Made by a program: the position numbers and the translations under genes
Assembly: GCA_963799895.1 (NCBI GenBank)
Contig: CAWCYR010000019.1
Coordinates: 31,608 to 95,607 of the forward strand
Reading direction: 5' to 3'
Length of the DNA: 64,000 nucleotides
From: an uncultured Thermoleophilia bacterium
GTDB lineage: Bacteria > Actinomycetota > Thermoleophilia > Gaiellales > Gaiellaceae
Shown here: positions 1-64,000 of the stretch, piece after piece
Layout: the number at the start of each line of letters is the position of its first letter
Numbering within the stretch: the stretch's first letter is position 1
The notes under the pieces: generated by a model
Told to the model about the DNA's origin: nothing
What the model saw: the letters and a program-made list of their open reading frames with translations, nothing else
Database searches by the model: none

Positions 1-1
1 G

Positions 2-535
2 TTCGGCAACAACGCCGAGGGTCAGCCGCTCATGCGCGAGCTCGAGCGCTACGTGATCCTCCAGGTTGTCGACACCCGCTGGCGCGAGCACCTCGAGAAC
101 ATGGACTATCTCCGCGAGGGCGTTCACCTCCGCGCGATGGCGCAGAAGGACCCGCTCGTCGAGTACCGGGGCGAGGGCCACACGATGTTCACGGAGCTTG
201 GCTTCGCCATCCACGAGGAGGTCGTGAGCCTCCTGTTCCACGCGCAGATCGAGCCGCACGACGGCGATCTGGGCCTCGAGGCCGGCAACGGCGCCGCCGG
301 GCCGATGTCGTACGAGCACCAGTCACTTTCGGGCTCCGACGCGATCGCCGCGGCGGGGCTCGGCGGCGAGGCGATGGCGACCGCGACCATGGCCGGGAAC
401 ATCGGCGGCAACGGTGGCGGCTCGGTCGCCACCATCCCGCAGCAGCGCGTGGTCTCCGAGGAGCAGAAGCTGGGCCGCAACGACCCCTGCTGGTGCGGCT
501 CCGGCAAGAAGTACAAGAAGTGCCACGGCGCTTAG
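2..535 (+). CDS. secA: Preprotein translocase ATPase SecA, C-terminal ~177 codons (5' end lies upstream of the window)
   Basis: The frame of ORF 32..535 stays open back to nt 2. The translation contains RELERYVILQVVDTRWREHLENMDYLREGVHLRAMAQKDPLVEYRGEG and ends with the SecA zinc-binding tail GRNDPCWCGSGKKYKKCHG. Confidence 0.9.
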   Translation, partial: FGNNAEGQPLMRELERYVILQVVDTRWREHLENMDYLREGVHLRAMAQKDPLVEYRGEGHTMFTELGFAIHEEVVSLLFHAQIEPHDGDLGLEAGNGAAGPMSYEHQSLSGSDAIAAAGLGGEAMATATMAGNIGGNGGGSVATIPQQRVVSEEQKLGRNDPCWCGSGKKYKKCHGA

Positions 536-606
536 TTCCTGCGCGCATCTGACCAGGGGCTGTCCGCGTCGGACCTCCCTCGACCGAGGGGTAGGAGTTC
601 CTGCGG

Positions 607-1273
607 GTGATGCCGAACGCAGAACTCGTGCGCCGGCTCGCCCCCACCGCCGTTGCCCTCCTCGCGCTCGCCTTCGTCGCCGCCGCGTCGGCGCGCGACC
701 CGCGCGCGGAGAAGCTGCACCTGAACGCCCGCGACAACCGGGCGGCTCGCGCGGCGCTGCTCACGTCCGCGGATCTGAGCCAGGCTGGACAGCGCGTCAA
801 GGGCTCGGGCCCGGACGTCGTGCCGAGCTGCCCGGGCTACCGCCCAGACTTCTCGAAGTTCACGGTCACCGGCAAGGCCGCGGCGCAGCTACAAGGCCAC
901 GTCGGCTCGAACGGTCATCTCCTCCGTCGAGATCTACACGAGCCCGGCCCAGGCGACCGCCGACTACCGGCTCGGCACGAGGCCGCAGGTGCCGTCCTGC
1001 CTCGCCAGCACGTTCGAAAGGGAGCCGACTGGCGACCCCAGCGGTGCACATCAAGGCCGTGAGCGCGAAGCAGTTAGCGGCGCCGCGGATCGGCGATCGG
1101 TCGGCGCGCTACAAGATCGTCTTGCGTTGACCGGGCCGTCGGGCTCCGTGCCGCTGTACGTCGACGCCATCGTGTTCCAGAAGGGCCGAACGATCGCACT
1201 GCTCATGGCGACGGGCGTCCCGCAGCCGATCACGGACGGCCGTCATGGCGAGCGTCATGTCCGCGCGGGTTGA
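607..1273 (+). pseudogene. Hypothetical secreted protein, reading frame broken several times
   Basis: Signal-peptide-like start MMPNAELVRRLAPTAVALLALAFVAAASA in the frame of 607. Protein-like sequence then continues in other frames: SYKATSARTVISSVEIYTSPAQATADYRLGT, then VHIKAVSAKQLAAPRIGDRSARYKIVL, then LTGPSGSVPLYVDAIVFQKGRTIALLMATG. This implies at least 3 frame changes between ~885 and ~1130. Confidence 0.5.
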
Positions 1274-1339
1274 TCTAGTTCCGCGCGGACAGTCCGGCGC
1301 GCGCTAGCAAGCCGAGACTCGGAGGGTAGGATCGTCCGC

Positions 1340-2447
1340 ATGGCCGAGACGCAGACGCAGCAATCGCTCGCCGAGCAGCTCGAAGGGATCGCGACCCAGC
1401 TCGCCTGGGTCCGTGATTACCTTTGACCCGGATGCGCTAGCGGCCCGCGCGGCCGAGCTCGAGGCGCGCATGGGCGCGCCCGGCTTCTGGGACGACCAGC
1501 AGCAAGCGGCGCGGATCTCCGCCGAGCAGGCGCGCGCGACGCGCAAGCTCGAGACGTACCGCCGCCTCTCCGACGACTTCGAGGCGATCAGCGCGCTGGC
1601 CGCCGAGGGCGACGACGACGGCGACCTGACGGCGCTCGTCACGCCGCTGGAGCGTGAGCTGAACCGGCTCCAGGAGGACGCGCTGTTCACCGGCCAGTAC
1701 GACGCGGGCGACGCGCTGCTCTCGATCCACGCCGGCGAGGGCGGCACGGATGCCCAGGACTGGGCCGAGATGCTCGCGCGCATGTACCTGCGCTGGGCCG
1801 AGCGGCGCGGGCTCAAGGCCGAAGTCGTCGAGGCGAGCCCGGGGGAGGAGGCGGGCCTCAAGTCGATCGCCATGACCGTGCAGGGCGAGAACGCGTACGG
1901 CACGCTCAAGGCCGAGCGCGGCGTCCACCGGCTCGTCCGCCTCTCGCCGTTCGATTCCGCCCATCGCCGGCAGACGTCGTTCGCCCAGGTCATCGTCGCT
2001 CCGCTGGTGGCCGACGACGCGGAGGTCGAGATCGACGAGGGCGACCTCCGGATCGACACCTACCGTGCGAGTGGTGCCGGCGGACAGCACGTCAACAAGA
2101 CCGACTCGGCCGTGCGGATCACGCATCTCCCGACCGGGATCGTCGTGCAGAACCAGAACGAGCGCTCGCAGTCGTCCAACAAGCAAGCGGCCATGCGGCT
2201 GCTCCGCTCACGCCTCGCCGAGCTCGCCGAGGAGCAGCGCGAGGAAGAGCTGGCCCGCGAGCGCGGCGTGGCGCAGAACACCGGTTTCGGCAGCCAGATC
2301 CGCAGCTATGTGCTCCACCCGTATCAGCTCGTCAAGGATCTCCGCACCCAGCATGAGACCGGCAACACCCAGGCCGTGCTCGACGGTGATATCGACGATT
2401 TCATCCGCTCATACCTGCTCGCTCAGGCGACCGAAAAGCCCGGCTAG
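1340..2447 (+). CDS. prfB: Peptide chain release factor 2, expressed through a programmed +1 frameshift at codon 29
   Basis: ATG 1340 opens MAETQTQQSLAEQLEGIATQLAWVRDYL, which stops at TGA 1424-1426. The RF2 body continues in the +1 frame (ORF 1413..2447) and carries the SPF motif (RLSPFDSAHRR) and the GGQ motif (SGAGGQHVNKTDSAVR). Confidence 0.93.
1421..1427 (+). promoter_or_regulatory. RF2 autoregulatory +1 ribosomal frameshift site CTT TGA C
   Basis: Exact heptamer CTT-TGA-C at the junction of the short 0-frame leader and the +1-frame RF2 body. Confidence 0.9.
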
Positions 2448-2604
2448 CAGGAGGTTTAGCTAGACTCCCGAACTCCCGAGAACCGGTGTGGCCCTACGGC
2501 GGCCGCCCACCTCCGATCCGGTGCAGGAAGAACTCGTAGACATCCAGACCACCACGGCGTTGGCCGAGCCAGAGGCCGAGCGGCCGGCGGTCAGCGCGCG
2601 GTCG

Positions 2605-3288
2605 ATGATCGTCTTCGACGGCGTGAGCAAGATCTACGAGCCCAACGTCGCCGCGCTCCGCGAGGTCTCCTTCATCATCGACAAGGGCGAGTTTGTCTTT
2701 CTCGTCGGCCCCTCGGGCTCGGGCAAGTCGACGGCGATCCGCATGCTGCTGAAGGAGGTCGAGCCGACCTCCGGCCGCGTGATCGTGTCGGGCCGCGACC
2801 TGGGTCGGCTGCGCCGCTCCAAGGTGCCGATGCTCCGCCGCAACCTCGGCTGCGTGTTCCAGGACTTCAAGCTGCTCCCGAACCGGTCTGCGTACGACAA
2901 CGTCGCCTACGCCCTCAAGGTGCAGGGCGAGCACCGCAACAACGTCCGCAAGAAGGTGCCGGAGGTGCTCTCGCTCGTCGGCCTCGCCGACAAGATGAGC
3001 TCGCTTCCCGACGAGCTGTCCGGCGGCGAGCAGCAGCGCGTCTCGATCGCACGCGCCGTCGTCAACCGGCCGCCGCTGCTCATCTGCGACGAGCCGACGG
3101 GCAACCTCGACCCCGACACGTCGGTCGGGATCATGCAGCTGCTCTACCGCATCAACCGCGCCGGCACGACCGTGCTCATGGCCACGCACGACCGCGAGAT
3201 GGTCGACAAGATGCGCCGCCGCGTGATCGCGCTCGAGGATGGCGCGCTGATTCGCGACGAGCGCCGCGGGGGGTATACGACCGAGTGA
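2605..3288 (+). CDS. ftsE: Cell-division ABC transporter ATP-binding protein FtsE (a longer alternative start is GTG 2488)
   Basis: [11 protein letters not shown]..., Walker [13 protein letters not shown] signature [14 protein letters not shown] and Walker [16 protein letters not shown] 2605 gives a typical FtsE length of ~227 aa. The gene sits directly upstream of ftsX and overlaps it. Confidence 0.9.
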
Positions 3289-4175
3289 GGCTGCGGATGC
3301 TCTTCTCGGAGTCGTTCCGCTCCATGACGGCGAACATCTCGACGACCGCGGCGGCGACGCTGACCGTGCTCATCGGCATGTTCCTCGTCGGCGTGCTGCT
3401 CGCGTTCGGCACCTGGGCGCGCAGCTGGAGCGACCAGAAGAAGGACGAGCTCGTCGTGAAGGTCTACTTCTGCACCCAGCTCGAGTGCGGCACGGACGCC
3501 ACCAAGGCGCAGGAGAACGCCGTCGGGGCGACGCTCCGGAACAACGCCCTCGTCAAGCCGGGCGGCGTCGTCTTCATCTCCAAGGCCGCGGCCTACAAGA
3601 AGATGAGCAAGGAGCACCCGGAGATCATGAGCGAGCTCTCGACGAACCCGCTCCCGGACTCGCTCGCCGTCACGCCGCTGCACGGCGAGGATACGGCGAA
3701 GATCGCCGCAAGCCTGGACCCGAAGCCGAAGGGCGTGGAGCAGGTCAAGTACGGCCAGAAGACGACGAGCCGCGTGCTGCAGCTCGCGCACGTGATCGAG
3801 ACGGTCTTTGTCTTCGCGGTGCTTATCCTGCTCGCGGCCGCGATGATCCTGATCGCGAACACGATCCGCCTGTCGATCTTCTCGCGGCGCCGGGAGATCG
3901 AGGTGATGAAGCTCGTCGGCGCGTCCAACTGGTTCGTCCGCGGGCCGTTCATGCTCGAGGGTCTGCTCTGCGGCCTGGTCGGATCCGTCCTCGCCGTGGT
4001 GCTGCTGTTCATCTCGCGTGAGGCTGTGGCCGGGCCGATCCTCGACAACCTCGACGCCGCCGACGGCGCGCACGCGATCGCGTTCACCCTGAACGCCCTG
4101 ATCCTGTGCGGCCTCGGCCTCCTCATCGGGGCGCTCGGGTCGGGCCTTACGGTTCGCCGCTTCCTCAAGGTCTAA
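3285..4175 (+). CDS. ftsX: Cell-division permease-like protein FtsX
   Basis: 296-aa ORF overlapping the ftsE stop. It has an N-terminal TM, a periplasmic domain and three C-terminal TMs ([25 protein letters not shown] is the FtsX signature region). Confidence 0.9.
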
Positions 4176-4226
4176 TCCCGCAAAAGTCCGGCTGCGCTTC
4201 GCGTAGCCATGACGACTTCTGCGGGA
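4176..4226 (+). terminator. Long imperfect stem-loop immediately after the ftsX stop (possible terminator)
   Basis: TCCCGCAAAAGT (4176-4187) pairs with ACTTCTGCGGGA (4215-4226) at 11 of 12 positions. It encloses a nested GGCTGCG/CGTAGCC hairpin. There is no U-tract. Confidence 0.3.
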
Positions 4227-4369
4227 GTGAGAACCCAGTTAGACGCGCCGGAGCCGCGCTGTGACCGCGGCCGGGCAAGCCGGCCTCCGTCGATTGCAGG
4301 CGCGCCGAACACCCATGGAGGCGGGACACTTCCGTTTCAGTGCCAGGCACGCGAACAGATGTGTAACGG

Positions 4370-6097
4370 ATGAGTGAGCGAATCGTTGTCGAGGTTGGCC
4401 GGCGGGGGAAGCTCCTCGTCGGCGAGCCGTACTTCGCGCCGGGGACGCCGCTCGTGCTCGACCGGAAGCGGCTCGGGGACGCGCACCCGGGCGATCTCGC
4501 CGTCGTGCTCCCGGGCCGCGGCCGCGCTCGGGTGGAGCGGGTCGTCGGGCCCGCCTCGTCGCTGGCGGCCGTGCTCGAGGCGCTCCTCGAGCAGCAGGGC
4601 CTGCGCGCGGCCTTCGAGCCGTACGACCCGCCCGAGCCGCCACTCGAGGGCCGCACCGACCTGCGGGACCTCGTCACGTTCACGGTCGACCCGGACACGG
4701 CCAAGGACTTCGACGACGCCATCTCGGCGCGCGCCGAGGGCGACGGGATCCGCATCTGGGTGCACATCGCCGACGTGTCCGCGTTCGTCCCGGCCGGCAG
4801 CCCGCTCGACCTCGGCGCCTCGCACCGCGGCAACTCCGTCTACGTGCCCGGCCGCGTCTCGCCGATGCTCCCGCCGGAGCTCGCGGACGATCGCTGCAGC
4901 CTGCGCCCGCACGTCGACCGGCTCTGCCTGACCGTCGAGGTGCCGTTCGACGCGAAGCTCGACGCGGGCGAGCCGCTCTTCTACCGCTCCGTGATCCGGA
5001 GCGACGAGCGCCTCACGTACGGCCGTGCCCAGGCGATCCTCGCGGGCGCCGACCGGCCGGACGCGCCCGACGTCGGCGAGGCGGTTGCGCTGACGGATCG
5101 GGTCGCGCGCGAGCTTCGCCGGCGCCGCTTCGCGCGCGGTGCCCTCCGCATCGCCTCGCCGGAGCTGACCTTCGCGTTCGACGACGACGGCCAGGTCGAG
5201 CGCGCCTGGCTCGAGGCCGAGCCGCAGGCGCACGCCCTCGTCGAGGAGCTGATGATCCTCGCCAACGAGGCCGTCGGCGCGCTGCTCGCGGATCGCCGGC
5301 GCGAGGCGCTCTTCCGCATCCACGAGAACCCCGACCCCCAGGCGATCATGCTGCTGATCGCCAAGCTGGCCGACCTCGGCGTGCCGACGCCGCCGGCGCC
5401 CGACGAGGATCACGTGACTCCGGCAGATGCTGCCGCGCTCGCCGGCGCGATCAGCGAGCGTGTGACCGGGTACGTCGAGCAGTCGGGGCGCGGCCGCGAG
5501 GCGTTCCCGGCGCTCGTCCTCCGTGCGCTGAAGCAGGCGCGCTACGACGCCCGCAACCTCGGCCACATGGGCCTGGCGAGCCGCGCCTACTGCCACTTCA
5601 CCTCGCCGATCCGGCGCTACCCCGACCTCGTCTGCCATCGCGCGCTGCTGCGCGAGCTCGGCGTCTCGGACGAGCCGGTGGCGCCGGAGGAGCTCGACGT
5701 CGTCGCGGAGCGGACGTCGGCGACCGAGCGCGCAGCGAGCCGCACCGAGTACCTCGCCGACGAGATCTGCCTCGCCTGGCTGCTGGAGCGGGAGCTCTAC
5801 GACCGTGGCTACGACGAGCCGTACGACGGCGAGATCACGGGGCTGATCGGCTCCGGGCTGTTCGTCCGCTTCGGCGAGGTCTACGAGGGCTACGTACCCG
5901 TGCGGCGGCTGCCCGGCGACTACTTCGAGCTGACCGAGCTGGGCACCGCGCTCGTCGGCCGCCGGAGCAACCGGGCCTTCCGGCTTGGCGACGCGATCCA
6001 GGTAACCGTCGGCTCCGTCGACCGGACCACGGGCAAGGTCGATCTCGCCCCCTTCCTAGAATCGTCGGAATGGCGCGGAAAACGGGCGAGAAGCTGA
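4370..6097 (+). CDS. rnr: RNase II/RNase R family 3'-5' exoribonuclease
   Basis: 575-aa intact ORF. RNB-domain motifs FTVDPDTAKDFDDAIS, IWVHIADVS, SVYVPGRVSPMLP and HFTSPIRRYPDL are present, with a C-terminal S1-like segment (GEITGLIGSGLFVRFGEVYEGYV). Confidence 0.85.
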   Translation: MSERIVVEVGRRGKLLVGEPYFAPGTPLVLDRKRLGDAHPGDLAVVLPGRGRARVERVVGPASSLAAVLEALLEQQGLRAAFEPYDPPEPPLEGRTDLRDLVTFTVDPDTAKDFDDAISARAEGDGIRIWVHIADVSAFVPAGSPLDLGASHRGNSVYVPGRVSPMLPPELADDRCSLRPHVDRLCLTVEVPFDAKLDAGEPLFYRSVIRSDERLTYGRAQAILAGADRPDAPDVGEAVALTDRVARELRRRRFARGALRIASPELTFAFDDDGQVERAWLEAEPQAHALVEELMILANEAVGALLADRRREALFRIHENPDPQAIMLLIAKLADLGVPTPPAPDEDHVTPADAAALAGAISERVTGYVEQSGRGREAFPALVLRALKQARYDARNLGHMGLASRAYCHFTSPIRRYPDLVCHRALLRELGVSDEPVAPEELDVVAERTSATERAASRTEYLADEICLAWLLERELYDRGYDEPYDGEITGLIGSGLFVRFGEVYEGYVPVRRLPGDYFELTELGTALVGRRSNRAFRLGDAIQVTVGSVDRTTGKVDLAPFLESSEWRGKRARS

Positions 6098-6534
6098 TCG
6101 CGGAGAACCGGCGCGCGCGCTACGAGTACGAGCTGCTCGAACGCGTGGAGACCGGGATCGTGCTGACCGGCACCGAGGTGAAGTCGCTTCGCGAGGGCCG
6201 GGCGACGCTCGCGCAAGCGTACGCCGACGTGCGCGACGGCGAGCTCTGGCTCATCGGCCTGCACATCTCCCCCTACGAGCAGGGCACAAGCGGCGCGCAC
6301 GATCCCGACCGTCCGCGCAAGCTGCTCGCGCACCGGCGCGAGATCGACTCGCTCTACGGCATGGTGCGCGAGAAGGGCCTGACGCTCGTGCCCACGCGCC
6401 TGTACTTCAAGGACGGGCGCGTCAAGGCTGAGCTGGCGGTCGCGCGCGGCAAGGAAGTGCGTGACAAGCGCCGCGACATCGCGAAGCGCGAGGCCGACCG
6501 CCAGATCGAGCGGGCTCTGAAGAGTCGGCGCTGA
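6070..6534 (+). CDS. smpB: SsrA-binding protein SmpB
   Basis: 154 aa. KLIAENRRARYEYELLERVETGIVLTGTEVKSLREGRA... and LVPTRLYFKDGRVKAELAVARGKE are typical SmpB sequence. The gene overlaps the rnr 3' end by 28 nt. Confidence 0.93.
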   Translation: MARKTGEKLIAENRRARYEYELLERVETGIVLTGTEVKSLREGRATLAQAYADVRDGELWLIGLHISPYEQGTSGAHDPDRPRKLLAHRREIDSLYGMVREKGLTLVPTRLYFKDGRVKAELAVARGKEVRDKRRDIAKREADRQIERALKSRR

Positions 6535-6535
6535 T

Positions 6536-9500
6536 CTACGGAAGCGGCGGCGTCGCGAGCGAGACGACGCCGAGCCGCTCGAGAATGCCCTCGCATTCCC
6601 GGCGGGCGGCCTCGACGTCGTCGGCGAGCTTCGTGTCCGCCAGCGCGCGCAGCGTCAGCGCCAGCTCGTACTCGGCGGCGATCTCGCGCGCGACCACGAG
6701 GCTTGCGTCGAAATGGGCGCGGGCCTCTTCGCCCGGCCGCCGCGCCTGCACGAGCGCGTAGCCGGCGACCCGCTCGAGCTGCGCGAGCGGGCGCGAGGGG
6801 CCGAGCGGGCGCACCTTGGCGAGCGTCGCTTCGGCGAGCTCCCGGGCCTCGGCGTAGCGGCCCTCGAGCACGAGCGACTGCGCAAGCCAGGCGTCCGTCT
6901 CGTGGACGAACTTGTCCGCGCCGGCCCCGCGGAACGCCTCGGCCGCCTGGTCGAGCAGCTTGTGCGCCTCCTCGCTTCGCCGGGCGCGGGCTGCGACCAG
7001 CCCGAGGCTGCCGGTCGCGAGCGCGACCCCGAGGGTGTAGTGCGACGCACGCCAAACGCGCAGCGCCTCCTCGAAGAGCCGCTTCGCTTCCTCGAGCCGG
7101 CCCTGATCGGACAGCACCTCGGCCTCGTTGTACTGCGCGCGGGCGTTGTTGACGACATCTCCGGCCCTCCCCGCGAGCTCGCCGCTTCGCCGGTAGAGCG
7201 TCAACGCCTCGTCCCACCGGCCGGCGTAGTAGGCCGCAACGCCGGCGTTGTTGACCAGGCTCGACTGCCCGACCAGGTCGCCGGCTTCCTCCAGCATCGG
7301 CAAGGCGCGGTCGCGGCTCTCCGGATCGGGCGTCCCGACCTCCGTCAGGGCGATGTCCATGAGGTACAGGCCGTGTCCGATCGCCCGCGAATCGCCTGCC
7401 TGCTCGGCGAACTCAACCGCACGGCCGGCGTGCTCGATCGTCGCCTGGTAGTCGCCCTGGCGGTACTTCACGCCGGCGTACGCAAGCTCGATGTCGGCGA
7501 TCGAGCTCGCGAGTGAGTCGTCGCCCGTGCCCACGCCGTCGAGTGCCTCCTGATAGAAGACGAGCGCGTCGTTGTACGCGGCCTGGCGCTCGCGGAGCAC
7601 GCCGCGTTTCCGACGGAGGCGGGTGGTCGCGACGACATCGGCGGTGAGGTCCTGCGCCCGTGCGTACGCCGGCTCGGCGCGGCCATACGCGGCGAAGAGC
7701 TCGCACGCGTCGCCGAGCGACTCCGCGACACGGGCAACCTCCGGCGTGCTCAGCCCGAGTGCGTCCGCCGCTGCGAGGGCCCGGTCGTACAGCTCCGCGG
7801 CGACGACGTTCGCATACTGGTCCCGCGCACGGTCACCCGCGATGACGGCGAACCGCCAGGCCGACTCGTACTCGCCGGCCTCGAAGAAGTGGAGCGACAG
7901 GACCGCCGCCTCCTCATCGGCGCGGTCGCCTGCGCGCGCCTCGATCGCCTCGCCGACGCGGCGGTGGATATCACGCCGCCTCCGGAACGAAAGCCCCGCA
8001 TATGCAGTTGCGCGAAAGAGGTCATGGCGGAAGCGCAGGACGTCGTCGGCGTCCCAGCCGACGAACTCGCCGAGGCGGCGCCAGCGCTCGAGGTCGCCCA
8101 CGTCCTCGATGTCGCCCTTGAGTGCGCGGTCGAGGAGGTCGAGGTCGAAGCTGGGACCGATGACAGCGGCGTAGCGGAGGAGCATCCGGTCGGCGGCGTC
8201 CAGCCTGTCGATGCGCGCCGTGATCAGCGTCTCGACCGATTCCGGGAGCGCGTCCGTCGTCGTGCCGCTTCGCGCGGCCGCGACGAGCTCGCGCACGAAG
8301 AGCGGGTTCCCGCCGGAGCGTTCGGCGAGCACCGCCATCGTCTCGCGCGAGAGCGCAGCGTCTTCCGCGGCGGCAAGCGCCAGCGCGGCGGCCGCTTCCG
8401 CGCCGAGCGGCTCGAGTGCGATCGCCCCGCTCCCGTCGGGCAAGACCGGCGCGCCTTCAGGGCGCCGGGTCAGTACGACGAGCCAGGGCTTCCCCAGCGG
8501 GTTCGCCATCAGGTGGGCGAGCGCAAACCGCGTCGAGTCGTCCATCCAGTGCGAGTCCTCGAAGATCATCAGCGTGGGCATGAGGAACATCCGCATGAAG
8601 AACTGCTCCAGCGCTTCGTGCAGCTTGTCCCGCCGGAACTTCTCGTCGATCGCCTCCGTCTCGGGCGTCATCTCGACCGTCGCATCGAACGGGATGGCGA
8701 GTAGCGGAAGCCACGGCGCGAGATCCGGCATGACGGCCGGGATGAACGACTGCAGGTGAGCGCCCGCCTCCTCGGGCGAGAGACCCGGCATGATCCCCGC
8801 GAGCGGCCGCAGGTTCTCGCGGAAGGGGTAGAAGGGAATGGAGGTCGCGTAGCGCTCACACGCCGCGGTCAGCTGGTTGAACCCGACCGCCCGCGTCTTG
8901 AGCTCCTCGATCAGCCGCGACTTGCCGATGCCGGGCTCGCCGACGAGCTCGATGAGGCGCCCCTGGCGCATGCGCCCGGCGTTGATCGCCTCGTCGAGCA
9001 TGGCGAGCTCCGCGTCGCGGCCCACGATCGGCAGAACCTGCGCGGCCTGCTCCTTCCGGACCCCGGTTACGGCCCCGACGCTGTAGGCCGTGACGGCGCG
9101 CTCCTTCCCCTTGACGAGCAGTGGTTGGCCCTCGGTCTCGAACTGCGTCGCCGAGCGCTCGAGCACGTCGCCCGTCGCGAGGAGCCCGCCTGGCTGCGCC
9201 CGCGCGACGAGCCGCGCGGCGAGGTTGACCGTGTCGCCCATGACGGCGTAGGTCCGGCGGGCGGTCGCGCCGATGTCGCCGGCGAACACGGGACCGCGGT
9301 TCACGCCCGCGCGCAGGTCGAGTGGCGGCCGCGCGTCGAGGATTGCGCGGACGCCGCGCAGCATCCGCTCCTCGTCGTCGCCGGACGTGGCCGGAGCCCC
9401 GGCAGTCAGATAGATCTTCCCGGCGTTCACGTCGATGTCGGACTCGAGCCAGGTGATGTCGAGCTCGTCGGCGACGCGGCTGACGACCGACGCAAGCTGC

Positions 9501-10340
9501 TTGAAGGCGGTCGAAGGCGCCGGCCGCGCCCTCGGCGGCGATGACGTCGTCGATGCCTGCGTACTTCAGGAATGCGACCGTGGCCTGGCGGTGCTCGGCT
9601 TCGCCCTGGGCGTAGGCGAGCTGGCCGCGCAGCGCCATCGGGATGTAGAGCTCGAGGTCCGGCGAGATTTCGAGCGGCTCGTCCGGGTGGGTCGGGACGG
9701 AAATGTCGTCGGGCTCCTTCGCCAGGAGAATGCCTTCGTCCCGGCGCTCGCCGAGCCAGCGCGCGTCGAGCGCCTCGGCGGTCGATTCGCTGACGAGCAC
9801 CTCGCCGGCCTGCGAGGCGTCTTCCAGCCGGAACGTCTCGGTGGTCGCAGGCCCCGTGACCATCAGCTCGCGGTGCGTGCCCTCGACGAGGAAGGCGTGG
9901 ATGGTGCCGGTGTAGACGCCGGTCGACATACGCAGCGACACGGGGCCGACCGAGCTCATCGTGCTGCCGGCGTGCTCGATAAACCACTGCATCTCGATCG
10001 AGGCGAGGCACGCGCGCTCCTCGTGGCCGTCGCCCTCGAACAGGAGGAGCAGGGCGTCGCCGCGGAACTTGAGCACGTCGCCGCCGCGGCGGAGCGTGAT
10101 CCCGATCAGGCCCTCGAAGACGCCGCTGATGACGAGGATGAGCTCCTCCGAGCCGGCGCGGCCCTTGGCCGCGAGGCGCTCCGAGAGGGCGGTGAACCCG
10201 GAGAGGTCGACGGAGACGAGTGTCCCCGGCAGCTCACGGAAACGCTCGCCGGGCGCCTGCCCGGCCCAGTCCACGACGAGGCGCGGGAGGTAGGCGCTCA
10301 GCCCTGAACGCATCTCTGCGGCGACGTCTATCTCGGCCAT
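6536..10340 (-). CDS. Tandem class III nucleotidyl cyclase domains, AAA/STAND ATPase and TPR protein (~1267 codons), with one frame change near 9508
   Basis: The N-terminal part is in ORF 8856..10436 from ATG 10340. It holds cyclase domain 1 (VSVDLSGFT, KFRGDALL). After ...GAAGAFDR the protein continues in the frame of ORF 6536..9430 (FKQLASVVSRVADELDITWLESDIDVNAGKIYL...). That frame carries cyclase domain 2 (MGDTVNLAARL), the P-loop GEPGIGKSRL and a long TPR-like C-terminus. Confidence 0.8.
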
Positions 10341-10573
10341 GACTCGCCGAGAATGTATGCCCCGGGCCGGCCCGCGACCAAGAACGGCGCGACTAGGACC
10401 TGCCGACGCGAAAGATAGGCCATCCGGCCGATGCATCTCTTGCCAGGCGGTGTAGGCTTGCGCAGATTTTCGGGGCTATTGAGTTCCGGCGAGTTTCGTG
10501 GCATGGTCACGGCTCGCTGGCGAGGCGAGGAAGAGATGCGGGGATCTGGTGGTGGCGGCCGCCACGAAAAACG

Positions 10574-13500
10574 AATGGGGTCCAAACGTCTGATGGCCAG
10601 GACGTTCATGTGAGCGTGCGCGCCGGTGCGGCCCGGCGTCTCGCCATGCACTGTTGGCGGTGACGCGGCGCTTCGTGTCGCGGCACCCGCTGCGCACGCC
10701 GGAACACAGTGGTTCGAGGATGCCGCGACGGCGTCGTCGACCAGAACACCGCGACGATCCGCCAGCCGGCGCAGACTCCAGGGTGTTACGTCCGTCGTCA
10801 GCAACGGCGTCAACAGTCCCGCGAAGTACCACTATGACTTCACCGATCCGCATCCCGTCCTGGGCGACCCGCGGACGACGAGCGGCCAGGGCGACTTCAC
10901 AGTTCGAGACGACCGCAAACGCCACCGGCGCGGTCGCGCTCGACTGGAACTACGTCGGCTTCAGCGCGTTCGCGGGGTGCAACGTCAAGCTCGATGGTTC
11001 GTCGAGTACGGCAGCGAACGTCAGACCACAATCTCGTCACGCGCGGGCCGACAGCTGCTGCACGTCGCCGTCCAACGGCTTCCACTATTCGGCCGGTTGA
11101 TACTCGAACTCCAAGCCGGCGACCACTACGGCTTCACACATTCACCGACAACGGTGACGCGAACTCGACGCTCACGGGGACGCTGTCGATGGCGTACGTC
11201 GTCGACAAGACCGCCGACACGACCGGAGGCGCATGCGATGCGAAGCGTCCGAACGACTGCAGCCTGCGAAGCGCGATCGAAAGGCGAACGCATCGCAGTA
11301 CAACGGACAGGATCGTCTTCGACATCCCCGGTCCGCCGCCGTCGCCCACGGGCGACTGGCCGATCCAGGTGGGTTCCGTCGACGGTACGGGGCTTCCCCC
11401 GATCACCGATCCGGTCAGCATCGACGGGACGACGCAGCCAGGCTGGCTCGGCCCACCGGTCATCCGGGTCGACAACGCTGCGACGACCACGCCGTCGAAC
11501 GGCCTCGAACTGGATGCCGGCGCGGCCGGCACCGCCCTCCACGGGACGGGTAGCACCATCACTGCGCTCGCACTCACCCGCTTCGGGTCGCCGTTCAAGT
11601 CCGGAATCCTGATCGGCGCCGACTACGCGACGATCACAGGCAGCTACGTCGGCACCGACAACAACGGCGACGATCTGCTCGGCAACGCCACCGGCATCAC
11701 CGTCGACGCCTCGAACGTGACGGTCGGCGGGACGACACAGTCCGACCGTAACGTCGTGTCGGGGAATCACACCGCCGGGATCGAGTTGGCCGGCGGGAGC
11801 GGAATCGTCCTCGCGGGGAACTACGTCGGCTCAGGGCCGGGCGGGCTCACCGGCCTCACGAACGACGGTGACGGGATCCGGGTCGACGCCGGCGTCTCGA
11901 GCTCGACCATCGGTGGCGACAACAGCGGCATCGGCTCCGGCACCTGCGATGGAGCCTGCAACCTCGTCGGCGCGAATGACGGGGCGGGCATCTCGATGAC
12001 GTCCGCGACCGGCATCAACGTCAGCGGCAACTTCATCGGCGTCGAGCTCAACGGCACCACGCCGCTCGCGAACTTCGTCGGCGGCATCGTCGTCTCACAG
12101 GGGACGGCGTCCATCGGCGGCACGACGGCGGCCACGGGCAACCTCGTCTCCGGAAACGGCGGCGACGGCATCGCCGTCGTCGACAGCGGCCCAGGCGGTC
12201 CGTATACCCCGGGCGCGTTCGTCATCCAGGGAAACATCGTCGGCATGGACGCCACCGCCGAGCACACGTTGGCCAATCAGGGCAACGGCATCCATGCGAG
12301 CGGCACGAGCCAGGTGCAGATCGGGGGGTCCACATCAGGGGCGGGCAACAACGTCTCGTCGAACTATCTTGACGGCATCCTCGTCGACAACCAGAGCAGC
12401 GCCGCGAGGATCGAGGGCAACGTCGTCGGCGAGGACGCGACTGGCTTCTACGCGTTCGGCAACGGCACGAACCCGACCCCCGGCAGCTACTCGGGCATCC
12501 ACATCCTCGGCGCGTCGAATACGACGATCGGTGGGTCCACCGGGACGACGCCAGGGGGTGCCTGCACGGGCGCCTGCAACGTCCTCGCCGGGAACTCCAC
12601 CGGCATCGAGATCGAGAATCAGGGGGGGAATCTGTCGAGCCACGCGACGCTGCTCGGCAACTACGTCGGACTGACCAGGGACGGGACGCAGGGGCTCGTG
12701 AACGGCAATGGCGTGGACATCAACTCCGACCACGCGACGGTCGGCGGAACGGATCCGAACCAGCGGAACGTGATCTCCTCCGCGGGTAGCTACGGGCTGG
12801 TGGTGAACGCGGCGGCCGACACGACGACGATTGCGGGCAACTATGTCGGCACCGACGCGGCGGGCACCCACGATCTCGGCAGCAGCGCCTCCGGGGTCTT
12901 CCTGCCCGGAGGCTCGACGAACACGATGATCGGCGGCCCGGCGGCGGGCGCCGGCAACGTGATCTCCGGGAACAACGGCGCCGGCATCGATTGCGACTCG
13001 GGCGGTACGACGATCCAGGCCAACACCATCGGCCTCGCCGGCGACGGCGAGACGGCGCTCGGGAACGGCGGCTACGGGATCTTCAACAGCAACAACACGA
13101 GCGGAAACACCATCGCCGCCAACGTCATAGCGGCGAACGGCTCCTACGGCATCTCCATGGGCAGTGCCGGCAACACGGTGCAGGGCAACTTCATCGGCAC
13201 CAACTCGGTGGGTGCGCCAGGGCTTGGAAACGGCGACGGCATCTTCCTCGTCGGCGACGGCAACACGATCGGCGGTACGACGGCGGCCGCCCGCAACGTC
13301 ATCTCGGGGAATCACAACGACGGGATCGTCCTGGCCGCCAGCAACAACACGATCCAGGGCAACTACATCGGGATCACGCCGGACGGCGCGAGCACGCTCG
13401 GAAACGGGCTGTACGGCATCGAGGCCACCAGCTCCGGGACCGCCGGCAACGTCATCGGCGGCAGCTCTGTCATCGGCGGCGCGGCCGGGCCGCGCAACGT

Positions 13501-16500
13501 CATCTCCGGCAACGCGCAGGCCGGCATCACCGTCCAGGGCGGGGCCGGTGCCCAGACGATCCAGGGCAACTACATCGGCACGAACGCGGCCGGCGACACG
13601 GCGATCGGAAACGCCAAGGGCGTGACGCTCTACCAGCCGATGACGCTCGGCGGCTCCAACGCAGGCGAGGGCAATCTGATCTCGGGTAACCGGGATGCGC
13701 AGGTAGAGCTCAACGCAGCGGACACGGTGGCCGGAAACGTCATCGGGCTGGACGCGGCCGGTACCGGCAACCTGAACCAGACCTACGGGGGCTCCAAGGC
13801 GGACGCCGGGGTGGACGTCTTCGCCCCGGGTGCGGTCATCGGCGGCGGGGGCGGTGCCCACAACGTCATCTCCGGCGCCGGCATCAACGTCTGGATCGAG
13901 TCGCCCGCGACGAACGCCACCGTCAAGAACAACTACATCGGCACGAACGTGTCCGGCACCGCTGGCGTCGTCAGCCCGCAGGTCATCCAGAGAGTCATCG
14001 TCGAGGCGAGCAACGCCATGATCGGCGGCCCGACGAGCGGCGACCGCAACGTCATCTCGGGGTCGGATTTCGGCGGCGTCACGGTCGACGCTGCCGCGGG
14101 GACGTCCGTGTTCAACAACTACATCGGTACCGACAAGACCGGCACCGTGAAGATCGGCAACTACGAGGGCGTCATCGTCACGTCCGGGAGCACCAACACG
14201 CACATCGGCGGCGGGCCGTCGGAGGGGAATCTCATCTCCGGCAACACGTGGGGCATCTACATCGACGGCGGCTCCACCGGCACCGTCGTCGACGACAACG
14301 CGATCGGCCCTGAGGCGAGCGGCGGCTCGGGCATCGGCAACGGCGTCGGGGTCGACGTCCGGGATACGAGCACCGTGACCGTTGATGCCTCGTCAAGAAC
14401 ACGATCGCCTGCACAGTGCCGCCGGCATCGCGATCCGAACAGCGGACGCGGCACGACATACCGCCGAACATCATCGACGGCAACACGGGCTCGGCATCGA
14501 ATGGACCAGAACGGCGTGACGGCGAACGACTCCGGTGAAGACGGCTACCAGAACTTCCCGGGTCGAGCACGTCGGCGGCAACACCGCGTCGTCAAGGGAC
14601 GCTCGACACGAGGCGAACGGCGGCACGTACCGATCGACATCTTCCCTCGACCTCCTGTGACCGGTCACGGCACGGCGAGGGGCGGACCACCTGGTCGGCG
14701 ACGAGAACGTCGACGGCTGGACCGGCTCGTAGACGTACAGGGAAACCAACAATCGTCGCCCCGGGCCAGGTCACGGGGACCGCGGCCGGCGCAAACGGCC
14801 GGCGACACGTCGGAGTTCTCGAACTGCACCCAGGTCGCCTCGGCCGGGCCGCAGACGTTACGCGTCGACCGTGTCAGACGAGCGGCGGAGCCCGCCTGCA
14901 CCGCGGCCCGAACGACTGCACCTGCGGAGCGCGATCAGAAGGCGAACGCGAGCCCGGCACAACGACACGATTGCGTTCGGCGTGCCGGCGCGCGACCATC
15001 CGGTGACCTCCCGCTGCCGACATCACTGATCCGGTCACGATCGATGGCTCGACACAGCCTGGATACGCGGGGTCCCGCTGTCCGGTCGAGGCCCGACCGC
15101 GGGCTCGGCGCCAACGGCCTCTATGTCACCGGCAACAGCACGGTCCAAGGCCTGTCGATCACCGGCTTCGGGTTCGACGGCATCCGGCTCGAGACCGGCG
15201 GCGGGAACCTCGTCGCCGGAACTGGATCGGCGTCGTCTCGGCGGCGGCGCGGCCGGAAACGGGGCTACGGCGTCGAGATTCGCAGCGGGTCGGCAAACAA
15301 CATGATCGGCGGCGCCGGCACGGACGCAACGTCATCTCAGCGAACGGCCACACGGGCCACCGTACTCCGGCGTCGGCGTGTTCGGGCCCGGTGTGACTGG
15401 CAACGTGATCAAGGGCAATCTCATCGGCACCGACGACGCGGGTCGGCCGCGGCAGACTTCGGCAACGGCTTCGCCGGCGTCCTCCTTCGCGAGGCGAGCG
15501 AAACTCGGCGGAACCGGCGTCGGCAACGTGATCTCCGGCAACGCGAATGCCGGCGTCTACCTGGACACGAGACCAACGACAGCGTGCTCGGCAACCGGAT
15601 CGGCACGGACGCACGGGAACGCGGCGCTCGGGAACGGCAGCGACGGGATCGCCCTCACGGGGGGCCCGGCAACAAGATCGGCGGGACGACCGCCGGTGAG
15701 CGGAACGTAGTTTCCGGAAACGGTGGCTACGGCGTCCAGAGCCTCGGCACGAACGGCACCGCCGTCCAGGGCAACTACATCGGCACGAACGCGGCCGGCA
15801 CCGCCGCGCTCGGCAACGGCGTTTCCGGCGGCGCGACAGCGGCAGCAACAACCTGCGCGTCGGCGGCATTGTCGGCACGACGCCGGGCGGGTCGTGCACC
15901 GGCCAGTGCAACGTCTTGTCGGGGAATCGCGCCGGCATCGAGTTCGAGTTCGAGACGAGCGGCTCCGCAGGGCAACTTCGTCGGCGTCGGCGCCGACGGC
16001 TCGCCGCGATCCCGAACCACATTCCGGTCACGGGTCAGGGCATCGGCATCTCGCTGCTCCAGTCGCCCGGAACCCGCATCGGCGGCGCAACCTCGGCGGC
16101 TCGGAATGTCGTCGGCAATAACGACGAGGGCATCCTCGTCTTCGACAGCTCCGACAGCAGCGTCATCCAGGGCAACTACGTCGGCCTCGGAACCGACGGC
16201 AACACCGGCGAGGGCAACACGGGGACCGGTCTCAACGGGAGCGGCGTCGACGTCTCGACAGCAACAACGTCCAGATCGGCGGCACCACGGCGCCCGAAGG
16301 CAACGTCATCTCGGGCAACGCCCAGAACGGCATCGACATCAAGGGCACGACGGCGACCAAGATCCAGGGCAACCGCGTCGGGACGAACGCGGCCGGCACA
16401 CTGGCGCGACCGAACGGCAGGACGGAATCCGCGTGAGGACGACGCACGAGCGTCCACACGACGATCGGCGGCAGCGGCGCGAACGGGACAGCGTCGCGCC

Positions 16501-17030
16501 CGGCAACGTCGTCTCGGGCAACACCGGCTGGGGCGATCAACGTCGACGGACGGGACTCGGACGACGATCCAGGGCAACCTCGTCGGCACGAACGCGGCCG
16601 GAACCATCGCCGTTCCGAACGGGGCGAGGGCTGATCCTCCGAGAACGGCGACCAGCTCGGCGGCACCGCGGCCGGTGCCGGCAACGTGATCTCGGGCAAC
16701 CGCGGCCGGGGTGCAGGTCGCGGGCGCGAATGTCGTCGTCCAGGGCAACACTGGCAGAGTCGGCGGGACGGCTGGGTCCAACGGCACGACGGCGATCGGG
16801 TGAACCCAACGACGGCAACGGCGTGCGCCGGTCGGCAATCGCTTCGGGGAACCCTGAACGACGTCGAGCGTCGACCATACGGCGGCCCGGAAGGCAACCT
16901 TGACCGGCGCGGGCGCCAACACGATCGCGAACAACAGCAAGGGCGTCCTGCGCGATTCAACAGTGCACGTCGGAGGCACGTCGTCGCCCACGAACACGAG
17001 CGAGTGGCGTGCTCACGCGCGCCGACAATC
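10574..17030 (+). pseudogene. N-terminal half of a giant secreted protein locus: two CSLREA-type parallel beta-helix modules, reading frame repeatedly broken
   Basis: Possible start at ATG 10574 (MGSKRLMARTF), followed by frame changes to ~11150. A largely intact frame runs 11150-14385 (ORF 10994..16903). It carries NDCSLRSAI at ~11251-11280 and dozens of NxISGNxxxGI / GNxIGT beta-helix rungs. From ~14385 to ~17030 recognisable rungs hop between all three frames; examples are GVFGPGVTGNVIKGNLIGTDDAG, GGTGVGNVISGNANAGVYLDT and GNKIGGTTAGERNVVSGNGGYGVQS. A second NDCTLRSAI motif is at ~14911-14937. Confidence 0.6.
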
Positions 17031-20000
17031 CAGCGCAACTCGATCTACGGCAATTCCGGGCTCGGCATCGACCTCGGCGATGACGGAATCACCGCGAACG
17101 ACGCCGGCGACGGCGACTCGGGCGCGAGCAACCTGCAGAACTACCCGGTCCTCACGCTGGCGCAGCCGGTCTCGGGCAACGCCACGCAGGTGATCGGGTC
17201 GCTCGACAGCGCGCCGAACACGAGCTACCGCATCGATTTCTACGACAACGCCGCCTGCCCGGCCGGCAACGGCCAGGGGAAGACGTGGATCGGCTGGGCG
17301 CAGCAGTCGACCGACGCCAACGGCCACCTGGACATCGACACCGGCACCGGGCTCACCGCGGGCGGCGTGAGCGTCGGCGACGCGATCACGGCAACGGCCA
17401 CCGACCCGAGCGGCAACACGTCGGAGTTCTCGGGCTGCCAGACGGTCTCGTCGCCGGCCGGCCTCTCGAACGTCAACTTCACAGGGACTGCGGCCGTCGA
17501 CGCCGGCGCGCAGACGGTGCCGACTGGGAGCATCGACCTGTCCGCGCTCTCGCAGGGCAACGGCACGACGAGCGGCACCGCGCTCGGCGGCATCCCGATC
17601 GAGAGGATGGCGCTCGGCGGCATCGCGCTCGGCGGCATCGCACTGGGCGGGATCGGCATCACACCGCAGCTGTTGAACAGCACGCTCGGCGGCGTGCACC
17701 TCGCCGACATCCCGCTGAACCAGACGGGTGGTTGGCCGGCATACCTTGCGAGCGTCCCCGCGCTGGCGCCGCTCGCCGGCCGCCCGCTCGACAGCGTGAC
17801 GCTCAGCGATGTGCTCACGCTCAACCCGGCGTCGGCGAGCTCTGTGCACATCGGCGACGTCGACCTGAGCCACACGGCGCTCGGCGGGATCGCCCTCGGC
17901 GGGATCGCGCTCGGACCGCTGACGCTCAGCCAGATCCCGCTCCGGACCGGGGCGACCACCGCGGCGCAGAACGCCGCCGACTGGTGCGCAGCAATCAGGA
18001 GCGTCCCCGGGTTCACGTGCAGCCCGTCGGACGGGACGGCAATTGCCAATGACACGCTCATCACCTGGGCGCTGCGCGGCCTGCCGCTGGATCAGATCCA
18101 GCTGCCGAACGGCCAGACCGGCCTCGACGGCGCGCCGCTCGCCGGTCACACCAGCACCGGCACGACCGCGGGCGTCGCGCTGGGAGGGATCGCCCTGGGC
18201 GGGATCGCGCTCGGCGGCATCGACCTGCACGGCACCGCGCTCGGCGGCATCGCGCTGGGTGGCATCGCGCTGGGCGGCATTGGCACGCAGGGCACGGCGC
18301 TGGGCGGCATCGCGCTGGGCGGCATCCATCTGCCTCAGAGCAGTCTTCAGGGCACCGCGCTCGGCGGGATCGCCCTCGGCGGCATCAACTTCCAGAGCAC
18401 CGCGCTCGGCGGGATCGCGCTCGGCGGGATCGCGCTCGGCGGCATCAACCTCCAGAGCTCGGCGCTCGGCGGGATCGCGCTCGGCGGGATCGCCCCGGGC
18501 GTTCTCAGCCAGCTCGTCGACTGCTCGAACAACTACTGCGCCGATACGTCCAAGACGCTCGCCCAGGTGCAGCGTGACAACAAGTTCAAGGCCGGCTCGA
18601 CGCTTGCGCTGCTCGTCAACGGCCTGCCGACGGCGACGCTGAACCAGTTCAAGCTCCAGGATCTCGGGACGTACAACGGCGTGACGATCGCCCAGCTGAT
18701 CGCCGCCCTGGTCAACCCGAACTCGCTGAATCTCGCCGACCTCGTCGCCTCGCTGCAGAACGCGGGCCTCACGCTCAACGACCTGCTCGCCGTCTTGCCT
18801 CCTGGCTTCACGCTGCACGACCTCTTCGCGGCGATCCTCGGCCGCGCGGGCTACGACTGGAGCAATCTCGACCTCTCGACCTTCCCGCTCGCGAAGTACG
18901 CGACGTCGGGCGGCGACATCACGTACACGTCGACCTTCACGGCGACGGGCGGCAGTGGGCAGCGGGCAGTCACGGTCACGGCCGCGCTGCCCACGGGCGG
19001 GATCTACGTCGCCGGATCCGGCCAGATCACACCCGGGGTGCCGGGCAATGCGATCACGCCTCAAATCGGCGCGACGGCGCTGACGTTCAACCCGACTGTC
19101 ACGATCGGGACGCCGTACACACTGACGTGGCACGTGCGCGCCCCGCTGAACCTCGGGACGTACTCCGTGCAGGCAAACGTCATCACGGCCGGCATGGCGT
19201 CGCCGACCATGAACACGGTTTCGACGATCGTCGGCCAGACGTTCGACAGCACCCCGTTGACGCCGGCGGACGACCAGAACAACGATCCGAACAATCCGCC
19301 GCAGATCGCGCCCGGCACGCTGACGATCTCGCAGCTTCTGCGCGGCGACACGGACTACTACAAGGTGCCCATCGGGACGTTCGGGTCGCGCACGGTGATC
19401 ACCCTCAGCCACGTCCCGGCCGGGTCGGACTACGACCTGACGGTCGGCGGCCCGCCGGCCCCACGCCTGCGCGGCGCCGCGCTCGGCGGGATCCCGCTGA
19501 CGAACACTCAGCTGCCCGACCAGCAGCCGGATCTCAACCAGCAGTCGCAGCCGCTGCCGCCCGAGACGCTGCAGGACGTCCCGTCGAGCCCGCTCACGGC
19601 GAACGGCAACGTCATCCGCGGCCAGTCGGACAACCGGGGCAACGCGGACGAGCAGATCACGCTCATCTCGGAGGGCGAGGCCGGCTTCTACACGATCCAG
19701 GTCTCGAACTACGCCGGCACGGATGCGAACCAGCCGTACGTGCTCGAGGTCGAGCAGAGCGCGCCGCCGAACCTCGGCGTCTGCACGCCGCGCACGATCG
19801 CGAACACCAACGGGACGGCGCCCGCCCCCACGCCGGCGCTGAGCGCGAACACCAACACCTTGTTCCTGGTCGACGAGGCGCGGCTTCGCTCGACACCGGG
19901 GTTCGCCGCCGCCGACGTCAATACCCTGATGAGCAAGCTGTCGGCACTCGCCGGCCGCAGCGACCTCGGCGTTACCGGCTCCGTCGTCCACGTCGAGGCA

Positions 20001-23000
20001 AACAGCACCGTCGTCTCGGCGTACAACAACTGGGATCAGCTGCCGTGCAACCCGCAGCGGGCGAACGACGTCGTGCGTGCGATCGGCAGCTACCTCGACA
20101 CGCTGCAGGCGACGGCCCCGAACGTGAAGTACATCGTCCTGGTGGGCGGTGACGACATCATCCCGTTCGCGCGCGTCCCCGACGAGACGCAGATCGCGAA
20201 CGAGATCGGCTACGCCGACCAGCTCGGGACGACCAACAACGAGTACCGCGGGTCGACCGGCCAGGGCTTCCTGCTCACCGACGACGTCTGGACCGACAAG
20301 GGTGCACCCGACTTCCTCGGGCATGAGCTCTTCGTCCCCGAGCTCGCCTCCGGCCGCCTGGTCGAGAAGCCGGCAGACATGTCGAAGACGATCGACGCCT
20401 TCACGAGCGCCAACGGGCTGATGACGCCGGCCGCCTCGCTCGTGTCGGGCTACGACTTCCTGAGCGACGGCGCCACGACCGTCAACGCGCCGTTCGCGAC
20501 GGCCTTCGGCGCCAACGCGAAGACGCTGATCAACAACACCTGGACGAACACCCAGCTGCTCGCCGGGATGTTCCCGACGTCGGGCACGGCGCCGAACATG
20601 CTGTCGATCAACGCGCACTTCGACCATCACCGCCTGCTCCCCGCGAACGAGAACGCCGCAGGCACCCAGACAAACCTGGTGACCACGACCGACATCACGT
20701 CGCGCGGCGTGAACGCGATGGCGGGCAAGCTCGGCTTCTCGATGGGCTGCCACTCCGGCCTCGTCGTCTCGGACGCGATCTTCAGCGCACAGCCGATCCT
20801 CGCCTCTGACTGGGGTCAGGCGATGCTGGGCACCGGCGCGTTCGGCTGGATCGGCAATACCGGCTACGGACTGGGCGACACCGTCGACGTCGCCTACTCC
20901 GAGCGGCTCAGCGCCATCTTCGCGGGCAAGCTCGACGGCTCGCTGACCGTCGGCCAGGCCGTCGCCGCAGCCAAGCAGGACTACATCAGCACGCTTGGCG
21001 TGATCAGCCCGTACGACGCCAAGGTCGTCAACGAGTGGAACCTCTACGGCCTGCCGATGCTTCGGCTCGGGTCCGGCATCCCGCCGGCGCCGCCGCCGCC
21101 GCCGCCGCTCCACACCGACCCGGCCACGAACCTGCAGGCAACGTCGTTCGACGTCTCGCCGGCGTTCACGCCGGTGACGATCGCGGGCGTCGGCAAGTAC
21201 TACAAGGCCGACAACGGCATCCAGTCGACGCCGCGGCGCCCGCTCGAGCCGCTCGTCTCGCTCGACGTCACCGAACCCACGAGTGTCGGGGTCGCGCACG
21301 GCGCGTTCCTGCGGCTGCTGAACTCGCCGGTCAACGACGAAACGCCGTTCACCGGAGTGTTCAGCCAGGTCGTCACCGACACGTCGGCGGACCAGGCCAA
21401 CCTGACCGGTGTGACGGCGTTCCCGAGCAAGCCGCAGAGCATCTCGACCTTCACGGGCATCACGGGCCAGCGGCAGCGGCTCAACCTGATCGTCGGCCTC
21501 TTCCGCTCGAGCGGCCCGATCTTCGGCGTCAACGGCGTGCAGCGGAAATACTCAAGGCTCTCGGGCGATGTCCTGTACTCGAGCTCGTCCGACTGGACGC
21601 CGCCGACGCTCGGAGAGCTCCAGGCGGTCAGCGTTCCGAACACAAGCCCGGCGACCGTCGGCTTCGCCATCGACGCAAGCGACCAGGCGCCCGGCATCGT
21701 CAAGGCCGTCAACGTCCTCTATCGCGACTGCGCCGGTACCTGGAGGACCGTCGACCTGTCGAACGCCAGCGGAACGCGCTGGACGGGCGCGGGCCAGGTC
21801 GGGGCCGGCTGCACCAACATCGACTACTACGTGCAGGCCGCCGACAACGCCGGCAACGTCGCCGTGTCGAGCAAGAAGGTCCAGTTCGAGCCGGTTGCCG
21901 TTCCGGCATCGTCCGGGAACCTGAGCGGCGGCGCCAGCGGCGCCACGCTCCAGAACGGCTGGTACAAGGGCGCCGTCAACGTCACCCTGACGCTCACCGG
22001 CGGAAGCTCGCCGCTTCAGTACAGCCTCGACGGGGCGGAGTTCAAGGACTACACCGGCGCGATCCCGGTGAGCACCGACGGGCTTCACACGGTCGACGGA
22101 AAGACGAAGGATGGCTCAGCAACGACGCAGGTCGTCTTCGGCATCGACACGAAGGCGCCGATCATCACCGTCAACGCGCCGGGGAACGGCGCGACGTACT
22201 CCGTGGGACAGCAGGTCAACATCGACTACTACTGCAGCGACTCCGGTTCCGGGATCGCCAGCGGCTGCACCAGCACGCCGGCGAAGGGCGCGCTGCTCAA
22301 CACGAGCACGCCCGGCACGTTCACGTTCAAGGTCAACGCGGCGGTCGACCAGGTCGGCAACAGCTCCGGCGACAAGACGGTCACCTACACGGTCGGCTAC
22401 CGGAAGGTTCTGTTCACCTCGACGCGCACCGGCAACGGCGATGTCTACTCGATGAACCTCGACGGCTCCGGCGTTACCCAGTTGACGAACAGCCCTGCGA
22501 TCGACGCCTTGCCGGAGTACTCACCCGACGGCCAGCGGATCATCTTCACGAGCAGCCGGACGGGCAACGGCGACATCTATGCGATGAACACCGACGGTAC
22601 CGGGCTCGTTCAGCTGACGAACTCGAACGGCGTCGAGGCGCTCGGCGAGTACTCGCCCGACGGCAAGAAGATCGTGTACACGAGCACGGTCCCCGGCAAC
22701 GTCGAGATCTACGTGATGAATGCCGACGGCACGAATCAGACGCGGCTCACGAACAACCCGGCGATCGACGCCGACCCGAGCTGGTCGCCGAACGGCAAGC
22801 AGATCGTGTTCGCCAGCAACCGCGTCGCGTCGAACAACTACGAGCTCTACGTCATGAATGCCGACGGCACCGGGACACCGACGCGGCTCACGAACTCCGC
22901 CGGCTTCGACGGTGAGCCGGAGTGGTCGGCCGCGAACAACAAGATCGCGTTCACGAGTGCCCGCAACGGCAACAACGACATCTACGTCGTCAACCCGGAC

Positions 23001-23198
23001 GGCACCGGACTGACGCGCCTGACGACGAGCACGGGGAACGACTCGGCAGCGTTCTGGTCGGTCGACGGGACGCAGATCCTCTTCCAGAGCGACCGCTCCG
23101 GCTCGGCCGGCACGGACGTGTACTCGATGACGCCGACGGGTGCGAACCAGACGCGTCGCACCACGAACGCGGCGTTCGACGGCACGCCGGCCTGGTAG
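16686..23198 (+). CDS. C-terminal, frame-intact part of the giant secreted protein
   Basis: The ORF is protein-like from ~17030 onward. In order: end of a beta-helix module ([40 protein letters not shown] ... [13 protein letters not shown]); ALGGI repeats; a PPC-like domain ([10 protein letters not shown]...YVLEVEQ); a peptidase-like domain ([30 protein letters not shown]); a PAPPPPPP linker; Ig-like domains ([27 protein letters not shown]); and six PD40 repeats. The first ~115 codons of the ORF are out-of-frame read-through. Confidence 0.75.
   Translation: [2170 protein letters not shown]
17580..18494 (+). repeat. In-frame 15-nt tandem units encoding ALGGI pentapeptides (about twenty units in three clusters)
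   Basis: GCGCTCGGCGG(C/G)ATC units at 17580-17660, ~17875-17915 and 18174-18494. The translation reads [40 protein letters not shown]... Confidence 0.9.
19340..19755 (+). other. Pre-peptidase C-terminal (PPC)-like beta-sandwich domain inside the giant protein
   Basis: [38 protein letters not shown] ... [38 protein letters not shown] resembles bacterial PPC domains. The assignment is by motif recognition only. Confidence 0.45.
19850..21070 (+). other. Clan-CD (gingipain C25-like) cysteine-peptidase-like domain inside the giant protein
   Basis: Ordered motifs: [28 protein letters not shown], a His candidate in [11 protein letters not shown] and a Cys candidate in [11 protein letters not shown], then [11 protein letters not shown]. 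This His-then-Cys order is typical of clan CD peptidases. Confidence 0.4.
22405..23195 (+). other. Six TolB-type PD40 / WD40-like beta-propeller repeats at the C-terminus of the giant protein
   Basis: Repeats of the form FTS(T/S)RTGNGD(V/I)Y(S/A)MN.DG(S/T)G..QLTNS....(E/S)(Y/W)SPDG..I. Confidence 0.8.
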
Positions 23199-23318
23199 CG
23201 ATTCACCCGTAGCAGGCGATAGAACGCCGCCGCCAGTCGGCGCAAAATCCCCTGAACGGCCTGGGGGAGGGCTTCGCTGTCTGCACGCACCTACCGGCAC
23301 CTGCTTCTCGGCGCCGCC

Positions 23319-25421
23319 ATGGTTCTCACGTTTGCCGCCGTCGTCGCGCCGGCTCACGCCGCCCTGACCGGGACGCTGGAGATCTGCAAGTCATCCGCAA
23401 ATGGGATGTCCGGCCGCGCCTTCGGCTACTCCGTGAACGGGGGCGCGCCCGTAACGGTGAAGGGCGGCCGCTGCTCGGGGCCGATCGCGGCGGCCGCCGG
23501 CTCGGTCGCGGTCACTGAGCTGCCGAGCAGTCCGGCGACCGACGTCGGCTCCGTCAGCGTCCGCCCGAGCGCACGTGCCCTCGGGGTGTCGGGACGAACC
23601 GCGACGGTCACGGTGGTCGCCGGCAGCACGACGTCGAACGAGACGCTCGTGACGTTCACCAACGTTCCGGCGGGCGGGACCATGGGCGACCTGAAGATCT
23701 GCAAGTTCTCGGCGACGCCCGGCTTCCTCGGACGCTCGTACACGTTCCATGTGAACGGCGGTCCCGGTATCAGCGCCGAGGCGAACGATCCGTCGTCGCC
23801 GCCCGAGGCGTGGTCGTGCCGCCTGGCCGGGTCGTTCCCCGTCGGCTCGCTCGTGACCATCAGCGAAGACGTGCCTGCGGGTCAGGAGGTTGCGTGGATC
23901 GACGCCGACCCGTCACAGCAGCTCGCGAACTTCGATACCCACGCAGGGTCGGCGCTGTACACGATCGGCCCGGGCATGACCGTGGCGCTCTTCGACAATG
24001 AGCCGTTACCGCCCGCCGACTTCGGCACCGGCTATCTCGAGGTCTGCAAGGACGCCGCCCGCCTCGCGGACGGCCGGCCCGATCCCACCGTGCTCGGCCA
24101 GCCCTTCGACTTCACGGTCGAGACGCCGTCGGACACGCAGACGGCGACCGTGCTCGGTGGCCAGTGCTCCGGCCCGCTGAACGTGCTCGCCGGGCCTGTG
24201 ACTGTGACGGAGCAGCCGTCCCCCGGGTATCAGTTGGACGAGGTATTCACGATCCCCGGAGGACGGCTGCTGGGCACGACCCAGGTCGAGGTGCCCGCGT
24301 CGACGAGCACCAACGACGAGACGCAGGTGCACTTCGTCAACGAGCACGTGCGCGGCCAGCTGAAGGTCTGCAAGACGCTGGCCGCCGGCAGCCCGCTCGG
24401 CGTACTCAATCCGTTCCGCTTCGACGTCCTCGACATCGGCAGCGGAACCGAGGCGCGCCGCGTCGAGGTGACCGGGGTGGCGGGGACGACGCAGTGCGTG
24501 ATCGCCGGCTCGTTCCCGACGGGAGACACGGTCGTCGTGACGGAGGATCTGCCGCCGAGCGCGTTTACCGCGGCAAGCGGCCCCGGGTGCGCGCCTGACG
24601 TGGCCGGCAACCTCGTCTGCAGCACGACGATCGCGCCCGGCATCAACACCGTCATGGTGACGAATACGGCGCAGGGCCAGCTCGAGATCTGCAAGAAGGT
24701 CAGTGACCGGCTCGAGGATCCGGAGTCCGGCCATCTCTTTGTCTTCCGGATCGACGGCGCGCAACTACGGATCCGGCCGGGCACGTGCTCGCCGCCGCAG
24801 CTCGTCTCCGTCGGCGCGCACACGGTGGTCGAGAGCTCGGAGGCGAATTACGAGCTTGACCCGAACTCGGCCGGGCGCGGCATCGCCGTCATCCCGTCCG
24901 GCGCCGAGGCGAGCCGGAACGCGTCGACGCGAACAGTCACGGTCAACGTGCCATGGGCCGGCGACCCGGCTCAGCCCGGCGGCGAGGTGGTCGTCTCGTA
25001 CACGAACCGCATAAAGCGTGCGCTGTTCAAGGTCTGCAAGCTCGTCGCCCCCGGCTCCACCGACGTTCTCGGGCCGCTCGGGTTCGACTTCCAGCTCACG
25101 ACGACGGATCCGGCGCACCCGGGCCCGTACTTCATCCGCGGGCTGATGATGAACGAGTGCTCCCTCTTCCGCGACGACTTCGGCAACGTGAGCATCCCCG
25201 TCATCAATGCCGCGGGCCAGAACAACTTTGCCGAGATCCTCGAGCTGATGGACGCGCAGAATCCCGGCCTCTTCACGGTCTCGAAAATCACGTTCCAGGG
25301 GGCGATCGCGTCCCAGTCGTTCTGCTTCCCAGGAACGCCGCCGACGTGCCTGCCGGTCGCCGACCTGTTCCCCGGACCGACGGTGAACGTCGTCACGTTC
25401 ACGAACCGGACGGGCTCCTAA
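23319..25421 (+). CDS. Secreted repeat protein with six ~100-120-aa Cys-containing beta-sandwich-like modules
   Basis: 700-aa intact ORF. Each module starts L-x-(I/V)-C-K (LEICK, LKICK, LEVCK, LKVCK, LEICK, FKVCK). Each has a second Cys ~30-45 residues later (for example RCSGP, QCSGP) and most end in a V-x-(F/V)-x-N beta-strand. The true start may lie upstream (see findings). Confidence 0.75.
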   Translation: MVLTFAAVVAPAHAALTGTLEICKSSANGMSGRAFGYSVNGGAPVTVKGGRCSGPIAAAAGSVAVTELPSSPATDVGSVSVRPSARALGVSGRTATVTVVAGSTTSNETLVTFTNVPAGGTMGDLKICKFSATPGFLGRSYTFHVNGGPGISAEANDPSSPPEAWSCRLAGSFPVGSLVTISEDVPAGQEVAWIDADPSQQLANFDTHAGSALYTIGPGMTVALFDNEPLPPADFGTGYLEVCKDAARLADGRPDPTVLGQPFDFTVETPSDTQTATVLGGQCSGPLNVLAGPVTVTEQPSPGYQLDEVFTIPGGRLLGTTQVEVPASTSTNDETQVHFVNEHVRGQLKVCKTLAAGSPLGVLNPFRFDVLDIGSGTEARRVEVTGVAGTTQCVIAGSFPTGDTVVVTEDLPPSAFTAASGPGCAPDVAGNLVCSTTIAPGINTVMVTNTAQGQLEICKKVSDRLEDPESGHLFVFRIDGAQLRIRPGTCSPPQLVSVGAHTVVESSEANYELDPNSAGRGIAVIPSGAEASRNASTRTVTVNVPWAGDPAQPGGEVVVSYTNRIKRALFKVCKLVAPGSTDVLGPLGFDFQLTTTDPAHPGPYFIRGLMMNECSLFRDDFGNVSIPVINAAGQNNFAEILELMDAQNPGLFTVSKITFQGAIASQSFCFPGTPPTCLPVADLFPGPTVNVVTFTNRTGS

Positions 25422-25427
25422 GCGCGC

Positions 25428-25443
25428 GGCGCGGGAACGCGCC
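25428..25443. terminator. GC hairpin with GGAA tetraloop between convergent genes
   Basis: GGCGCG-GGAA-CGCGCC lies in the 29-nt gap between the stop codons of 23319..25421 (+) and 25451..25972 (-). Confidence 0.35.
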
Positions 25444-25450
25444 CGGCCGG

Positions 25451-25972
25451 TCAGTGAACCTGGATGTTCCCGCCTGAGATGGTCCCGGTACCGCAGTTCG
25501 CGTACGGGGGCGTAGGCAGTGCGTCGGGGGTGACCATGACGCAGATGGAGTCGTTCGCCCCAGGCTCGCCGTTGTCGGCGACCGTCACCTCGAAGTGACC
25601 CGTGCCGGCGCCGTGCTGGTCGCGGTACGTCCCGCGGAACGTCGCCGTGTTCGTCCCCATGCTTTCGAAGACCTGGTCGAGCTCTGCGCAGGTCGTGCCC
25701 GTGAAGATCGAGCCTGCGTCCGGTTGGACGTTGCCGTGGATCGCCACACCAGCTGCGTCGTCGTTGAACTGCAACTGCCCGTTGTAGAACTGGGCGGAGG
25801 AGACGCCGCCGCTCGTGACCGTCCGGCACTTCGCGCTGAACCCGAAGTTCGCCGTGTGGCCCGGAACCAGCGAAGACATGGTTCCGCCGCCGTTGACCTG
25901 GTCGCAGCCGGTGAGGACGAGGACCGAGCCAGCTAGGGCAAGCCCTCCGAGAATGAGCCGGCGCCGTCGCAC
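25451..25972 (-). CDS. Hypothetical lipoprotein
   Basis: MRRRRLILGGLALAGSVLVLTGCDQ... combines a signal peptide with a lipobox (L-T-G-C). The 173-aa ORF is intact. Confidence 0.7.
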   Translation of the reverse strand: MRRRRLILGGLALAGSVLVLTGCDQVNGGGTMSSLVPGHTANFGFSAKCRTVTSGGVSSAQFYNGQLQFNDDAAGVAIHGNVQPDAGSIFTGTTCAELDQVFESMGTNTATFRGTYRDQHGAGTGHFEVTVADNGEPGANDSICVMVTPDALPTPPYANCGTGTISGGNIQVH

Positions 25973-26110
25973 GGTGGGGGCCTTCCCGCACAGGAGCGCG
26001 CTCTAAACGCGGTACAGCGATCCGAGCTACGGGCGCTGAATGCCTCAGCAGCCTGCGCGCGCGGCGAATCCGCTGCAAGCGCCGCTAAACTGCGTCGGCA
26101 ACACACATAC

Positions 26111-26478
26111 GGGGGCGACCTGGTCTCGACGTGGTCGTAACTCCGGCAGAGCTGCAAGCCGAGGTCTCCGGTCGGCCTCGTTAAACAACCGGAAACCAAC
26201 GCAAGTGCGAACGATGAGTCCGCACTCGCTCTCGCTGCCTAACCCGTAGCAGAGCGCATCGCTCCGAGCTCGGCCCGTGGCTCGGGACAGCGGTGTCAGA
26301 AAACGGGCTCGGCGCCAACGGAAAGTCACTCGCCCGCGGCGCGACACTGAAGGAGGACTAGCCCGGCAGCAGGTCGGCCGTTCACCGGCCGCCGGGCGAA
26401 ACCAAAGGGCGGCCTAAGCTTGTAGATGTTCTGTCAGGAGCGTCCGCGGACGCGGGTTCGATTCCCGCCGCCTCCACC
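26111..26478 (+). ncRNA. ssrA: Transfer-messenger RNA (tmRNA, SsrA)
   Basis: 5' GGGGGCGACCTGGTCTCGACG... The acceptor stem GGGGGCG pairs with CGCCTCC, including the G3:U wobble that is the alanine identity element. T-arm is GCGGG-TTCGATT-CCCGC with discriminator A. The tag ORF is (GCA AGT) GCG AAC GAT GAG TCC GCA CTC GCT CTC GCT GCC TAA, at 26201/26207-26242, encoding (AS)ANDESALALAA. The terminal CCA is only partly encoded (ACC then T). Confidence 0.93.
26451..26477 (+). repeat. ssrA 3'-end core (att-like copy 1, inside the tmRNA gene)
   Basis: CGCGGGTTCGATTCCCGCCGCCTCCAC. It is identical to 28461-28487 and similar to 27247-27273 and 29110-29137. Confidence 0.9.
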
Positions 26479-26545
26479 TCCTGACCCGCGATGCCATCCG
26501 ACCTCAAGTGAGGTCGGTGGCCGCTGGTTACTCTCCGGCCGGCGG

Positions 26546-27235
26546 ATGTCGACGCGCACTCGGGAGATCACCGCGGCTTCGAAGCGGGCGGCCAGTTCCG
26601 CCCTCTTTCGCTCCGCCAGCGCCGGCAAGAAGGCGGGCGCGTCGAGTGCGAGGGTGAGCGCCGAGCTTGTTCACGCAACGGGTCGGCTCGTGAACCGGGC
26701 GGTCGATCAGATGCTACTCGGAGATACCCGCGTCGTTTCGGCGGCGGAGGGGAGGAAACTGCTGGAAGGCACCGAGCAGAACGAGGCGCTCGCCGAAGAC
26801 ATCCAGCGGGTGATCGTGCTCTCGCTTCCCGTGATCCGCTCACTTGCCCGCGGAGCGAAGCTCGTCAAGCTGCCCTGGGTGATCCTCGCCACCAGCGCGG
26901 TCTCGGTCGGCGTCGCCGTTCGCAGCGGGGTGCGCGAGATCCAGGTGATCTCGTCATTGCTCGCACACCGCATCGAAGCGGAAACCGGAGCGCCGGCCGA
27001 TCCTGATCTGGTCAAGAAGCTGGCGGTCGACCTCTACCTGCACCCCAGGCGCAAGCCCGACCTTCGAGACGACAAGCTGCGCCTCGTTCGGCTTAGTCGC
27101 AAGTGGGCGTTCGGCGGGGCTTTCGGACGCAAGACCGAGAAGCGTGCTGCGAACGCGCTGGCAGCAGCCGAGCGGCTTGACGCCAAGGGCGTGGCCGCGC
27201 GCTGGACGGAGATTCGGCGGTTGCGCTCACGTTGA
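26546..27235 (+). CDS. Hypothetical protein (229 aa) in the first islet after ssrA
   Basis: ORF 26426..27235 overlaps the tmRNA. The first internal ATG is at 26546 (MSTRTREITAASKRAA...). One predicted hydrophobic segment (LPWVILATSAVSVGVAV). No family recognised. Confidence 0.5.
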   Translation: MSTRTREITAASKRAASSALFRSASAGKKAGASSARVSAELVHATGRLVNRAVDQMLLGDTRVVSAAEGRKLLEGTEQNEALAEDIQRVIVLSLPVIRSLARGAKLVKLPWVILATSAVSVGVAVRSGVREIQVISSLLAHRIEAETGAPADPDLVKKLAVDLYLHPRRKPDLRDDKLRLVRLSRKWAFGGAFGRKTEKRAANALAAAERLDAKGVAARWTEIRRLRSR

Positions 27236-27246
27236 GCGCAGCAGAC

Positions 27247-27273
27247 TCGGATTCGATCCCGGCCGCCTCCATG
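27247..27273 (+). repeat. Degenerate copy of the ssrA 3' end (att-like copy 2)
   Basis: CTCGGATTCGATCCCGGCCGCCTCCAT matches the 27-nt ssrA core at 22 of 27 positions. It starts 11 nt after the stop of 26546..27235. Confidence 0.7.
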
Positions 27274-27601
27274 TTCGGCTCGCGGAGTTCGAGATGCTCG
27301 CGTGCCGGACGAAGAGTCAAGAATCGCGTACGCCTATCTCGTTCCGTTGGATCCGTACTTCCCGGAGGACGGCTCACACGCCACGCTCGTGCGCGGAGCA
27401 TCGGTGCTGAAGCCGCCTTGAATCGCAGCGTCGAGGTCATGCAAGAGTCGATCGAGCTCCGTCTCGGCGCTCGCATCCGCGGTTCTCGATCGGCCCAGAG
27501 GTCGATTACGTCACGCAGGGGCGGCAACCAACCCGGACCTCGAGCAGCTCCGCGGGCTGCGCTGGAACTAGGCCCGACCGCGCACGCCAATCCTCGTAAG
27601 C

Positions 27602-28453
27602 TTGGCGTTCGTGAGGCTCGTGGTCACCGGAGCGAGCGGGAAGGCTGGTCGGGCAGTTGTCCGTGATCTGGTCGAGCATGAGCACGACGTACTGGGTGTC
27701 GACTTGGTCTCGCCGCCAGAATCGCCTGGGGCGTTTCTGCTCGCCGATCTGACCGACTTCGCCCAAGCGGTCGAGTGCCTGGCGGGTGTGGAGGCCGTCG
27801 TTCACCTGGCAGCGATTCCTGCCCCGGGAATCCACACCGAGGAGGCGACTTTTCGGACGAACATGCTGAGCACCTACAACGTCTGCGAGGCGGCGCGACT
27901 GCTCGGTCTGCGACGAGTTGTCTGGGCGTCGAGCGAGACGATCCTCGGGCTCCCGTTCGAGCGGGAACAACCGGCGTACGCGCCGATCGACGAAGAGCAC
28001 CCGGCGTATCCCGAGTCGAGCTACGCGCTTTCGAAGCTGCTCGCAGAAGAGCTTGGCCGTCAGTTGTACCGCTGGTCCGGCACGCCGTTCGTCGCGCTTC
28101 GCTTCTCGAACATCATGGAACCCGAGGATTACGAGCGGTTTCCTTCTTTCTGGAGCGACGCGACGCTGCGGCGATGGAATCTGTGGGGCTACGTCGACGC
28201 TCGCGACGTCGCCCAGAGCTGCAGGCTCGCGCTCACCGCCGATGTGGGCGCAGAGCACTTCATCGTCGCCGCAGCGGACACCGTCATGAATCGTCCGAGC
28301 CGGCAGCTGATGGCTGAGATTTACCCCTCGGTGCCCTGTCGGCTCACTACCGGCGACTTCGACACGCTTCTCTCGATCGAGAAGGCCCGGAAGCTACTGG
28401 GCTACGAGCCGGTGTGGTCTTGGCGCGATCACATCGCCGACCGAACCGATTGA
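27602..28453 (+). CDS. NAD-dependent epimerase/dehydratase (extended SDR) family protein
   Basis: Rossmann motif VVTGASGKAGRAVV and catalytic YALSK. The 283-aa ORF is intact. A/T-ending codons are noticeably more frequent than in the flanking core genes. Confidence 0.8.
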   Translation: MAFVRLVVTGASGKAGRAVVRDLVEHEHDVLGVDLVSPPESPGAFLLADLTDFAQAVECLAGVEAVVHLAAIPAPGIHTEEATFRTNMLSTYNVCEAARLLGLRRVVWASSETILGLPFEREQPAYAPIDEEHPAYPESSYALSKLLAEELGRQLYRWSGTPFVALRFSNIMEPEDYERFPSFWSDATLRRWNLWGYVDARDVAQSCRLALTADVGAEHFIVAAADTVMNRPSRQLMAEIYPSVPCRLTTGDFDTLLSIEKARKLLGYEPVWSWRDHIADRTD

Positions 28454-28487
28454 AACGTTGCGCGGGTTCGATTCCCGCCGCCTCCAC
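28446..28487 (+). repeat. Perfect copy of the ssrA 3' end plus a 15-nt conserved left flank (att-like copy 3)
   Basis: 28461-28487 is identical to 26451-26477. The preceding CCGATTGAAACGTTG includes the epimerase stop codon and recurs as CCGATTGAAATATTG before copy 4. Confidence 0.9.
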
Positions 28488-28511
28488 TACGGACGATGAC
28501 CGGGCGGATCT

Positions 28512-28949
28512 TCAGGTGCGCTCGGTCAGCGCCCTCTCGATCCGGTCGAGCCGCACAACGATCTCGGCCAGCGCCTCCGTCGACGCGTCGGCGTCCCCGC
28601 GGCCGGGCCGTTCCTCACGCGACCGCGTGACGAACCCACTGGTGATCGCCGCCGTGATGACGCTGAGAAATCCGATCCCACCAAGCATGACGAACGTCGC
28701 GACGATTCTGCCGGCGACGCTCGTCGGAACCGCGTCGCCGTAGCCGACCGTCGTCACCGTCTGGATTGCCCACCAGAGGCCGAGGCCGATCGACGGGAAA
28801 TTGTGGGGATCGGCCACCCTCATCAGGAGGCCTGCCGCCACGGTGATCACGATGGTCACCGTGGCGATGATGACCGCGGCCTGACCGGGCCTCGTGGCGC
28901 GGGCAAGCCTGCGCTCGAGCCAGTGCTCGACTCTGGTCTCCTCGGCCAT
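28512..28949 (-). CDS. Minimal two-TM potassium channel (KcsA-like pore, TVGYGD filter)
   Basis: MAEETRVEHWLERRL...GLWWAIQTVTTVGYGDAVPTSVAGRIVATFVMLGGIGFL... The start at ATG 28949 was chosen by alignment with the paralogue at 35174..35653. The longer ORF (to 29264) runs through att-like copy 4. Confidence 0.8.
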   Translation of the reverse strand: MAEETRVEHWLERRLARATRPGQAAVIIATVTIVITVAAGLLMRVADPHNFPSIGLGLWWAIQTVTTVGYGDAVPTSVAGRIVATFVMLGGIGFLSVITAAITSGFVTRSREERPGRGDADASTEALAEIVVRLDRIERALTERT

Positions 28950-29094
28950 CCAGGAGGACGTTCGCGCCGCTCGCGGCCGGTCCTGCTGTCGCGATCCGGG
29001 CAGCGCTATGAGACGGGGCCGGACTGGCATCCCGCCAGACGCAGGCGGTTGCGTAGTAGCTGTCGACGGCGGTTCCATGACCGGGCCGCCGCCA

Positions 29095-29137
29095 CCGATT
29101 GAAATATTGCGCCGGGTCCGATTCCCGCGGCCTGCTT
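29095..29137 (+). repeat. Degenerate copy of the ssrA 3' end with the same left flank as copy 3 (att-like copy 4)
   Basis: CCGATTGAAATATTG followed by CGCCGGGTCCGATTCCCGCGGCCTGCTT. About 80% identity to the ssrA core with a 1-nt gap. Confidence 0.65.
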
Positions 29138-29211
29138 CGAGCTCACTTCGGCCACGTTCACGTCGTTCTCGCATCCAAGGATTCGACCCCGTCGAGGGTA
29201 GGGTCGCGGCC

Positions 29212-29613
29212 ATGCCGTTTTCGCTCAGAAACCTCAAGCACGACCTGGAAGATGTCGGTTCCAATTTCGACGGTGTGTCGGACCTGGAGTTTCGCCTGGC
29301 TACCGATGCGTTGAAACTCGAGCAGTCCGGCTTGTCTTACCAGCGCATCCCGCCTGACTACCGGTTCCCGTACGGACACACGCACAAGGAGCAGGAAGAG
29401 GTGTACGTCGTCGTACGCGGGAGCGGACGGATGAAGCTCGACGACGAAATCGTCGAGCTCAGAGAGTGGGACGCCGTCCGCGTCGCACCCGGTACGTGGC
29501 GAGGCTACGAAGCAGGGCCCGAGGGCCTCGAGATCATCGTGATCGGAGCGCCCAGCCTCGGCGAAAATCGGCGTGCTGACGTCGACGGGCAGCGCGATTG
29601 GTGGACTGACTAG
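29212..29613 (+). CDS. Cupin-domain protein
   Basis: Internal ATG 29212 of ORF 28894..29613. PYGHTHKEQEEVYVVVRGSGRMKLDDEIVELREWDAVRVAPGTWRGYEAG is a cupin_2-type beta-barrel motif. Confidence 0.7.
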   Translation: MPFSLRNLKHDLEDVGSNFDGVSDLEFRLATDALKLEQSGLSYQRIPPDYRFPYGHTHKEQEEVYVVVRGSGRMKLDDEIVELREWDAVRVAPGTWRGYEAGPEGLEIIVIGAPSLGENRRADVDGQRDWWTD

Positions 29614-29655
29614 CGTCCGCCGTGTCCGCGGTCAGGCCTTGCGATCCGAGAAACG

Positions 29656-30079
29656 TCACGAGGTCTGCAAGCCGGGAAAGACAGCCCGCAGGCCTGCCTC
29701 GACACAGGCACGGTCGTCGTCACCGCTCGCGCCACTCGCTCCGGCTGCGCCCAGCACGGTCTCGCCGCTTCGGATCAACACGGAGCCCGGCCCCGGAATG
29801 AGTGGTAGCCGCGTGAGGCTGCTGACCGCGTCGAAGAATCCCTCGTGGTTCTCACGGCCGGCGGCAAGCAGCTCGCCGTCGCGGTGCCAGAGCGCCGTTC
29901 CGGCTGCCTTCGCTTCGGCGATCTGCGCCGAGAGCGGGAACGCGCCGTCCATACGGCCGAGCGCGACGAGCGTGTCCGCCCTCGTCGACGACCGCGACCG
30001 CGATCTTCCAGCCGTTGGCGAGCGCATGGTCGTTCGCGGCTGCGATGAGGACATGGGCCTGCGCGAGGCTCAGCGGCAT
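29656..30079 (-). CDS. GlcG/HbpS-like (DUF336) haem-binding family protein, one frame change near 29975
   Basis: The N-terminus MPLSLAQAHVLIAAANDHALANGWKIAVAVVDEGG is in ORF 29852..30079. It continues as DTLVALGRMDGAFPLSAQIAEAKAAGTA...VLGAAGASGASGDDDRACVEAGL in ORF 29656..30054. Confidence 0.65.
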
Positions 30080-30131
30080 CGCCGCAACGTAGCCGCAACA
30101 GCCGCGGCGGAGTCATCCGCGGCGGTGCAGC

Positions 30132-30512
30132 TCAGCGCGTGAAGCCGCCGAGGTGGGACGACTTGACCGCGAGCGGCACGCCGGCCCCGGCCTGGCGCTC
30201 CAGCATTTCGAGGACTCCGCTGCCCGGCGTACCGAACACCTGGATGCTCGTCGTCGCGGCGACCGTCTCCGCATATGCGGCGGCCGCGCGCTCGGCAACG
30301 ACCTCCATGTGAAACGCCATCGACTCGGCATCGGGGTGGATCTGGACAACGGCGACCTCGGTGCCCTCATGGTTGACGTACTCGTTGAATGCGATCAGCC
30401 GCGGTTCGTTCGCCTCGACGAAATCGACGAGGCCAGGCACTCGCTTCCTCTCGTCTGCGAGCTTCCCTGGCTTGAGCCGGTTGGTCGCGATGAAGATGAA
30501 TGGGCTCGACTC
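30132..30512 (-). CDS. Dimeric alpha/beta-barrel (ABM-like) protein, start codon unclear
   Basis: The ORF track starts at GTG 30440. The same frame is open and protein-like upstream (ESSPFIFIATNRLKPGKLADERKRV...) back to a GAG codon at 30512-30510, which is preceded by AAAAGGAGG at 30525-30517. Confidence 0.5.
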   Translation of the reverse strand, partial: ESSPFIFIATNRLKPGKLADERKRVPGLVDFVEANEPRLIAFNEYVNHEGTEVAVVQIHPDAESMAFHMEVVAERAAAAYAETVAATTSIQVFGTPGSGVLEMLERQAGAGVPLAVKSSHLGGFTR

Positions 30513-30556
30513 GCCGCCTCCTTTTGGTTGAGTTCCTCGCCCGGTAGCCTTGATCG

Positions 30557-30985
30557 GTGGAGCCCCGCGTCGATGTAATCACGTTGGCCGTCGAGGACCT
30601 TGAGCGGGCTCTACGGTTCTATCGCGAGGGGCTCGGCTTCGAGTCGAGCGGCGTCATCGGAACGCAATGGACGGACGAGGAATCCGGCGCGAACGGCGCC
30701 GTCGCGGTGTTCAAGTTCGCGAGTGGGTTGCTCCTCAGCCTGTACCCGCGCAGTGACCTCGCCAAGGACGCAGCGATTCCCGCCGGTCCAGCGCGCCCCG
30801 GCGAGTTCAGCCTGGGACAACTCGTGCAAAGCCGCGCCGAGGTGGATGCGTTGATCGAGAAGGCCGAAGCCGCCGGGGCGGCCGTTACCGCGCCGCGCGA
30901 CAGGCCGTGGGGCATCTACTCCGGCTACTTCCGCGACCTGGACGGCCACCTTTGGGAGATCATCTGGAACCCGAATAGAGACTGA
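30557..30985 (+). CDS. VOC (glyoxalase/bleomycin-resistance/dioxygenase) family protein
   Basis: 142 aa. VDVITLAVEDLERALRFYREGLGFE ... YFRDLDGHLWEIIWNP is a typical VOC fold signature. Confidence 0.8.
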   Translation: MEPRVDVITLAVEDLERALRFYREGLGFESSGVIGTQWTDEESGANGAVAVFKFASGLLLSLYPRSDLAKDAAIPAGPARPGEFSLGQLVQSRAEVDALIEKAEAAGAAVTAPRDRPWGIYSGYFRDLDGHLWEIIWNPNRD

Positions 30986-31161
30986 TCGACCGGGGGCTCT
31001 GACTCCGGGTGTGCGATCACGGAATGGTCCGCGTCGCGCTCGGGACGGATGACGACGCCCTAGGCCACGGGTGGCGATGGTAATCGGGGCGGTCCGAGAG
31101 CCGGTCCGCTAGCGAGGGTGGAAAGATCCGCGGCTCGAGCTCTTGTCCACTGACCGCGTAG

Positions 31162-31907
31162 GGAGCAGCAGCTGGCCGGCCCGACGTCGGATCGGCTCCT
31201 CGGGCCGCTTTCGCGGGGCTCCTCGCGGCGATCGGCCTGTTCGTCGCCGGAGCCGCCGTGTCGGTCACCCACGGCGTGCAGGAGCTCCGCAACCCCGAGC
31301 CCGCGTCCGACTTCGTCGTCGGCTATGTCGTGCTCGCGTTCTCGTTCATCGTCGAAGGGATCTCGTTCGCGCGATCTGTGCGGCAGACGAGGCCCGACGC
31401 TGAGCTTTTCGAGCGAGACCTGATCGCGCAGGTCATGGCGACATCCGACTCGACGTTGCGCGCGGTCTTCGCCGAGGACGCCGCGGCACTGATCGGGATC
31501 GTGATTGCCGCCGTCGCTCTGGGCGCGCACGAGCTGACCGGCTCCGCCGTCCCGGACGCCCTCGAATCGATTCTCATCGGCCTGCTGCTGGGGGCCGTCG
31601 CGCTCTTCCTGTTCAACCGGAACCGGCAGTTCCTCGTCGGCCAGGAGGCCGATCCGCGCGTGCGCGCGGCCGTGGTGCGTGCGCTGCTCAGCGAGCCCGA
31701 GGTCGCACGCGTCACGTATCTGCGGTTGGAGATCGTCGGCCCGCGGATGGTCTCGGTCGTCGGAGCTGTCGACCCCACCGGCGACGACACCGAGTCGCAC
31801 TCGCCGTCCGGCTGCGGGCGCTCGAGGGGAAGCTCGACGCGTCGCCCGCGGTCGCCGGGACCGTGCTGAGCCTGTCCGCGCCCGACGAGCCTTCGCTCGC
31901 GGAGTGA
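31162..31907 (+). pseudogene. Cation diffusion facilitator (CDF) family transporter fragment, 5'-truncated and frameshifted near 31800
   Basis: In-frame TAG at 31159-31161. Only the C-terminal two thirds are present (LAAIGLFVAGAAVSVTHGVQELRNPEP...VVLAFSFIVEGISFARSVRQ...RVTYLRLEIVGPRM). The tail LAVRLRALEGKLDASPAVAGTVLSLSAPDEPSLAE* is in another frame and ends at 31907. No upstream sequence encodes TM1-2. Confidence 0.6.
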
Positions 31908-31968
31908 GCGCTCCTGCTGCTCGCCTGGTCCGTTTGCCAGGCCACTGAAAACAAGCAACAATCGTGAC

Positions 31969-34900
31969 GTGGCGTTCTGCCCGAGCTGCGGTCGCCCTGT
32001 GCCGGCCGAGGCTCGTTTCTGTCCGAGTTGCGCCAGTCCGGTCATGGTCGCCCAGCCGGAAGGGGCGAGCGAGGAGCGGAAGCTCGCCACCGTGCTGTTT
32101 GCCGACCTCGTGGGCTCGACGCAGCTCGCAGGCTCCCAGGATCCGGAGCGCACGCGCGCCCTGCTGAACCGGTTCTACGACGCGATGGCGGCCGAGATCG
32201 CCGGCGCCGGCGGGACGGTCGAGAAGTTCGTCGGGGACGCCGTCATGGCGGCCTTCGGTGCACCGGCCGCGCAGGAGGATCATGCCGAGCGCGCCCTGCA
32301 CGCCGCGCTGTCGATGCAGCGGCGGCTCGAGGAGCTGTTCGGCGATGCACTGTCGCTGCGGATCGGCGTGAACACCGGTGACGTCGTGGTGGGGCAGCCG
32401 CGCGAGGGCAGCTCGTTCGTCACCGGCGACGCGGTCAACGTAGCGGCCCGCCTCGAGCAGGCGGCCGAGCCGGGCGAGATCCTGGTCGGCGAGCGGACGG
32501 TCGCCGCGGTGGGAGGCGCCTTCGAGTTGGGCGAGCAGACGGCCGTCGAGGCGAAAGGGAAAAGCGACGGGGTCCCGTGCCGCCGGCTGATCCGAGCGCT
32601 CACGCTGATGCGGCCGCGCGGCGTGGGCGGGCTCGGTCATTCCTTCGTCGGTCGCGAGCGGGAGCTCGAGGCGCTCCAACGCGCGTACGGTCGCGCGGTC
32701 GGGGAGCGGAAGCCGCAGCTCGTCACGGTCATCGGCGATGCCGGAATCGGGAAGACGACCCTGATCCGGCAGTTCTGGGAGTGGCTGGGAGTGGAATCGC
32801 CCGAGACCAGCCGGCGCACCGGCCGCTGCCAGTCGTACGGGACCGGCGTGGCGTACATGCCACTCGGCGAGATCGTTCGCGAGCACTACGGTCTGCTCGA
32901 GAGCGACGCGCCCGACACGGTGCGGCGAAGGCTCGGGAGCCGCGCGATCCTCGGTCTCACGTTAGGGCTCGAGGCGCCGCCCGACCTCCATCCACTCGTC
33001 GCGCGCGACCAGCTGCGGCAGGCCTGGGTGGCATTCCTCGACGACCTCGTTGCCGAACGGCCGGCCGTCGTGCTGGTCGAGGATCTGCACTGGGCCGATG
33101 ACGCTCTCCTCGACCTCCTCGAGGCAGGGCTGGACGACGTCCAGGGTCCGCTCCTTTTCGTTGCGACCGCGCGTCTCGAGCTCGTCCACAGCCGGCCGGC
33201 GTGGGCCGGGCAGGGTCGTGGTCGTGACGGCGAGACCCTCTGGCTGGAGGCGCTGTCCGCGTCCGACTCCGCTCGTATGGTCGACGAGCTGATTCCCACG
33301 GAGTTGCCGGCGCACGTTCGAGACGTGGTCATCGATCGAGCCGCAGGGAACCCCTTCTTCGTCGAGGAGCTCGTCCGCACGCTGATCGACAACGGCGTGC
33401 TCGAACGCCGCAACGGGAGCTGGACGGTGCAGCGAGCTGGCCGGCGACTTCGCAGTTCCCGACAACGTGAAGGCCGTCCTGGCCGCCCGGATCGACCTGC
33501 TCACACCCGCCGACAAGGCCGGCCTTCAGGCGGCGGCGGTGATCGGTCGCACGTTCTGGGCCAGTCCCGTCTACGAGCTGCTGGGCGAGGTCGAGCCGGA
33601 CTTGCGGCTCCTCGAGGAGCGCGACTTCATCCGCCACCGATCCAGCTCGTCGCTCGCCGGTGAGCGGGAGTTCGTGATCAAGCACGCCCTCACGCGCGAG
33701 GTGGCGTACGGCAGCCTCCCGACGGTGAAGCGCGCCCGCCTGCACGCGGGTTTTGCGGACTGGCTCGAGCGTGTGGGCGCGGCACGAGACGAGCATGCCG
33801 CGTTGCTCGCGCACCACTACGCCGAGGCGGTACGCCCCGAAGACGTCGACCTCGCCTGGCTCGAGGACGGGGAGGAGCTGCCACGCCTGCGGGCGCAGGC
33901 CGTCATCTGGCTCCGCCGGGCGGCCGACCTCGCGGTCGGCCGTTTCGACATCGAGGACGCGCTCGAACAGCTGCGCCGTGCGCTCGAGCTTGCCCCGGAG
34001 GATGTTGACCTGTGGTGGGCGACGGCCCGGGCGCACTCGCTCAAGTTCGACGGGGAGGCCTACTGGGAGGCCATGCTGCAGGCGATACAGGTCGCGGAGG
34101 ATCGGGAGACGCTCGCCGAGCTCTACGGCGAGCTTGCGCTTGTGACGACGTTGCGCGGGGCCATGTGGAAGCGCTTTCCCGCGCATGAGCTCGTCCGTGG
34201 CTGGGCCGATCGCGCGCTCGAGCTGGCAGAGCCCGGGAGCCGGCCGCAGGCGCAGGCCGAGCTGGTCCTCGCGAATCAGGAGGATGACGTCGAGGCGGCC
34301 GACCGCGCGATCGAGATCGGCGAGCGGCTTGACGATATCGAGCTCATCTCAGCCGGCTACGGCACGCGCGCCGGGATCGCGTTCGTGACCAGCGAGTACG
34401 GCGAAGCCATCGCCTGGGATCGACGGAGCCGCGGTCTCGATGACAGGGTCACCGATCCCGATCAGCACGCCTTGAACGGGTACTTCTCGACCGTCCTCGA
34501 CCTGGGCCTGGCACGCTTCGACGAGGCGCGAGCGCAAGCCCGACGGGTCGTGGAGCTCGCTGAACAGCTGAGCGCACACCACGTCGTCCACGGCCTGGGC
34601 GCGACCCTCTTCGTCGAGGAGGTGACCGGTCGCTGGGACACGATCCGCGCGCTGCAGCCCCGCATCGAGGACAGCATTCAGGCCAACCTCGCGACACCGT
34701 GTGTCCTCAACGCACACCTGCTGCTCTCGTGTGCGGCGGCCTGCGCCGAGCTCGGCGACGCACCGGAGGCGCACCGGCTCGAACGCGCCGAGGAGGAGCT
34801 CGGCATGGACAGCTACGAGCCCTTCCTCGACCCGTTACGTGCCCGTCTCGCCCTCATCCGCGGCGACCTCGACGCGCTGCGCGGGCTGCTCGGGAAGATG

Positions 34901-35158
34901 GAGCTGTGGCACTGGGTGACCCACAGCCACCTCGTGGGAGTGACGACTCGCCTCGACACGCTCGTCGCACTCGAGCGCGTGGACGAGGTCGAAGAATCGG
35001 CGCCGCGCCTCCTGCAGCCCGGAACCTATGTCGAGCCGTTCGCGCTCCGCGCCCTCGGACGCGTCCGCGGCGACCCCGAGCTCGTGGCCCGGGCGATCGA
35101 CCGCTTCGAGGCGCTTGGGCTCGACTGGCACGCCGCCCGGACGGTGGCGGCCGCGTAG
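31969..35158 (+). CDS. Zinc-ribbon, class III adenylate/guanylate cyclase, AAA/STAND ATPase and TPR protein, one frame change near 33433
   Basis: CPSCGRPVPAEARFCPSCASPV; cyclase motifs VLFADLVGST, KFVGDAVMAAFG and TGDAVNVAARLE; P-loop GDAGIGKTTL. After ...RRNGSWTVQR the protein continues as ELAGDFAVPDNVKAVLAARIDLL... in the frame of ORF 33467..35158. Confidence 0.8.
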
Positions 35159-35173
35159 TACCGAACTTGTGCC

Positions 35174-35653
35174 TCACCGTTCGGCGAGGCGAGAGAGCAT
35201 CGTCTCGACGCGATCCAGACGTGCTCCCAGGTCACCGAGTGCGGCCTCGATTCGCGCATCCGCCTTGTCCTGGTGCGCGGCCTCCGCCGCATCGCGCTCC
35301 GCTTCCGCTCGCGCGACGAACGTCGAGGTGATCGCCGCGATGATGATCGTGAGGAAGGCGATGCCCTCGAGCATCACGAACGCGGCGACGATTCGTCCGG
35401 ACGTGTGCGCGGGGGTCACGTCTCCGTAGCCCACCGTGGTCACGGTCTGAAGCGCCCACCACATGCCGACCCAGACGTTCGGGTACTCGTCGTGGTCGAG
35501 GACGCGCATCGCGACACCGCCGCCGATGACCACGACCGCCGTTGCCGTGACGATGACGCCGGCGGCCGTCCGAACGGAGGGAGGTTCGCGCAGGAAGCGC
35601 GACATGCGCCGCTCGATCAGGTTCGGGCGTGGGACCCGGGGCATGTGTTCCAC
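35174..35653 (-). CDS. Minimal two-TM potassium channel (TVGYGD filter), paralogue of 28512..28949
   Basis: 159 aa. ...VWVGMWWALQTVTTVGYGDVTPAHTSGRIVAAFVMLEGIAFL... followed by a C-terminal helical tail. Confidence 0.8.
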   Translation of the reverse strand: MEHMPRVPRPNLIERRMSRFLREPPSVRTAAGVIVTATAVVVIGGGVAMRVLDHDEYPNVWVGMWWALQTVTTVGYGDVTPAHTSGRIVAAFVMLEGIAFLTIIIAAITSTFVARAEAERDAAEAAHQDKADARIEAALGDLGARLDRVETMLSRLAER

Positions 35654-35773
35654 CCTAATTCCAGAGCGTCGGCTGAACGGCGCTCCTGGCAGGATGCGAT
35701 CCAGATGGAGGGTCTCTAGGTGGCTGAGGGCAGCATCGCCGCAAGCGCGGCGCTGGTTCCGGGTCGTACGGCA

Positions 35774-37133
35774 ATGTCCCCGAGGAGGCTGATCCTTCCG
35801 CTCGCGCTCGCGCAGTTCATCTGCAGTTTCGCCGGCTCGAACATGAACGTGATGATCGCCGACATCAGCGAAGACCTGAATACGGACGTCAAGGGCGTGC
35901 AGACCGCCATCACGCTCTTCCTCCTGATCATGGCGATCCTGATGATCCCCTGTAGCAAGCTGACCGACCGCTGGGGGCGCAAGCGCTGTTTTATGTGGGG
36001 CCTCACGCTCTACGGAATCGGCGCCCTGGTGAGCGCAGTCTCGCCGAACCTCGGAGTGCTGATCCTCGGAAACTCGGTGTTCGAGGGCGTCGGTACCGCG
36101 CTCTTGATCCCGCCCGTCTACATCCTCGCGACGCTGTGGTTCAGCGATCTCACCTCACGTGCCTGGGCCTTCGGGGCGATCAGCGGGCTGGGCGGCATCG
36201 GCGCCGCCGCGGGCCCGTTGATCGGCGGCGTGATCGCGACGGGAATCAGCTGGCGGGCCGCGTTCGTCTTCCAGGCTCTGGTCGTTGCGACCATCATCCT
36301 GCTGAGTCGTCGCCTGGTCGATCCGATCCCTGCGGACCCGACGAGACCCTTCGACGCCGTCGGGGCGATCCTCTCGGCGGTCGGCATGTTCTTCGTCGTT
36401 TTCGGGATCCTGCAGGCCGGCACGCGGAACGTGCTGTTCGTCGTCTTCCTCGTGCTTGGCCTCGCGTTCCTGATCGGGTTCTACCTCTACATCCGGGCGC
36501 GTGAGCGCGCAGGGAAGGAGGCGCTGCTCTCGACGAAGCTCTTCAGGAACCGGACCTCCAACCTCGCTCTCGTCACCCAGAACCTCCAGTGGCTTCTGCT
36601 CATGGGTGTGTCGTTCGTCGTCTCCGTGTACCTGCAAGAGGTTCGTGGATACAGCGCGATCGGGACGGGCGTTGTGTTCACTGCCGCGACCGTCGGCGTC
36701 CTGGTCTCGTCCTTCGCTGCACAGCGACTTGCAAAGAAGTATTCGCAGCGGACGCTGATCGTCGCGGGCTTCCTCGTCACCCTCGGCGGGATCGCGCTCT
36801 TGCTCGGCTTCGTGCATTCGTCCTCGAGGGTCGTCGCGTTCGTGCCCGGACTCCTGCTCGTCGGTCTCGGCCTCGGCGGCCATGCTCACGCCCTCGGTGA
36901 ATGTGGTCCAGTCCAGCTTCCCCGAGGACATGCAGGGCGAGATCTCGGGCCTCTCACGCAGCGTGTCCAATCTGGGCTCGACCTTCGGCACCGCGATCGC
37001 CGGCACGATCCTGGTGTCCGTCGTTGCGCTTGGAACCAAGTCCTACGCGGTCTCGATGATCGTCCTTGCCGTCTTCGGGTGCATCGGTCTCATCGCGGCC
37101 CTGCGCCTCCCTGCGGAGATCGAGAGGGCGTAG
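35774..37133 (+). CDS. MFS transporter (DHA-type drug/H+ antiporter-like), one frame change near 36880
   Basis: MSPRRLILPLALAQFICSFAGSNMNVMIADISEDL..., motif A-like LTDRWGRKRC, and multiple TMs. After ...LLLVGLGLG the protein continues as MLTPSVNVVQSSFPEDMQGEISGLSRSVSNLG... in ORF 36882..37133. Confidence 0.75.
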
Positions 37134-37139
37134 CGCTCG

Positions 37140-38468
37140 TCAGGCGAGTGCGCGGCGGTCGACCACGCGCTGGAGCTTTCCGCCTTCCGACCGCGGGATG
37201 GTTCCCGGGGAGGCGAGGGTCACGCGGAGCGAGCAGCCGATGCTCTCGCGCAGGAGGTGCTCGCTCCGCGCGCGGAGCTCGCGCACCTGGTCGTGCTCGT
37301 CCGAGAGGCTCTCGGTGCCGGCCTCGCGCAGAAAGGTCTCGCTGACCTCGATCTCGACCTCGGCTTCGTCCAGCGTGCCCGTGCGCGTGACGATGATGCG
37401 GTAGTTCGGCGTCAGCTCGGTCAGGCGCAGGAGCGCGGCCTCGACCTGCGTGGGAAAGACGTTGACGCCGCGGATGACCAGCATGTCGTCCGCCCGCCCG
37501 GTGATCCGTGCCATGCGCACGAGCGTCCGCCCGCACGCGCACGGGCGGCGGAGCTCAGGCTCGTGAGGTCTCCTGTCCAGTAGCGGACGAGGGGCAGCGC
37601 CTCCTTCGTCAGCGTTGTGAGGACGAGAACGCCCTCCTCGCCCTCGGCGAGCGGCGCGCCGGTCTCCGGGTCGACGACCTCGGGCAGAAACTCGTCCTCG
37701 TTGATGTGGGAACCGGCGCGCTCCTCGACGCACTCGCACGAGACGCCCGGCCCGATCACCTCGGAGAGCCCGTAGATGTTGACGCTGCGTACCCCGAGGC
37801 CGGCGTCGACGTTCTCCCGGATCCCCTCGGTCCACGGTTCGGCGCCGAGGAGCGCGTAGCGGAGACTGATCTCGTCGGGCGCGACGCCTCGCTCTGCGAA
37901 CGCCTGCGCAAGCGTCAGCGCGTAGCTCGGCGTGCAGGCGATCACGTCCGGCCGGAAGTCGTCGATCAGCATCAGCTGCCGCTCGGTCATGCCGCCGGAG
38001 ACCGGGACGACGGCCATCCCGAGCCGCTCGCCGCCGGCGTGAAGGCCGAGCCCGCCCGTGAACAGGCCGTAGCCGTACGCGTTGTGCAGCACCATCCCGG
38101 GCTCTGCTCCGGCCAGCGCGAGTGCGCGGGCGTTGACCCGGGCGAACAGGTCGAGGTCGGCGGCCGTGTAGCCGACCACGGTCAGCTTCCCCGTCGTCCC
38201 GGACGAGGCGTGCACGCGGGCGAGCTGCTCGCGCGGGACGGCGAGCATCCCGAACGGGTAGGTGTCGCGCAGGTCGTCCTTGCGCGTGAAGGGGAGCTGC
38301 TGCACGTCGTCGACCGAGGCGACGTCGCCCGGCTCGATGATCGCGCAGGCGCTCCTGGTAGAGCGGGACCCGCTCCTTGATGTAATCGACCAGCGCCCGT
38401 AGACGTTCGGTCTGAAGCGACCGCAGTTGCTCCCGCGGCATCGTCTCCCGCTCGGGCTCGAAGATCAC
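37140..38468 (-). CDS. paaK: Phenylacetate-CoA ligase, with two opposite frame changes (~38340 and ~37563)
   Basis: The ends are in the frame of ORF 37140..38468: MIFEPERETMPREQLRSLQTERLRALVDYIKERVPLYQERL at the start and ...PCACGRTLVRMARITGRADDMLVIRGVNVFPTQVE... at the end. The middle (IEPGDVASVDDVQQLPFTRKDDLRDTYPFGML...HASSGTTGK...RYWTGDLT) is in the frame of ORF 37421..38305. Confidence 0.8.
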   Translation of the reverse strand: MIFEPERETMPREQLRSLQTERLRALVDYIKERVPLYQERLRDHRAGRRRLGRRRAAAPLHAQGRPARHLPVRDARRPARAARPRARLVRDDGEADRGRLHGRRPRPVRPGQRPRTRAGRSRARDGAAQRVRLRPVHGRARPSRRRRAARDGRRPGLRRHDRAAADADRRLPAGRDRLHAELRADACAGVRRARRRARRDQSPLRAPRRRTVDRGDPGERRRRPRGTQRQHLRALRGDRAGRLVRVRRGARRFPHQRGRVSARGRRPGDRRAARRGRGGRSRPHNADEGGAAPRPLLDRRPHEPELRRPCACGRTLVRMARITGRADDMLVIRGVNVFPTQVEAALLRLTELTPNYRIIVTRTGTLDEAEVEIEVSETFLREAGTESLSDEHDQVRELRARSEHLLRESIGCSLRVTLASPGTIPRSEGGKLQRVVDRRALA

Positions 38469-38525
38469 GCGGGCATTCTCTGCTGAACTGTGGCCACCGT
38501 ACGCTCGGACGGGAGGTGCCTCTCA

Positions 38526-38969
38526 ATGGCTGAGAAGAAGACCGCAACGAAGGCTTTCACCGACGAGGAACGCCTCGCGATGAAGGAGCGTGCCGCCGAG
38601 CAGAAGGCGGCCGCGCGCCGCGGCCCTCGGGAAACGGCGGACGGGGAACGCGACGTGCTCGCGAAGATCGCCGAGATGCCGGAACCGGACCGAATTCTGG
38701 CCGAGCGGATCCATGCGATCGTCACGGCTACCGCGCCGGCCCTCTCGCCCAGAACCTGGTACGGCATGCCCGCCTATGCGAGGGACGGCAAGGTTGTCTG
38801 CTTCTTCCAGGGTGCGCACAAGTTCAAGACGAGGTACGCGATGTTCGGCTTCAACGCCGCGGCGAACCTCGACGACGGCGCCATGTGGCCGGTCGCGTTC
38901 GCGCTGAAGAAGCTGACCGCCACCGAAGAGAAACGGATCGCCGCGCTCGTGAAGAAGGCGGTGACCTGA
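38526..38969 (+). CDS. YdhG-like / DUF1801 domain protein
   Basis: GGGAGG lies 9 nt before ATG 38526. ...[33 protein letters not shown]... is typical of DUF1801. Confidence 0.65.
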
Positions 38970-39047
38970 GAACGGTTACCGGAGCGCGGGGCCGGCGTCT
39001 GGTCGAAACGGTCCGACTCGAGCTCGAACCACGCCACGAGCCGGAGC

Positions 39048-40019
39048 CTAGTTCGTCGCGCTCAGAACCTGCCGCCCGCGAAAGCCGACCACGAGCGAGC
39101 TCGTCAGGCCGACGAGCGCAGCCGTCAGCGCGGCCAGGGTAAGGAGTGTCGCCGACGCAAGCGAGAAGTTGATCGCGACCTCCTTCGAGGCCCCGAGCGC
39201 GAGGAGAATCGCCGCGGTTGCGCCCATGCCCGCCACCGCGCCCCCGGATGTGACGGGGATCACCGCTGCGGCGGCCGCGAGGCAGAGCACGACGATCGCG
39301 ATCTGCGGCGAGAAGCTCGTGCCGAGCGCCATCAGCAGGCACGTGCTGCCGAGGGCACGCGAGGTCCAGCAGCCGAACAGGTAGGCGCCCACGACCAGGG
39401 TCGACCGCGTATCCGTGGCGGTCTCGCCGACGCGGTTGAAGACGCCGCTCACGCGCTTCCAGCGGCCGAGCGGGACGAGCCGCAGCACTCGTGGCCCGAA
39501 GAGCACGAACACCGTGGCGCCGATGCAGAAGAGGACGACGAGCCCGAGCGGGATGACGAAGAGCCCGCCGGCCGTCGACAGCGCTGCGACTGCCAGTGGG
39601 AGCATCGCCACCGCGTCGATCAACCCGAGCGCCACGATCGAGACGGCGATCGTCTCGATCCCGAGCGGCGCCCCGTGGAGCCGCCGCAACGTCGCGACCT
39701 TGACGAGGTAGTCGAGCCGGAAGGGAAGCACCGTGCCGCTGGCCGCCGACGCACCGCACGCGGCCAGGCAGCGGCTTGCGTGAGGTCGGTCGGTGCGGGG
39801 AAAGAGCCGCCGCCAGCCGAGCGCCCGGAAGCCGAAGCTCGCGACATAGCCGACCGCGGCAAGTGCGACCAGGCCGAGGTTGGCCTTTTCGAGCGGCCAG
39901 CTCGCGCCGGTCAGGCGGCGCGCCAGCAGGAAGCAGGCGACGACCGAGAGCGCGCACAGGGCCATGCCCGCGAACAGCTTGCGGCCGCGGCGAAGCTCGA
40001 TGGTGGGAACCGCGATCAC
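39048..40019 (-). CDS. UPF0104 / lysylphosphatidylglycerol-synthase-TM-like (flippase-like) integral membrane protein
   Basis: 323-aa intact ORF with ~8 predicted TM segments. The N-terminal MIAVPTIELRRGRKLFAGMALCALSVVACFLLAR pattern fits this family. Confidence 0.6.
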   Translation of the reverse strand: MIAVPTIELRRGRKLFAGMALCALSVVACFLLARRLTGASWPLEKANLGLVALAAVGYVASFGFRALGWRRLFPRTDRPHASRCLAACGASAASGTVLPFRLDYLVKVATLRRLHGAPLGIETIAVSIVALGLIDAVAMLPLAVAALSTAGGLFVIPLGLVVLFCIGATVFVLFGPRVLRLVPLGRWKRVSGVFNRVGETATDTRSTLVVGAYLFGCWTSRALGSTCLLMALGTSFSPQIAIVVLCLAAAAAVIPVTSGGAVAGMGATAAILLALGASKEVAINFSLASATLLTLAALTAALVGLTSSLVVGFRGRQVLSATN

Positions 40020-40347
40020 GGTCGGACCGGGCTGCGCCCGTCGTGGGTGAAGTCGTACGTCATCCAGTCAGCACTCGTCGTGCCGGACCCCTTCCGGCAT
40101 CCCTCGACCGGATGAGACGTCGACGAGTCGCACCGCCGGATAGGAAGCCTCGCTGGTTACTCGGTGGTCCCCGGCTTCCACGACCACGGGAGCCCGTCAG
40201 CAACGCGAGGGGCTCTCCCAAGTGTCCAAGGGCGAGAACCGCCTTCAGCACGTGGGACAGCCCCGCTTTCAGCGGGACGGCCCCAATGGCTACCCGTCCG
40301 CCAGCAACGCGTTTACGTCGGCGGCGAACTCGGTGTGGTGCTGGAAA

Positions 40348-40379
40348 GATCCGGCCCCCGCCGCGGCGAGGGCCGGATC
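40348..40379 (-). terminator. Intrinsic-terminator-like hairpin downstream of 40389..40661
   Basis: Perfect 10-bp stem GATCCGGCCC / GGGCCGGATC with a 12-nt loop, 10 nt after the stop codon. On the minus strand it is followed by TTTCC. Confidence 0.55.
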
Positions 40380-40388
40380 CGCGGGCTC

Positions 40389-40661
40389 CTACGCGCCGTA
40401 GCGGCCGACGAGCTCGGCCGCCTGCGGCCGGCTCTTGTGCCCGGCCGCCTGCATGATCGGCGGGACGTCGGGGTCGGACACGAAGCTCTGCCAGCCTGCT
40501 GCGTCCCAGTCGAAGAGCGCCCAGACCCGGTCCTCCTCGTTCGGGTCGCGGAACACAAGCGCGCCCTTCGAGCCGTGCAGCTCGCGCTTCTCGGCGCCCT
40601 TCGTCGAGAAGACCTCCACGAAACGGTCCAGGTCCTCCACCGTCGTCGTTGCCAGGATCAT
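40389..40661 (-). CDS. Small conserved-looking hypothetical protein (90 aa)
   Basis: Intact ORF MILATTTVEDLDRFVEVFSTKGAEKRELHGSKGALVFRDPNEEDRVWALFDWD... It has high GC3 and is followed by a hairpin. No family name assigned. Confidence 0.55.
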   Translation of the reverse strand: MILATTTVEDLDRFVEVFSTKGAEKRELHGSKGALVFRDPNEEDRVWALFDWDAAGWQSFVSDPDVPPIMQAAGHKSRPQAAELVGRYGA

Positions 40662-40715
40662 CGTCGCCTCCTTGTCGTCCTCCGCGCCGGGCTCGACGCG
40701 GCTGTATCGACGACG

Positions 40716-42299
40716 CTACGGAGCGCCGGCGCGGACGGCATCGGGCGAATGCCCCATGAGGTCATGCTCGTACGCCCAGACCGTGGCGGCCGCACGGCTG
40801 CGCACGCCGGCCTTGCGATAGACGTGCTCCACATGGTGGCCGACGGTCTTGACGGAGATCCCGAGCTCGTCGGCGATCTCCTGGTTCGACTGCCCGCGCA
40901 CGAGCGCGAGCAGCACCTCGAGCTCGCGTCGGGTCAAGCCCGCCGGGAGCTCGCGCGGCCGCTTCGGAACGCGGTGTCCGGCCGCGGCGAGGACGGCGTC
41001 GATCGCCTCACCGTCCAGGCACCCCTCCTGCGCCTCGCGCCTGAGCTCCGCCTCCGTCGCCTCGGAGTCGAGGGCGGGCCGGTACGGACGGGCCTCGCGC
41101 ATCGCCACGTAGCAATCGGCTGCCGCGAGGATGCGCGCGGCCTGGTCGAGGCCCTTCCCCTGCGAGCCCCGGTGGTAGCCGGAGCCGTCGAGGCGCTCAT
41201 GGTGCGAGCCGGCCAGCCGTCCGATTGCCGACAGCGTCGACGACTGCGCGAAGGCGCGCTCCGTGAAGTGCGCATGGAGCCGCACGCGCTCCCACTCCCC
41301 GAAGCCCAGCACGCCCGGCTTCTCCCAGATCGCGTTCGACACGCCCAGGCGGCCGACGTCGTGGACAAGGCCGGCGCGCCGCACGAGCGTTACGGCGTCG
41401 GCCTCGAGGCCCATTCGCCAGGCAGCCGCCTCCGCAAGCTCGGCCACGTTGGTCGAGTGCTCGCGCAGCCACGGCGACTTGAGGCCGGTGAGCGCGGCGA
41501 TGGCCGCGAACGCGGCGTCGATCTGCTCGCCTTCGACCCAGATCCGGGGCAACGGCTCGGCATCGAGGGCCTCCGCCCAGATGCGCTCCTCGTCGAGGTC
41601 GCCGCGGAGCTCGTCGAAGTGTGCAGCCGCCAGGCCGGCGAGCCCCGGGTCGTAGGCCGTGCCCGCCCGGCTCTCGACGATGGCCCGCGCGCCGTGCGAT
41701 CCCTCGGCCGAGAGGAAGAGCGAGATGTCTCTCGCCACGTGCAGGAGGCGGGCGGCCAGCGGGAGCGTCTCCCCGGCGGCGTCCGGGATCCCGCGGCCGT
41801 CCCAGCGGGCGAACACGAACTCGAGCCCCTCCTGCACCCCAGGCCCGAGGCCGATCCAGCCGGCAAAGCGCTGTGCGACCTCGCACATCGCCACGAACGA
41901 CTCCCGGCCCCTTGCGGGGTTGGCCAGGGCGGCCTCGAGCATCCGCTCGCGCACCTCGGCCTGACGGCCGGCCCCGACCCACTCCGCGTAGAAGGCGAGG
42001 ACTGCGTCGCGGTCGGCGGTGTCGATCAGGAAGAACGCGGCGCGATGGCCGATGTCGTCGCCGAAGAGTTGCCCCGCCTCGTGGCTGTTCGACGTGCAGC
42101 CGGCCGCGTGCAGGAGGGCGACGTAGTAGGCGTCCGAGCGCTCGGAATCCGTGGCTCCCGCGAGCTCGCCGAGGCGGACGGCGAAGATCGCCGTGCGCAG
42201 CGCGTGCTCGAGCGGCTGGCCGGTTCCGAGATCGGTCGCGAGCGAGAGGACGGCGACCAGCTCGGCCGCGCGCACAGGCTGCTCGACCGCCCGCTCCAC
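40716..42299 (-). CDS. HD/HD-GYP domain protein with C-terminal LuxR-type HTH
   Basis: HD-GYP-like segment LVHDVGRLGVSNAIWEKPG...GSHHERLDGSGYHRG. C-terminal LTRRELEVLLALVRGQSNQEIADELGISVKTVGHHVEHVYRKAGV. The start was set to GTG 42299 because upstream ORF sequence overlaps the preceding gene and is Arg-rich noise. Confidence 0.7.
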   Translation of the reverse strand: MERAVEQPVRAAELVAVLSLATDLGTGQPLEHALRTAIFAVRLGELAGATDSERSDAYYVALLHAAGCTSNSHEAGQLFGDDIGHRAAFFLIDTADRDAVLAFYAEWVGAGRQAEVRERMLEAALANPARGRESFVAMCEVAQRFAGWIGLGPGVQEGLEFVFARWDGRGIPDAAGETLPLAARLLHVARDISLFLSAEGSHGARAIVESRAGTAYDPGLAGLAAAHFDELRGDLDEERIWAEALDAEPLPRIWVEGEQIDAAFAAIAALTGLKSPWLREHSTNVAELAEAAAWRMGLEADAVTLVRRAGLVHDVGRLGVSNAIWEKPGVLGFGEWERVRLHAHFTERAFAQSSTLSAIGRLAGSHHERLDGSGYHRGSQGKGLDQAARILAAADCYVAMREARPYRPALDSEATEAELRREAQEGCLDGEAIDAVLAAAGHRVPKRPRELPAGLTRRELEVLLALVRGQSNQEIADELGISVKTVGHHVEHVYRKAGVRSRAAATVWAYEHDLMGHSPDAVRAGAP

Positions 42300-42304
42300 C
42301 TCCG

Positions 42305-42943
42305 TCAGCCGCGTAGGAGCTCCTGGAAGGCCGGGTCGTCGCGGATCGGGTCGAAGTCCGAGTCGTTCTTCGCGTACTCGCGCAGCGGCGGGTACAGCTC
42401 GATGCCCTGGCGGAGGTGGCGGACCGCGTCGGCCGGCCGGCCGGCCAGCGCCTCGCAGCAGGCGAGGTTGTAGAGCGGGTTCGCGTACCCGGGATTGGCT
42501 TCGACGAGCTCGCGGCCCTTGTCGGCCGCCTCTTCGTACCGGCCGGCCAGGTACAGCGGGTTCACTTGGGCCCAGATCTCCCAGCCGACAGGCGCGTAGG
42601 CCTCGCCAGGGATCGCCCCCGCGACCAGGATCGTCGTCTCCGGCTCTTCCGCGAAAGCCGTCCGCTTCGACCCCGGCGTGACGAACACGTAGGTCCCGGC
42701 GGGCGCCTCGACCTCCTCGCCGTCGATCTCGAACCGCGCACGGCCGCGCCAGACGAAGTACAGCTCCTCCGCCTCGTCCTTCTCGTCGTGCTCGTTGATG
42801 ATCCGGTCGCCGGCCTCGTGCCCCGTCCACGCGTTGATGCCGAACGAGGTAATGCCGAAGTGGTGCCGCACCGGCCGCCATGGCTCGCGGCCGTCGGTGA
42901 CCTCCTCGATCTCGTCCAGGCTCGCGACGCGGTACCCGTCCAC
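42305..42943 (-). CDS. Cupin-domain protein with TPR-like C-terminal tail
   Basis: Start at GTG 42943 (VDGYRVASLDEIEE...). Cupin core EELYFVWRGRARFEIDGEEVEAPAGTYVFVTPG. Tail NPLYNLACCEALAGRPADAVRHLRQGIEL. Confidence 0.65.
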   Translation of the reverse strand: MDGYRVASLDEIEEVTDGREPWRPVRHHFGITSFGINAWTGHEAGDRIINEHDEKDEAEELYFVWRGRARFEIDGEEVEAPAGTYVFVTPGSKRTAFAEEPETTILVAGAIPGEAYAPVGWEIWAQVNPLYLAGRYEEAADKGRELVEANPGYANPLYNLACCEALAGRPADAVRHLRQGIELYPPLREYAKNDSDFDPIRDDPAFQELLRG

Positions 42944-43070
42944 CCGCGGCAGTCTACGGTCCGTACGATCCGGCGATGGCCACACGCCAGGCTCCCACCG
43001 TCTCGGTCCGGGAAGTCCTCCGGCATCCCTGGGTCGTGGTGCCCGAAAGCGTCGACCAGCACTACGACTG

Positions 43071-44084
43071 ATGGATCTCGGTCTCGTCACCTTCGCCGAC
43101 CTGGCGCCCGGGCAGCCGCCGGCCGAGCGCATGCAGAACCTGCTCGACGAGGCGCGGCTGGCCGACGAGCTCGGCCTGAAGGTCTTCGGCGTCGGCGAGC
43201 ACCACCGGCCCGACTATCTCGTCTCGTCGCCCGCGACGGTGCTTGCGGCGATCGCCGCCCAGACGACCCGGATCCGCCTCTCCAGCGCGGTGACGGTGCT
43301 CTCCTCGGACGACCCTGTGCGCGTGTTCCAGCAGTTCGCGCACGTCGACCTGATCTCCGGTGGGCGCGCCGAGATCATGGCGGGACGCGGCTCCTTCATC
43401 GAGTCGTTCCCGCTGTTCGGCTACGACCTGCACGACTACGACGAGCTCTTCTCGGAGAAGCTCGAGCTGCTGATCGCGATTCGCGACTCGGCCCACGTCA
43501 CCTGGGCGGGGCGCCACCGCGCGCCGCTCGCCGACGCGGTCGTGTGGCCGCCGCCGGTGCAGCAGCCGCTGCCGATCTGGGTCGCGGTCGGCGGCACGCC
43601 GGAGTCGGTGCTGCGCGCCGCGCGGCTCGGGCTGCCGATGACGCTCGCGATCATCGGCGGCCAGACCGCCCGCTTCCAGCCGTTCGCCGAGCTCTACCGG
43701 CGCGCCTGGGAGGAGGCCGGCCACGACGGGGCCCCGACGCTCGCGATCAACACGCACGCGTTCGTGGCGGAGACCGAGGAGCAGGCGGTGGCCGCCTTCG
43801 GGCCGCCCTACCTGGAGGTGATGAACCGCATCGGCCGCGAGCGCGGCTGGCCGCCCTCCGGCCGGGCGGAGTTCGACGCCCTGCGCGCGCCGGACGGCCC
43901 GCTGGCGCTCGGCTCGCCGGAGCAGGTGGCGGAGAAGATCAACCGCATCCAGGAGCTCTTCGGTCCGCAGCGCTACCTCGCGCACATGAGCATCGGCGCG
44001 GTCGCCCACGCCGATGTCATGCGCGCGATCGAGCTGTTCGCGACCCGGGTCGCGTCGCTCGTCAGTTCCCCCACAGCGGCCTGA
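43071..44084 (+). CDS. LLM-class (luciferase-like) flavin-dependent oxidoreductase
   Basis: ATG 43071. MDLGLVTFADL...GLKVFGVGEHHRPDYLVSSPATVLAAIAAQTTRIRLSSAVTVLSSDDPVRVFQQFA... The 337-aa ORF is intact. Confidence 0.8.
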   Translation: MDLGLVTFADLAPGQPPAERMQNLLDEARLADELGLKVFGVGEHHRPDYLVSSPATVLAAIAAQTTRIRLSSAVTVLSSDDPVRVFQQFAHVDLISGGRAEIMAGRGSFIESFPLFGYDLHDYDELFSEKLELLIAIRDSAHVTWAGRHRAPLADAVVWPPPVQQPLPIWVAVGGTPESVLRAARLGLPMTLAIIGGQTARFQPFAELYRRAWEEAGHDGAPTLAINTHAFVAETEEQAVAAFGPPYLEVMNRIGRERGWPPSGRAEFDALRAPDGPLALGSPEQVAEKINRIQELFGPQRYLAHMSIGAVAHADVMRAIELFATRVASLVSSPTAA

Positions 44085-44406
44085 CCTCGATCGCCCCGAA
44101 CTCCGCGTTCGGGTGGGTGGCCGCGATCTGAACCGCCTCCTCGAAGCTGTCGGCCTCGATCAGGTCGAAGCCGCCGACCGCCTCCTTCGTCTCGGCGAAC
44201 GGGCCGTCGGTGACGAGCGTCTTGCCGCCGCGGACGCGGATCGTCTGCGCGCGGCGTGGCGGGGCGAGCTGGTCGCCGATGAGCCACTTGCCGCGCTCGC
44301 GCAGCTCGTCGACCCACCAGAAGCCCTTGGCGGGGGGCGGCTCGGCGGGCTCGTCCTGGCCGTTCATGTTCTCGGTGTCCCAGCAGACCAGCAGCAGGTA
44401 CTTCAT
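44062..44406 (-). CDS. YciI-like (YCII-related) family protein
   Basis: MKYLLLVCWDTE...TDGPFAETKEAVGGFDLIEADSFEEAVQIAATHP is a typical YCII signature. Confidence 0.8.
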   Translation of the reverse strand: MKYLLLVCWDTENMNGQDEPAEPPPAKGFWWVDELRERGKWLIGDQLAPPRRAQTIRVRGGKTLVTDGPFAETKEAVGGFDLIEADSFEEAVQIAATHPNAEFGAIEVRPLWGN

Positions 44407-44497
44407 GGTTCGCTCCTTCCGTCGGTGTCGCCAGGACGACGCACGGGCCGCGTCGCGATCGACCCTTTTTTAATTGGTCAGCCTAAGAAATCGATTG

Positions 44498-45223
44498 TCA
44501 GCCCGAAAACTCGAGCCCTTCGGCGTGGGCGATGACTTCGTCCGGCGTCGGCGGTGAGAGCAGGATCTCGGCCATCTGCTCCGCGAGCGGGTCGTCGGTC
44601 TGCCGGTAGGCGGTCGCCGCCCGCTCCACGTCGTACGCGGTCCGGCGCAGGTCGACGTCCGGCCCCAGGACGGCCCAGTACGCGCCCGGCTCCCATGCGT
44701 AGGGCATGCCGACGCTGCCAGGGTTGACACTGCGGATGCCGGCCGCGCGGCGGTCGAATTGCAGGTGCGTGTGGGCGCTGACGACGACCCGCTCGGGCCG
44801 CCCTGCGACCGCGGCGGCGAGCCGCTCCTCGGCTGTCGCGGGCGTGATCAGCTCCTCGTCGCTGCGCGGCGAGCCGTGACAGAAGCGAACCGGGCCGAGC
44901 CCCGCGACGTCTACGGTCACGCCCTCCACGGCACGGCGCAGGAACGCCATGTCCTCGTCGGTGTGCGCGTCGATGAGCCAGCGCTCGCGCGGCTTCTCGG
45001 CTCGCTGCTCGAACAGTGCGCGCTCGGCGTTGCCGCGGACGAGCAGTGCCGGCACCGGAAGCGCCTGCAGCAGCTGCGCCGTCTCGTGCGGAAGCGGCCC
45101 CCAGGTCAGGTCGCCGCCCAGGACGACGAGCTCCGGCGGATCGACGGCGAGCTCGGCAAGCACGGCCTCGAGCGCGACGGCGTTGCCGTGGACGTCCGAG
45201 AGGACGGCGACGCTAGACGTCAA
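44498..45223 (-). CDS. Metallophosphoesterase family protein
   Basis: VAVLSDVHGNAVALEAVLAEL, VVLGGDLTWGP, RGNAERAL and VVVSAHTHLQFD are calcineurin-like phosphoesterase motifs. Confidence 0.8.
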   Translation of the reverse strand: MTSSVAVLSDVHGNAVALEAVLAELAVDPPELVVLGGDLTWGPLPHETAQLLQALPVPALLVRGNAERALFEQRAEKPRERWLIDAHTDEDMAFLRRAVEGVTVDVAGLGPVRFCHGSPRSDEELITPATAEERLAAAVAGRPERVVVSAHTHLQFDRRAAGIRSVNPGSVGMPYAWEPGAYWAVLGPDVDLRRTAYDVERAATAYRQTDDPLAEQMAEILLSPPTPDEVIAHAEGLEFSG

Positions 45224-46138
45224 GGTAGGGCGCGACGCTCAGGTACTTGAAGCCGCTGTCGACGGCGAGCGTGACGATGACCGCGTCCGGGCCGAGCCGC
45301 TCGGCCAGCCGGTGGGCGCCGACGACGTTCGCGCCCGTCGAGATGCCGGCGAAGATGCCGTCCTCGCGCGCGAGCCGCAGCGTCATCTGCCATCGGACTC
45401 CTCGTCGCCGATGGGCTCGAGATGGTCGACGCGGGCAGGGTCCCAGTGCGGCATGACCATCCCCGTCCAGCCCTGGATCAGGAACGCGCCGCGCTCGCCG
45501 CCGCCAATCGCGGCCGACGAGGCCGGCTCGTGCGCCTGGATGAAGACGCCGCGCGGCCGCAGTGCGTCGGACACGCCCATCACCGAGCTGGCCGTGCCCA
45601 TGCCGTGGCAGAACGCCGTTACCCGCCCGTCCGTCTGCTCCCAGATCTCGCGGCCCAGCCGGTCGCGGTGGCCGGGGACGATGTACGGGTTGTTGAACTG
45701 GTCGGTCGCGTAATGACCCGGCTCAGCGGCGAGCTCCCCGGCGCGCGTGACCATGTTCTGGATGTCCTGCGCCGTGACCTTCGGCCGGCCCTCGACCGAC
45801 GGGATCTCGTCGATCTCCGCGCCGAGCGCGCGCATCAGCAGGAAGCGCTCCTCGGTGAAGCAGTCCGCCATGACGATCAGCGGGCGGTAGCCCTTCGCCC
45901 GGCAGACGAGGGCCAGCGCGGGGCCCGTGCTGCCGCCCGTGTACTCGACGACGGTGTCTCCCTGTGCGATCAGGCCGTCCCGCTCGGCGCCCTCGATCAT
46001 CGCGAGCGCCATGCGGTCCTTCATCGACCCGGTCGGGTTCGCGTACTCCAGCTTCAGCCAGAGCTCGGCGCCGTTCGCGGGCGCACACGGGCCGAGCCGC
46101 ACGAGCGGCGTGTCGCCGATCGCGTCGAGGATCGACAT
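45213..46138 (-). CDS. Cysteine synthase / PLP-dependent beta-replacement enzyme family, one frame change near 45390
   Basis: MSILDAIGDTPLVRL..., with the PLP lysine motif NPTGSMKDR. The last ~55 codons (MTLRLAREDGIFAGISTGANVVGAHRLAERLGPDAVIVTLAVDSGFKYLS...) are in a different frame and end at TAG 45215-45213. Confidence 0.75.
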
Positions 46139-46495
46139 TCAGAGGATCACGACGAGAACGGTCGCGAGGCCCAGCACGACGCCGGCAATCGTGAACGCGG
46201 CTGCGGCGACCGGGCCGAACTCGACGAAGCGCCCCTCGCGCAGCGCGGCCTCCTGCCGGCGCTCGCGGAAGAACCCGTACGAGATGAACGCGACGCCGAG
46301 CAGCGCGTAGCCGACGCCGACGAGCTCGTAGCCGACCGACGACCCCTTCGTCAGCTGGGGGACGATCTTGCCGACGCCGAGCGCGACCGCGAACGCCGCG
46401 AGCGCGCTGCGCCACCAGGCGAGGTACGTGCGCTCACTCGCGAGACGCGTCCGCCGGGTCGCGTCGACGATCTCCTCGAACGTCTCCCGCTCCAC
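46139..46495 (-). CDS. DUF202 (YidH-like) membrane protein
   Basis: RTRLASERTYLAWWRSALAAFAVALGV... is typical of DUF202. 118 aa, intact. Confidence 0.7.
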   Translation of the reverse strand: MERETFEEIVDATRRTRLASERTYLAWWRSALAAFAVALGVGKIVPQLTKGSSVGYELVGVGYALLGVAFISYGFFRERRQEAALREGRFVEFGPVAAAAFTIAGVVLGLATVLVVIL

Positions 46496-46518
46496 CTGGC
46501 GCGAGCCTACCGGCAGAG

Positions 46519-47754
46519 ATGGGGTACGTTCGCCCGGTGACGGCCGTCCGCTTCCTCGGGCCCGACACCGACGCCTACGTCGCCAGCGTCGAGCGCCACG
46601 CCGGTGAGTTCGAGGAGCAGACCGGCCTCGAGCTCGACATCCGCATCATCGGAAGCGACGAGTACTTCTCGAACCGGATCCACCACCTGCTCGACGGGGA
46701 GGACGCCGCCGACGTCTACATGTCGGGACCGGTGCTCGTCTGGGAGCACGTCGCCGCCGGCTACGTCGAGCCGCTCGACCGCTTCGTGAACCAGTACGAC
46801 GCCGGTGACTTCGTCGACCGGCTGCTCGCCTGCAACCGCTGGAGCGGCAGCTTCGGCGACCCGCTCGGCGAGGGCCCGCTGCTCGAGATCCCCGTCAACT
46901 GCGAGTCGTACAACCTCGCCTACGTGCCGGCCGTCCTCGAGGAGGCCGGCCTCGCCGTCCCGTCCACCTGGGCCGAGTACTTCGCCGCGGCCCGGGCGGT
47001 CGCGCGCCGGCCCGGGGGCGTGCGCGGCTTCGGTCAGCGCGGCACCGACGCCTGGCACACGATGTACACGGGCTACGCGACCCAGCTCTGGTCGTACGGC
47101 GGCACGGACTTCGCGGACGGCCGCTGCGCGATCGCCGATCCTCCGGCACTGCTCGCTACGACGGAGTTCCTCGACGCGCTGCGCGAGGCAGGCCCGGTCG
47201 ACTGGCTCGACCAGCGCTGGTACGAGCTCGCGCTCGACTTCGCGCGCGGCCGCTACGCGCTGATCGTCGACTCGGACCACTACGTGGCCTACTTCGAGGA
47301 GCCGGCGACGTCCGAGCTCGTCGGCCGGATCGGCTATGCGCCGCCGCCGGCCGGCCCGACCGGCCTGCGGCGCCCGAACCTCTGGACGTGGTCCGTGGTG
47401 ATGAACACACGTGCGGCCGACAAGGAGGCGGCGTGGCGGTTCATCGAATGGGCGACCGGTCGCGACTTCCTGCTGCGCTCGGCGTTCGAGGGGAACATGA
47501 ATCCGACCCGGACGAGCACCTGGGAGGACGAGCGCTTCCGCGCGCACACGGCCGGATGGGGGGCGTTCTACGACGTCGCCCGCACGCTCGTCGAGCGCGA
47601 CGCCTTCGTGCTGGTCACGCCGGCGGCCAACTACCTCGAGATCGCGCGCCGCTGGGTGCAGGCGCTCCTCGATGCCTACGCCGGCCGTGCCGACGTCGCG
47701 GGCGCGCTCGAGGCGGCAGCGGCGGACATCGACCGGCTCGTCGCCGAAAACTAG
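46519..47754 (+). CDS. ABC-transporter substrate-binding-protein-like protein (family 1), no signal peptide seen
   Basis: 411-aa intact ORF with an SBP_bac_1-like pattern (...DVYMSGPVLVWEHVAAGYVEPLD...WTWSVVMNTRAADKEAAWRFIEWAT...). No adjacent permease genes. Confidence 0.55.
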   Translation: MGYVRPVTAVRFLGPDTDAYVASVERHAGEFEEQTGLELDIRIIGSDEYFSNRIHHLLDGEDAADVYMSGPVLVWEHVAAGYVEPLDRFVNQYDAGDFVDRLLACNRWSGSFGDPLGEGPLLEIPVNCESYNLAYVPAVLEEAGLAVPSTWAEYFAAARAVARRPGGVRGFGQRGTDAWHTMYTGYATQLWSYGGTDFADGRCAIADPPALLATTEFLDALREAGPVDWLDQRWYELALDFARGRYALIVDSDHYVAYFEEPATSELVGRIGYAPPPAGPTGLRRPNLWTWSVVMNTRAADKEAAWRFIEWATGRDFLLRSAFEGNMNPTRTSTWEDERFRAHTAGWGAFYDVARTLVERDAFVLVTPAANYLEIARRWVQALLDAYAGRADVAGALEAAAADIDRLVAEN

Positions 47755-48296
47755 GCCGCGGCGGCGAGCACGCCCCGGAGCGGCCGCGGCACGCTCTCGG
47801 GCGCGAGCGCCTCGACCAGCAGTCGCGCGTAGACGATCTTGCGGCTGCCGCCGCTGCCAAGCCAGCGCCGCAGCTGCTCCTCGACCGGCCGGCCGCGCCA
47901 CTCGGGCTGCTTCTGAAGCGTCCGGAACGGGCCGAGCCCGCCGTTGGCGGCGACGACCTCCAGCACGGCCTCGGCGCCGAGCGCGCGGATCAGCTCCTCC
48001 TCGAGATCGGCCTCGCAGACGAAGAACCCGAGCGCCTCCAGCCCGGCCCGGTCGAGGTTCTCGCCGAGCCCTGCCCGTTCGAGGGCACGGCGGAAGTCGG
48101 CCTCCTCGCCGGCGTCGCACAGGCCTGCCAGCCGGGCGCCGGCGAAGCGGGCGAGCGCGCGGCTGATCGCCTGCGCGCCGCCGATCGGGACGACCTCCGT
48201 CCCCTCCACGGCCAGGTCGCGGCCGAGGCGCTGGGCGAGCGCCTCCAGCGCGGCGCGGTCGCTCGCGCCTTCGACGAGGATCACGTTCTTCCCCAT
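47751..48296 (-). CDS. Stand-alone TOPRIM / OLD-family-like nuclease-domain protein
   Basis: ATG 48296. MGKNVILVEGASDRAALEAL...VVPIGGAQ...LAGLCDAGEE...FFVCEADLEEELI matches the TOPRIM Glu / acidic-cluster layout of OLD-type nucleases. No ATPase domain is present. Confidence 0.5.
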   Translation of the reverse strand: MGKNVILVEGASDRAALEALAQRLGRDLAVEGTEVVPIGGAQAISRALARFAGARLAGLCDAGEEADFRRALERAGLGENLDRAGLEALGFFVCEADLEEELIRALGAEAVLEVVAANGGLGPFRTLQKQPEWRGRPVEEQLRRWLGSGGSRKIVYARLLVEALAPESVPRPLRGVLAAAA

Positions 48297-48319
48297 GGGC
48301 CAGAGCGTAGGCTGGCCGC

Positions 48320-48697
48320 GTGGTCGAACAGCTGACCGATCTGCCGTCCGGGATCCTCGGGTTCCGGGCTTCCGGGAAGATCTCGAGCGACGAGTACCGG
48401 CAGATGATCGAGCCGATCTACGCGGCGCTCGAGCGGGGCGAGAAGCTGAACATCTACTTCGAACTGGGCGACGACTTCTCCGGCCTCGACCTCGGCGCAC
48501 TGTGGCAGGACGTGCGGGCGGCCGGCTCTGTCGGCCTCAAGCACCGGAGCGCGTGGCAGCGGATGGCGCTCGTCACCGACAAGGACTGGGTGCGCCACGG
48601 GGCGAGCGCCTTCGGCTGGCTCGCGCCCGGGGAGCTGCGTCTCTTCTCGCTGGGCGAGCGCGATGCCGCGCGCGCCTGGATCGCCGAACCGGGCTAA
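48320..48697 (+). CDS. STAS/SpoIIAA-like (DUF3478-type) protein
   Basis: 125 aa. GILGFRASGKISSDEYRQMIEPIYAALERGEKLNIYFELGDDFSG...WQRMALVTDKDWVRHG. Confidence 0.6.
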   Translation: MVEQLTDLPSGILGFRASGKISSDEYRQMIEPIYAALERGEKLNIYFELGDDFSGLDLGALWQDVRAAGSVGLKHRSAWQRMALVTDKDWVRHGASAFGWLAPGELRLFSLGERDAARAWIAEPG

Positions 48698-49081
48698 CCG
48701 CCCGCCTGCTCCTGCACGACCATGAGGTTGTTGCCCTCGCTGTCGCGGAAGCCGAAGAGCAGCGGGACGGTGCCGTCGCCGCCCATCAGCTCGTCGTCGA
48801 CGTCGACGCCGTTGCTCTTCAGCGCTGCATGCTCCGCGCGCGCGTCGCGCGAGGACAGCGAGATGCCCGTCGTGTGGCCCGGCTGGAACTCGCCCATCGG
48901 CGGCGAGAGCGCGATTGCGGTGCCGCCGGCTGGCGGCGAGACCTCGACCCAGCGCTCGCCCTCGCCGAACGGGACGTCGGCGGTCACGGCAAAGCCCAGC
49001 TTGTTCGTGTAGAAGGCAATCGCCCCGTCCTGGTCGGACACCGGGATGATCACGCGGCCAATGTTCGGTGATGCCTGACAC
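48694..49081 (-). CDS. VOC/glyoxalase family protein, start region ambiguous (possible frame change just after GTG 49081)
   Basis: Body NIGRVIIPVSDQDGAIAFYTNKLGFAV...LLFGFRDSEGNNLMVVQ. GAAAGGAGA-cgac-GTG at 49081 is out of frame with the body by one nt. The first in-frame GTG is at 49053. Confidence 0.6.
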
Positions 49082-49162
49082 GTCGTCTCCTTTCGTCGCT
49101 TTCGCAGGTGTAGACACTCGTGCGGCGCGCAAATCATCGGCATGCCGACGAAAGGAGCGTCC

Positions 49163-49561
49163 ATGTCCATGCGGGAGATGATCGCGGCTCACCCTAGCCC
49201 GCCGCTCATCGACGCCGATGTGCTCGCGCGCTGCATCGAGGAGTGCTTCACCTGCGAGCCCGTCTGCACCAGCTGCGCCGACGCCAGCCTCAGCGAGGAC
49301 GACATCGGCGAGCTCGTCGCATCCATCCGCGACTGCCTCGATTGCGCGGACGTCTGCGGGGCGACCGGGCGCATCCTGGCCCGCCAGGCATCCGGCGAGA
49401 CGTACCTGCGCGCGACGCTCGAGGTCTGCGTGCAGGCGTGCCGGGTGTGCGCCGAGGAGTGCGAGCGCCACGCCCAGCATCACGAGCATTGCAGGCTCTG
49501 CGCGGAGGAGTGCCGGCGCTGTGAGGACGTCTGCAACGAGGTGCTGCGGCTACTCGGCTGA
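49163..49561 (+). CDS. Cys-rich four-helix-bundle (DUF326-type) putative copper-binding protein
   Basis: AAAGGAG lies 5 nt before ATG 49163. Repeated C-x2-C-x3-C patterns are present (CIEECFTCEPVCTSCA, CLDCADVCG, CVQACRVCAEECERH, HCRLCAEECRRCEDVC). Confidence 0.65.
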   Translation: MSMREMIAAHPSPPLIDADVLARCIEECFTCEPVCTSCADASLSEDDIGELVASIRDCLDCADVCGATGRILARQASGETYLRATLEVCVQACRVCAEECERHAQHHEHCRLCAEECRRCEDVCNEVLRLLG

Positions 49562-50447
49562 CTGGAGCGCGCGCCGCAGGATGACGGCGAACCAGTCGTC
49601 GAACGTGGCCGCTCGTCGTCCGGGCAGATGGTCGCGCTGCCGCGCCCACGCGAACGCATGCGCGAACGCGGTCACGCGAAGCGCGAGGTCGAGCGCCTGC
49701 TCGTGGCCCGGGGCCCCACGGCTCCAGGTACGCGGCGCGGAGCCGTTCGAACCACGGGTCGTCCGGCCCGAGCCCGGTTGCCTCCTCGAGGAAGCGGAAC
49801 GTCACGATCAGCGAGCCGAACGGGTGCGAGACGGACGAGTCGCCCCAGTCGAGGACGCGCAGCACGCCGTCGTGGTCGTAGACGTTCGCCTGGTGCAGGT
49901 CGTCGTGCTGGACGCTCGCGGGCATTCCCGTCGCCGCGAGCTCCGCCGACAGCTCGGCGAAACGCGGCGCGAAGGCGCGGAGCGCCTCCAGCTCGTCCGG
50001 GTCGAGCGGAAGCACACGCGTGAGCAGATCGTCGTAGCGCTCGGGGAACATCTCGACGCGTAGGTCGGGGACGCCGCCGGCGAGGTGGTCGCCGGCGTGC
50101 GCGGCCTCGCCGCGCTGGAGCTCGGCGTAGCGCGGGAGCAGCTCGAGCCACGGCTCGGGCGGGTTGCCGTACACGCCGAGCGGCTTGCCGGCGTCGGCCG
50201 TGAGCAGCCAGGCGCGCTCCTCGTCGTGGCCCAGCACCTCGGCGACGAGGCCGGGCCACCGCGCGGCGAGCCGGGCCGTCATGAGCGGCTCGAACGCCTG
50301 CACCGCGCCGCACGCCTTGAACCACACGACGCCGCCGGCGACCGGGACGCGCAGCACCTGCGACCAGGGGCGGACGTGGGTCAGCTCGATCGGGCCCGTG
50401 GGCTGGACGTGGGAGCGGATCCAGTGCTCGGCAGCGACGCGGTCCAC
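49550..50447 (-). CDS. Aminoglycoside/choline-kinase-like phosphotransferase (APH fold), one frame change near 49710
   Basis: SVQHDDLHQANVY (the HxDxxxxN catalytic loop) and RVLDWGDSSVSHPF (the DxG motif). After ...AYLEPWGPG the protein continues as HEQALDLALRVTAFAHAFAWARQRDHL... in another frame. The shift is at a GGGGCCCCGGG run. Confidence 0.65.
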
Positions 50448-50492
50448 GGCACCACCGTAGTGTCGGCCGCCGGAGAACCTAGGGTCCAGCGG

Positions 50493-52093
50493 ATGCGCAA
50501 GTGGCTGCCCCTCGGGATCCTGGCTGGCGGCGCAGTTCATCATGGTGCTGGATTCGAGCGTGATGAACGTCTCGATCTCGCAGATCGTCGAAGACCTGAA
50601 CACGACGGTCACCGGCGTCCAGAGCGCGATCACGATGTACACGCTCGTGATGGCCGCGTTCATGCTCGTCGGCGCGAAGCTCGGCGACATCCTCGGTCGC
50701 GACCGGGCTTTCGGCCTCGGCCTGGCCGTGTACGGGCTCGGCTCGCTGATCACGTCGCTCAGCCCGAACCTCACGGTGCTGCTGATCGGCTGGTCGGGAA
50801 TCGAAGGGCTCGGCGCGGTGCTGGTGATCCCGGCGATCGCCGCACTGACCGCCGCCAACTACGAGGGCAAGGATCGCGCGTTCGCCTACGGGATGATCGG
50901 CGGCGCCGCCGGCGCGGCGATCGCCGCCGGCCCGCTGATCGGCGGCTACGTGACGACGACCTGGAGCTGGCGGTACGTCTTCGTCGGCGAGGTCGTCGTC
51001 GTGATCGCGGTGCTCATCGTGCACCGGCGCATGAAGCGCGCGCCGAAGCCGGAGCAGCCGCCGAAGCTCGACTACGGTGGCGCCGCGCTCTCGGCGATCG
51101 CGCTCGGGCTGATCGTGTTCGGGATCCTGAAGAGCAGCACGTGGGGCTGGATCAGCCCGATCGACGCGCCGACGATCAACGGCCACGAGATCACGCCGTT
51201 CGGGTTCTCGCTGGTGCCGTTCCTGATCGTCGGCGGCTTCGGCGTCCTCGGCTGCTTCCTGGCGTGGGAGGAGCGCCGCGAACGGCGCGGCCAGAGCACG
51301 CTCCTCAACCGCGCGCTGCTGAAGATCGAGACGCTGCGCGCCGGGCTGTCCTCGCTGGCCGCGCAGCAGCTGATCGTGATGGGCACGTTCTTCGTCCTGC
51401 CGGTGTACCTCCAGGTCGTGCTCGGCTTCGACGCGTTCGAGACGGGCAAGCGGCTCTTCCCGATGTCGATCTCGATGCTGGCCGCTGCGCTCACCGGGCC
51501 GAAGGTGGCAGTGCGGCTCGGTCCGCGGGCCGTCGTGCAGCTCGGCCTTGCCGCAATGGCGATCGCCGCGTTCGTCCTGGTCGGGACGATCGACGTGACC
51601 CTGCACGGGACAGCCTTCGCGGTGTCGCTCGTCTTCTTCGGGATCGGCGCGGGACTGCTCGATGTCGCAGCTCGGGAACGTGATCATGTCCTCGGCCCCG
51701 CCGGAGGAGACGAACGAGGCCGGTGGGCTCCAGGGGACGGCGCAGAACCTCGGCGCGTCCCTCGGGACCGCGCTGATCGGCTCCGTGCTCCTGCTCGGGC
51801 TGCTGAACGGGTTCAACTCGCGCATCCAGACGAACCCGGCCGTGCCCGCCGACGTGAAGACGCAGATCGCGGCCGCAACCGAGAAGGGCATCCCGATCGT
51901 CACGACCGAGCAGGCGCACAAGGTGCTGCTCGACGCGGGGCTGAAGCCGGCCGAGGCTGACGCCGTCACGGAGGACTACGCCACCGCGCAGCTCAATGCG
52001 TTGAAGACGTCGATGCTCGCGGTCGCGTTCCTGGCGGTGATCGCGTTCTGGTTCACGCGGCGCTTGCCCGGGAGGCGGAGCAGCGCCGCCTAG
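50493..52093 (+). CDS. MFS transporter, DHA2 (EmrB/QacA-like) type, frame changes near 50518 and 51657
   Basis: MRKWLPLGI (ATG 50493), then WLAAQFIMVLDSSVMNVSISQIVEDL... (ORF 50542..51960), then MSQLGNVIMSSAPPEETNEAGGLQGTAQNLG... (ORF 51662..52093). Confidence 0.75.
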
Positions 52094-52127
52094 CTCGCCG
52101 GCGACTGATGCCAGGCATTCTGCGCGC

Positions 52128-52712
52128 GTGAAGCGCGACGCCTGGAATCGCCGCTATGCGGGGTCGGAGCTGCTCTGGACCGCCGAGCCGAACCGGTTCC
52201 TGGTCGCCGAGACGTCCGGGTTGCCGCCCGGCCGCGCGCTCGATCTCGCCTGCGGCGAGGGGCGCAATGCGGTCTGGCTCGCGGAGCGCGGCTGGGAGGT
52301 CACGGGAGTCGACTTCGCCGCCGTCGGGCTCGACAAGGCGCGCGGGCTGGCGATCGCCCGCGGGGTCGAGTCGACGTGGGTCGAGGCCGACCTGCTCGAC
52401 TACGCACCGCCGCCCGAAGCGTTCGACCTGGTCGTGATCCTGTATCTCCAGCTCCCGGCCGAGGAGCGCAGTCGCGTGCTGCGCTCGGCCGCCCCGGCCG
52501 TTGCGCCCGGCGGCACGCTGGTCGTCGTCGCGCACGACCGCAGCAACCTGGACCACGGCCACGGCGGTCCCCAGGACCCAGGAGTGCTCGCAACGCCGGA
52601 GGAGGTCGCGGCGGATCTCGACGGCCTCGAGGTCGAGCGCGCCGATGTCGTGGAGCGGCGCGACGGCGACCTGGTCGCGCTCGACCTGCTCGTCCGCGCA
52701 CACCGTCCCTGA
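52128..52712 (+). CDS. Class I SAM-dependent methyltransferase
   Basis: GRALDLACGEGRNAVWLAERGWEVTGVDFA (motif I). 194 aa, intact. Confidence 0.8.
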   Translation: MKRDAWNRRYAGSELLWTAEPNRFLVAETSGLPPGRALDLACGEGRNAVWLAERGWEVTGVDFAAVGLDKARGLAIARGVESTWVEADLLDYAPPPEAFDLVVILYLQLPAEERSRVLRSAAPAVAPGGTLVVVAHDRSNLDHGHGGPQDPGVLATPEEVAADLDGLEVERADVVERRDGDLVALDLLVRAHRP

Positions 52713-53365
52713 TGGCCGCCATCGGCCGCTGGGTCCGGACCGCGCCGGGCACCTACATCTATCTCGCCGTCCTCCTGGCCACGGCCTGGGTGCTCGACTC
52801 GGCCGGGAGCAGGCGCGCGCACCGGCTCGTGCTCGAGCGCAGCACGAACCTTCACGAGCTCGCCGTCCACCCGGTTCGGGTGCTCTTCGAGAGCGCGTTC
52901 TGGGTGGCCGCGCCGTGGAACGCGCTCGCCTGGGGCGTGCTCTTCACGCTCGTGCTCGCCCCCGCGGAGCACTGGCTCGGGACGCTCCGCTGGACGGCCG
53001 TGCTCGCCGCCGGCCACGTCGGCGCGACCGTCATCACCGCGGCCGGTCTCTGGCTCGCCGTCCGGGCCGACGCCGTCGACCACTCCGTGACGCACGCGGT
53101 GGACGTCGGCGCCAGCTACGGGTTCCTCGCCGTCGCCGGCGTGCTCGTCTACCGGCTCCCGCGCCGGTGGCGCGTTCCGGTCGTTGCGGGCGTCGCCGCC
53201 GGACTGGTCCTCTACTTCGCAGTCGACCGCAGCTACGCCGACGCGGGGCACCTCATCGCGTTCGCGATCGGGCTCGCGTGCTACCCGCTGGTGCCCTCTT
53301 CGCCCTGGGTGGCGGGTAGTCCCAGGCCCGTGGCCGTTCGAGTGTCTCCCACTCGGGTCGTGTGA
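52712..53365 (+). CDS. Integral membrane protein of unknown function
   Basis: ATG 52712 overlaps the methyltransferase stop (TGATG). About 5-6 hydrophobic segments. The 3' end overlaps the convergent GNAT gene by ~110 nt, so one of the two tails may be wrong. Confidence 0.5.
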   Translation: MAAIGRWVRTAPGTYIYLAVLLATAWVLDSAGSRRAHRLVLERSTNLHELAVHPVRVLFESAFWVAAPWNALAWGVLFTLVLAPAEHWLGTLRWTAVLAAGHVGATVITAAGLWLAVRADAVDHSVTHAVDVGASYGFLAVAGVLVYRLPRRWRVPVVAGVAAGLVLYFAVDRSYADAGHLIAFAIGLACYPLVPSSPWVAGSPRPVAVRVSPTRVV

Positions 53366-53891
53366 TCGACATGACCAGGGCGTCCGCGATCCGCCCACGG
53401 TGCCGGCGGAACGCGCGCATGACGCCCTCGCGCGTGAAGCCGCACTTCTCGTATGAGCCGATCGCCCGCTCGTTCTCCGGGTCGACGACCAGCCCGATGC
53501 GCTCGAACATCAGCTCGCCGAAGCCGAAGTCGACGAGCGCGTTCATGGCGTCGGTGCCGAAGCCGCGGCCGACGTAGCCGGGCAGCATGAAGATGCCGAC
53601 GTCTGCGCGCATTCCGGCTCGGAGGTCGTGGAAGCCGCACTCGCCGATCACCTCGGCGGAGCCGAGCTCGCAGATCGCGAAGAAGTAGGCGGTCTCGCCG
53701 TGCTTCTTCACGATCTCCTCCTCGAAGAAGCGGTCCGCGCCGACCTTGCCCACCGGCATGGGGAAGCCGGTGAAGTGCGCGATCTCGCGGTCGTTGACCG
53801 CGGGCACCGTCCGGTCGAGGTCTTCGCGCTCGAGCGGGCGCAGGTAGACGCGCTTGCCGCGGATGACCGGATTCGGATGCACGGTCGCCAC
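53253..53891 (-). CDS. GNAT family N-acetyltransferase (RimJ/RimL-like)
   Basis: VYLRPLEREDLD...IGECGFHDL...GYVGRGFGTDAMNALVDFGF...RIGLVVDPENERAIGSYEKCGFTREG. Confidence 0.8.
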   Translation of the reverse strand: MATVHPNPVIRGKRVYLRPLEREDLDRTVPAVNDREIAHFTGFPMPVGKVGADRFFEEEIVKKHGETAYFFAICELGSAEVIGECGFHDLRAGMRADVGIFMLPGYVGRGFGTDAMNALVDFGFGELMFERIGLVVDPENERAIGSYEKCGFTREGVMRAFRRHRGRIADALVMSITRPEWETLERPRAWDYPPPRAKRAPAGSTRARSRTR

Positions 53892-53924
53892 GCGGCGATT
53901 CTACGGCCCTCTCTCAGAAGAGAC

Positions 53925-53950
53925 GAAAGGCCCGCAATAGCGGGCCTTTC
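53925..53950 (-). terminator. Perfect 11-bp hairpin, candidate intrinsic terminator for the 53999..54187 unit
   Basis: GAAAGGCCCGC-AATA-GCGGGCCTTTC. On the minus strand it is followed by the U-rich GUCUCUUCU. Confidence 0.6.
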
Positions 53951-53998
53951 CGTCGGAGGATTGGGCCATTCGAGTGTTGCACGGCGGGGACTTGATGC

Positions 53999-54187
53999 CT
54001 AGTCCCCAGCGATGGGTGAATCGGCGCTTAGGCCGGATCGATGCGGTACAGCGTGCATCGCCGGGCCGTTGAAGCGGTGCCGCAGGTGCAGACCCGGGTG
54101 GCGAACAACCGGGCCTGCAGCGGCCGTTGCCGTGGAAGCGAGTGCTACGCCGAGACAGGCGAGCAGGGAGGTTCGCAGGCGCGGCAA
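53999..54187 (-). CDS. Possible small secreted His-rich peptide (62 codons, TTG start), or a non-coding transcript
   Basis: MPRLRTSLLACLGVALASTATAAAGPVVRHPGLHLRHRFNGPAMHAVPHRSGLSADSPIAGD. It is flanked by a promoter-like element and a hairpin. By my count 19 of 62 codons end in A/T, far more than in neighbouring genes, so coding status is uncertain. Confidence 0.3.
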   Translation of the reverse strand: MPRLRTSLLACLGVALASTATAAAGPVVRHPGLHLRHRFNGPAMHAVPHRSGLSADSPIAGD

Positions 54188-54202
54188 CAGCGCGACTCAA
54201 CC

Positions 54203-54232
54203 ATTAAAACGTGAAGTTTCCGTAAAGGTCAA
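54203..54232 (-). promoter_or_regulatory. Sigma-70/SigA-like promoter TTGACC-18 nt-TTTAAT reading toward 54187
   Basis: The minus strand from 54232 to 54203 reads TTGACC TTTACGGAAACTTCACGT TTTAAT, in an unusually AT-rich spot. The TTG start codon lies 15 nt downstream of the -10 element. Confidence 0.5.
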
Positions 54233-55202
54233 CGTAAGACGAACCCGGTGCCCAGCCCGTCGCGGGGATCGAGCACGAACCGGTGCTCGCCGGTGCGGTA
54301 TGCAGTCCCCTCGACTTCGGTCAGCAGGCCGTCCGGCGTCTCGCCCAGGATGCGCCCGAGGAACGTCGTGCCGACGATCGACTCGTGGCTCAGCTCGTCG
54401 CCGGGCCCGATGATGCCCTCTGCGGCCAGCAGCGCGAGTCGCGCCGAGGTCCCGGACCCGCACGGCGAGCGGTCGATCTCGCCGTCCGCGAACACGGTGA
54501 CGTTGCGCTGGTGGAGCGGGCCGAGCTCGTCGTGGAAGATGACGCCGTAGATGCCGGAGAGGCGCGGGTCGGCCACGTGCTCGTGCAACGGGGGTGCCGG
54601 TCAGGGCGTGCTTGATCTCGCGTCCGGCGGCGATGATCTCCGGCAGCCGCTCGGGCGCGACGGTGAGCCCGACGCGCGCGGCGGGAAGCGACGCGTAGAG
54701 CGCGCCGCCGTAGGCGACGTCGACGTTCGTGCCTGCCGCGGGGACGTCGCGAGCGACGACGGTGGCGGGCACGTTGCGGAACACGACCGCCTCGACGGCC
54801 CGCCGCGCATGCGCACGGCGGCGACGACCCGACCGGACGGGACGTCGATCGTGACGTCGACGGTGCCGTCGGCTGGTGCGGCGACCCGTCCGGCCTCGAC
54901 CGCCCACGCACCGAGGGCGATCGTCCCGTGCCCGCAGGCAGTCGAGTAGCCGTCCTTGTGCCAGAAGAGGACGCCGAGGTCGGCGCCCTCGTCGTCGGGT
55001 GGTACGAGGAAGCAGCCGTACATGTCGGCATGGCCGCGGGGCTCGTGGCACAAGCAGCCGGCGGACGGCGTCGACGTCGGGCCGCGCGGCGGCCTGCTCG
55101 CGGCGCTCGGCGACGGTCGCTGCCGCCGATGGGCGGGACGCCGGCGGTGACGATCCGGAAGGGCTCGCCGGCGGTGTGGTAGTCGGTGGCCTCGACCTCC
55201 AC
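54229..55202 (-). pseudogene. Proline racemase / 4-hydroxyproline epimerase family gene with about four frame changes
   Basis: The pieces, in order: MEVEATDYHTAGEPFRIVTAGVPPIGG; ATVAERREQAAARPDVDAVRRLL; CHEPRGHADMYGCFLVPPDD...GYSTACGHGTIALG...; AVEAVVFRNVPATVV...REIKHALTG; LHEHVADPRLSGIYGVIFHD...IDRSPCGSGTSARLALL...GFVLR. Both catalytic Cys motifs are present. Frames change near 55125, 55058, 54800 and 54595. Confidence 0.7.
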
Positions 55203-55220
55203 GGCTAGCTCACGGGCCGC

Positions 55221-55666
55221 TCAGTCGTGCAGCTCGAGGATCGTGGCCTTCCAGCCCCTCGGGGCGCGGCGACCTCGACCGTGTCGCCGACGCGCTTGCC
55301 GATCACGGCGGCGCCGAGCGGCGAGGTGGGGGAGGCGGTGCCGGCGCCGCCGAGCGGCGAGAGCTCGATCTCGATGCGGTCGCCGCTCTCGTTCTCCACG
55401 ACGATCGTGTGGCCGACGTGCACGACCTCGGAGCCGGTGCCGTCGACGACGCTGGCGTTCTCGAGGCGAGCGCGCAGGATCGTGATCCGCCGCTCGAGCA
55501 GCCCCTGCTCGTTCTTCGCCGAGTGGTACTCGAAGTTCTCGGAGAGGTCGCCGTAGCCGCGCGCGACGGCGATCGCCTCGACGATCTCGGCGCGCTTCGG
55601 GCCCTCCAGCTCGGCCAGGTCGGCGGCGAGCTTGTCGTACTGGGCGCGGGTCATCTCCTCGCTCAT
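55221..55666 (-). CDS. greA: Transcription elongation factor GreA, one frame change ~35 nt before the stop
   Basis: MSEEMTRAQYDKLAADLAELEGPKRAEIVEAIAVARGYGDLSENFEYHSAKNEQGLLERRI... After ...DTVEVAAPRG the conserved ending WKATILELHD* is in another frame and stops at 55223-55221. The shift lies at a CCCC/GGGG run. Confidence 0.85.
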
Positions 55667-55680
55667 GCGGTGAGGGTAGC

Positions 55681-55881
55681 GTGGAGCCCGTGCGCAAGCC
55701 GACCCGGGACGGGGCGAAGAAGCGCGCGGAGCGCGAGCGCGAGACCGGCCTCGACCCGGACGACGAGGCGGCGAAGTGGCTGGAGGAGCACGACCCGAAG
55801 CCGCCCCCGCCCGAGTCGAAATCCCGCTTCAAGTCCAAAGAGCTTCATCGCTGGCGCCAGCGTCAGCAACAGAACTCTTAA
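55681..55881 (+). CDS. Small basic hypothetical protein (66 aa)
   Basis: GTG start preceded by GGTGAGGG. MEPVRKPTRDGAKKRAERERETGLDPDDEAAKWLEEHDPKPPPPESK... Divergent from greA. No family recognised. Confidence 0.4.
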   Translation: MEPVRKPTRDGAKKRAERERETGLDPDDEAAKWLEEHDPKPPPPESKSRFKSKELHRWRQRQQQNS

Positions 55882-55994
55882 ATCGGTCTTACCCACGCGT
55901 GGTTTGCTCCGTCTAGCTCACGCGGCTCTCACAGGAGCACGGCCAGCATCGTGCTCGTCATGCCCGTCGCGCATGGCGGACGACCTGCCCGTCG

Positions 55995-56559
55995 GTGGAG
56001 CTGCCCTCACAGGCGGCCTGGGAGCAGTGGCTCGAGGAGCACCACGCGGACGCCCGCGGCGTCTGGCTGAAGTTCGCCAAGAAGGAGACCGGCGTCGCCA
56101 CCGTCAACTACGCCGAGGCGCTCGAGGTCGCGCTCTGCTTCGGCTGGATCGACGGCCAGGTCGCGCGGCTTCGACGACGACGCTACTACCTGCAGCGCTT
56201 CACGCCGCGCGACGAAGCGCAGCAAGTGGTCGAAGATCAACCGCGAGCAAGTCGCCCGCGCTGACGAAGGCGGGGCGCGATGCGGCCGGCCGGGCTCGCG
56301 GCGGTCGAGGCCGCGCAGGCGCGACGGCCGCTGGGACGCCGCCTACGACTCGCCGAGCCGATCACCGTGCCCGGACGACCTCCAGGCAGCGCTCGACGCC
56401 AATCCGAAGGCGCTCGCGTTCTTCGAGCAGCTCGACAGCCAGAACCGCTACGCGGTCCTCTACCGCACGCAGGATGCGAAGCGGCCGGAGACGCGCGCGC
56501 GTCGGATCGCGAACTTCGTCGAGATGCTCGGGCAGGGCCGGAAGCCGCTCGACAGATAG
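55995..56559 (+). pseudogene. YdeI/OmpD-associated (bacteriocin-protection) family gene with many frame changes
   Basis: Pieces spread over all three frames: ELPSQAAWEQWLEEHHADARGVWLKFAKKETGVATVNYAEALEVALCFGWIDGQ; RYYLQRFTPR; KRSKWSKINREQVAR; MRPAGLAAVEAAQA; DGRWDAAYDSPS; PDDLQAALDANPKALAFFEQLDSQNRYAVLYRTQDAKRPETRARRIANFVEMLGQGRKPLDR*. Confidence 0.65.
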
Positions 56560-56584
56560 TTGCGCGATCAAGTATACTGATGAC

Positions 56585-57125
56585 ATGAGCGAAGCAACCG
56601 TCACGCCTGTGGGGCAGGCCGAGCGGCCGATCGACCCGCGCGTCGACATCGGCCACGTCCACCTGAAGACGGCCGACATCGAGCGGGTCCGCGACTTCTA
56701 CGTCGGCATCCTCGGGTTCGACGTCGTCGTCGCAGATGGGCGACCAGGCGCTCTTCCTCTCGGCCGGCGGCTACCACCACCACCTCGGCTTCAACACGTG
56801 GGAGTCGAAGGGCGGCTCGCCGCCTCCGCCGGGAACGACGGGCCTCTACCACGTCGCCATCCGCTACCCGACGCGCGAGGCGCTCGCCGACGCGCTCGGC
56901 CGGCTCACGCGCGCCAACTGGCCGCTCGACGGCGCCAACGACCACGGCACGCACGAGGCGCTCTACCTCCGCGACCCGGACGGCAACGGCCTCGAGCTGG
57001 CGTGGGACCGCGACCCGTCCGAGTGGCCGCTCGACGCCGAGGGCCACCTCCGGTTCGACCGCGGGGCGGACGTGAACCGGATGCTGGCCGAGCTGCTCGA
57101 GCTCTCCGGCGGGCGCGGCGCATAG
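56585..57125 (+). CDS. VOC family protein (catechol-dioxygenase/glyoxalase-like), one frame change near 56733
   Basis: ATG 56585. MSEATVTPVGQAERPIDPRVDIGHVHLKTADIERVRDFYVGILGFDVVV continues as GDQALFLSAGGYHHHLGFNTWES...LYLRDPDGNGLELAWD in ORF 56736..57125. Confidence 0.7.
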
Positions 57126-57141
57126 CATTCTGCCGTGGCCC

Positions 57142-57684
57142 GTGCCGCGGCGGCTGCTCATAGGCTCTCTCGCCCTGCTCGCCGCTGCCTGCGGCGGCTC
57201 GGGCGGCAGCTCGAGCGGCGGAACGCTCTCCGGCGCATCGACCGACGCGCTCACGTCCACGTCGAACGCCGACTTCTACGCCCTCATGAAAGACCTCGCG
57301 GTCGGCCGCCACGCCGGCTACGACCGCGTGACCTTCACCTTCGACAACTTCGTGCCCGGCTACGTGATCTCGTACGTCGATCCGCCGATCAAGGAGGACG
57401 GGTCCGGCAGAACCGTGAACGTCGCCGGCTCCGACTACGTGCAGGTGCTGATGCAGCCGGCCTCCGGTTTCGACCTCAACAGCGGCGAGGGCGTGATGGT
57501 CTACAAGGGGCCGAGGCGCATCTCCGGCGCCGATGCGGGCACCTCGGTCGTGAAGGACGTCGTCCGCACGGGCGACTTCGAGTCGGTGCTGACCTGGACG
57601 ATCGGGCTGGCCGACAAGGTCGGCTACAAGCTGCAGAAGCTCGAGTCGCCGCCACGCCTCGTCATCGACTTCGACAGCGGCTGA
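57142..57684 (+). CDS. Hypothetical lipoprotein
   Basis: MPRRLLIGSLALLAAACGG... (lipobox L-A-A-C). 180 aa, intact. Confidence 0.7.
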   Translation: MPRRLLIGSLALLAAACGGSGGSSSGGTLSGASTDALTSTSNADFYALMKDLAVGRHAGYDRVTFTFDNFVPGYVISYVDPPIKEDGSGRTVNVAGSDYVQVLMQPASGFDLNSGEGVMVYKGPRRISGADAGTSVVKDVVRTGDFESVLTWTIGLADKVGYKLQKLESPPRLVIDFDSG

Positions 57685-57705
57685 GCAGCCAGGCACCCTG
57701 TCCGG

Positions 57706-58551
57706 GTGCCCGAGCGGACGCACGCGGAGCGGATGGCCAGTCGCGACGGCTACTTCCCGCCCGAGAGCCTGATCCGCCGGCTCGGCAACTCGCCGGTCGT
57801 CCCCTTCCTCGGCGGCGGGCCGGCCGTGCTGCTCCAGGTCGCACATCCGCTCGTCGCCGCCGGCGTGACGCAGCACTCCGACTACCGCGACGACCTGTGG
57901 CGGCGGCTGCTGCGCACGCTGCGCGCTGTCTACCTGATGGCGTACGGGACGAAGCAGGAGGCGGAGTGGGCCGGGGAGGCCGTCCAGCGCGTGCACGCGC
58001 GTGTGCACGGGACCCTGGCGGAGGCCGCCGGGCCGTTCCCGGCTGGAGCGCCGTACCGGGCGGACGACCCGGCGCTGATGCTCTGGGTGCACGCCACGCT
58101 CGTGCACTCGTCGCTCGCCGTGTTCACGCGCTTCGTCGTCCGGCTCGACGCCGCGGAGGAGGAGCGCTACTACCGCGAGATGGCGGTCGTCGCGAAGCTG
58201 TTTGGGGTGCCGGACGGCGTGCTGCCCGCGACCCTCGGCGAATTCCGCGAGTACGTGGGCGAGCTGCTCGGCGGGCCGGAGCTCGTGGTGACGCCGCCCG
58301 CGCGCGATGTCGCCCGGGTCATCCTGGACGCACCGCTGCCCGCGCCCATGCGCGTGCTCGTGCCGGCGCACCGGCTCTCGACGGCATGCCTGGTCGGCCC
58401 GTCCCTGCGCGCCGGCTACGGCCTGCGCTGGAGCCCGGTGCACGATGCGGCGCTTGCCGTCGCCGCGCGCTCGGTACGCCTGACCGCGTGGCCGGTGCTG
58501 AAGGCGGCCGCACGCTTCGCGCCGACGGGGCCGGCTCTGGCGAGAGCCTAG
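57706..58551 (+). CDS. DUF2236 / MpaB-type oxygenase family protein
   Basis: ...GGGPAVLLQVAHPLVAAGVTQHSDYRDDLWRRLLRTLRAVYLMAYGTKQEAEWAGEAVQRVHARVHG... is typical of DUF2236. Confidence 0.7.
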   Translation: MPERTHAERMASRDGYFPPESLIRRLGNSPVVPFLGGGPAVLLQVAHPLVAAGVTQHSDYRDDLWRRLLRTLRAVYLMAYGTKQEAEWAGEAVQRVHARVHGTLAEAAGPFPAGAPYRADDPALMLWVHATLVHSSLAVFTRFVVRLDAAEEERYYREMAVVAKLFGVPDGVLPATLGEFREYVGELLGGPELVVTPPARDVARVILDAPLPAPMRVLVPAHRLSTACLVGPSLRAGYGLRWSPVHDAALAVAARSVRLTAWPVLKAAARFAPTGPALARA

Positions 58552-58896
58552 GCGGGCTGCCGCGCCGGCAGCCAGACGCGGAAGTCCGCACCGCCGCCCG
58601 GGCCGTCTTCCACCCAGGCGCGCCCGCCGTGCAGCGCCGCGAACTGCGCGACGAGCGACAGGCCGATGCCCGTTCCCGGCGCCTCGGTGCCGTTCGCGCG
58701 CGTGAAGAGCTCGAAGACGGCCTCGCGGCTCTCCGGCGGCACGCCGGGGCCGCTGTCGGCGACGGCGAGCTGACGCCCTCGCCGGCCGGCGCCACACGGA
58801 CGAGGATCCGAGCATGACGACGATCAGGACGATCGCCTGTCCGCGCTCGCGGTCGGGGCGGTCGGCGGGGGTCTGGGGGCGTGAAAGCGCGGGCAT
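58548..58896 (-). pseudogene. Histidine-kinase HATPase_c C-terminal fragment behind an unrelated short N-terminus (chimeric remnant)
   Basis: RILVRVAPAGEG, then (after a frame change) RQLAVADSGPGVPPESREAVFELFTRANGTEAPGTGIGLSLVAQFAALHGGRAWVEDGPGGGADFRVWLP*, which carries the G1 and G2 boxes. There is no HisKA/DHp, sensor domain or N-box region. The upstream ATG 58896 encodes MPALSRPQTPADRPDRERGQAIVLIVVMLGS. Confidence 0.6.
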
Positions 58897-58999
58897 CAGG
58901 TGAGGTGGTCGGCGGCCGCACGCCGAGAAGCTCCTGGTCGGTGGTGGCCCCAGCATCGGCCCCCTGAACCGGCCCGTTCGGCCCTCCCTCCAGTGACCT

Positions 59000-60586
59000 T
59001 CAGAGATCCAGGCGCTCCTCCTCGAGATCGAGATCGCGGATCACTCGGCGTGCGACGGAGTCGTCGATCGTGCCGCCCTGGCGCAGGCCGACCACGGCCT
59101 CCCGCTCGGCGGAGAGGAGCTCGCGGCGCAGGCGCTGGTACTGGGCCGAGCGCGCCTCGCGCGCGCCGTCGGTCTCGGGGTCGAAGCGGTCCTTGTAGCG
59201 GTCGACGCGGAAGCTGTACTGCCCGCGGGCGCGCTCGATCGTGTCGTCGTACGCCCAGCCTTCCTCGGCGATCTCGTCGAGGCGCTCGAGGGCCGCCTGT
59301 GCTGCGCGGATGCGGGCCTTCGCCTCCTCCTTCTCGGCGAGCCGGGTGTCGTCCTCGAGGCCCACGAGCCGGATCACGGCCGGGAACGTCAGGCCCTGGC
59401 CGACGAGGGTGCCGAGGATCACGGTGAAGGTCAGGAAGATGACGAGTGCGCGGTTCGGGAACGCCTCGTGCGCGTCCGTCGTCAGCGGTAGCGCGAGCGC
59501 CGCCGCGAGCGACACCGCGCCACGCATCCCGGACCACGCGAGGATGACGTTCGATCGCCAGCTGCCGGCGCCGTCGCCCGGCCGCATCGGTCGCGGCAGC
59601 CACGAGGTCAAGAAGAGCCAGGCGAAGCGGATCGCGATCACCGTGAGCGTGAGCACCGCGCCCCAGGCGACCAGGTCCTCCCAGGAGCGCAGGCCCTTGA
59701 GCGCATCGACGATGCCCGGCAGCTGGAGGCCGACCAGCGTGAAGAGCACGACGTTGAGGATGAAGAGCGTGATGTCCCAGACGGCGGCGCCCTGCAGGCG
59801 CGTCTGCGCCGTCGTCAGCTCGGGCGTGTACCAGCCCATGTAGACGCCGATCGTGACCGCGGCGAGCACGCCGGATACCCCGGCCGCCTGGGCGGGCAGA
59901 TAGGCGATGTAGCCGCTGCAGAGTGCGATCGCGAGCTCGAGCGGGGGATTGTCGAGCCGCCTGCGCACGCGCCGCACCACGTAGCCCGCGGCGAGTCCGA
60001 TCGCGACTCCGCCGACGACGTTGAAGAGGAAGCGGGCGGGCGCTGTGACCAGTGAGAACGAGCCGGTGACGACGGCGGCCACGGCGAACCGGTACGCCAC
60101 CAGCGCGGTGCCGTCGTTCACGAGGCTCTCGCCGTCGATGATCCCGACGAGGCGCCGGGGGAGACCGACGCGTTCGGCGATCGAGGTCGCAGCGGTCGGG
60201 TCGGTCGGCGACACGATCGCGCCGAGCACGAACGCGGTCGGCCAGTCGAGCCCGGGAATCATCGCGTGTGCGACGGCGGCGACGACCACCGTCGTCGCGA
60301 GCACCAGTCCGACGGCGAGCAAGGAGATCTCCGCGATGTTCGCGCGCACCTCGCGGAGCGAGGTGAAGTACGCGCCCGCGTACAACAGCGGCGGCAGGAT
60401 CGCGACGAGCACGAGCCGCGGATCGAGCGTGACGGTCGGCATGCCCGGGATGAACGCGAGCGCGAGCCCGCCCAGGACAAGGAGGATCGGGTACGGGACG
60501 CGCAGCGTCTCGGCGGTCGCCAGCAGTGCGACGGCCGCCACGAGCACGCCGACGAGGATCAGGCTGTCCTGCGCGGAGAGCTCCAC
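59000..60586 (-). CDS. CPA1-family Na+/H+ antiporter (NhaP-type)
   Basis: 528-aa intact ORF. ...FVLGAIVSPTDPTAATSIAERVGLPRRLVGIIDGESLVNDGTALVAYRFAV..., about 12 TMs, and a cytoplasmic helical tail. Confidence 0.85.
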   Translation of the reverse strand: MELSAQDSLILVGVLVAAVALLATAETLRVPYPILLVLGGLALAFIPGMPTVTLDPRLVLVAILPPLLYAGAYFTSLREVRANIAEISLLAVGLVLATTVVVAAVAHAMIPGLDWPTAFVLGAIVSPTDPTAATSIAERVGLPRRLVGIIDGESLVNDGTALVAYRFAVAAVVTGSFSLVTAPARFLFNVVGGVAIGLAAGYVVRRVRRRLDNPPLELAIALCSGYIAYLPAQAAGVSGVLAAVTIGVYMGWYTPELTTAQTRLQGAAVWDITLFILNVVLFTLVGLQLPGIVDALKGLRSWEDLVAWGAVLTLTVIAIRFAWLFLTSWLPRPMRPGDGAGSWRSNVILAWSGMRGAVSLAAALALPLTTDAHEAFPNRALVIFLTFTVILGTLVGQGLTFPAVIRLVGLEDDTRLAEKEEAKARIRAAQAALERLDEIAEEGWAYDDTIERARGQYSFRVDRYKDRFDPETDGAREARSAQYQRLRRELLSAEREAVVGLRQGGTIDDSVARRVIRDLDLEEERLDL

Positions 60587-60653
60587 CCGAGGATTCTGCC
60601 GGGCGCCGGGTAGGGTCGCGGCGGGATCGCAGAGCGCCGAGAGGGAGGGTCAG

Positions 60654-61513
60654 ATGAGCACCGCAACACCCACCGTCACCGAGCACGAGGCCGAGCAGGT
60701 CGCGCGCGCGAACCAGTCCGCCAAGCAGCCGGTCGTCTTCGTCCACGGGCTCTGGCTGCTGCCGAGCAGCTGGGACCGCTGGGCCGAGGTCTTCGAGCAG
60801 GCCGGCTACGCCGCTGTCCAGCCCGGGTGGCCGGACGATCCGGAGACCGTCGCGGAGGCGAAGGAGCATCCGGAGGTGTTCGCGGGCAAGGGTGTCGGCG
60901 AGGTAGCCGATCACTTCGCCGAGGTGATCGGTGGGCTCGACCACAAGCCGGCCGTGATCGGCCACTCGTTCGGCGGGCTGCTCGCGCAGATCCTCGCCGG
61001 CCGGGGGCTCTCGTCCGCGGCGGTCGCGATCGACCCGGCGCCCTTCCAGGGTGTGCTGCCGCTGCCGATCTCCGCGCTGCGCGCGGCGTCGCCCGTGCTG
61101 CGCAATCCGGCCAACTGGTCCCGCGCCGTCCCGCTCACGTACGAGCAGTTCCGCTACTCGTTCGCGAACGCCGTCAGCGAGCAGGAGGCGAAGGAGCTCT
61201 ACGAGACGTTCGCCGTGCCCGCTCCCGGCCAGCCGCTCTTCCAGGCGGCGGTCGCGAACTTCAACCCGTGGGCCGAGACGAAGGTCGACACGGAGAACCC
61301 GGATCGCGGCCCGCTGCTGATCATCTCGGGCGAGAAGGACCACACGGTGCCGCACGCGATCGCCAACGCGTCCTTCAAGAAGCAGGAGCGCAACCGGGCG
61401 TCACGGAGTTCACCGAGATCCCCGGCCGCGGCCACGCGCTGGTCATCGACAACGGCTGGCGCGAGGTGGCGCAAACAGCACTCGACTTCGTCGAGCGCTT
61501 CGACAAGGCCTGA
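60654..61513 (+). CDS. Alpha/beta hydrolase, one frame change near 61395
   Basis: GAGGGAGGG precedes ATG 60654. PVVFVHGLWL, nucleophile elbow GHSFGG. After ...ASFKKQERN the protein continues as PGVTEFTEIPGRGHALVIDNGWREVAQTALDFVERFDKA* in the frame of ORF 60827..61513. Confidence 0.75.
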
Positions 61514-61556
61514 CCCGGGCAGCCCTTCGTCAACGAGCCGCCCCTGTGGACAGACA

Positions 61557-61579
61557 GTTCCATGGACTGTCCATGGAAC
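61557..61579. repeat. 23-bp perfect palindrome GTTCCATGGAC-T-GTCCATGGAAC in a convergent intergenic region
   Basis: The left arm 61557-61567 is the exact reverse complement of the right arm 61569-61579. A related GACTGTCCAT is at 61648-61657 and ACAGTTCC occurs at 61554 and 61589. Confidence 0.8.
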
Positions 61580-61703
61580 GGGACCGTCACAGTTCCGGCG
61601 CCGCGCACCCGGCGGGGCGCCGGGCGCGTGACGCTTTCGACACAGCGACTGTCCATACGAGGAGGCGCAACGATTTCTCCCCGGCAGGGGTCCTGCGGCC
61701 GGG

Positions 61704-64000
<2,297 letters not shown>

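Follow-up and report, generated by a model that had tools for sequence, protein, structure and literature searches.

The tmRNA gene ssrA of this Thermoleophilia contig is followed by further copies of its own 3' end with single genes lying between them, and the question raised by the locus is which process multiplied the gene end and brought these genes there. The window (the whole 64-kb stretch of DNA analysed here) was searched with a profile built solely from 60 independent sites in other contigs. Four matches were obtained (c1 to c4, Table 1), the next best one having an E-value of 0.89; all four are on the + strand within 2.7 kb after ssrA and none is found elsewhere in the 64 kb. According to tmRNA alignments and the sequence, c1 comprises the T-stem, T-loop, T-stem and acceptor 3' strand of ssrA together with the first tail bases. 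The exact 27-mer CGCGGGTTCGATTCCCGCCGCCTCCAC occurs at two sites in the window, c1 and c3, and was matched in none of 100 shuffles. Of the two other copies, c2 has kept the acceptor half intact with a mutated T-arm half, and c4 has decayed through a 1-nt insertion and acceptor-half mutations, its identity being 20/27 ungapped at 29111-29137 and 22/28 from 29110 with a 1-nt gap in our own alignment. The four copies proposed in the first-pass annotation are hence real, including the perfect one and the gapped one at 29110-29137. The degenerate copy had been placed at 27247-27273; its identity is as claimed but its true span lies one base to the left. A weak T-loop-like 13-mer at 29179-29191, suggested as a further copy, reached no significance with the profile and was rejected as a fifth one.

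Table 1. Features of the ssrA locus and its downstream region (window positions).
Feature	Position	Strand	Evidence or remark
ssrA (tmRNA gene), tag ANDESALALAA	26111-26478/9	+	ARAGORN; Rfam RF00023, 179.7 bits
c1, 27-nt identity block (att core) at ssrA end	26451-26477	+	exact match; profile E = 1.1e-7
Islet 1 cargo, 229-aa hypothetical protein	26546-27235	+	Pfam: no match; GC3 0.80
c2, degenerate core, 22/27	27246-27272	+	profile E = 0.0038
5' remnant of 102-aa ORF	27323-27394	+	ORF intact in L001; L001 alignment stops at 27394
Junction segment, L001-type to L134-type sequence	27395-27467	.	outside both alignments (L001 stops at 27394, L134 starts at 27468)
SDR segment of islet 2	27468-28446	+	relatives' alignments
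NAD-dependent epimerase/dehydratase (Epimerase/SDR) gene	27602-28453	+	PF01370, 1e-27; GC3 0.78
Motif CGATTGAAACGTTG directly left of c3	28447-28460	+	2 occurrences vs 0.16 expected
c3, perfect 27-nt core	28461-28487	+	exact match; profile E = 3e-15
Islet 3 cargo, 145-aa two-TM K+ channel (Ion_trans_2)	28512-28949	-	Pfam; GC3 0.88
c4 with preceding motif CGATTGAAATATTG	29096-29137	+	profile E = 1.3e-9
Continuation of variable region, no recognisable core	29138-31948	.	L134 synteny from 31949; GC3 0.71-0.89
Cupin gene	29212-29613	+	Pfam
Frameshifted HbpS-like gene	29656-30079	-	Pfam
102-aa ORF	30132-30440	-	
Glyoxalase gene	30557-30985	+	Pfam
Cation-efflux fragment	31258-31869	+	Pfam

The three intervals, or islets, measure 0.65-1.2 kb and gene calls and Pfam confirm the content described for them, namely a 229-aa hypothetical protein, an SDR epimerase and a K+ channel on the opposite strand. 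The exact look-up of the 229-aa protein returned no record; it is a member of a large Thermoleophilia-type family found elsewhere in ordinary, unrelated chromosomal contexts. The possibility that its gene is a conserved ssrA neighbour was rejected, as homologues with 64-86% identity are located in unrelated contexts without a tmRNA. The K+ channel gene is called identically in two related loci (L001 and L002) and is found in L134 at 90% amino acid identity. The islet genes had also been said to use more A/T-ending codons. Indeed, most of them display a GC3 of 0.77-0.80 compared to 0.919 ± 0.030 for 29 other genes, that is 3-5 SD lower, but this does not extend fully to the K+ channel gene, which is an exception with a mildly deviant value.

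Comparison with close relatives shows that the region downstream of ssrA is polymorphic, islets being present, absent or replaced rather than identical in content. L134, whose tmRNA is 96.9% identical, has neither islet 1 nor c4, and 890 nt of other sequence replaces window positions 29006-31948, synteny being back at 31949. L001 (96% identical) has kept c2 and c4 and carries two 102-aa ORFs at the place of the SDR gene. Furthermore, the SDR unit has been transferred horizontally. Its segment is 95.8% identical in L134 from 27468, 93.8% identical in L072 from 27501 though the tmRNA is only 82% identical there, and 88.9% identical in L083 from 27606; in L050 only its last ~ 90 nt are found. The left truncations are nested across these four loci, and the alignments are those of a horizontally exchanged cargo unit whose right end is fixed while its left end varies.

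The polymorphic segments have their left boundaries (27394 and 27468) away from cores. Islet 2 is a hybrid whose left boundary, judging from the alignments, is a deletion or illegitimate junction and not c2. Compared to L001, the remnant of the 102-aa ORF on its left has its start changed from ATG to ATC and the remainder replaced, and the junction segment that follows is probably the deletion or illegitimate-recombination joint itself. On the other side, c4 had been taken as the outer limit of the islets. The repeat is there, but it does not end the variable, mostly low-GC3 region, which according to L134 synteny extends to ~ 31948. The stretch beyond c4 is probably older accreted cargo; its cupin recurs beside motif-cores in L053 and L136.

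Added to the first reading of this locus is a 14-nt element-derived motif, CGATTGAAAnnTTG, carried by c3 and c4 and not by c2, which is without the GATTGAAA motif. At c3 the TGA within the motif is the stop codon of the SDR gene. In the window CGATTGAAA is present only at c3 and c4, and in relatives a second CGATTGAAA copy is observed in the P' arm of integrase-bearing elements. The motif is a putative integrase arm or extended-core site, the arm-site role being one that we infer. It was found upstream of cores in ~ 130 related contigs (98 metagenome and 34 genome contigs), its seeming invariance being partly by construction because the collection scans demanded an exact match. The motif was also considered as a tRNA 3' half (anticodon arm), a candidate rejected by hand analysis since its register is unfit for a canonical anticodon loop.

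The motif-plus-core pattern matched 98 metagenome contigs, of which 80 were retrieved for inspection, and 34 species-representative MAGs assigned to Thermoleophilia, Gaiellaceae or unclassified Actinomycetota, every one of which was inspected. A normal tmRNA call was obtained within the 8-kb stretch in 12 of the 34 MAG loci, and in all 12 the tmRNA is upstream of the cores in the same orientation. Related loci display up to 5 cores in 6 kb and islets of 0.6-5.7 kb, among others single-gene islets with perfect flanking cores (L117, of 868 nt, L123, L134 and L138). The arrays turn over in modules, as seen for an integrase-less islet of 4.2 kb: over its whole core-to-core length it shows 99.5% identity among L042, L082 and L024, and its neighbours on either side differ between these loci. 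In IMG/VR viral contigs the motif-plus-core pattern gave no match; the bare 25-nt core gave more than 120, which show only that the tmRNA end is a common phage att sequence.

In the window, the HxxRH regex, tblastn with three related integrases and a six-sequence HMM run on the six-frame translation gave nothing significant for an integrase, nor could an integrase pseudogene be detected by them beside any window core. No Rep or excisionase was found in the window either, in agreement with the absence of mobility genes first reported. A weak integrase-HMM match on the - strand right of c2 (27096-27623, full-sequence E = 0.23) was rejected, only a low-information N-terminal stretch being aligned. 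In relatives, PF00589 proteins are encoded directly right of a core on the opposite strand in L047, L080 and L130 (E ~ 1e-21 to 1e-23), and L045 and L127 possess at the same position homologous proteins with the HxxRH...GH...Y motif, assigned by homology and motif without Pfam. Truncated C-terminal integrase remnants are found at this position in six further loci (L088, L013, L062, L040, L085 and L140). The core-associated integrases are tyrosine recombinases of at least three divergent types; a resolvase catalytic-motif regex had 0 matches in 557 kb of related loci and the window. L130 contains a complete small element of 3.9 kb with ssrA, int, Rep (PF23343/RepSA), cargo and motif-core (attR). 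A recurrent protein acting as an unrecognised recombinase was also sought, and the candidate rejected: all-against-all clustering of related loci gave only cargo families and a ~ 180-aa cupin.

Taken together, we regard the four repeats, with a probability of about 0.85, as attachment-site cores left when small integrative elements inserted site-specifically, one after another, into the T-arm/acceptor end of ssrA. Stacked integration footprints followed by integrase loss, as put forward in the first-pass annotation, are supported by the arrays in relatives, by the integrases and remnants adjoining cores and by the islet polymorphism. For the window locus itself we infer integration from the homology of the sites, and the crossover position and order of events given here are those suggested by the relatives. 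The attP of an element would combine the motif CGATTGAAAnnTTG with a copy of the final ~ 27 nt of ssrA and with a P' arm containing the second CGATTGAAA, the tyrosine integrase gene adjoining the P'-arm side. Recombination in or near the T-loop would rebuild ssrA from the copy of the element and displace the former ssrA 3' end to the far end of the element, directly behind the motif. Repeated integration would stack such elements, and later deletions would strip the integrase and Rep side while cargo and the right-hand att site remain.

In these terms ssrA is the integration target (attB), now the attL side of the array, c3 is the attR of islet 2 as well as the left boundary of islet 3, and c4 is the oldest recognisable attR. 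All integrases would have been lost from the window, c3 would be the youngest displaced end and c4 the oldest, and c2 would be an internal scar brought along with the 229-aa gene. However, c2 is more degenerate than c3, opposite to a simple order with the newest copy next to ssrA, and in L007 a c2-like fragment (24/27) is located after the orthologous gene, where the surroundings contain no tmRNA. It is either an older scar or the scar of a different element family. Given its degeneracy, the lack of the motif and the tmRNA-free fragment of L007, an extra assumption is needed, either a composite element or a second element family.

An unknown mechanism capturing single genes, also envisaged at first, is not needed, but a weaker form of it stays as a rival, in which the integrase-less islets are still mobile. 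They would be cassettes of the cis-mobilizable-element (CIME) type, made of cargo and a compact att site, moved in trans by an ssrA-specific integrase whose gene is located elsewhere in the genome or on a co-resident int-Rep element, with ssrA as an integron-like capture platform. The many single-gene islets between perfect cores in relatives would fit such cassettes, as would the identity of c1 and c3 in the window, the integrase-less islet shared across different array contexts and the movement of the SDR unit between lineages. Moreover, the gene nearest to the motif on its left has the orientation of ssrA in 45 cases vs 22 opposite, its stop codon is the TGA inside the motif at 8 of 89 sites, and the same idea has been put forward for the Dehalococcoides ssrA islands (PMC3146451). 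Nevertheless, insertion beside an islet that itself stays in place, deletion, or homologous recombination in ssrA and shared cores can account for all modular differences seen. The SDR unit has left ends that are ragged and not site-defined, one third of the neighbouring genes lie on the opposite strand, a circular or attP junction was found for no cargo-only islet and the 64-kb window is without an integrase. We consider such mobility unlikely. Doubtful to a slightly greater degree is its general form, where the Thermoleophilia/Gaiellales ssrA 3' end would serve as a cassette platform at which integrase-less, often single-gene units with a ~ 41-nt site (CGATTGAAAnnTTG and the 27-nt tmRNA end) directly behind the gene are captured, excised and exchanged in trans by the ssrA-specific tyrosine integrases of small int-Rep elements, as an integron-like array anchored at the tmRNA gene.

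The repeats could also be functional RNA or DNA signals that were multiplied by local duplication or gene conversion, for example terminators or processing sites resembling a T-arm and located after genes whose transcript is shared with ssrA. c2 and c3 do start 10 and 7 nt past the stop codons of genes on the + strand, the T-arm forms a stable GC hairpin, and there are sub-threshold matches to the Rfam tmRNA model in which an upstream 5' GGGGGCG-like strand pairs with the acceptor strand. These 5' strand matches are however GC-rich heptamers whose distance varies, and heptamers of the GGCGGCG kind are frequent in DNA of 68% GC. In addition, no + strand gene precedes c4, the flanking cargo is unrelated and horizontally exchanged, integrases or their remnants adjoin cores in relatives, and local duplication leaves the element-side motif in ~ 130 unrelated contexts unexplained, which makes a signal function very improbable. 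As for a generic dispersed (REP-like) repeat resembling the ssrA end by chance, no support was found for it; in one MAG (L132) a second contig also has a motif-core, and its 8-kb stretch contains no tmRNA. With only four copies in the 64 kb, in one orientation and all closely following ssrA, and with cores clustering downstream of the tmRNA in related long contigs, this idea was rejected for the window and its likelihood is negligible.

The findings identify ssrA as a hotspot for the turnover of accessory genes in the Thermoleophilia and Gaiellaceae, soil Actinomycetota that are abundant and almost wholly uncultured. Such very small, mostly integrase-less cargo islets would escape standard island finders requiring one integrase per island. 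The 27-nt core with CGATTGAAAnnTTG provides a sequence handle for harvesting from metagenomes the flexible gene pool of these organisms. In that pool are hydrolases, transporters, regulators and defence genes, an MmeI-type enzyme among them. As their target site is universally conserved, the integrases may also prove useful as tools. If the islets were mobilisable in trans, this would represent an integron-like capture system built on the tmRNA gene.

Among known systems, the ssrA-GIs of Dehalococcoides display tandem direct repeats, each preceded by a conserved 15-bp motif, and some of these islands are without the integration module (McMurdie et al. 2011, PMC3146451). The present array shares with them a short element-derived, non-ssrA motif directly upstream of repeats (here c3 and c4, not c2), an insertion inferred in the T-loop region, and islands devoid of an integration module, proposed there to be cis-mobilizable (PMC3146451). 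In contrast, Dehalococcoides uses a CcrB-like serine recombinase (DsiB) in a six-gene module beside attL, which is not present here, where relatives carry PF00589 tyrosine recombinases. The repeat is 20 bp there compared to 27 nt here, the motif sequence differs, the Dehalococcoides islands are far larger than islets of 0.65-1.2 kb (or 0.6-5.7 kb in relatives), and the hosts here are Thermoleophilia/Gaiellaceae.

In the Islander approach an intact tDNA and displaced 3' fragments in direct orientation mark island ends (Williams 2002/2003; Hudson et al. 2015, PMC4383910); a T-stem-region attP site class and tandem arrays are recognised, with ssrA as the most enriched target (PMC4383910). The window shows this arrangement, with the tmRNA at 26111-26478 and fragments at 27246, 28461 and 29110, all on the + strand. 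Its content is also foreign and variable, given the low GC3, the differences with L134 and L001 and the SDR identity of 94% vs 82% for the tmRNA. However, Islander demands an integrase in every island of an array (PMC4383910). The three islets have none, so that the pipeline would not call them, whereas related loci L047, L080, L130, L045 and L127 do encode one. The CIMEs of Streptococcus ICE/IME sites, invoked in PMC3146451, are likewise att-flanked segments without recombination or transfer genes; they are arranged in tandem with related elements and arose from integrative ones through deletion, which is also our reading here. Indeed, the c1-c4 intervals encode only the hypothetical protein, the SDR and the K+ channel between sites matching the family profile. 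CIMEs can be mobilised by accretion through the integrase of a related element, for which the modular polymorphism is here an indirect sign only, no helper element being found in the window.

Integron cassettes also form arrays of mostly single genes, each closely trailed by a recombination site that at times overlaps the stop codon, with a partial co-orientation bias as here. Nevertheless, the present sites are copies of the tmRNA end, with no IntI, no attI and no attC-type imperfect palindrome; one third of the adjacent genes are on the other strand, and phage-type integrases adjoin the sites in relatives. Tycheposons of Prochlorococcus combine a tyrosine recombinase, a replication module and cargo in a small element that integrates at tRNA genes, the tmRNA gene among them; older elements are pushed deeper into the island by newer ones, and partial tRNAs and fragmented integrases are scattered over the islands (Hackl et al., bioRxiv 10.1101/2020.12.28.424599). 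Host phylum, integrase and replication proteins (here REP_ORF2-G2P/RepSA-like or D5_N/DUF5906) differ, and the likeness is drawn from the architecture. The phenomenon is well known, and it is found here in a little-studied lineage and in an unusually miniature form.

The last 27 nt of ssrA (CGCGGGTTCGATTCCCGCCGCCTCCAC), which run from the 5' T-stem to the acceptor 3' strand and the first tail bases, occur as an exact 27-mer twice in the window, at the end of the gene itself (c1) and again downstream (c3), with no match in 100 shuffles, and a repeat search recovered two degenerate copies, c2 and c4. A core profile made from 60 independent sites, all on contigs other than the window, retrieves c3 (E=3e-15), c4 (E=1.3e-9), c1 (E=1.1e-7) and c2 (E=0.0038) and no further copy in the window, the next-best match standing at E=0.89; hence there are four copies in a single orientation, all at most 2.7 kb after ssrA. 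The four copies proposed by the first-pass annotation are thus borne out by exact match, repeat search and independent-site profile, but the 13-mer it had added at 29179-29191 is noise by the same profile search. What it had overlooked is that c3 and c4 are both extended on the 5' side by the same non-ssrA sequence, CGATTGAAA-nn-TTG, within the 14 nt directly left of the core; CGATTGAAA is found in the window at these two sites only (0.16 expected), and the stop codon of the gene in islet 2 is the TGA within the motif.

The ssrA locus, its repeated 3' end and the genes of islets 1, 2 and 3 (the intervals c1-c2, c2-c3 and c3-c4), with examples of a hairpin in related contigs. Coordinates are those of the window unless a contig is named.
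Feature	Position	Strand	Remark
ssrA, one-piece tmRNA gene, tag ANDESALALAA	26111-26478	+	ARAGORN and Rfam concordant, 179.7 bits
c1	26451-26477	+	exact 27-mer
Islet 1 gene, 229-aa protein, no Pfam domain	26546-27235	+	GC3 0.80
c2	27246-27272	+	repeat search, 22/27
Islet 2 gene, NAD-dependent epimerase/SDR	27602-28453	+	GC3 0.78
c3	28461-28487	+	exact 27-mer
Islet 3 gene, 145-aa Ion_trans_2 K+ channel	28512-28949	-	GC3 0.88
c4	29111-29137	+	repeat search, 20/27 ungapped; 22/28 with 1-nt gap from 29110
~50-nt hairpin, L057	3104-3150, 4680-4726		
~50-nt hairpin, L010	4778-4830		
~50-nt hairpin, L042	101-150		
~50-nt hairpin, L119	3198-3250		

Gene calls and Pfam agree with the earlier description of one gene per interval, a 229-aa hypothetical, an SDR epimerase and a K+ channel on the opposite strand. 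The excess of A/T-ending codons claimed for them holds for the first two genes and only mildly for the channel, against a GC3 of 0.919 +/- 0.030 for 29 other genes of the window. No integrase was found by searches across the 64-kb window, as had been stated.

The region downstream of ssrA is polymorphic among close relatives, as the reading of the first-pass annotation required. Contig L002 is of the same strain as the window (98.7% identical). L001 is 96% identical over ssrA, islet 1, c2, c3, the K+ channel and c4 as far as the cation-efflux gene, but carries 550 nt with two 102-aa ORFs in place of window 27395-28444; the first of these ORFs persists in the window as a start-less 5' remnant (27323-27394), and the right breakpoint of the replacement falls exactly at the motif. 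In L134, a Thermoleophilia MAG whose tmRNA is 96.9% identical to that of the window (tag ASANDESALPLAA), ssrA is followed after 26 nt by an SDR segment equivalent to window 27468-29005 at 95.8%, and thus the 229-aa gene and c2 are absent. L134 also lacks window 29006-31948 (c4, cupin, HbpS-like gene, glyoxalase and cation-efflux gene), synteny being regained at the cyclase gene (31949, 85% identity). Together the two comparisons set the variable region from 26479 to about 31948 and identify islet 2 of the window as a hybrid. The simplest history would start from an L134-like state, into which a composite like that of L001, made up of the 229-aa gene, c2, both small ORFs and a core, would have integrated at ssrA; a later deletion would have had one endpoint within the first small ORF and the other within the left end of the SDR element.

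A second variable region lies on the other side of ssrA, at 10994-25972, and encodes very large proteins of 1969, 2170 and 700 aa without Pfam match, along with a lipoprotein of 173 aa. It diverges far faster, with 81% identity in L001 and 89% in L134 versus 96% for ssrA and the islets, and ~4.2 kb of the window upstream of ssrA correspond to a 1.8-kb replacement in L134. Within the downstream region, the HbpS-like/GlcG gene (29656-30079, minus strand) is split across two frames, the Pfam match on the 29852-30079 ORF covering residues 3-37 only and the remainder being read in the frame of 29656-30054. L001 and L002 both have it intact (140 aa). The split reflects either pseudogenisation by frameshift or an indel introduced in assembly; between the window and L002 there are 48 gap openings over two aligned blocks. 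Furthermore, a 580-nt segment in the cation-efflux gene region (31068-31647) is missing from the otherwise 98.7%-identical L002. Given the full 337-aa Cation_efflux gene of L001 at this position, the gene seems to be lesioned differently in the window and in L002.

Judged from sequence comparison, the SDR unit, the cargo segment of islet 2 with the epimerase gene, is transferred horizontally between lineages. Indeed, the unit (27501-28484) shows 93.8% identity in L072 versus only 82% for the tmRNA, and the islets shared by the window and L134 reach 95.8% identity, above the 85-89% of the chromosomal genes that flank them. The unit is also present behind a cupin in L083 and is reduced to its last ~90 nt beside a core in L050, its right end being fixed across relatives and its left truncations nested. 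Moreover, the window cupin adjoins motif-cores in L053 and L136 as well, and L042, L082 and L024 have in common an islet of 4.2 kb that lacks an integrase and is 99.5% identical over its whole core-to-core length, the neighbours on either side being different.

Relatives were collected by a scan for the exact motif followed by the beginning of the core, which matched 98 metagenome contigs (80 fetched and examined) and 34 species-representative MAGs (all examined), the latter labelled Thermoleophilia, Gaiellaceae or 'uncultured Actinomycetes' (all Actinomycetota) with a single exception labelled Chloroflexota. Since the scan demanded an exact match, the invariance of the motif is in part built in; other cores of the same loci have it in decayed form, for instance GATTCAAGTCTTG and GGTTGAAATCTTG. 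The left flank of the motif shows no relatedness between contigs and holds varied cargo, including GNAT, alpha/beta hydrolases, epimerases, FGE-sulfatase, MFS and an MmeI-type enzyme. A normal tmRNA was called inside the 8-kb stretch in 12 of the 34 MAG loci, each time preceding the cores in the same orientation. Loci often have 2-5 cores in an array, and their islets measure 0.6-5.7 kb. One motif-core without tmRNA in its 8-kb stretch, L132 (CAVTYV010000006.1), is on a second large contig of the MAG that also has L112 (CAVTYV010000004.1). Its left flank (..GTGACGCAGAGGC..) resembles those of L089 and L118, and in all three the core end is mutated (CCCCCAT or CGCCAT); the site could be a relic fixed away from ssrA, or an artefact of binning or assembly. 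An islet of the L017 ssrA array contains an EGFOA RNA match (Rfam RF02955, 58.5 bits, gathering score 37.7; 2343-2468, minus strand).

In relatives a tyrosine recombinase lies directly right of the core on the opposite strand, its C-terminus abutting or overlapping the core, either right after the tmRNA (L047/L017) or right after a core (L080/L020, L045, L124, L127 and L130). Pfam PF00589 was confirmed in those of L130 (E 4e-22), L080 (3e-23) and L047 (2e-21), which are of three types with 28-40% mutual identity. L130 is a complete 3.9-kb element consisting of tmRNA, int, Rep (PF23343, RepSA-like), secreted-protein cargo and motif-core, and in a second element class a D5_N/DUF5906 primase adjoins the core. 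Integrase-bearing elements have a second CGATTGAAA right of the core, within a hairpin, so that an excised attP would have the motif on both core sides; we infer that the motif is a putative integrase arm or extended-core site. The crossover would be expected within the T-loop, TTCGATT, or beside it.

At 16 distinct sites in related loci a conserved hairpin of ~50 nt begins 1-3 nt past the core, in L010 next to a D5_N/DUF5906 primase gene. Its outer stem of 8-12 bp shows covariation, 8 positions having 2-3 standard pair types, AAGUC/CG and CAUGA(C/U)GAC are invariant and unpaired, and a second GC hairpin follows ~30 nt further. Rfam had no match for the hairpin, for which a P'-arm structure, an origin and an RNA are candidate identities. 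In sub-threshold matches to the Rfam tmRNA model (28-37 bits; L048 2151-2259, L021 1410-1464 and L030 1941-2056, in locus coordinates), the acceptor strand of the displaced fragment is paired with a heptamer resembling GGGGGCG or GGCGGCG that lies 17-77 nt upstream. Such a pairing would make a mini tRNA-like helix, although in GC-rich DNA it may be chance.

Cores left behind by integrative elements after loss of the integrase probably account for arrays of this kind, and truncated C-terminal integrase remnants hold the integrase position beside cores in L088, L013, L062, L040, L085 and L140, which is direct evidence of decay by deletion. Perfect cores flank many single-gene islets, genes left of the motif are co-oriented with ssrA in a 45:22 ratio and eight gene stop codons lie within the motif, all of which hint that integrase-less islets are compact cassette-like units, which may be dead scars or may still be mobilisable in trans; these features are explicable without the islets being mobile. 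Least secure in the reconstruction as successive integrations is c2, which is more degenerate than c3 and has no motif. An ssrA-like fragment, CGCGGGCTCGATTCCCGCGGCGTCCAC (24/27), lies in L007 (1676-1702), 10 nt past the stop of a 229-aa orthologue that has an MFS gene, not ssrA, upstream, and the homology of the window with L007 extends to the last base of c2 and no further. The fragment is missing beside the closer orthologues of L008 and L009, and this large protein family is found elsewhere in ordinary chromosomal contexts. We read c2 as an old internal scar carried with the 229-aa gene, or the site of another element family.

The closest precedent is ssrA-GI of Dehalococcoides (PMC3146451), where islands likewise stand in tandem behind ssrA, with direct repeats of 20 bp, each preceded by a conserved 15-bp motif foreign to ssrA, and insertion in the T-loop, and where some islands without integration module were proposed to be cis-mobilizable; its integrase is a serine recombinase, whereas those of the Thermoleophilia relatives are tyrosine recombinases. 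Islander (PMC4383910) formally pairs a tDNA with its displaced fragment but requires one integrase per island, and tycheposons (bioRxiv 10.1101/2020.12.28.424599) stack in the same way at tRNA and tmRNA genes and leave similar remnants there. In light of these precedents the kind of system is already known, and what is new in the array of the window is the host group and the unusually small size of the islets.
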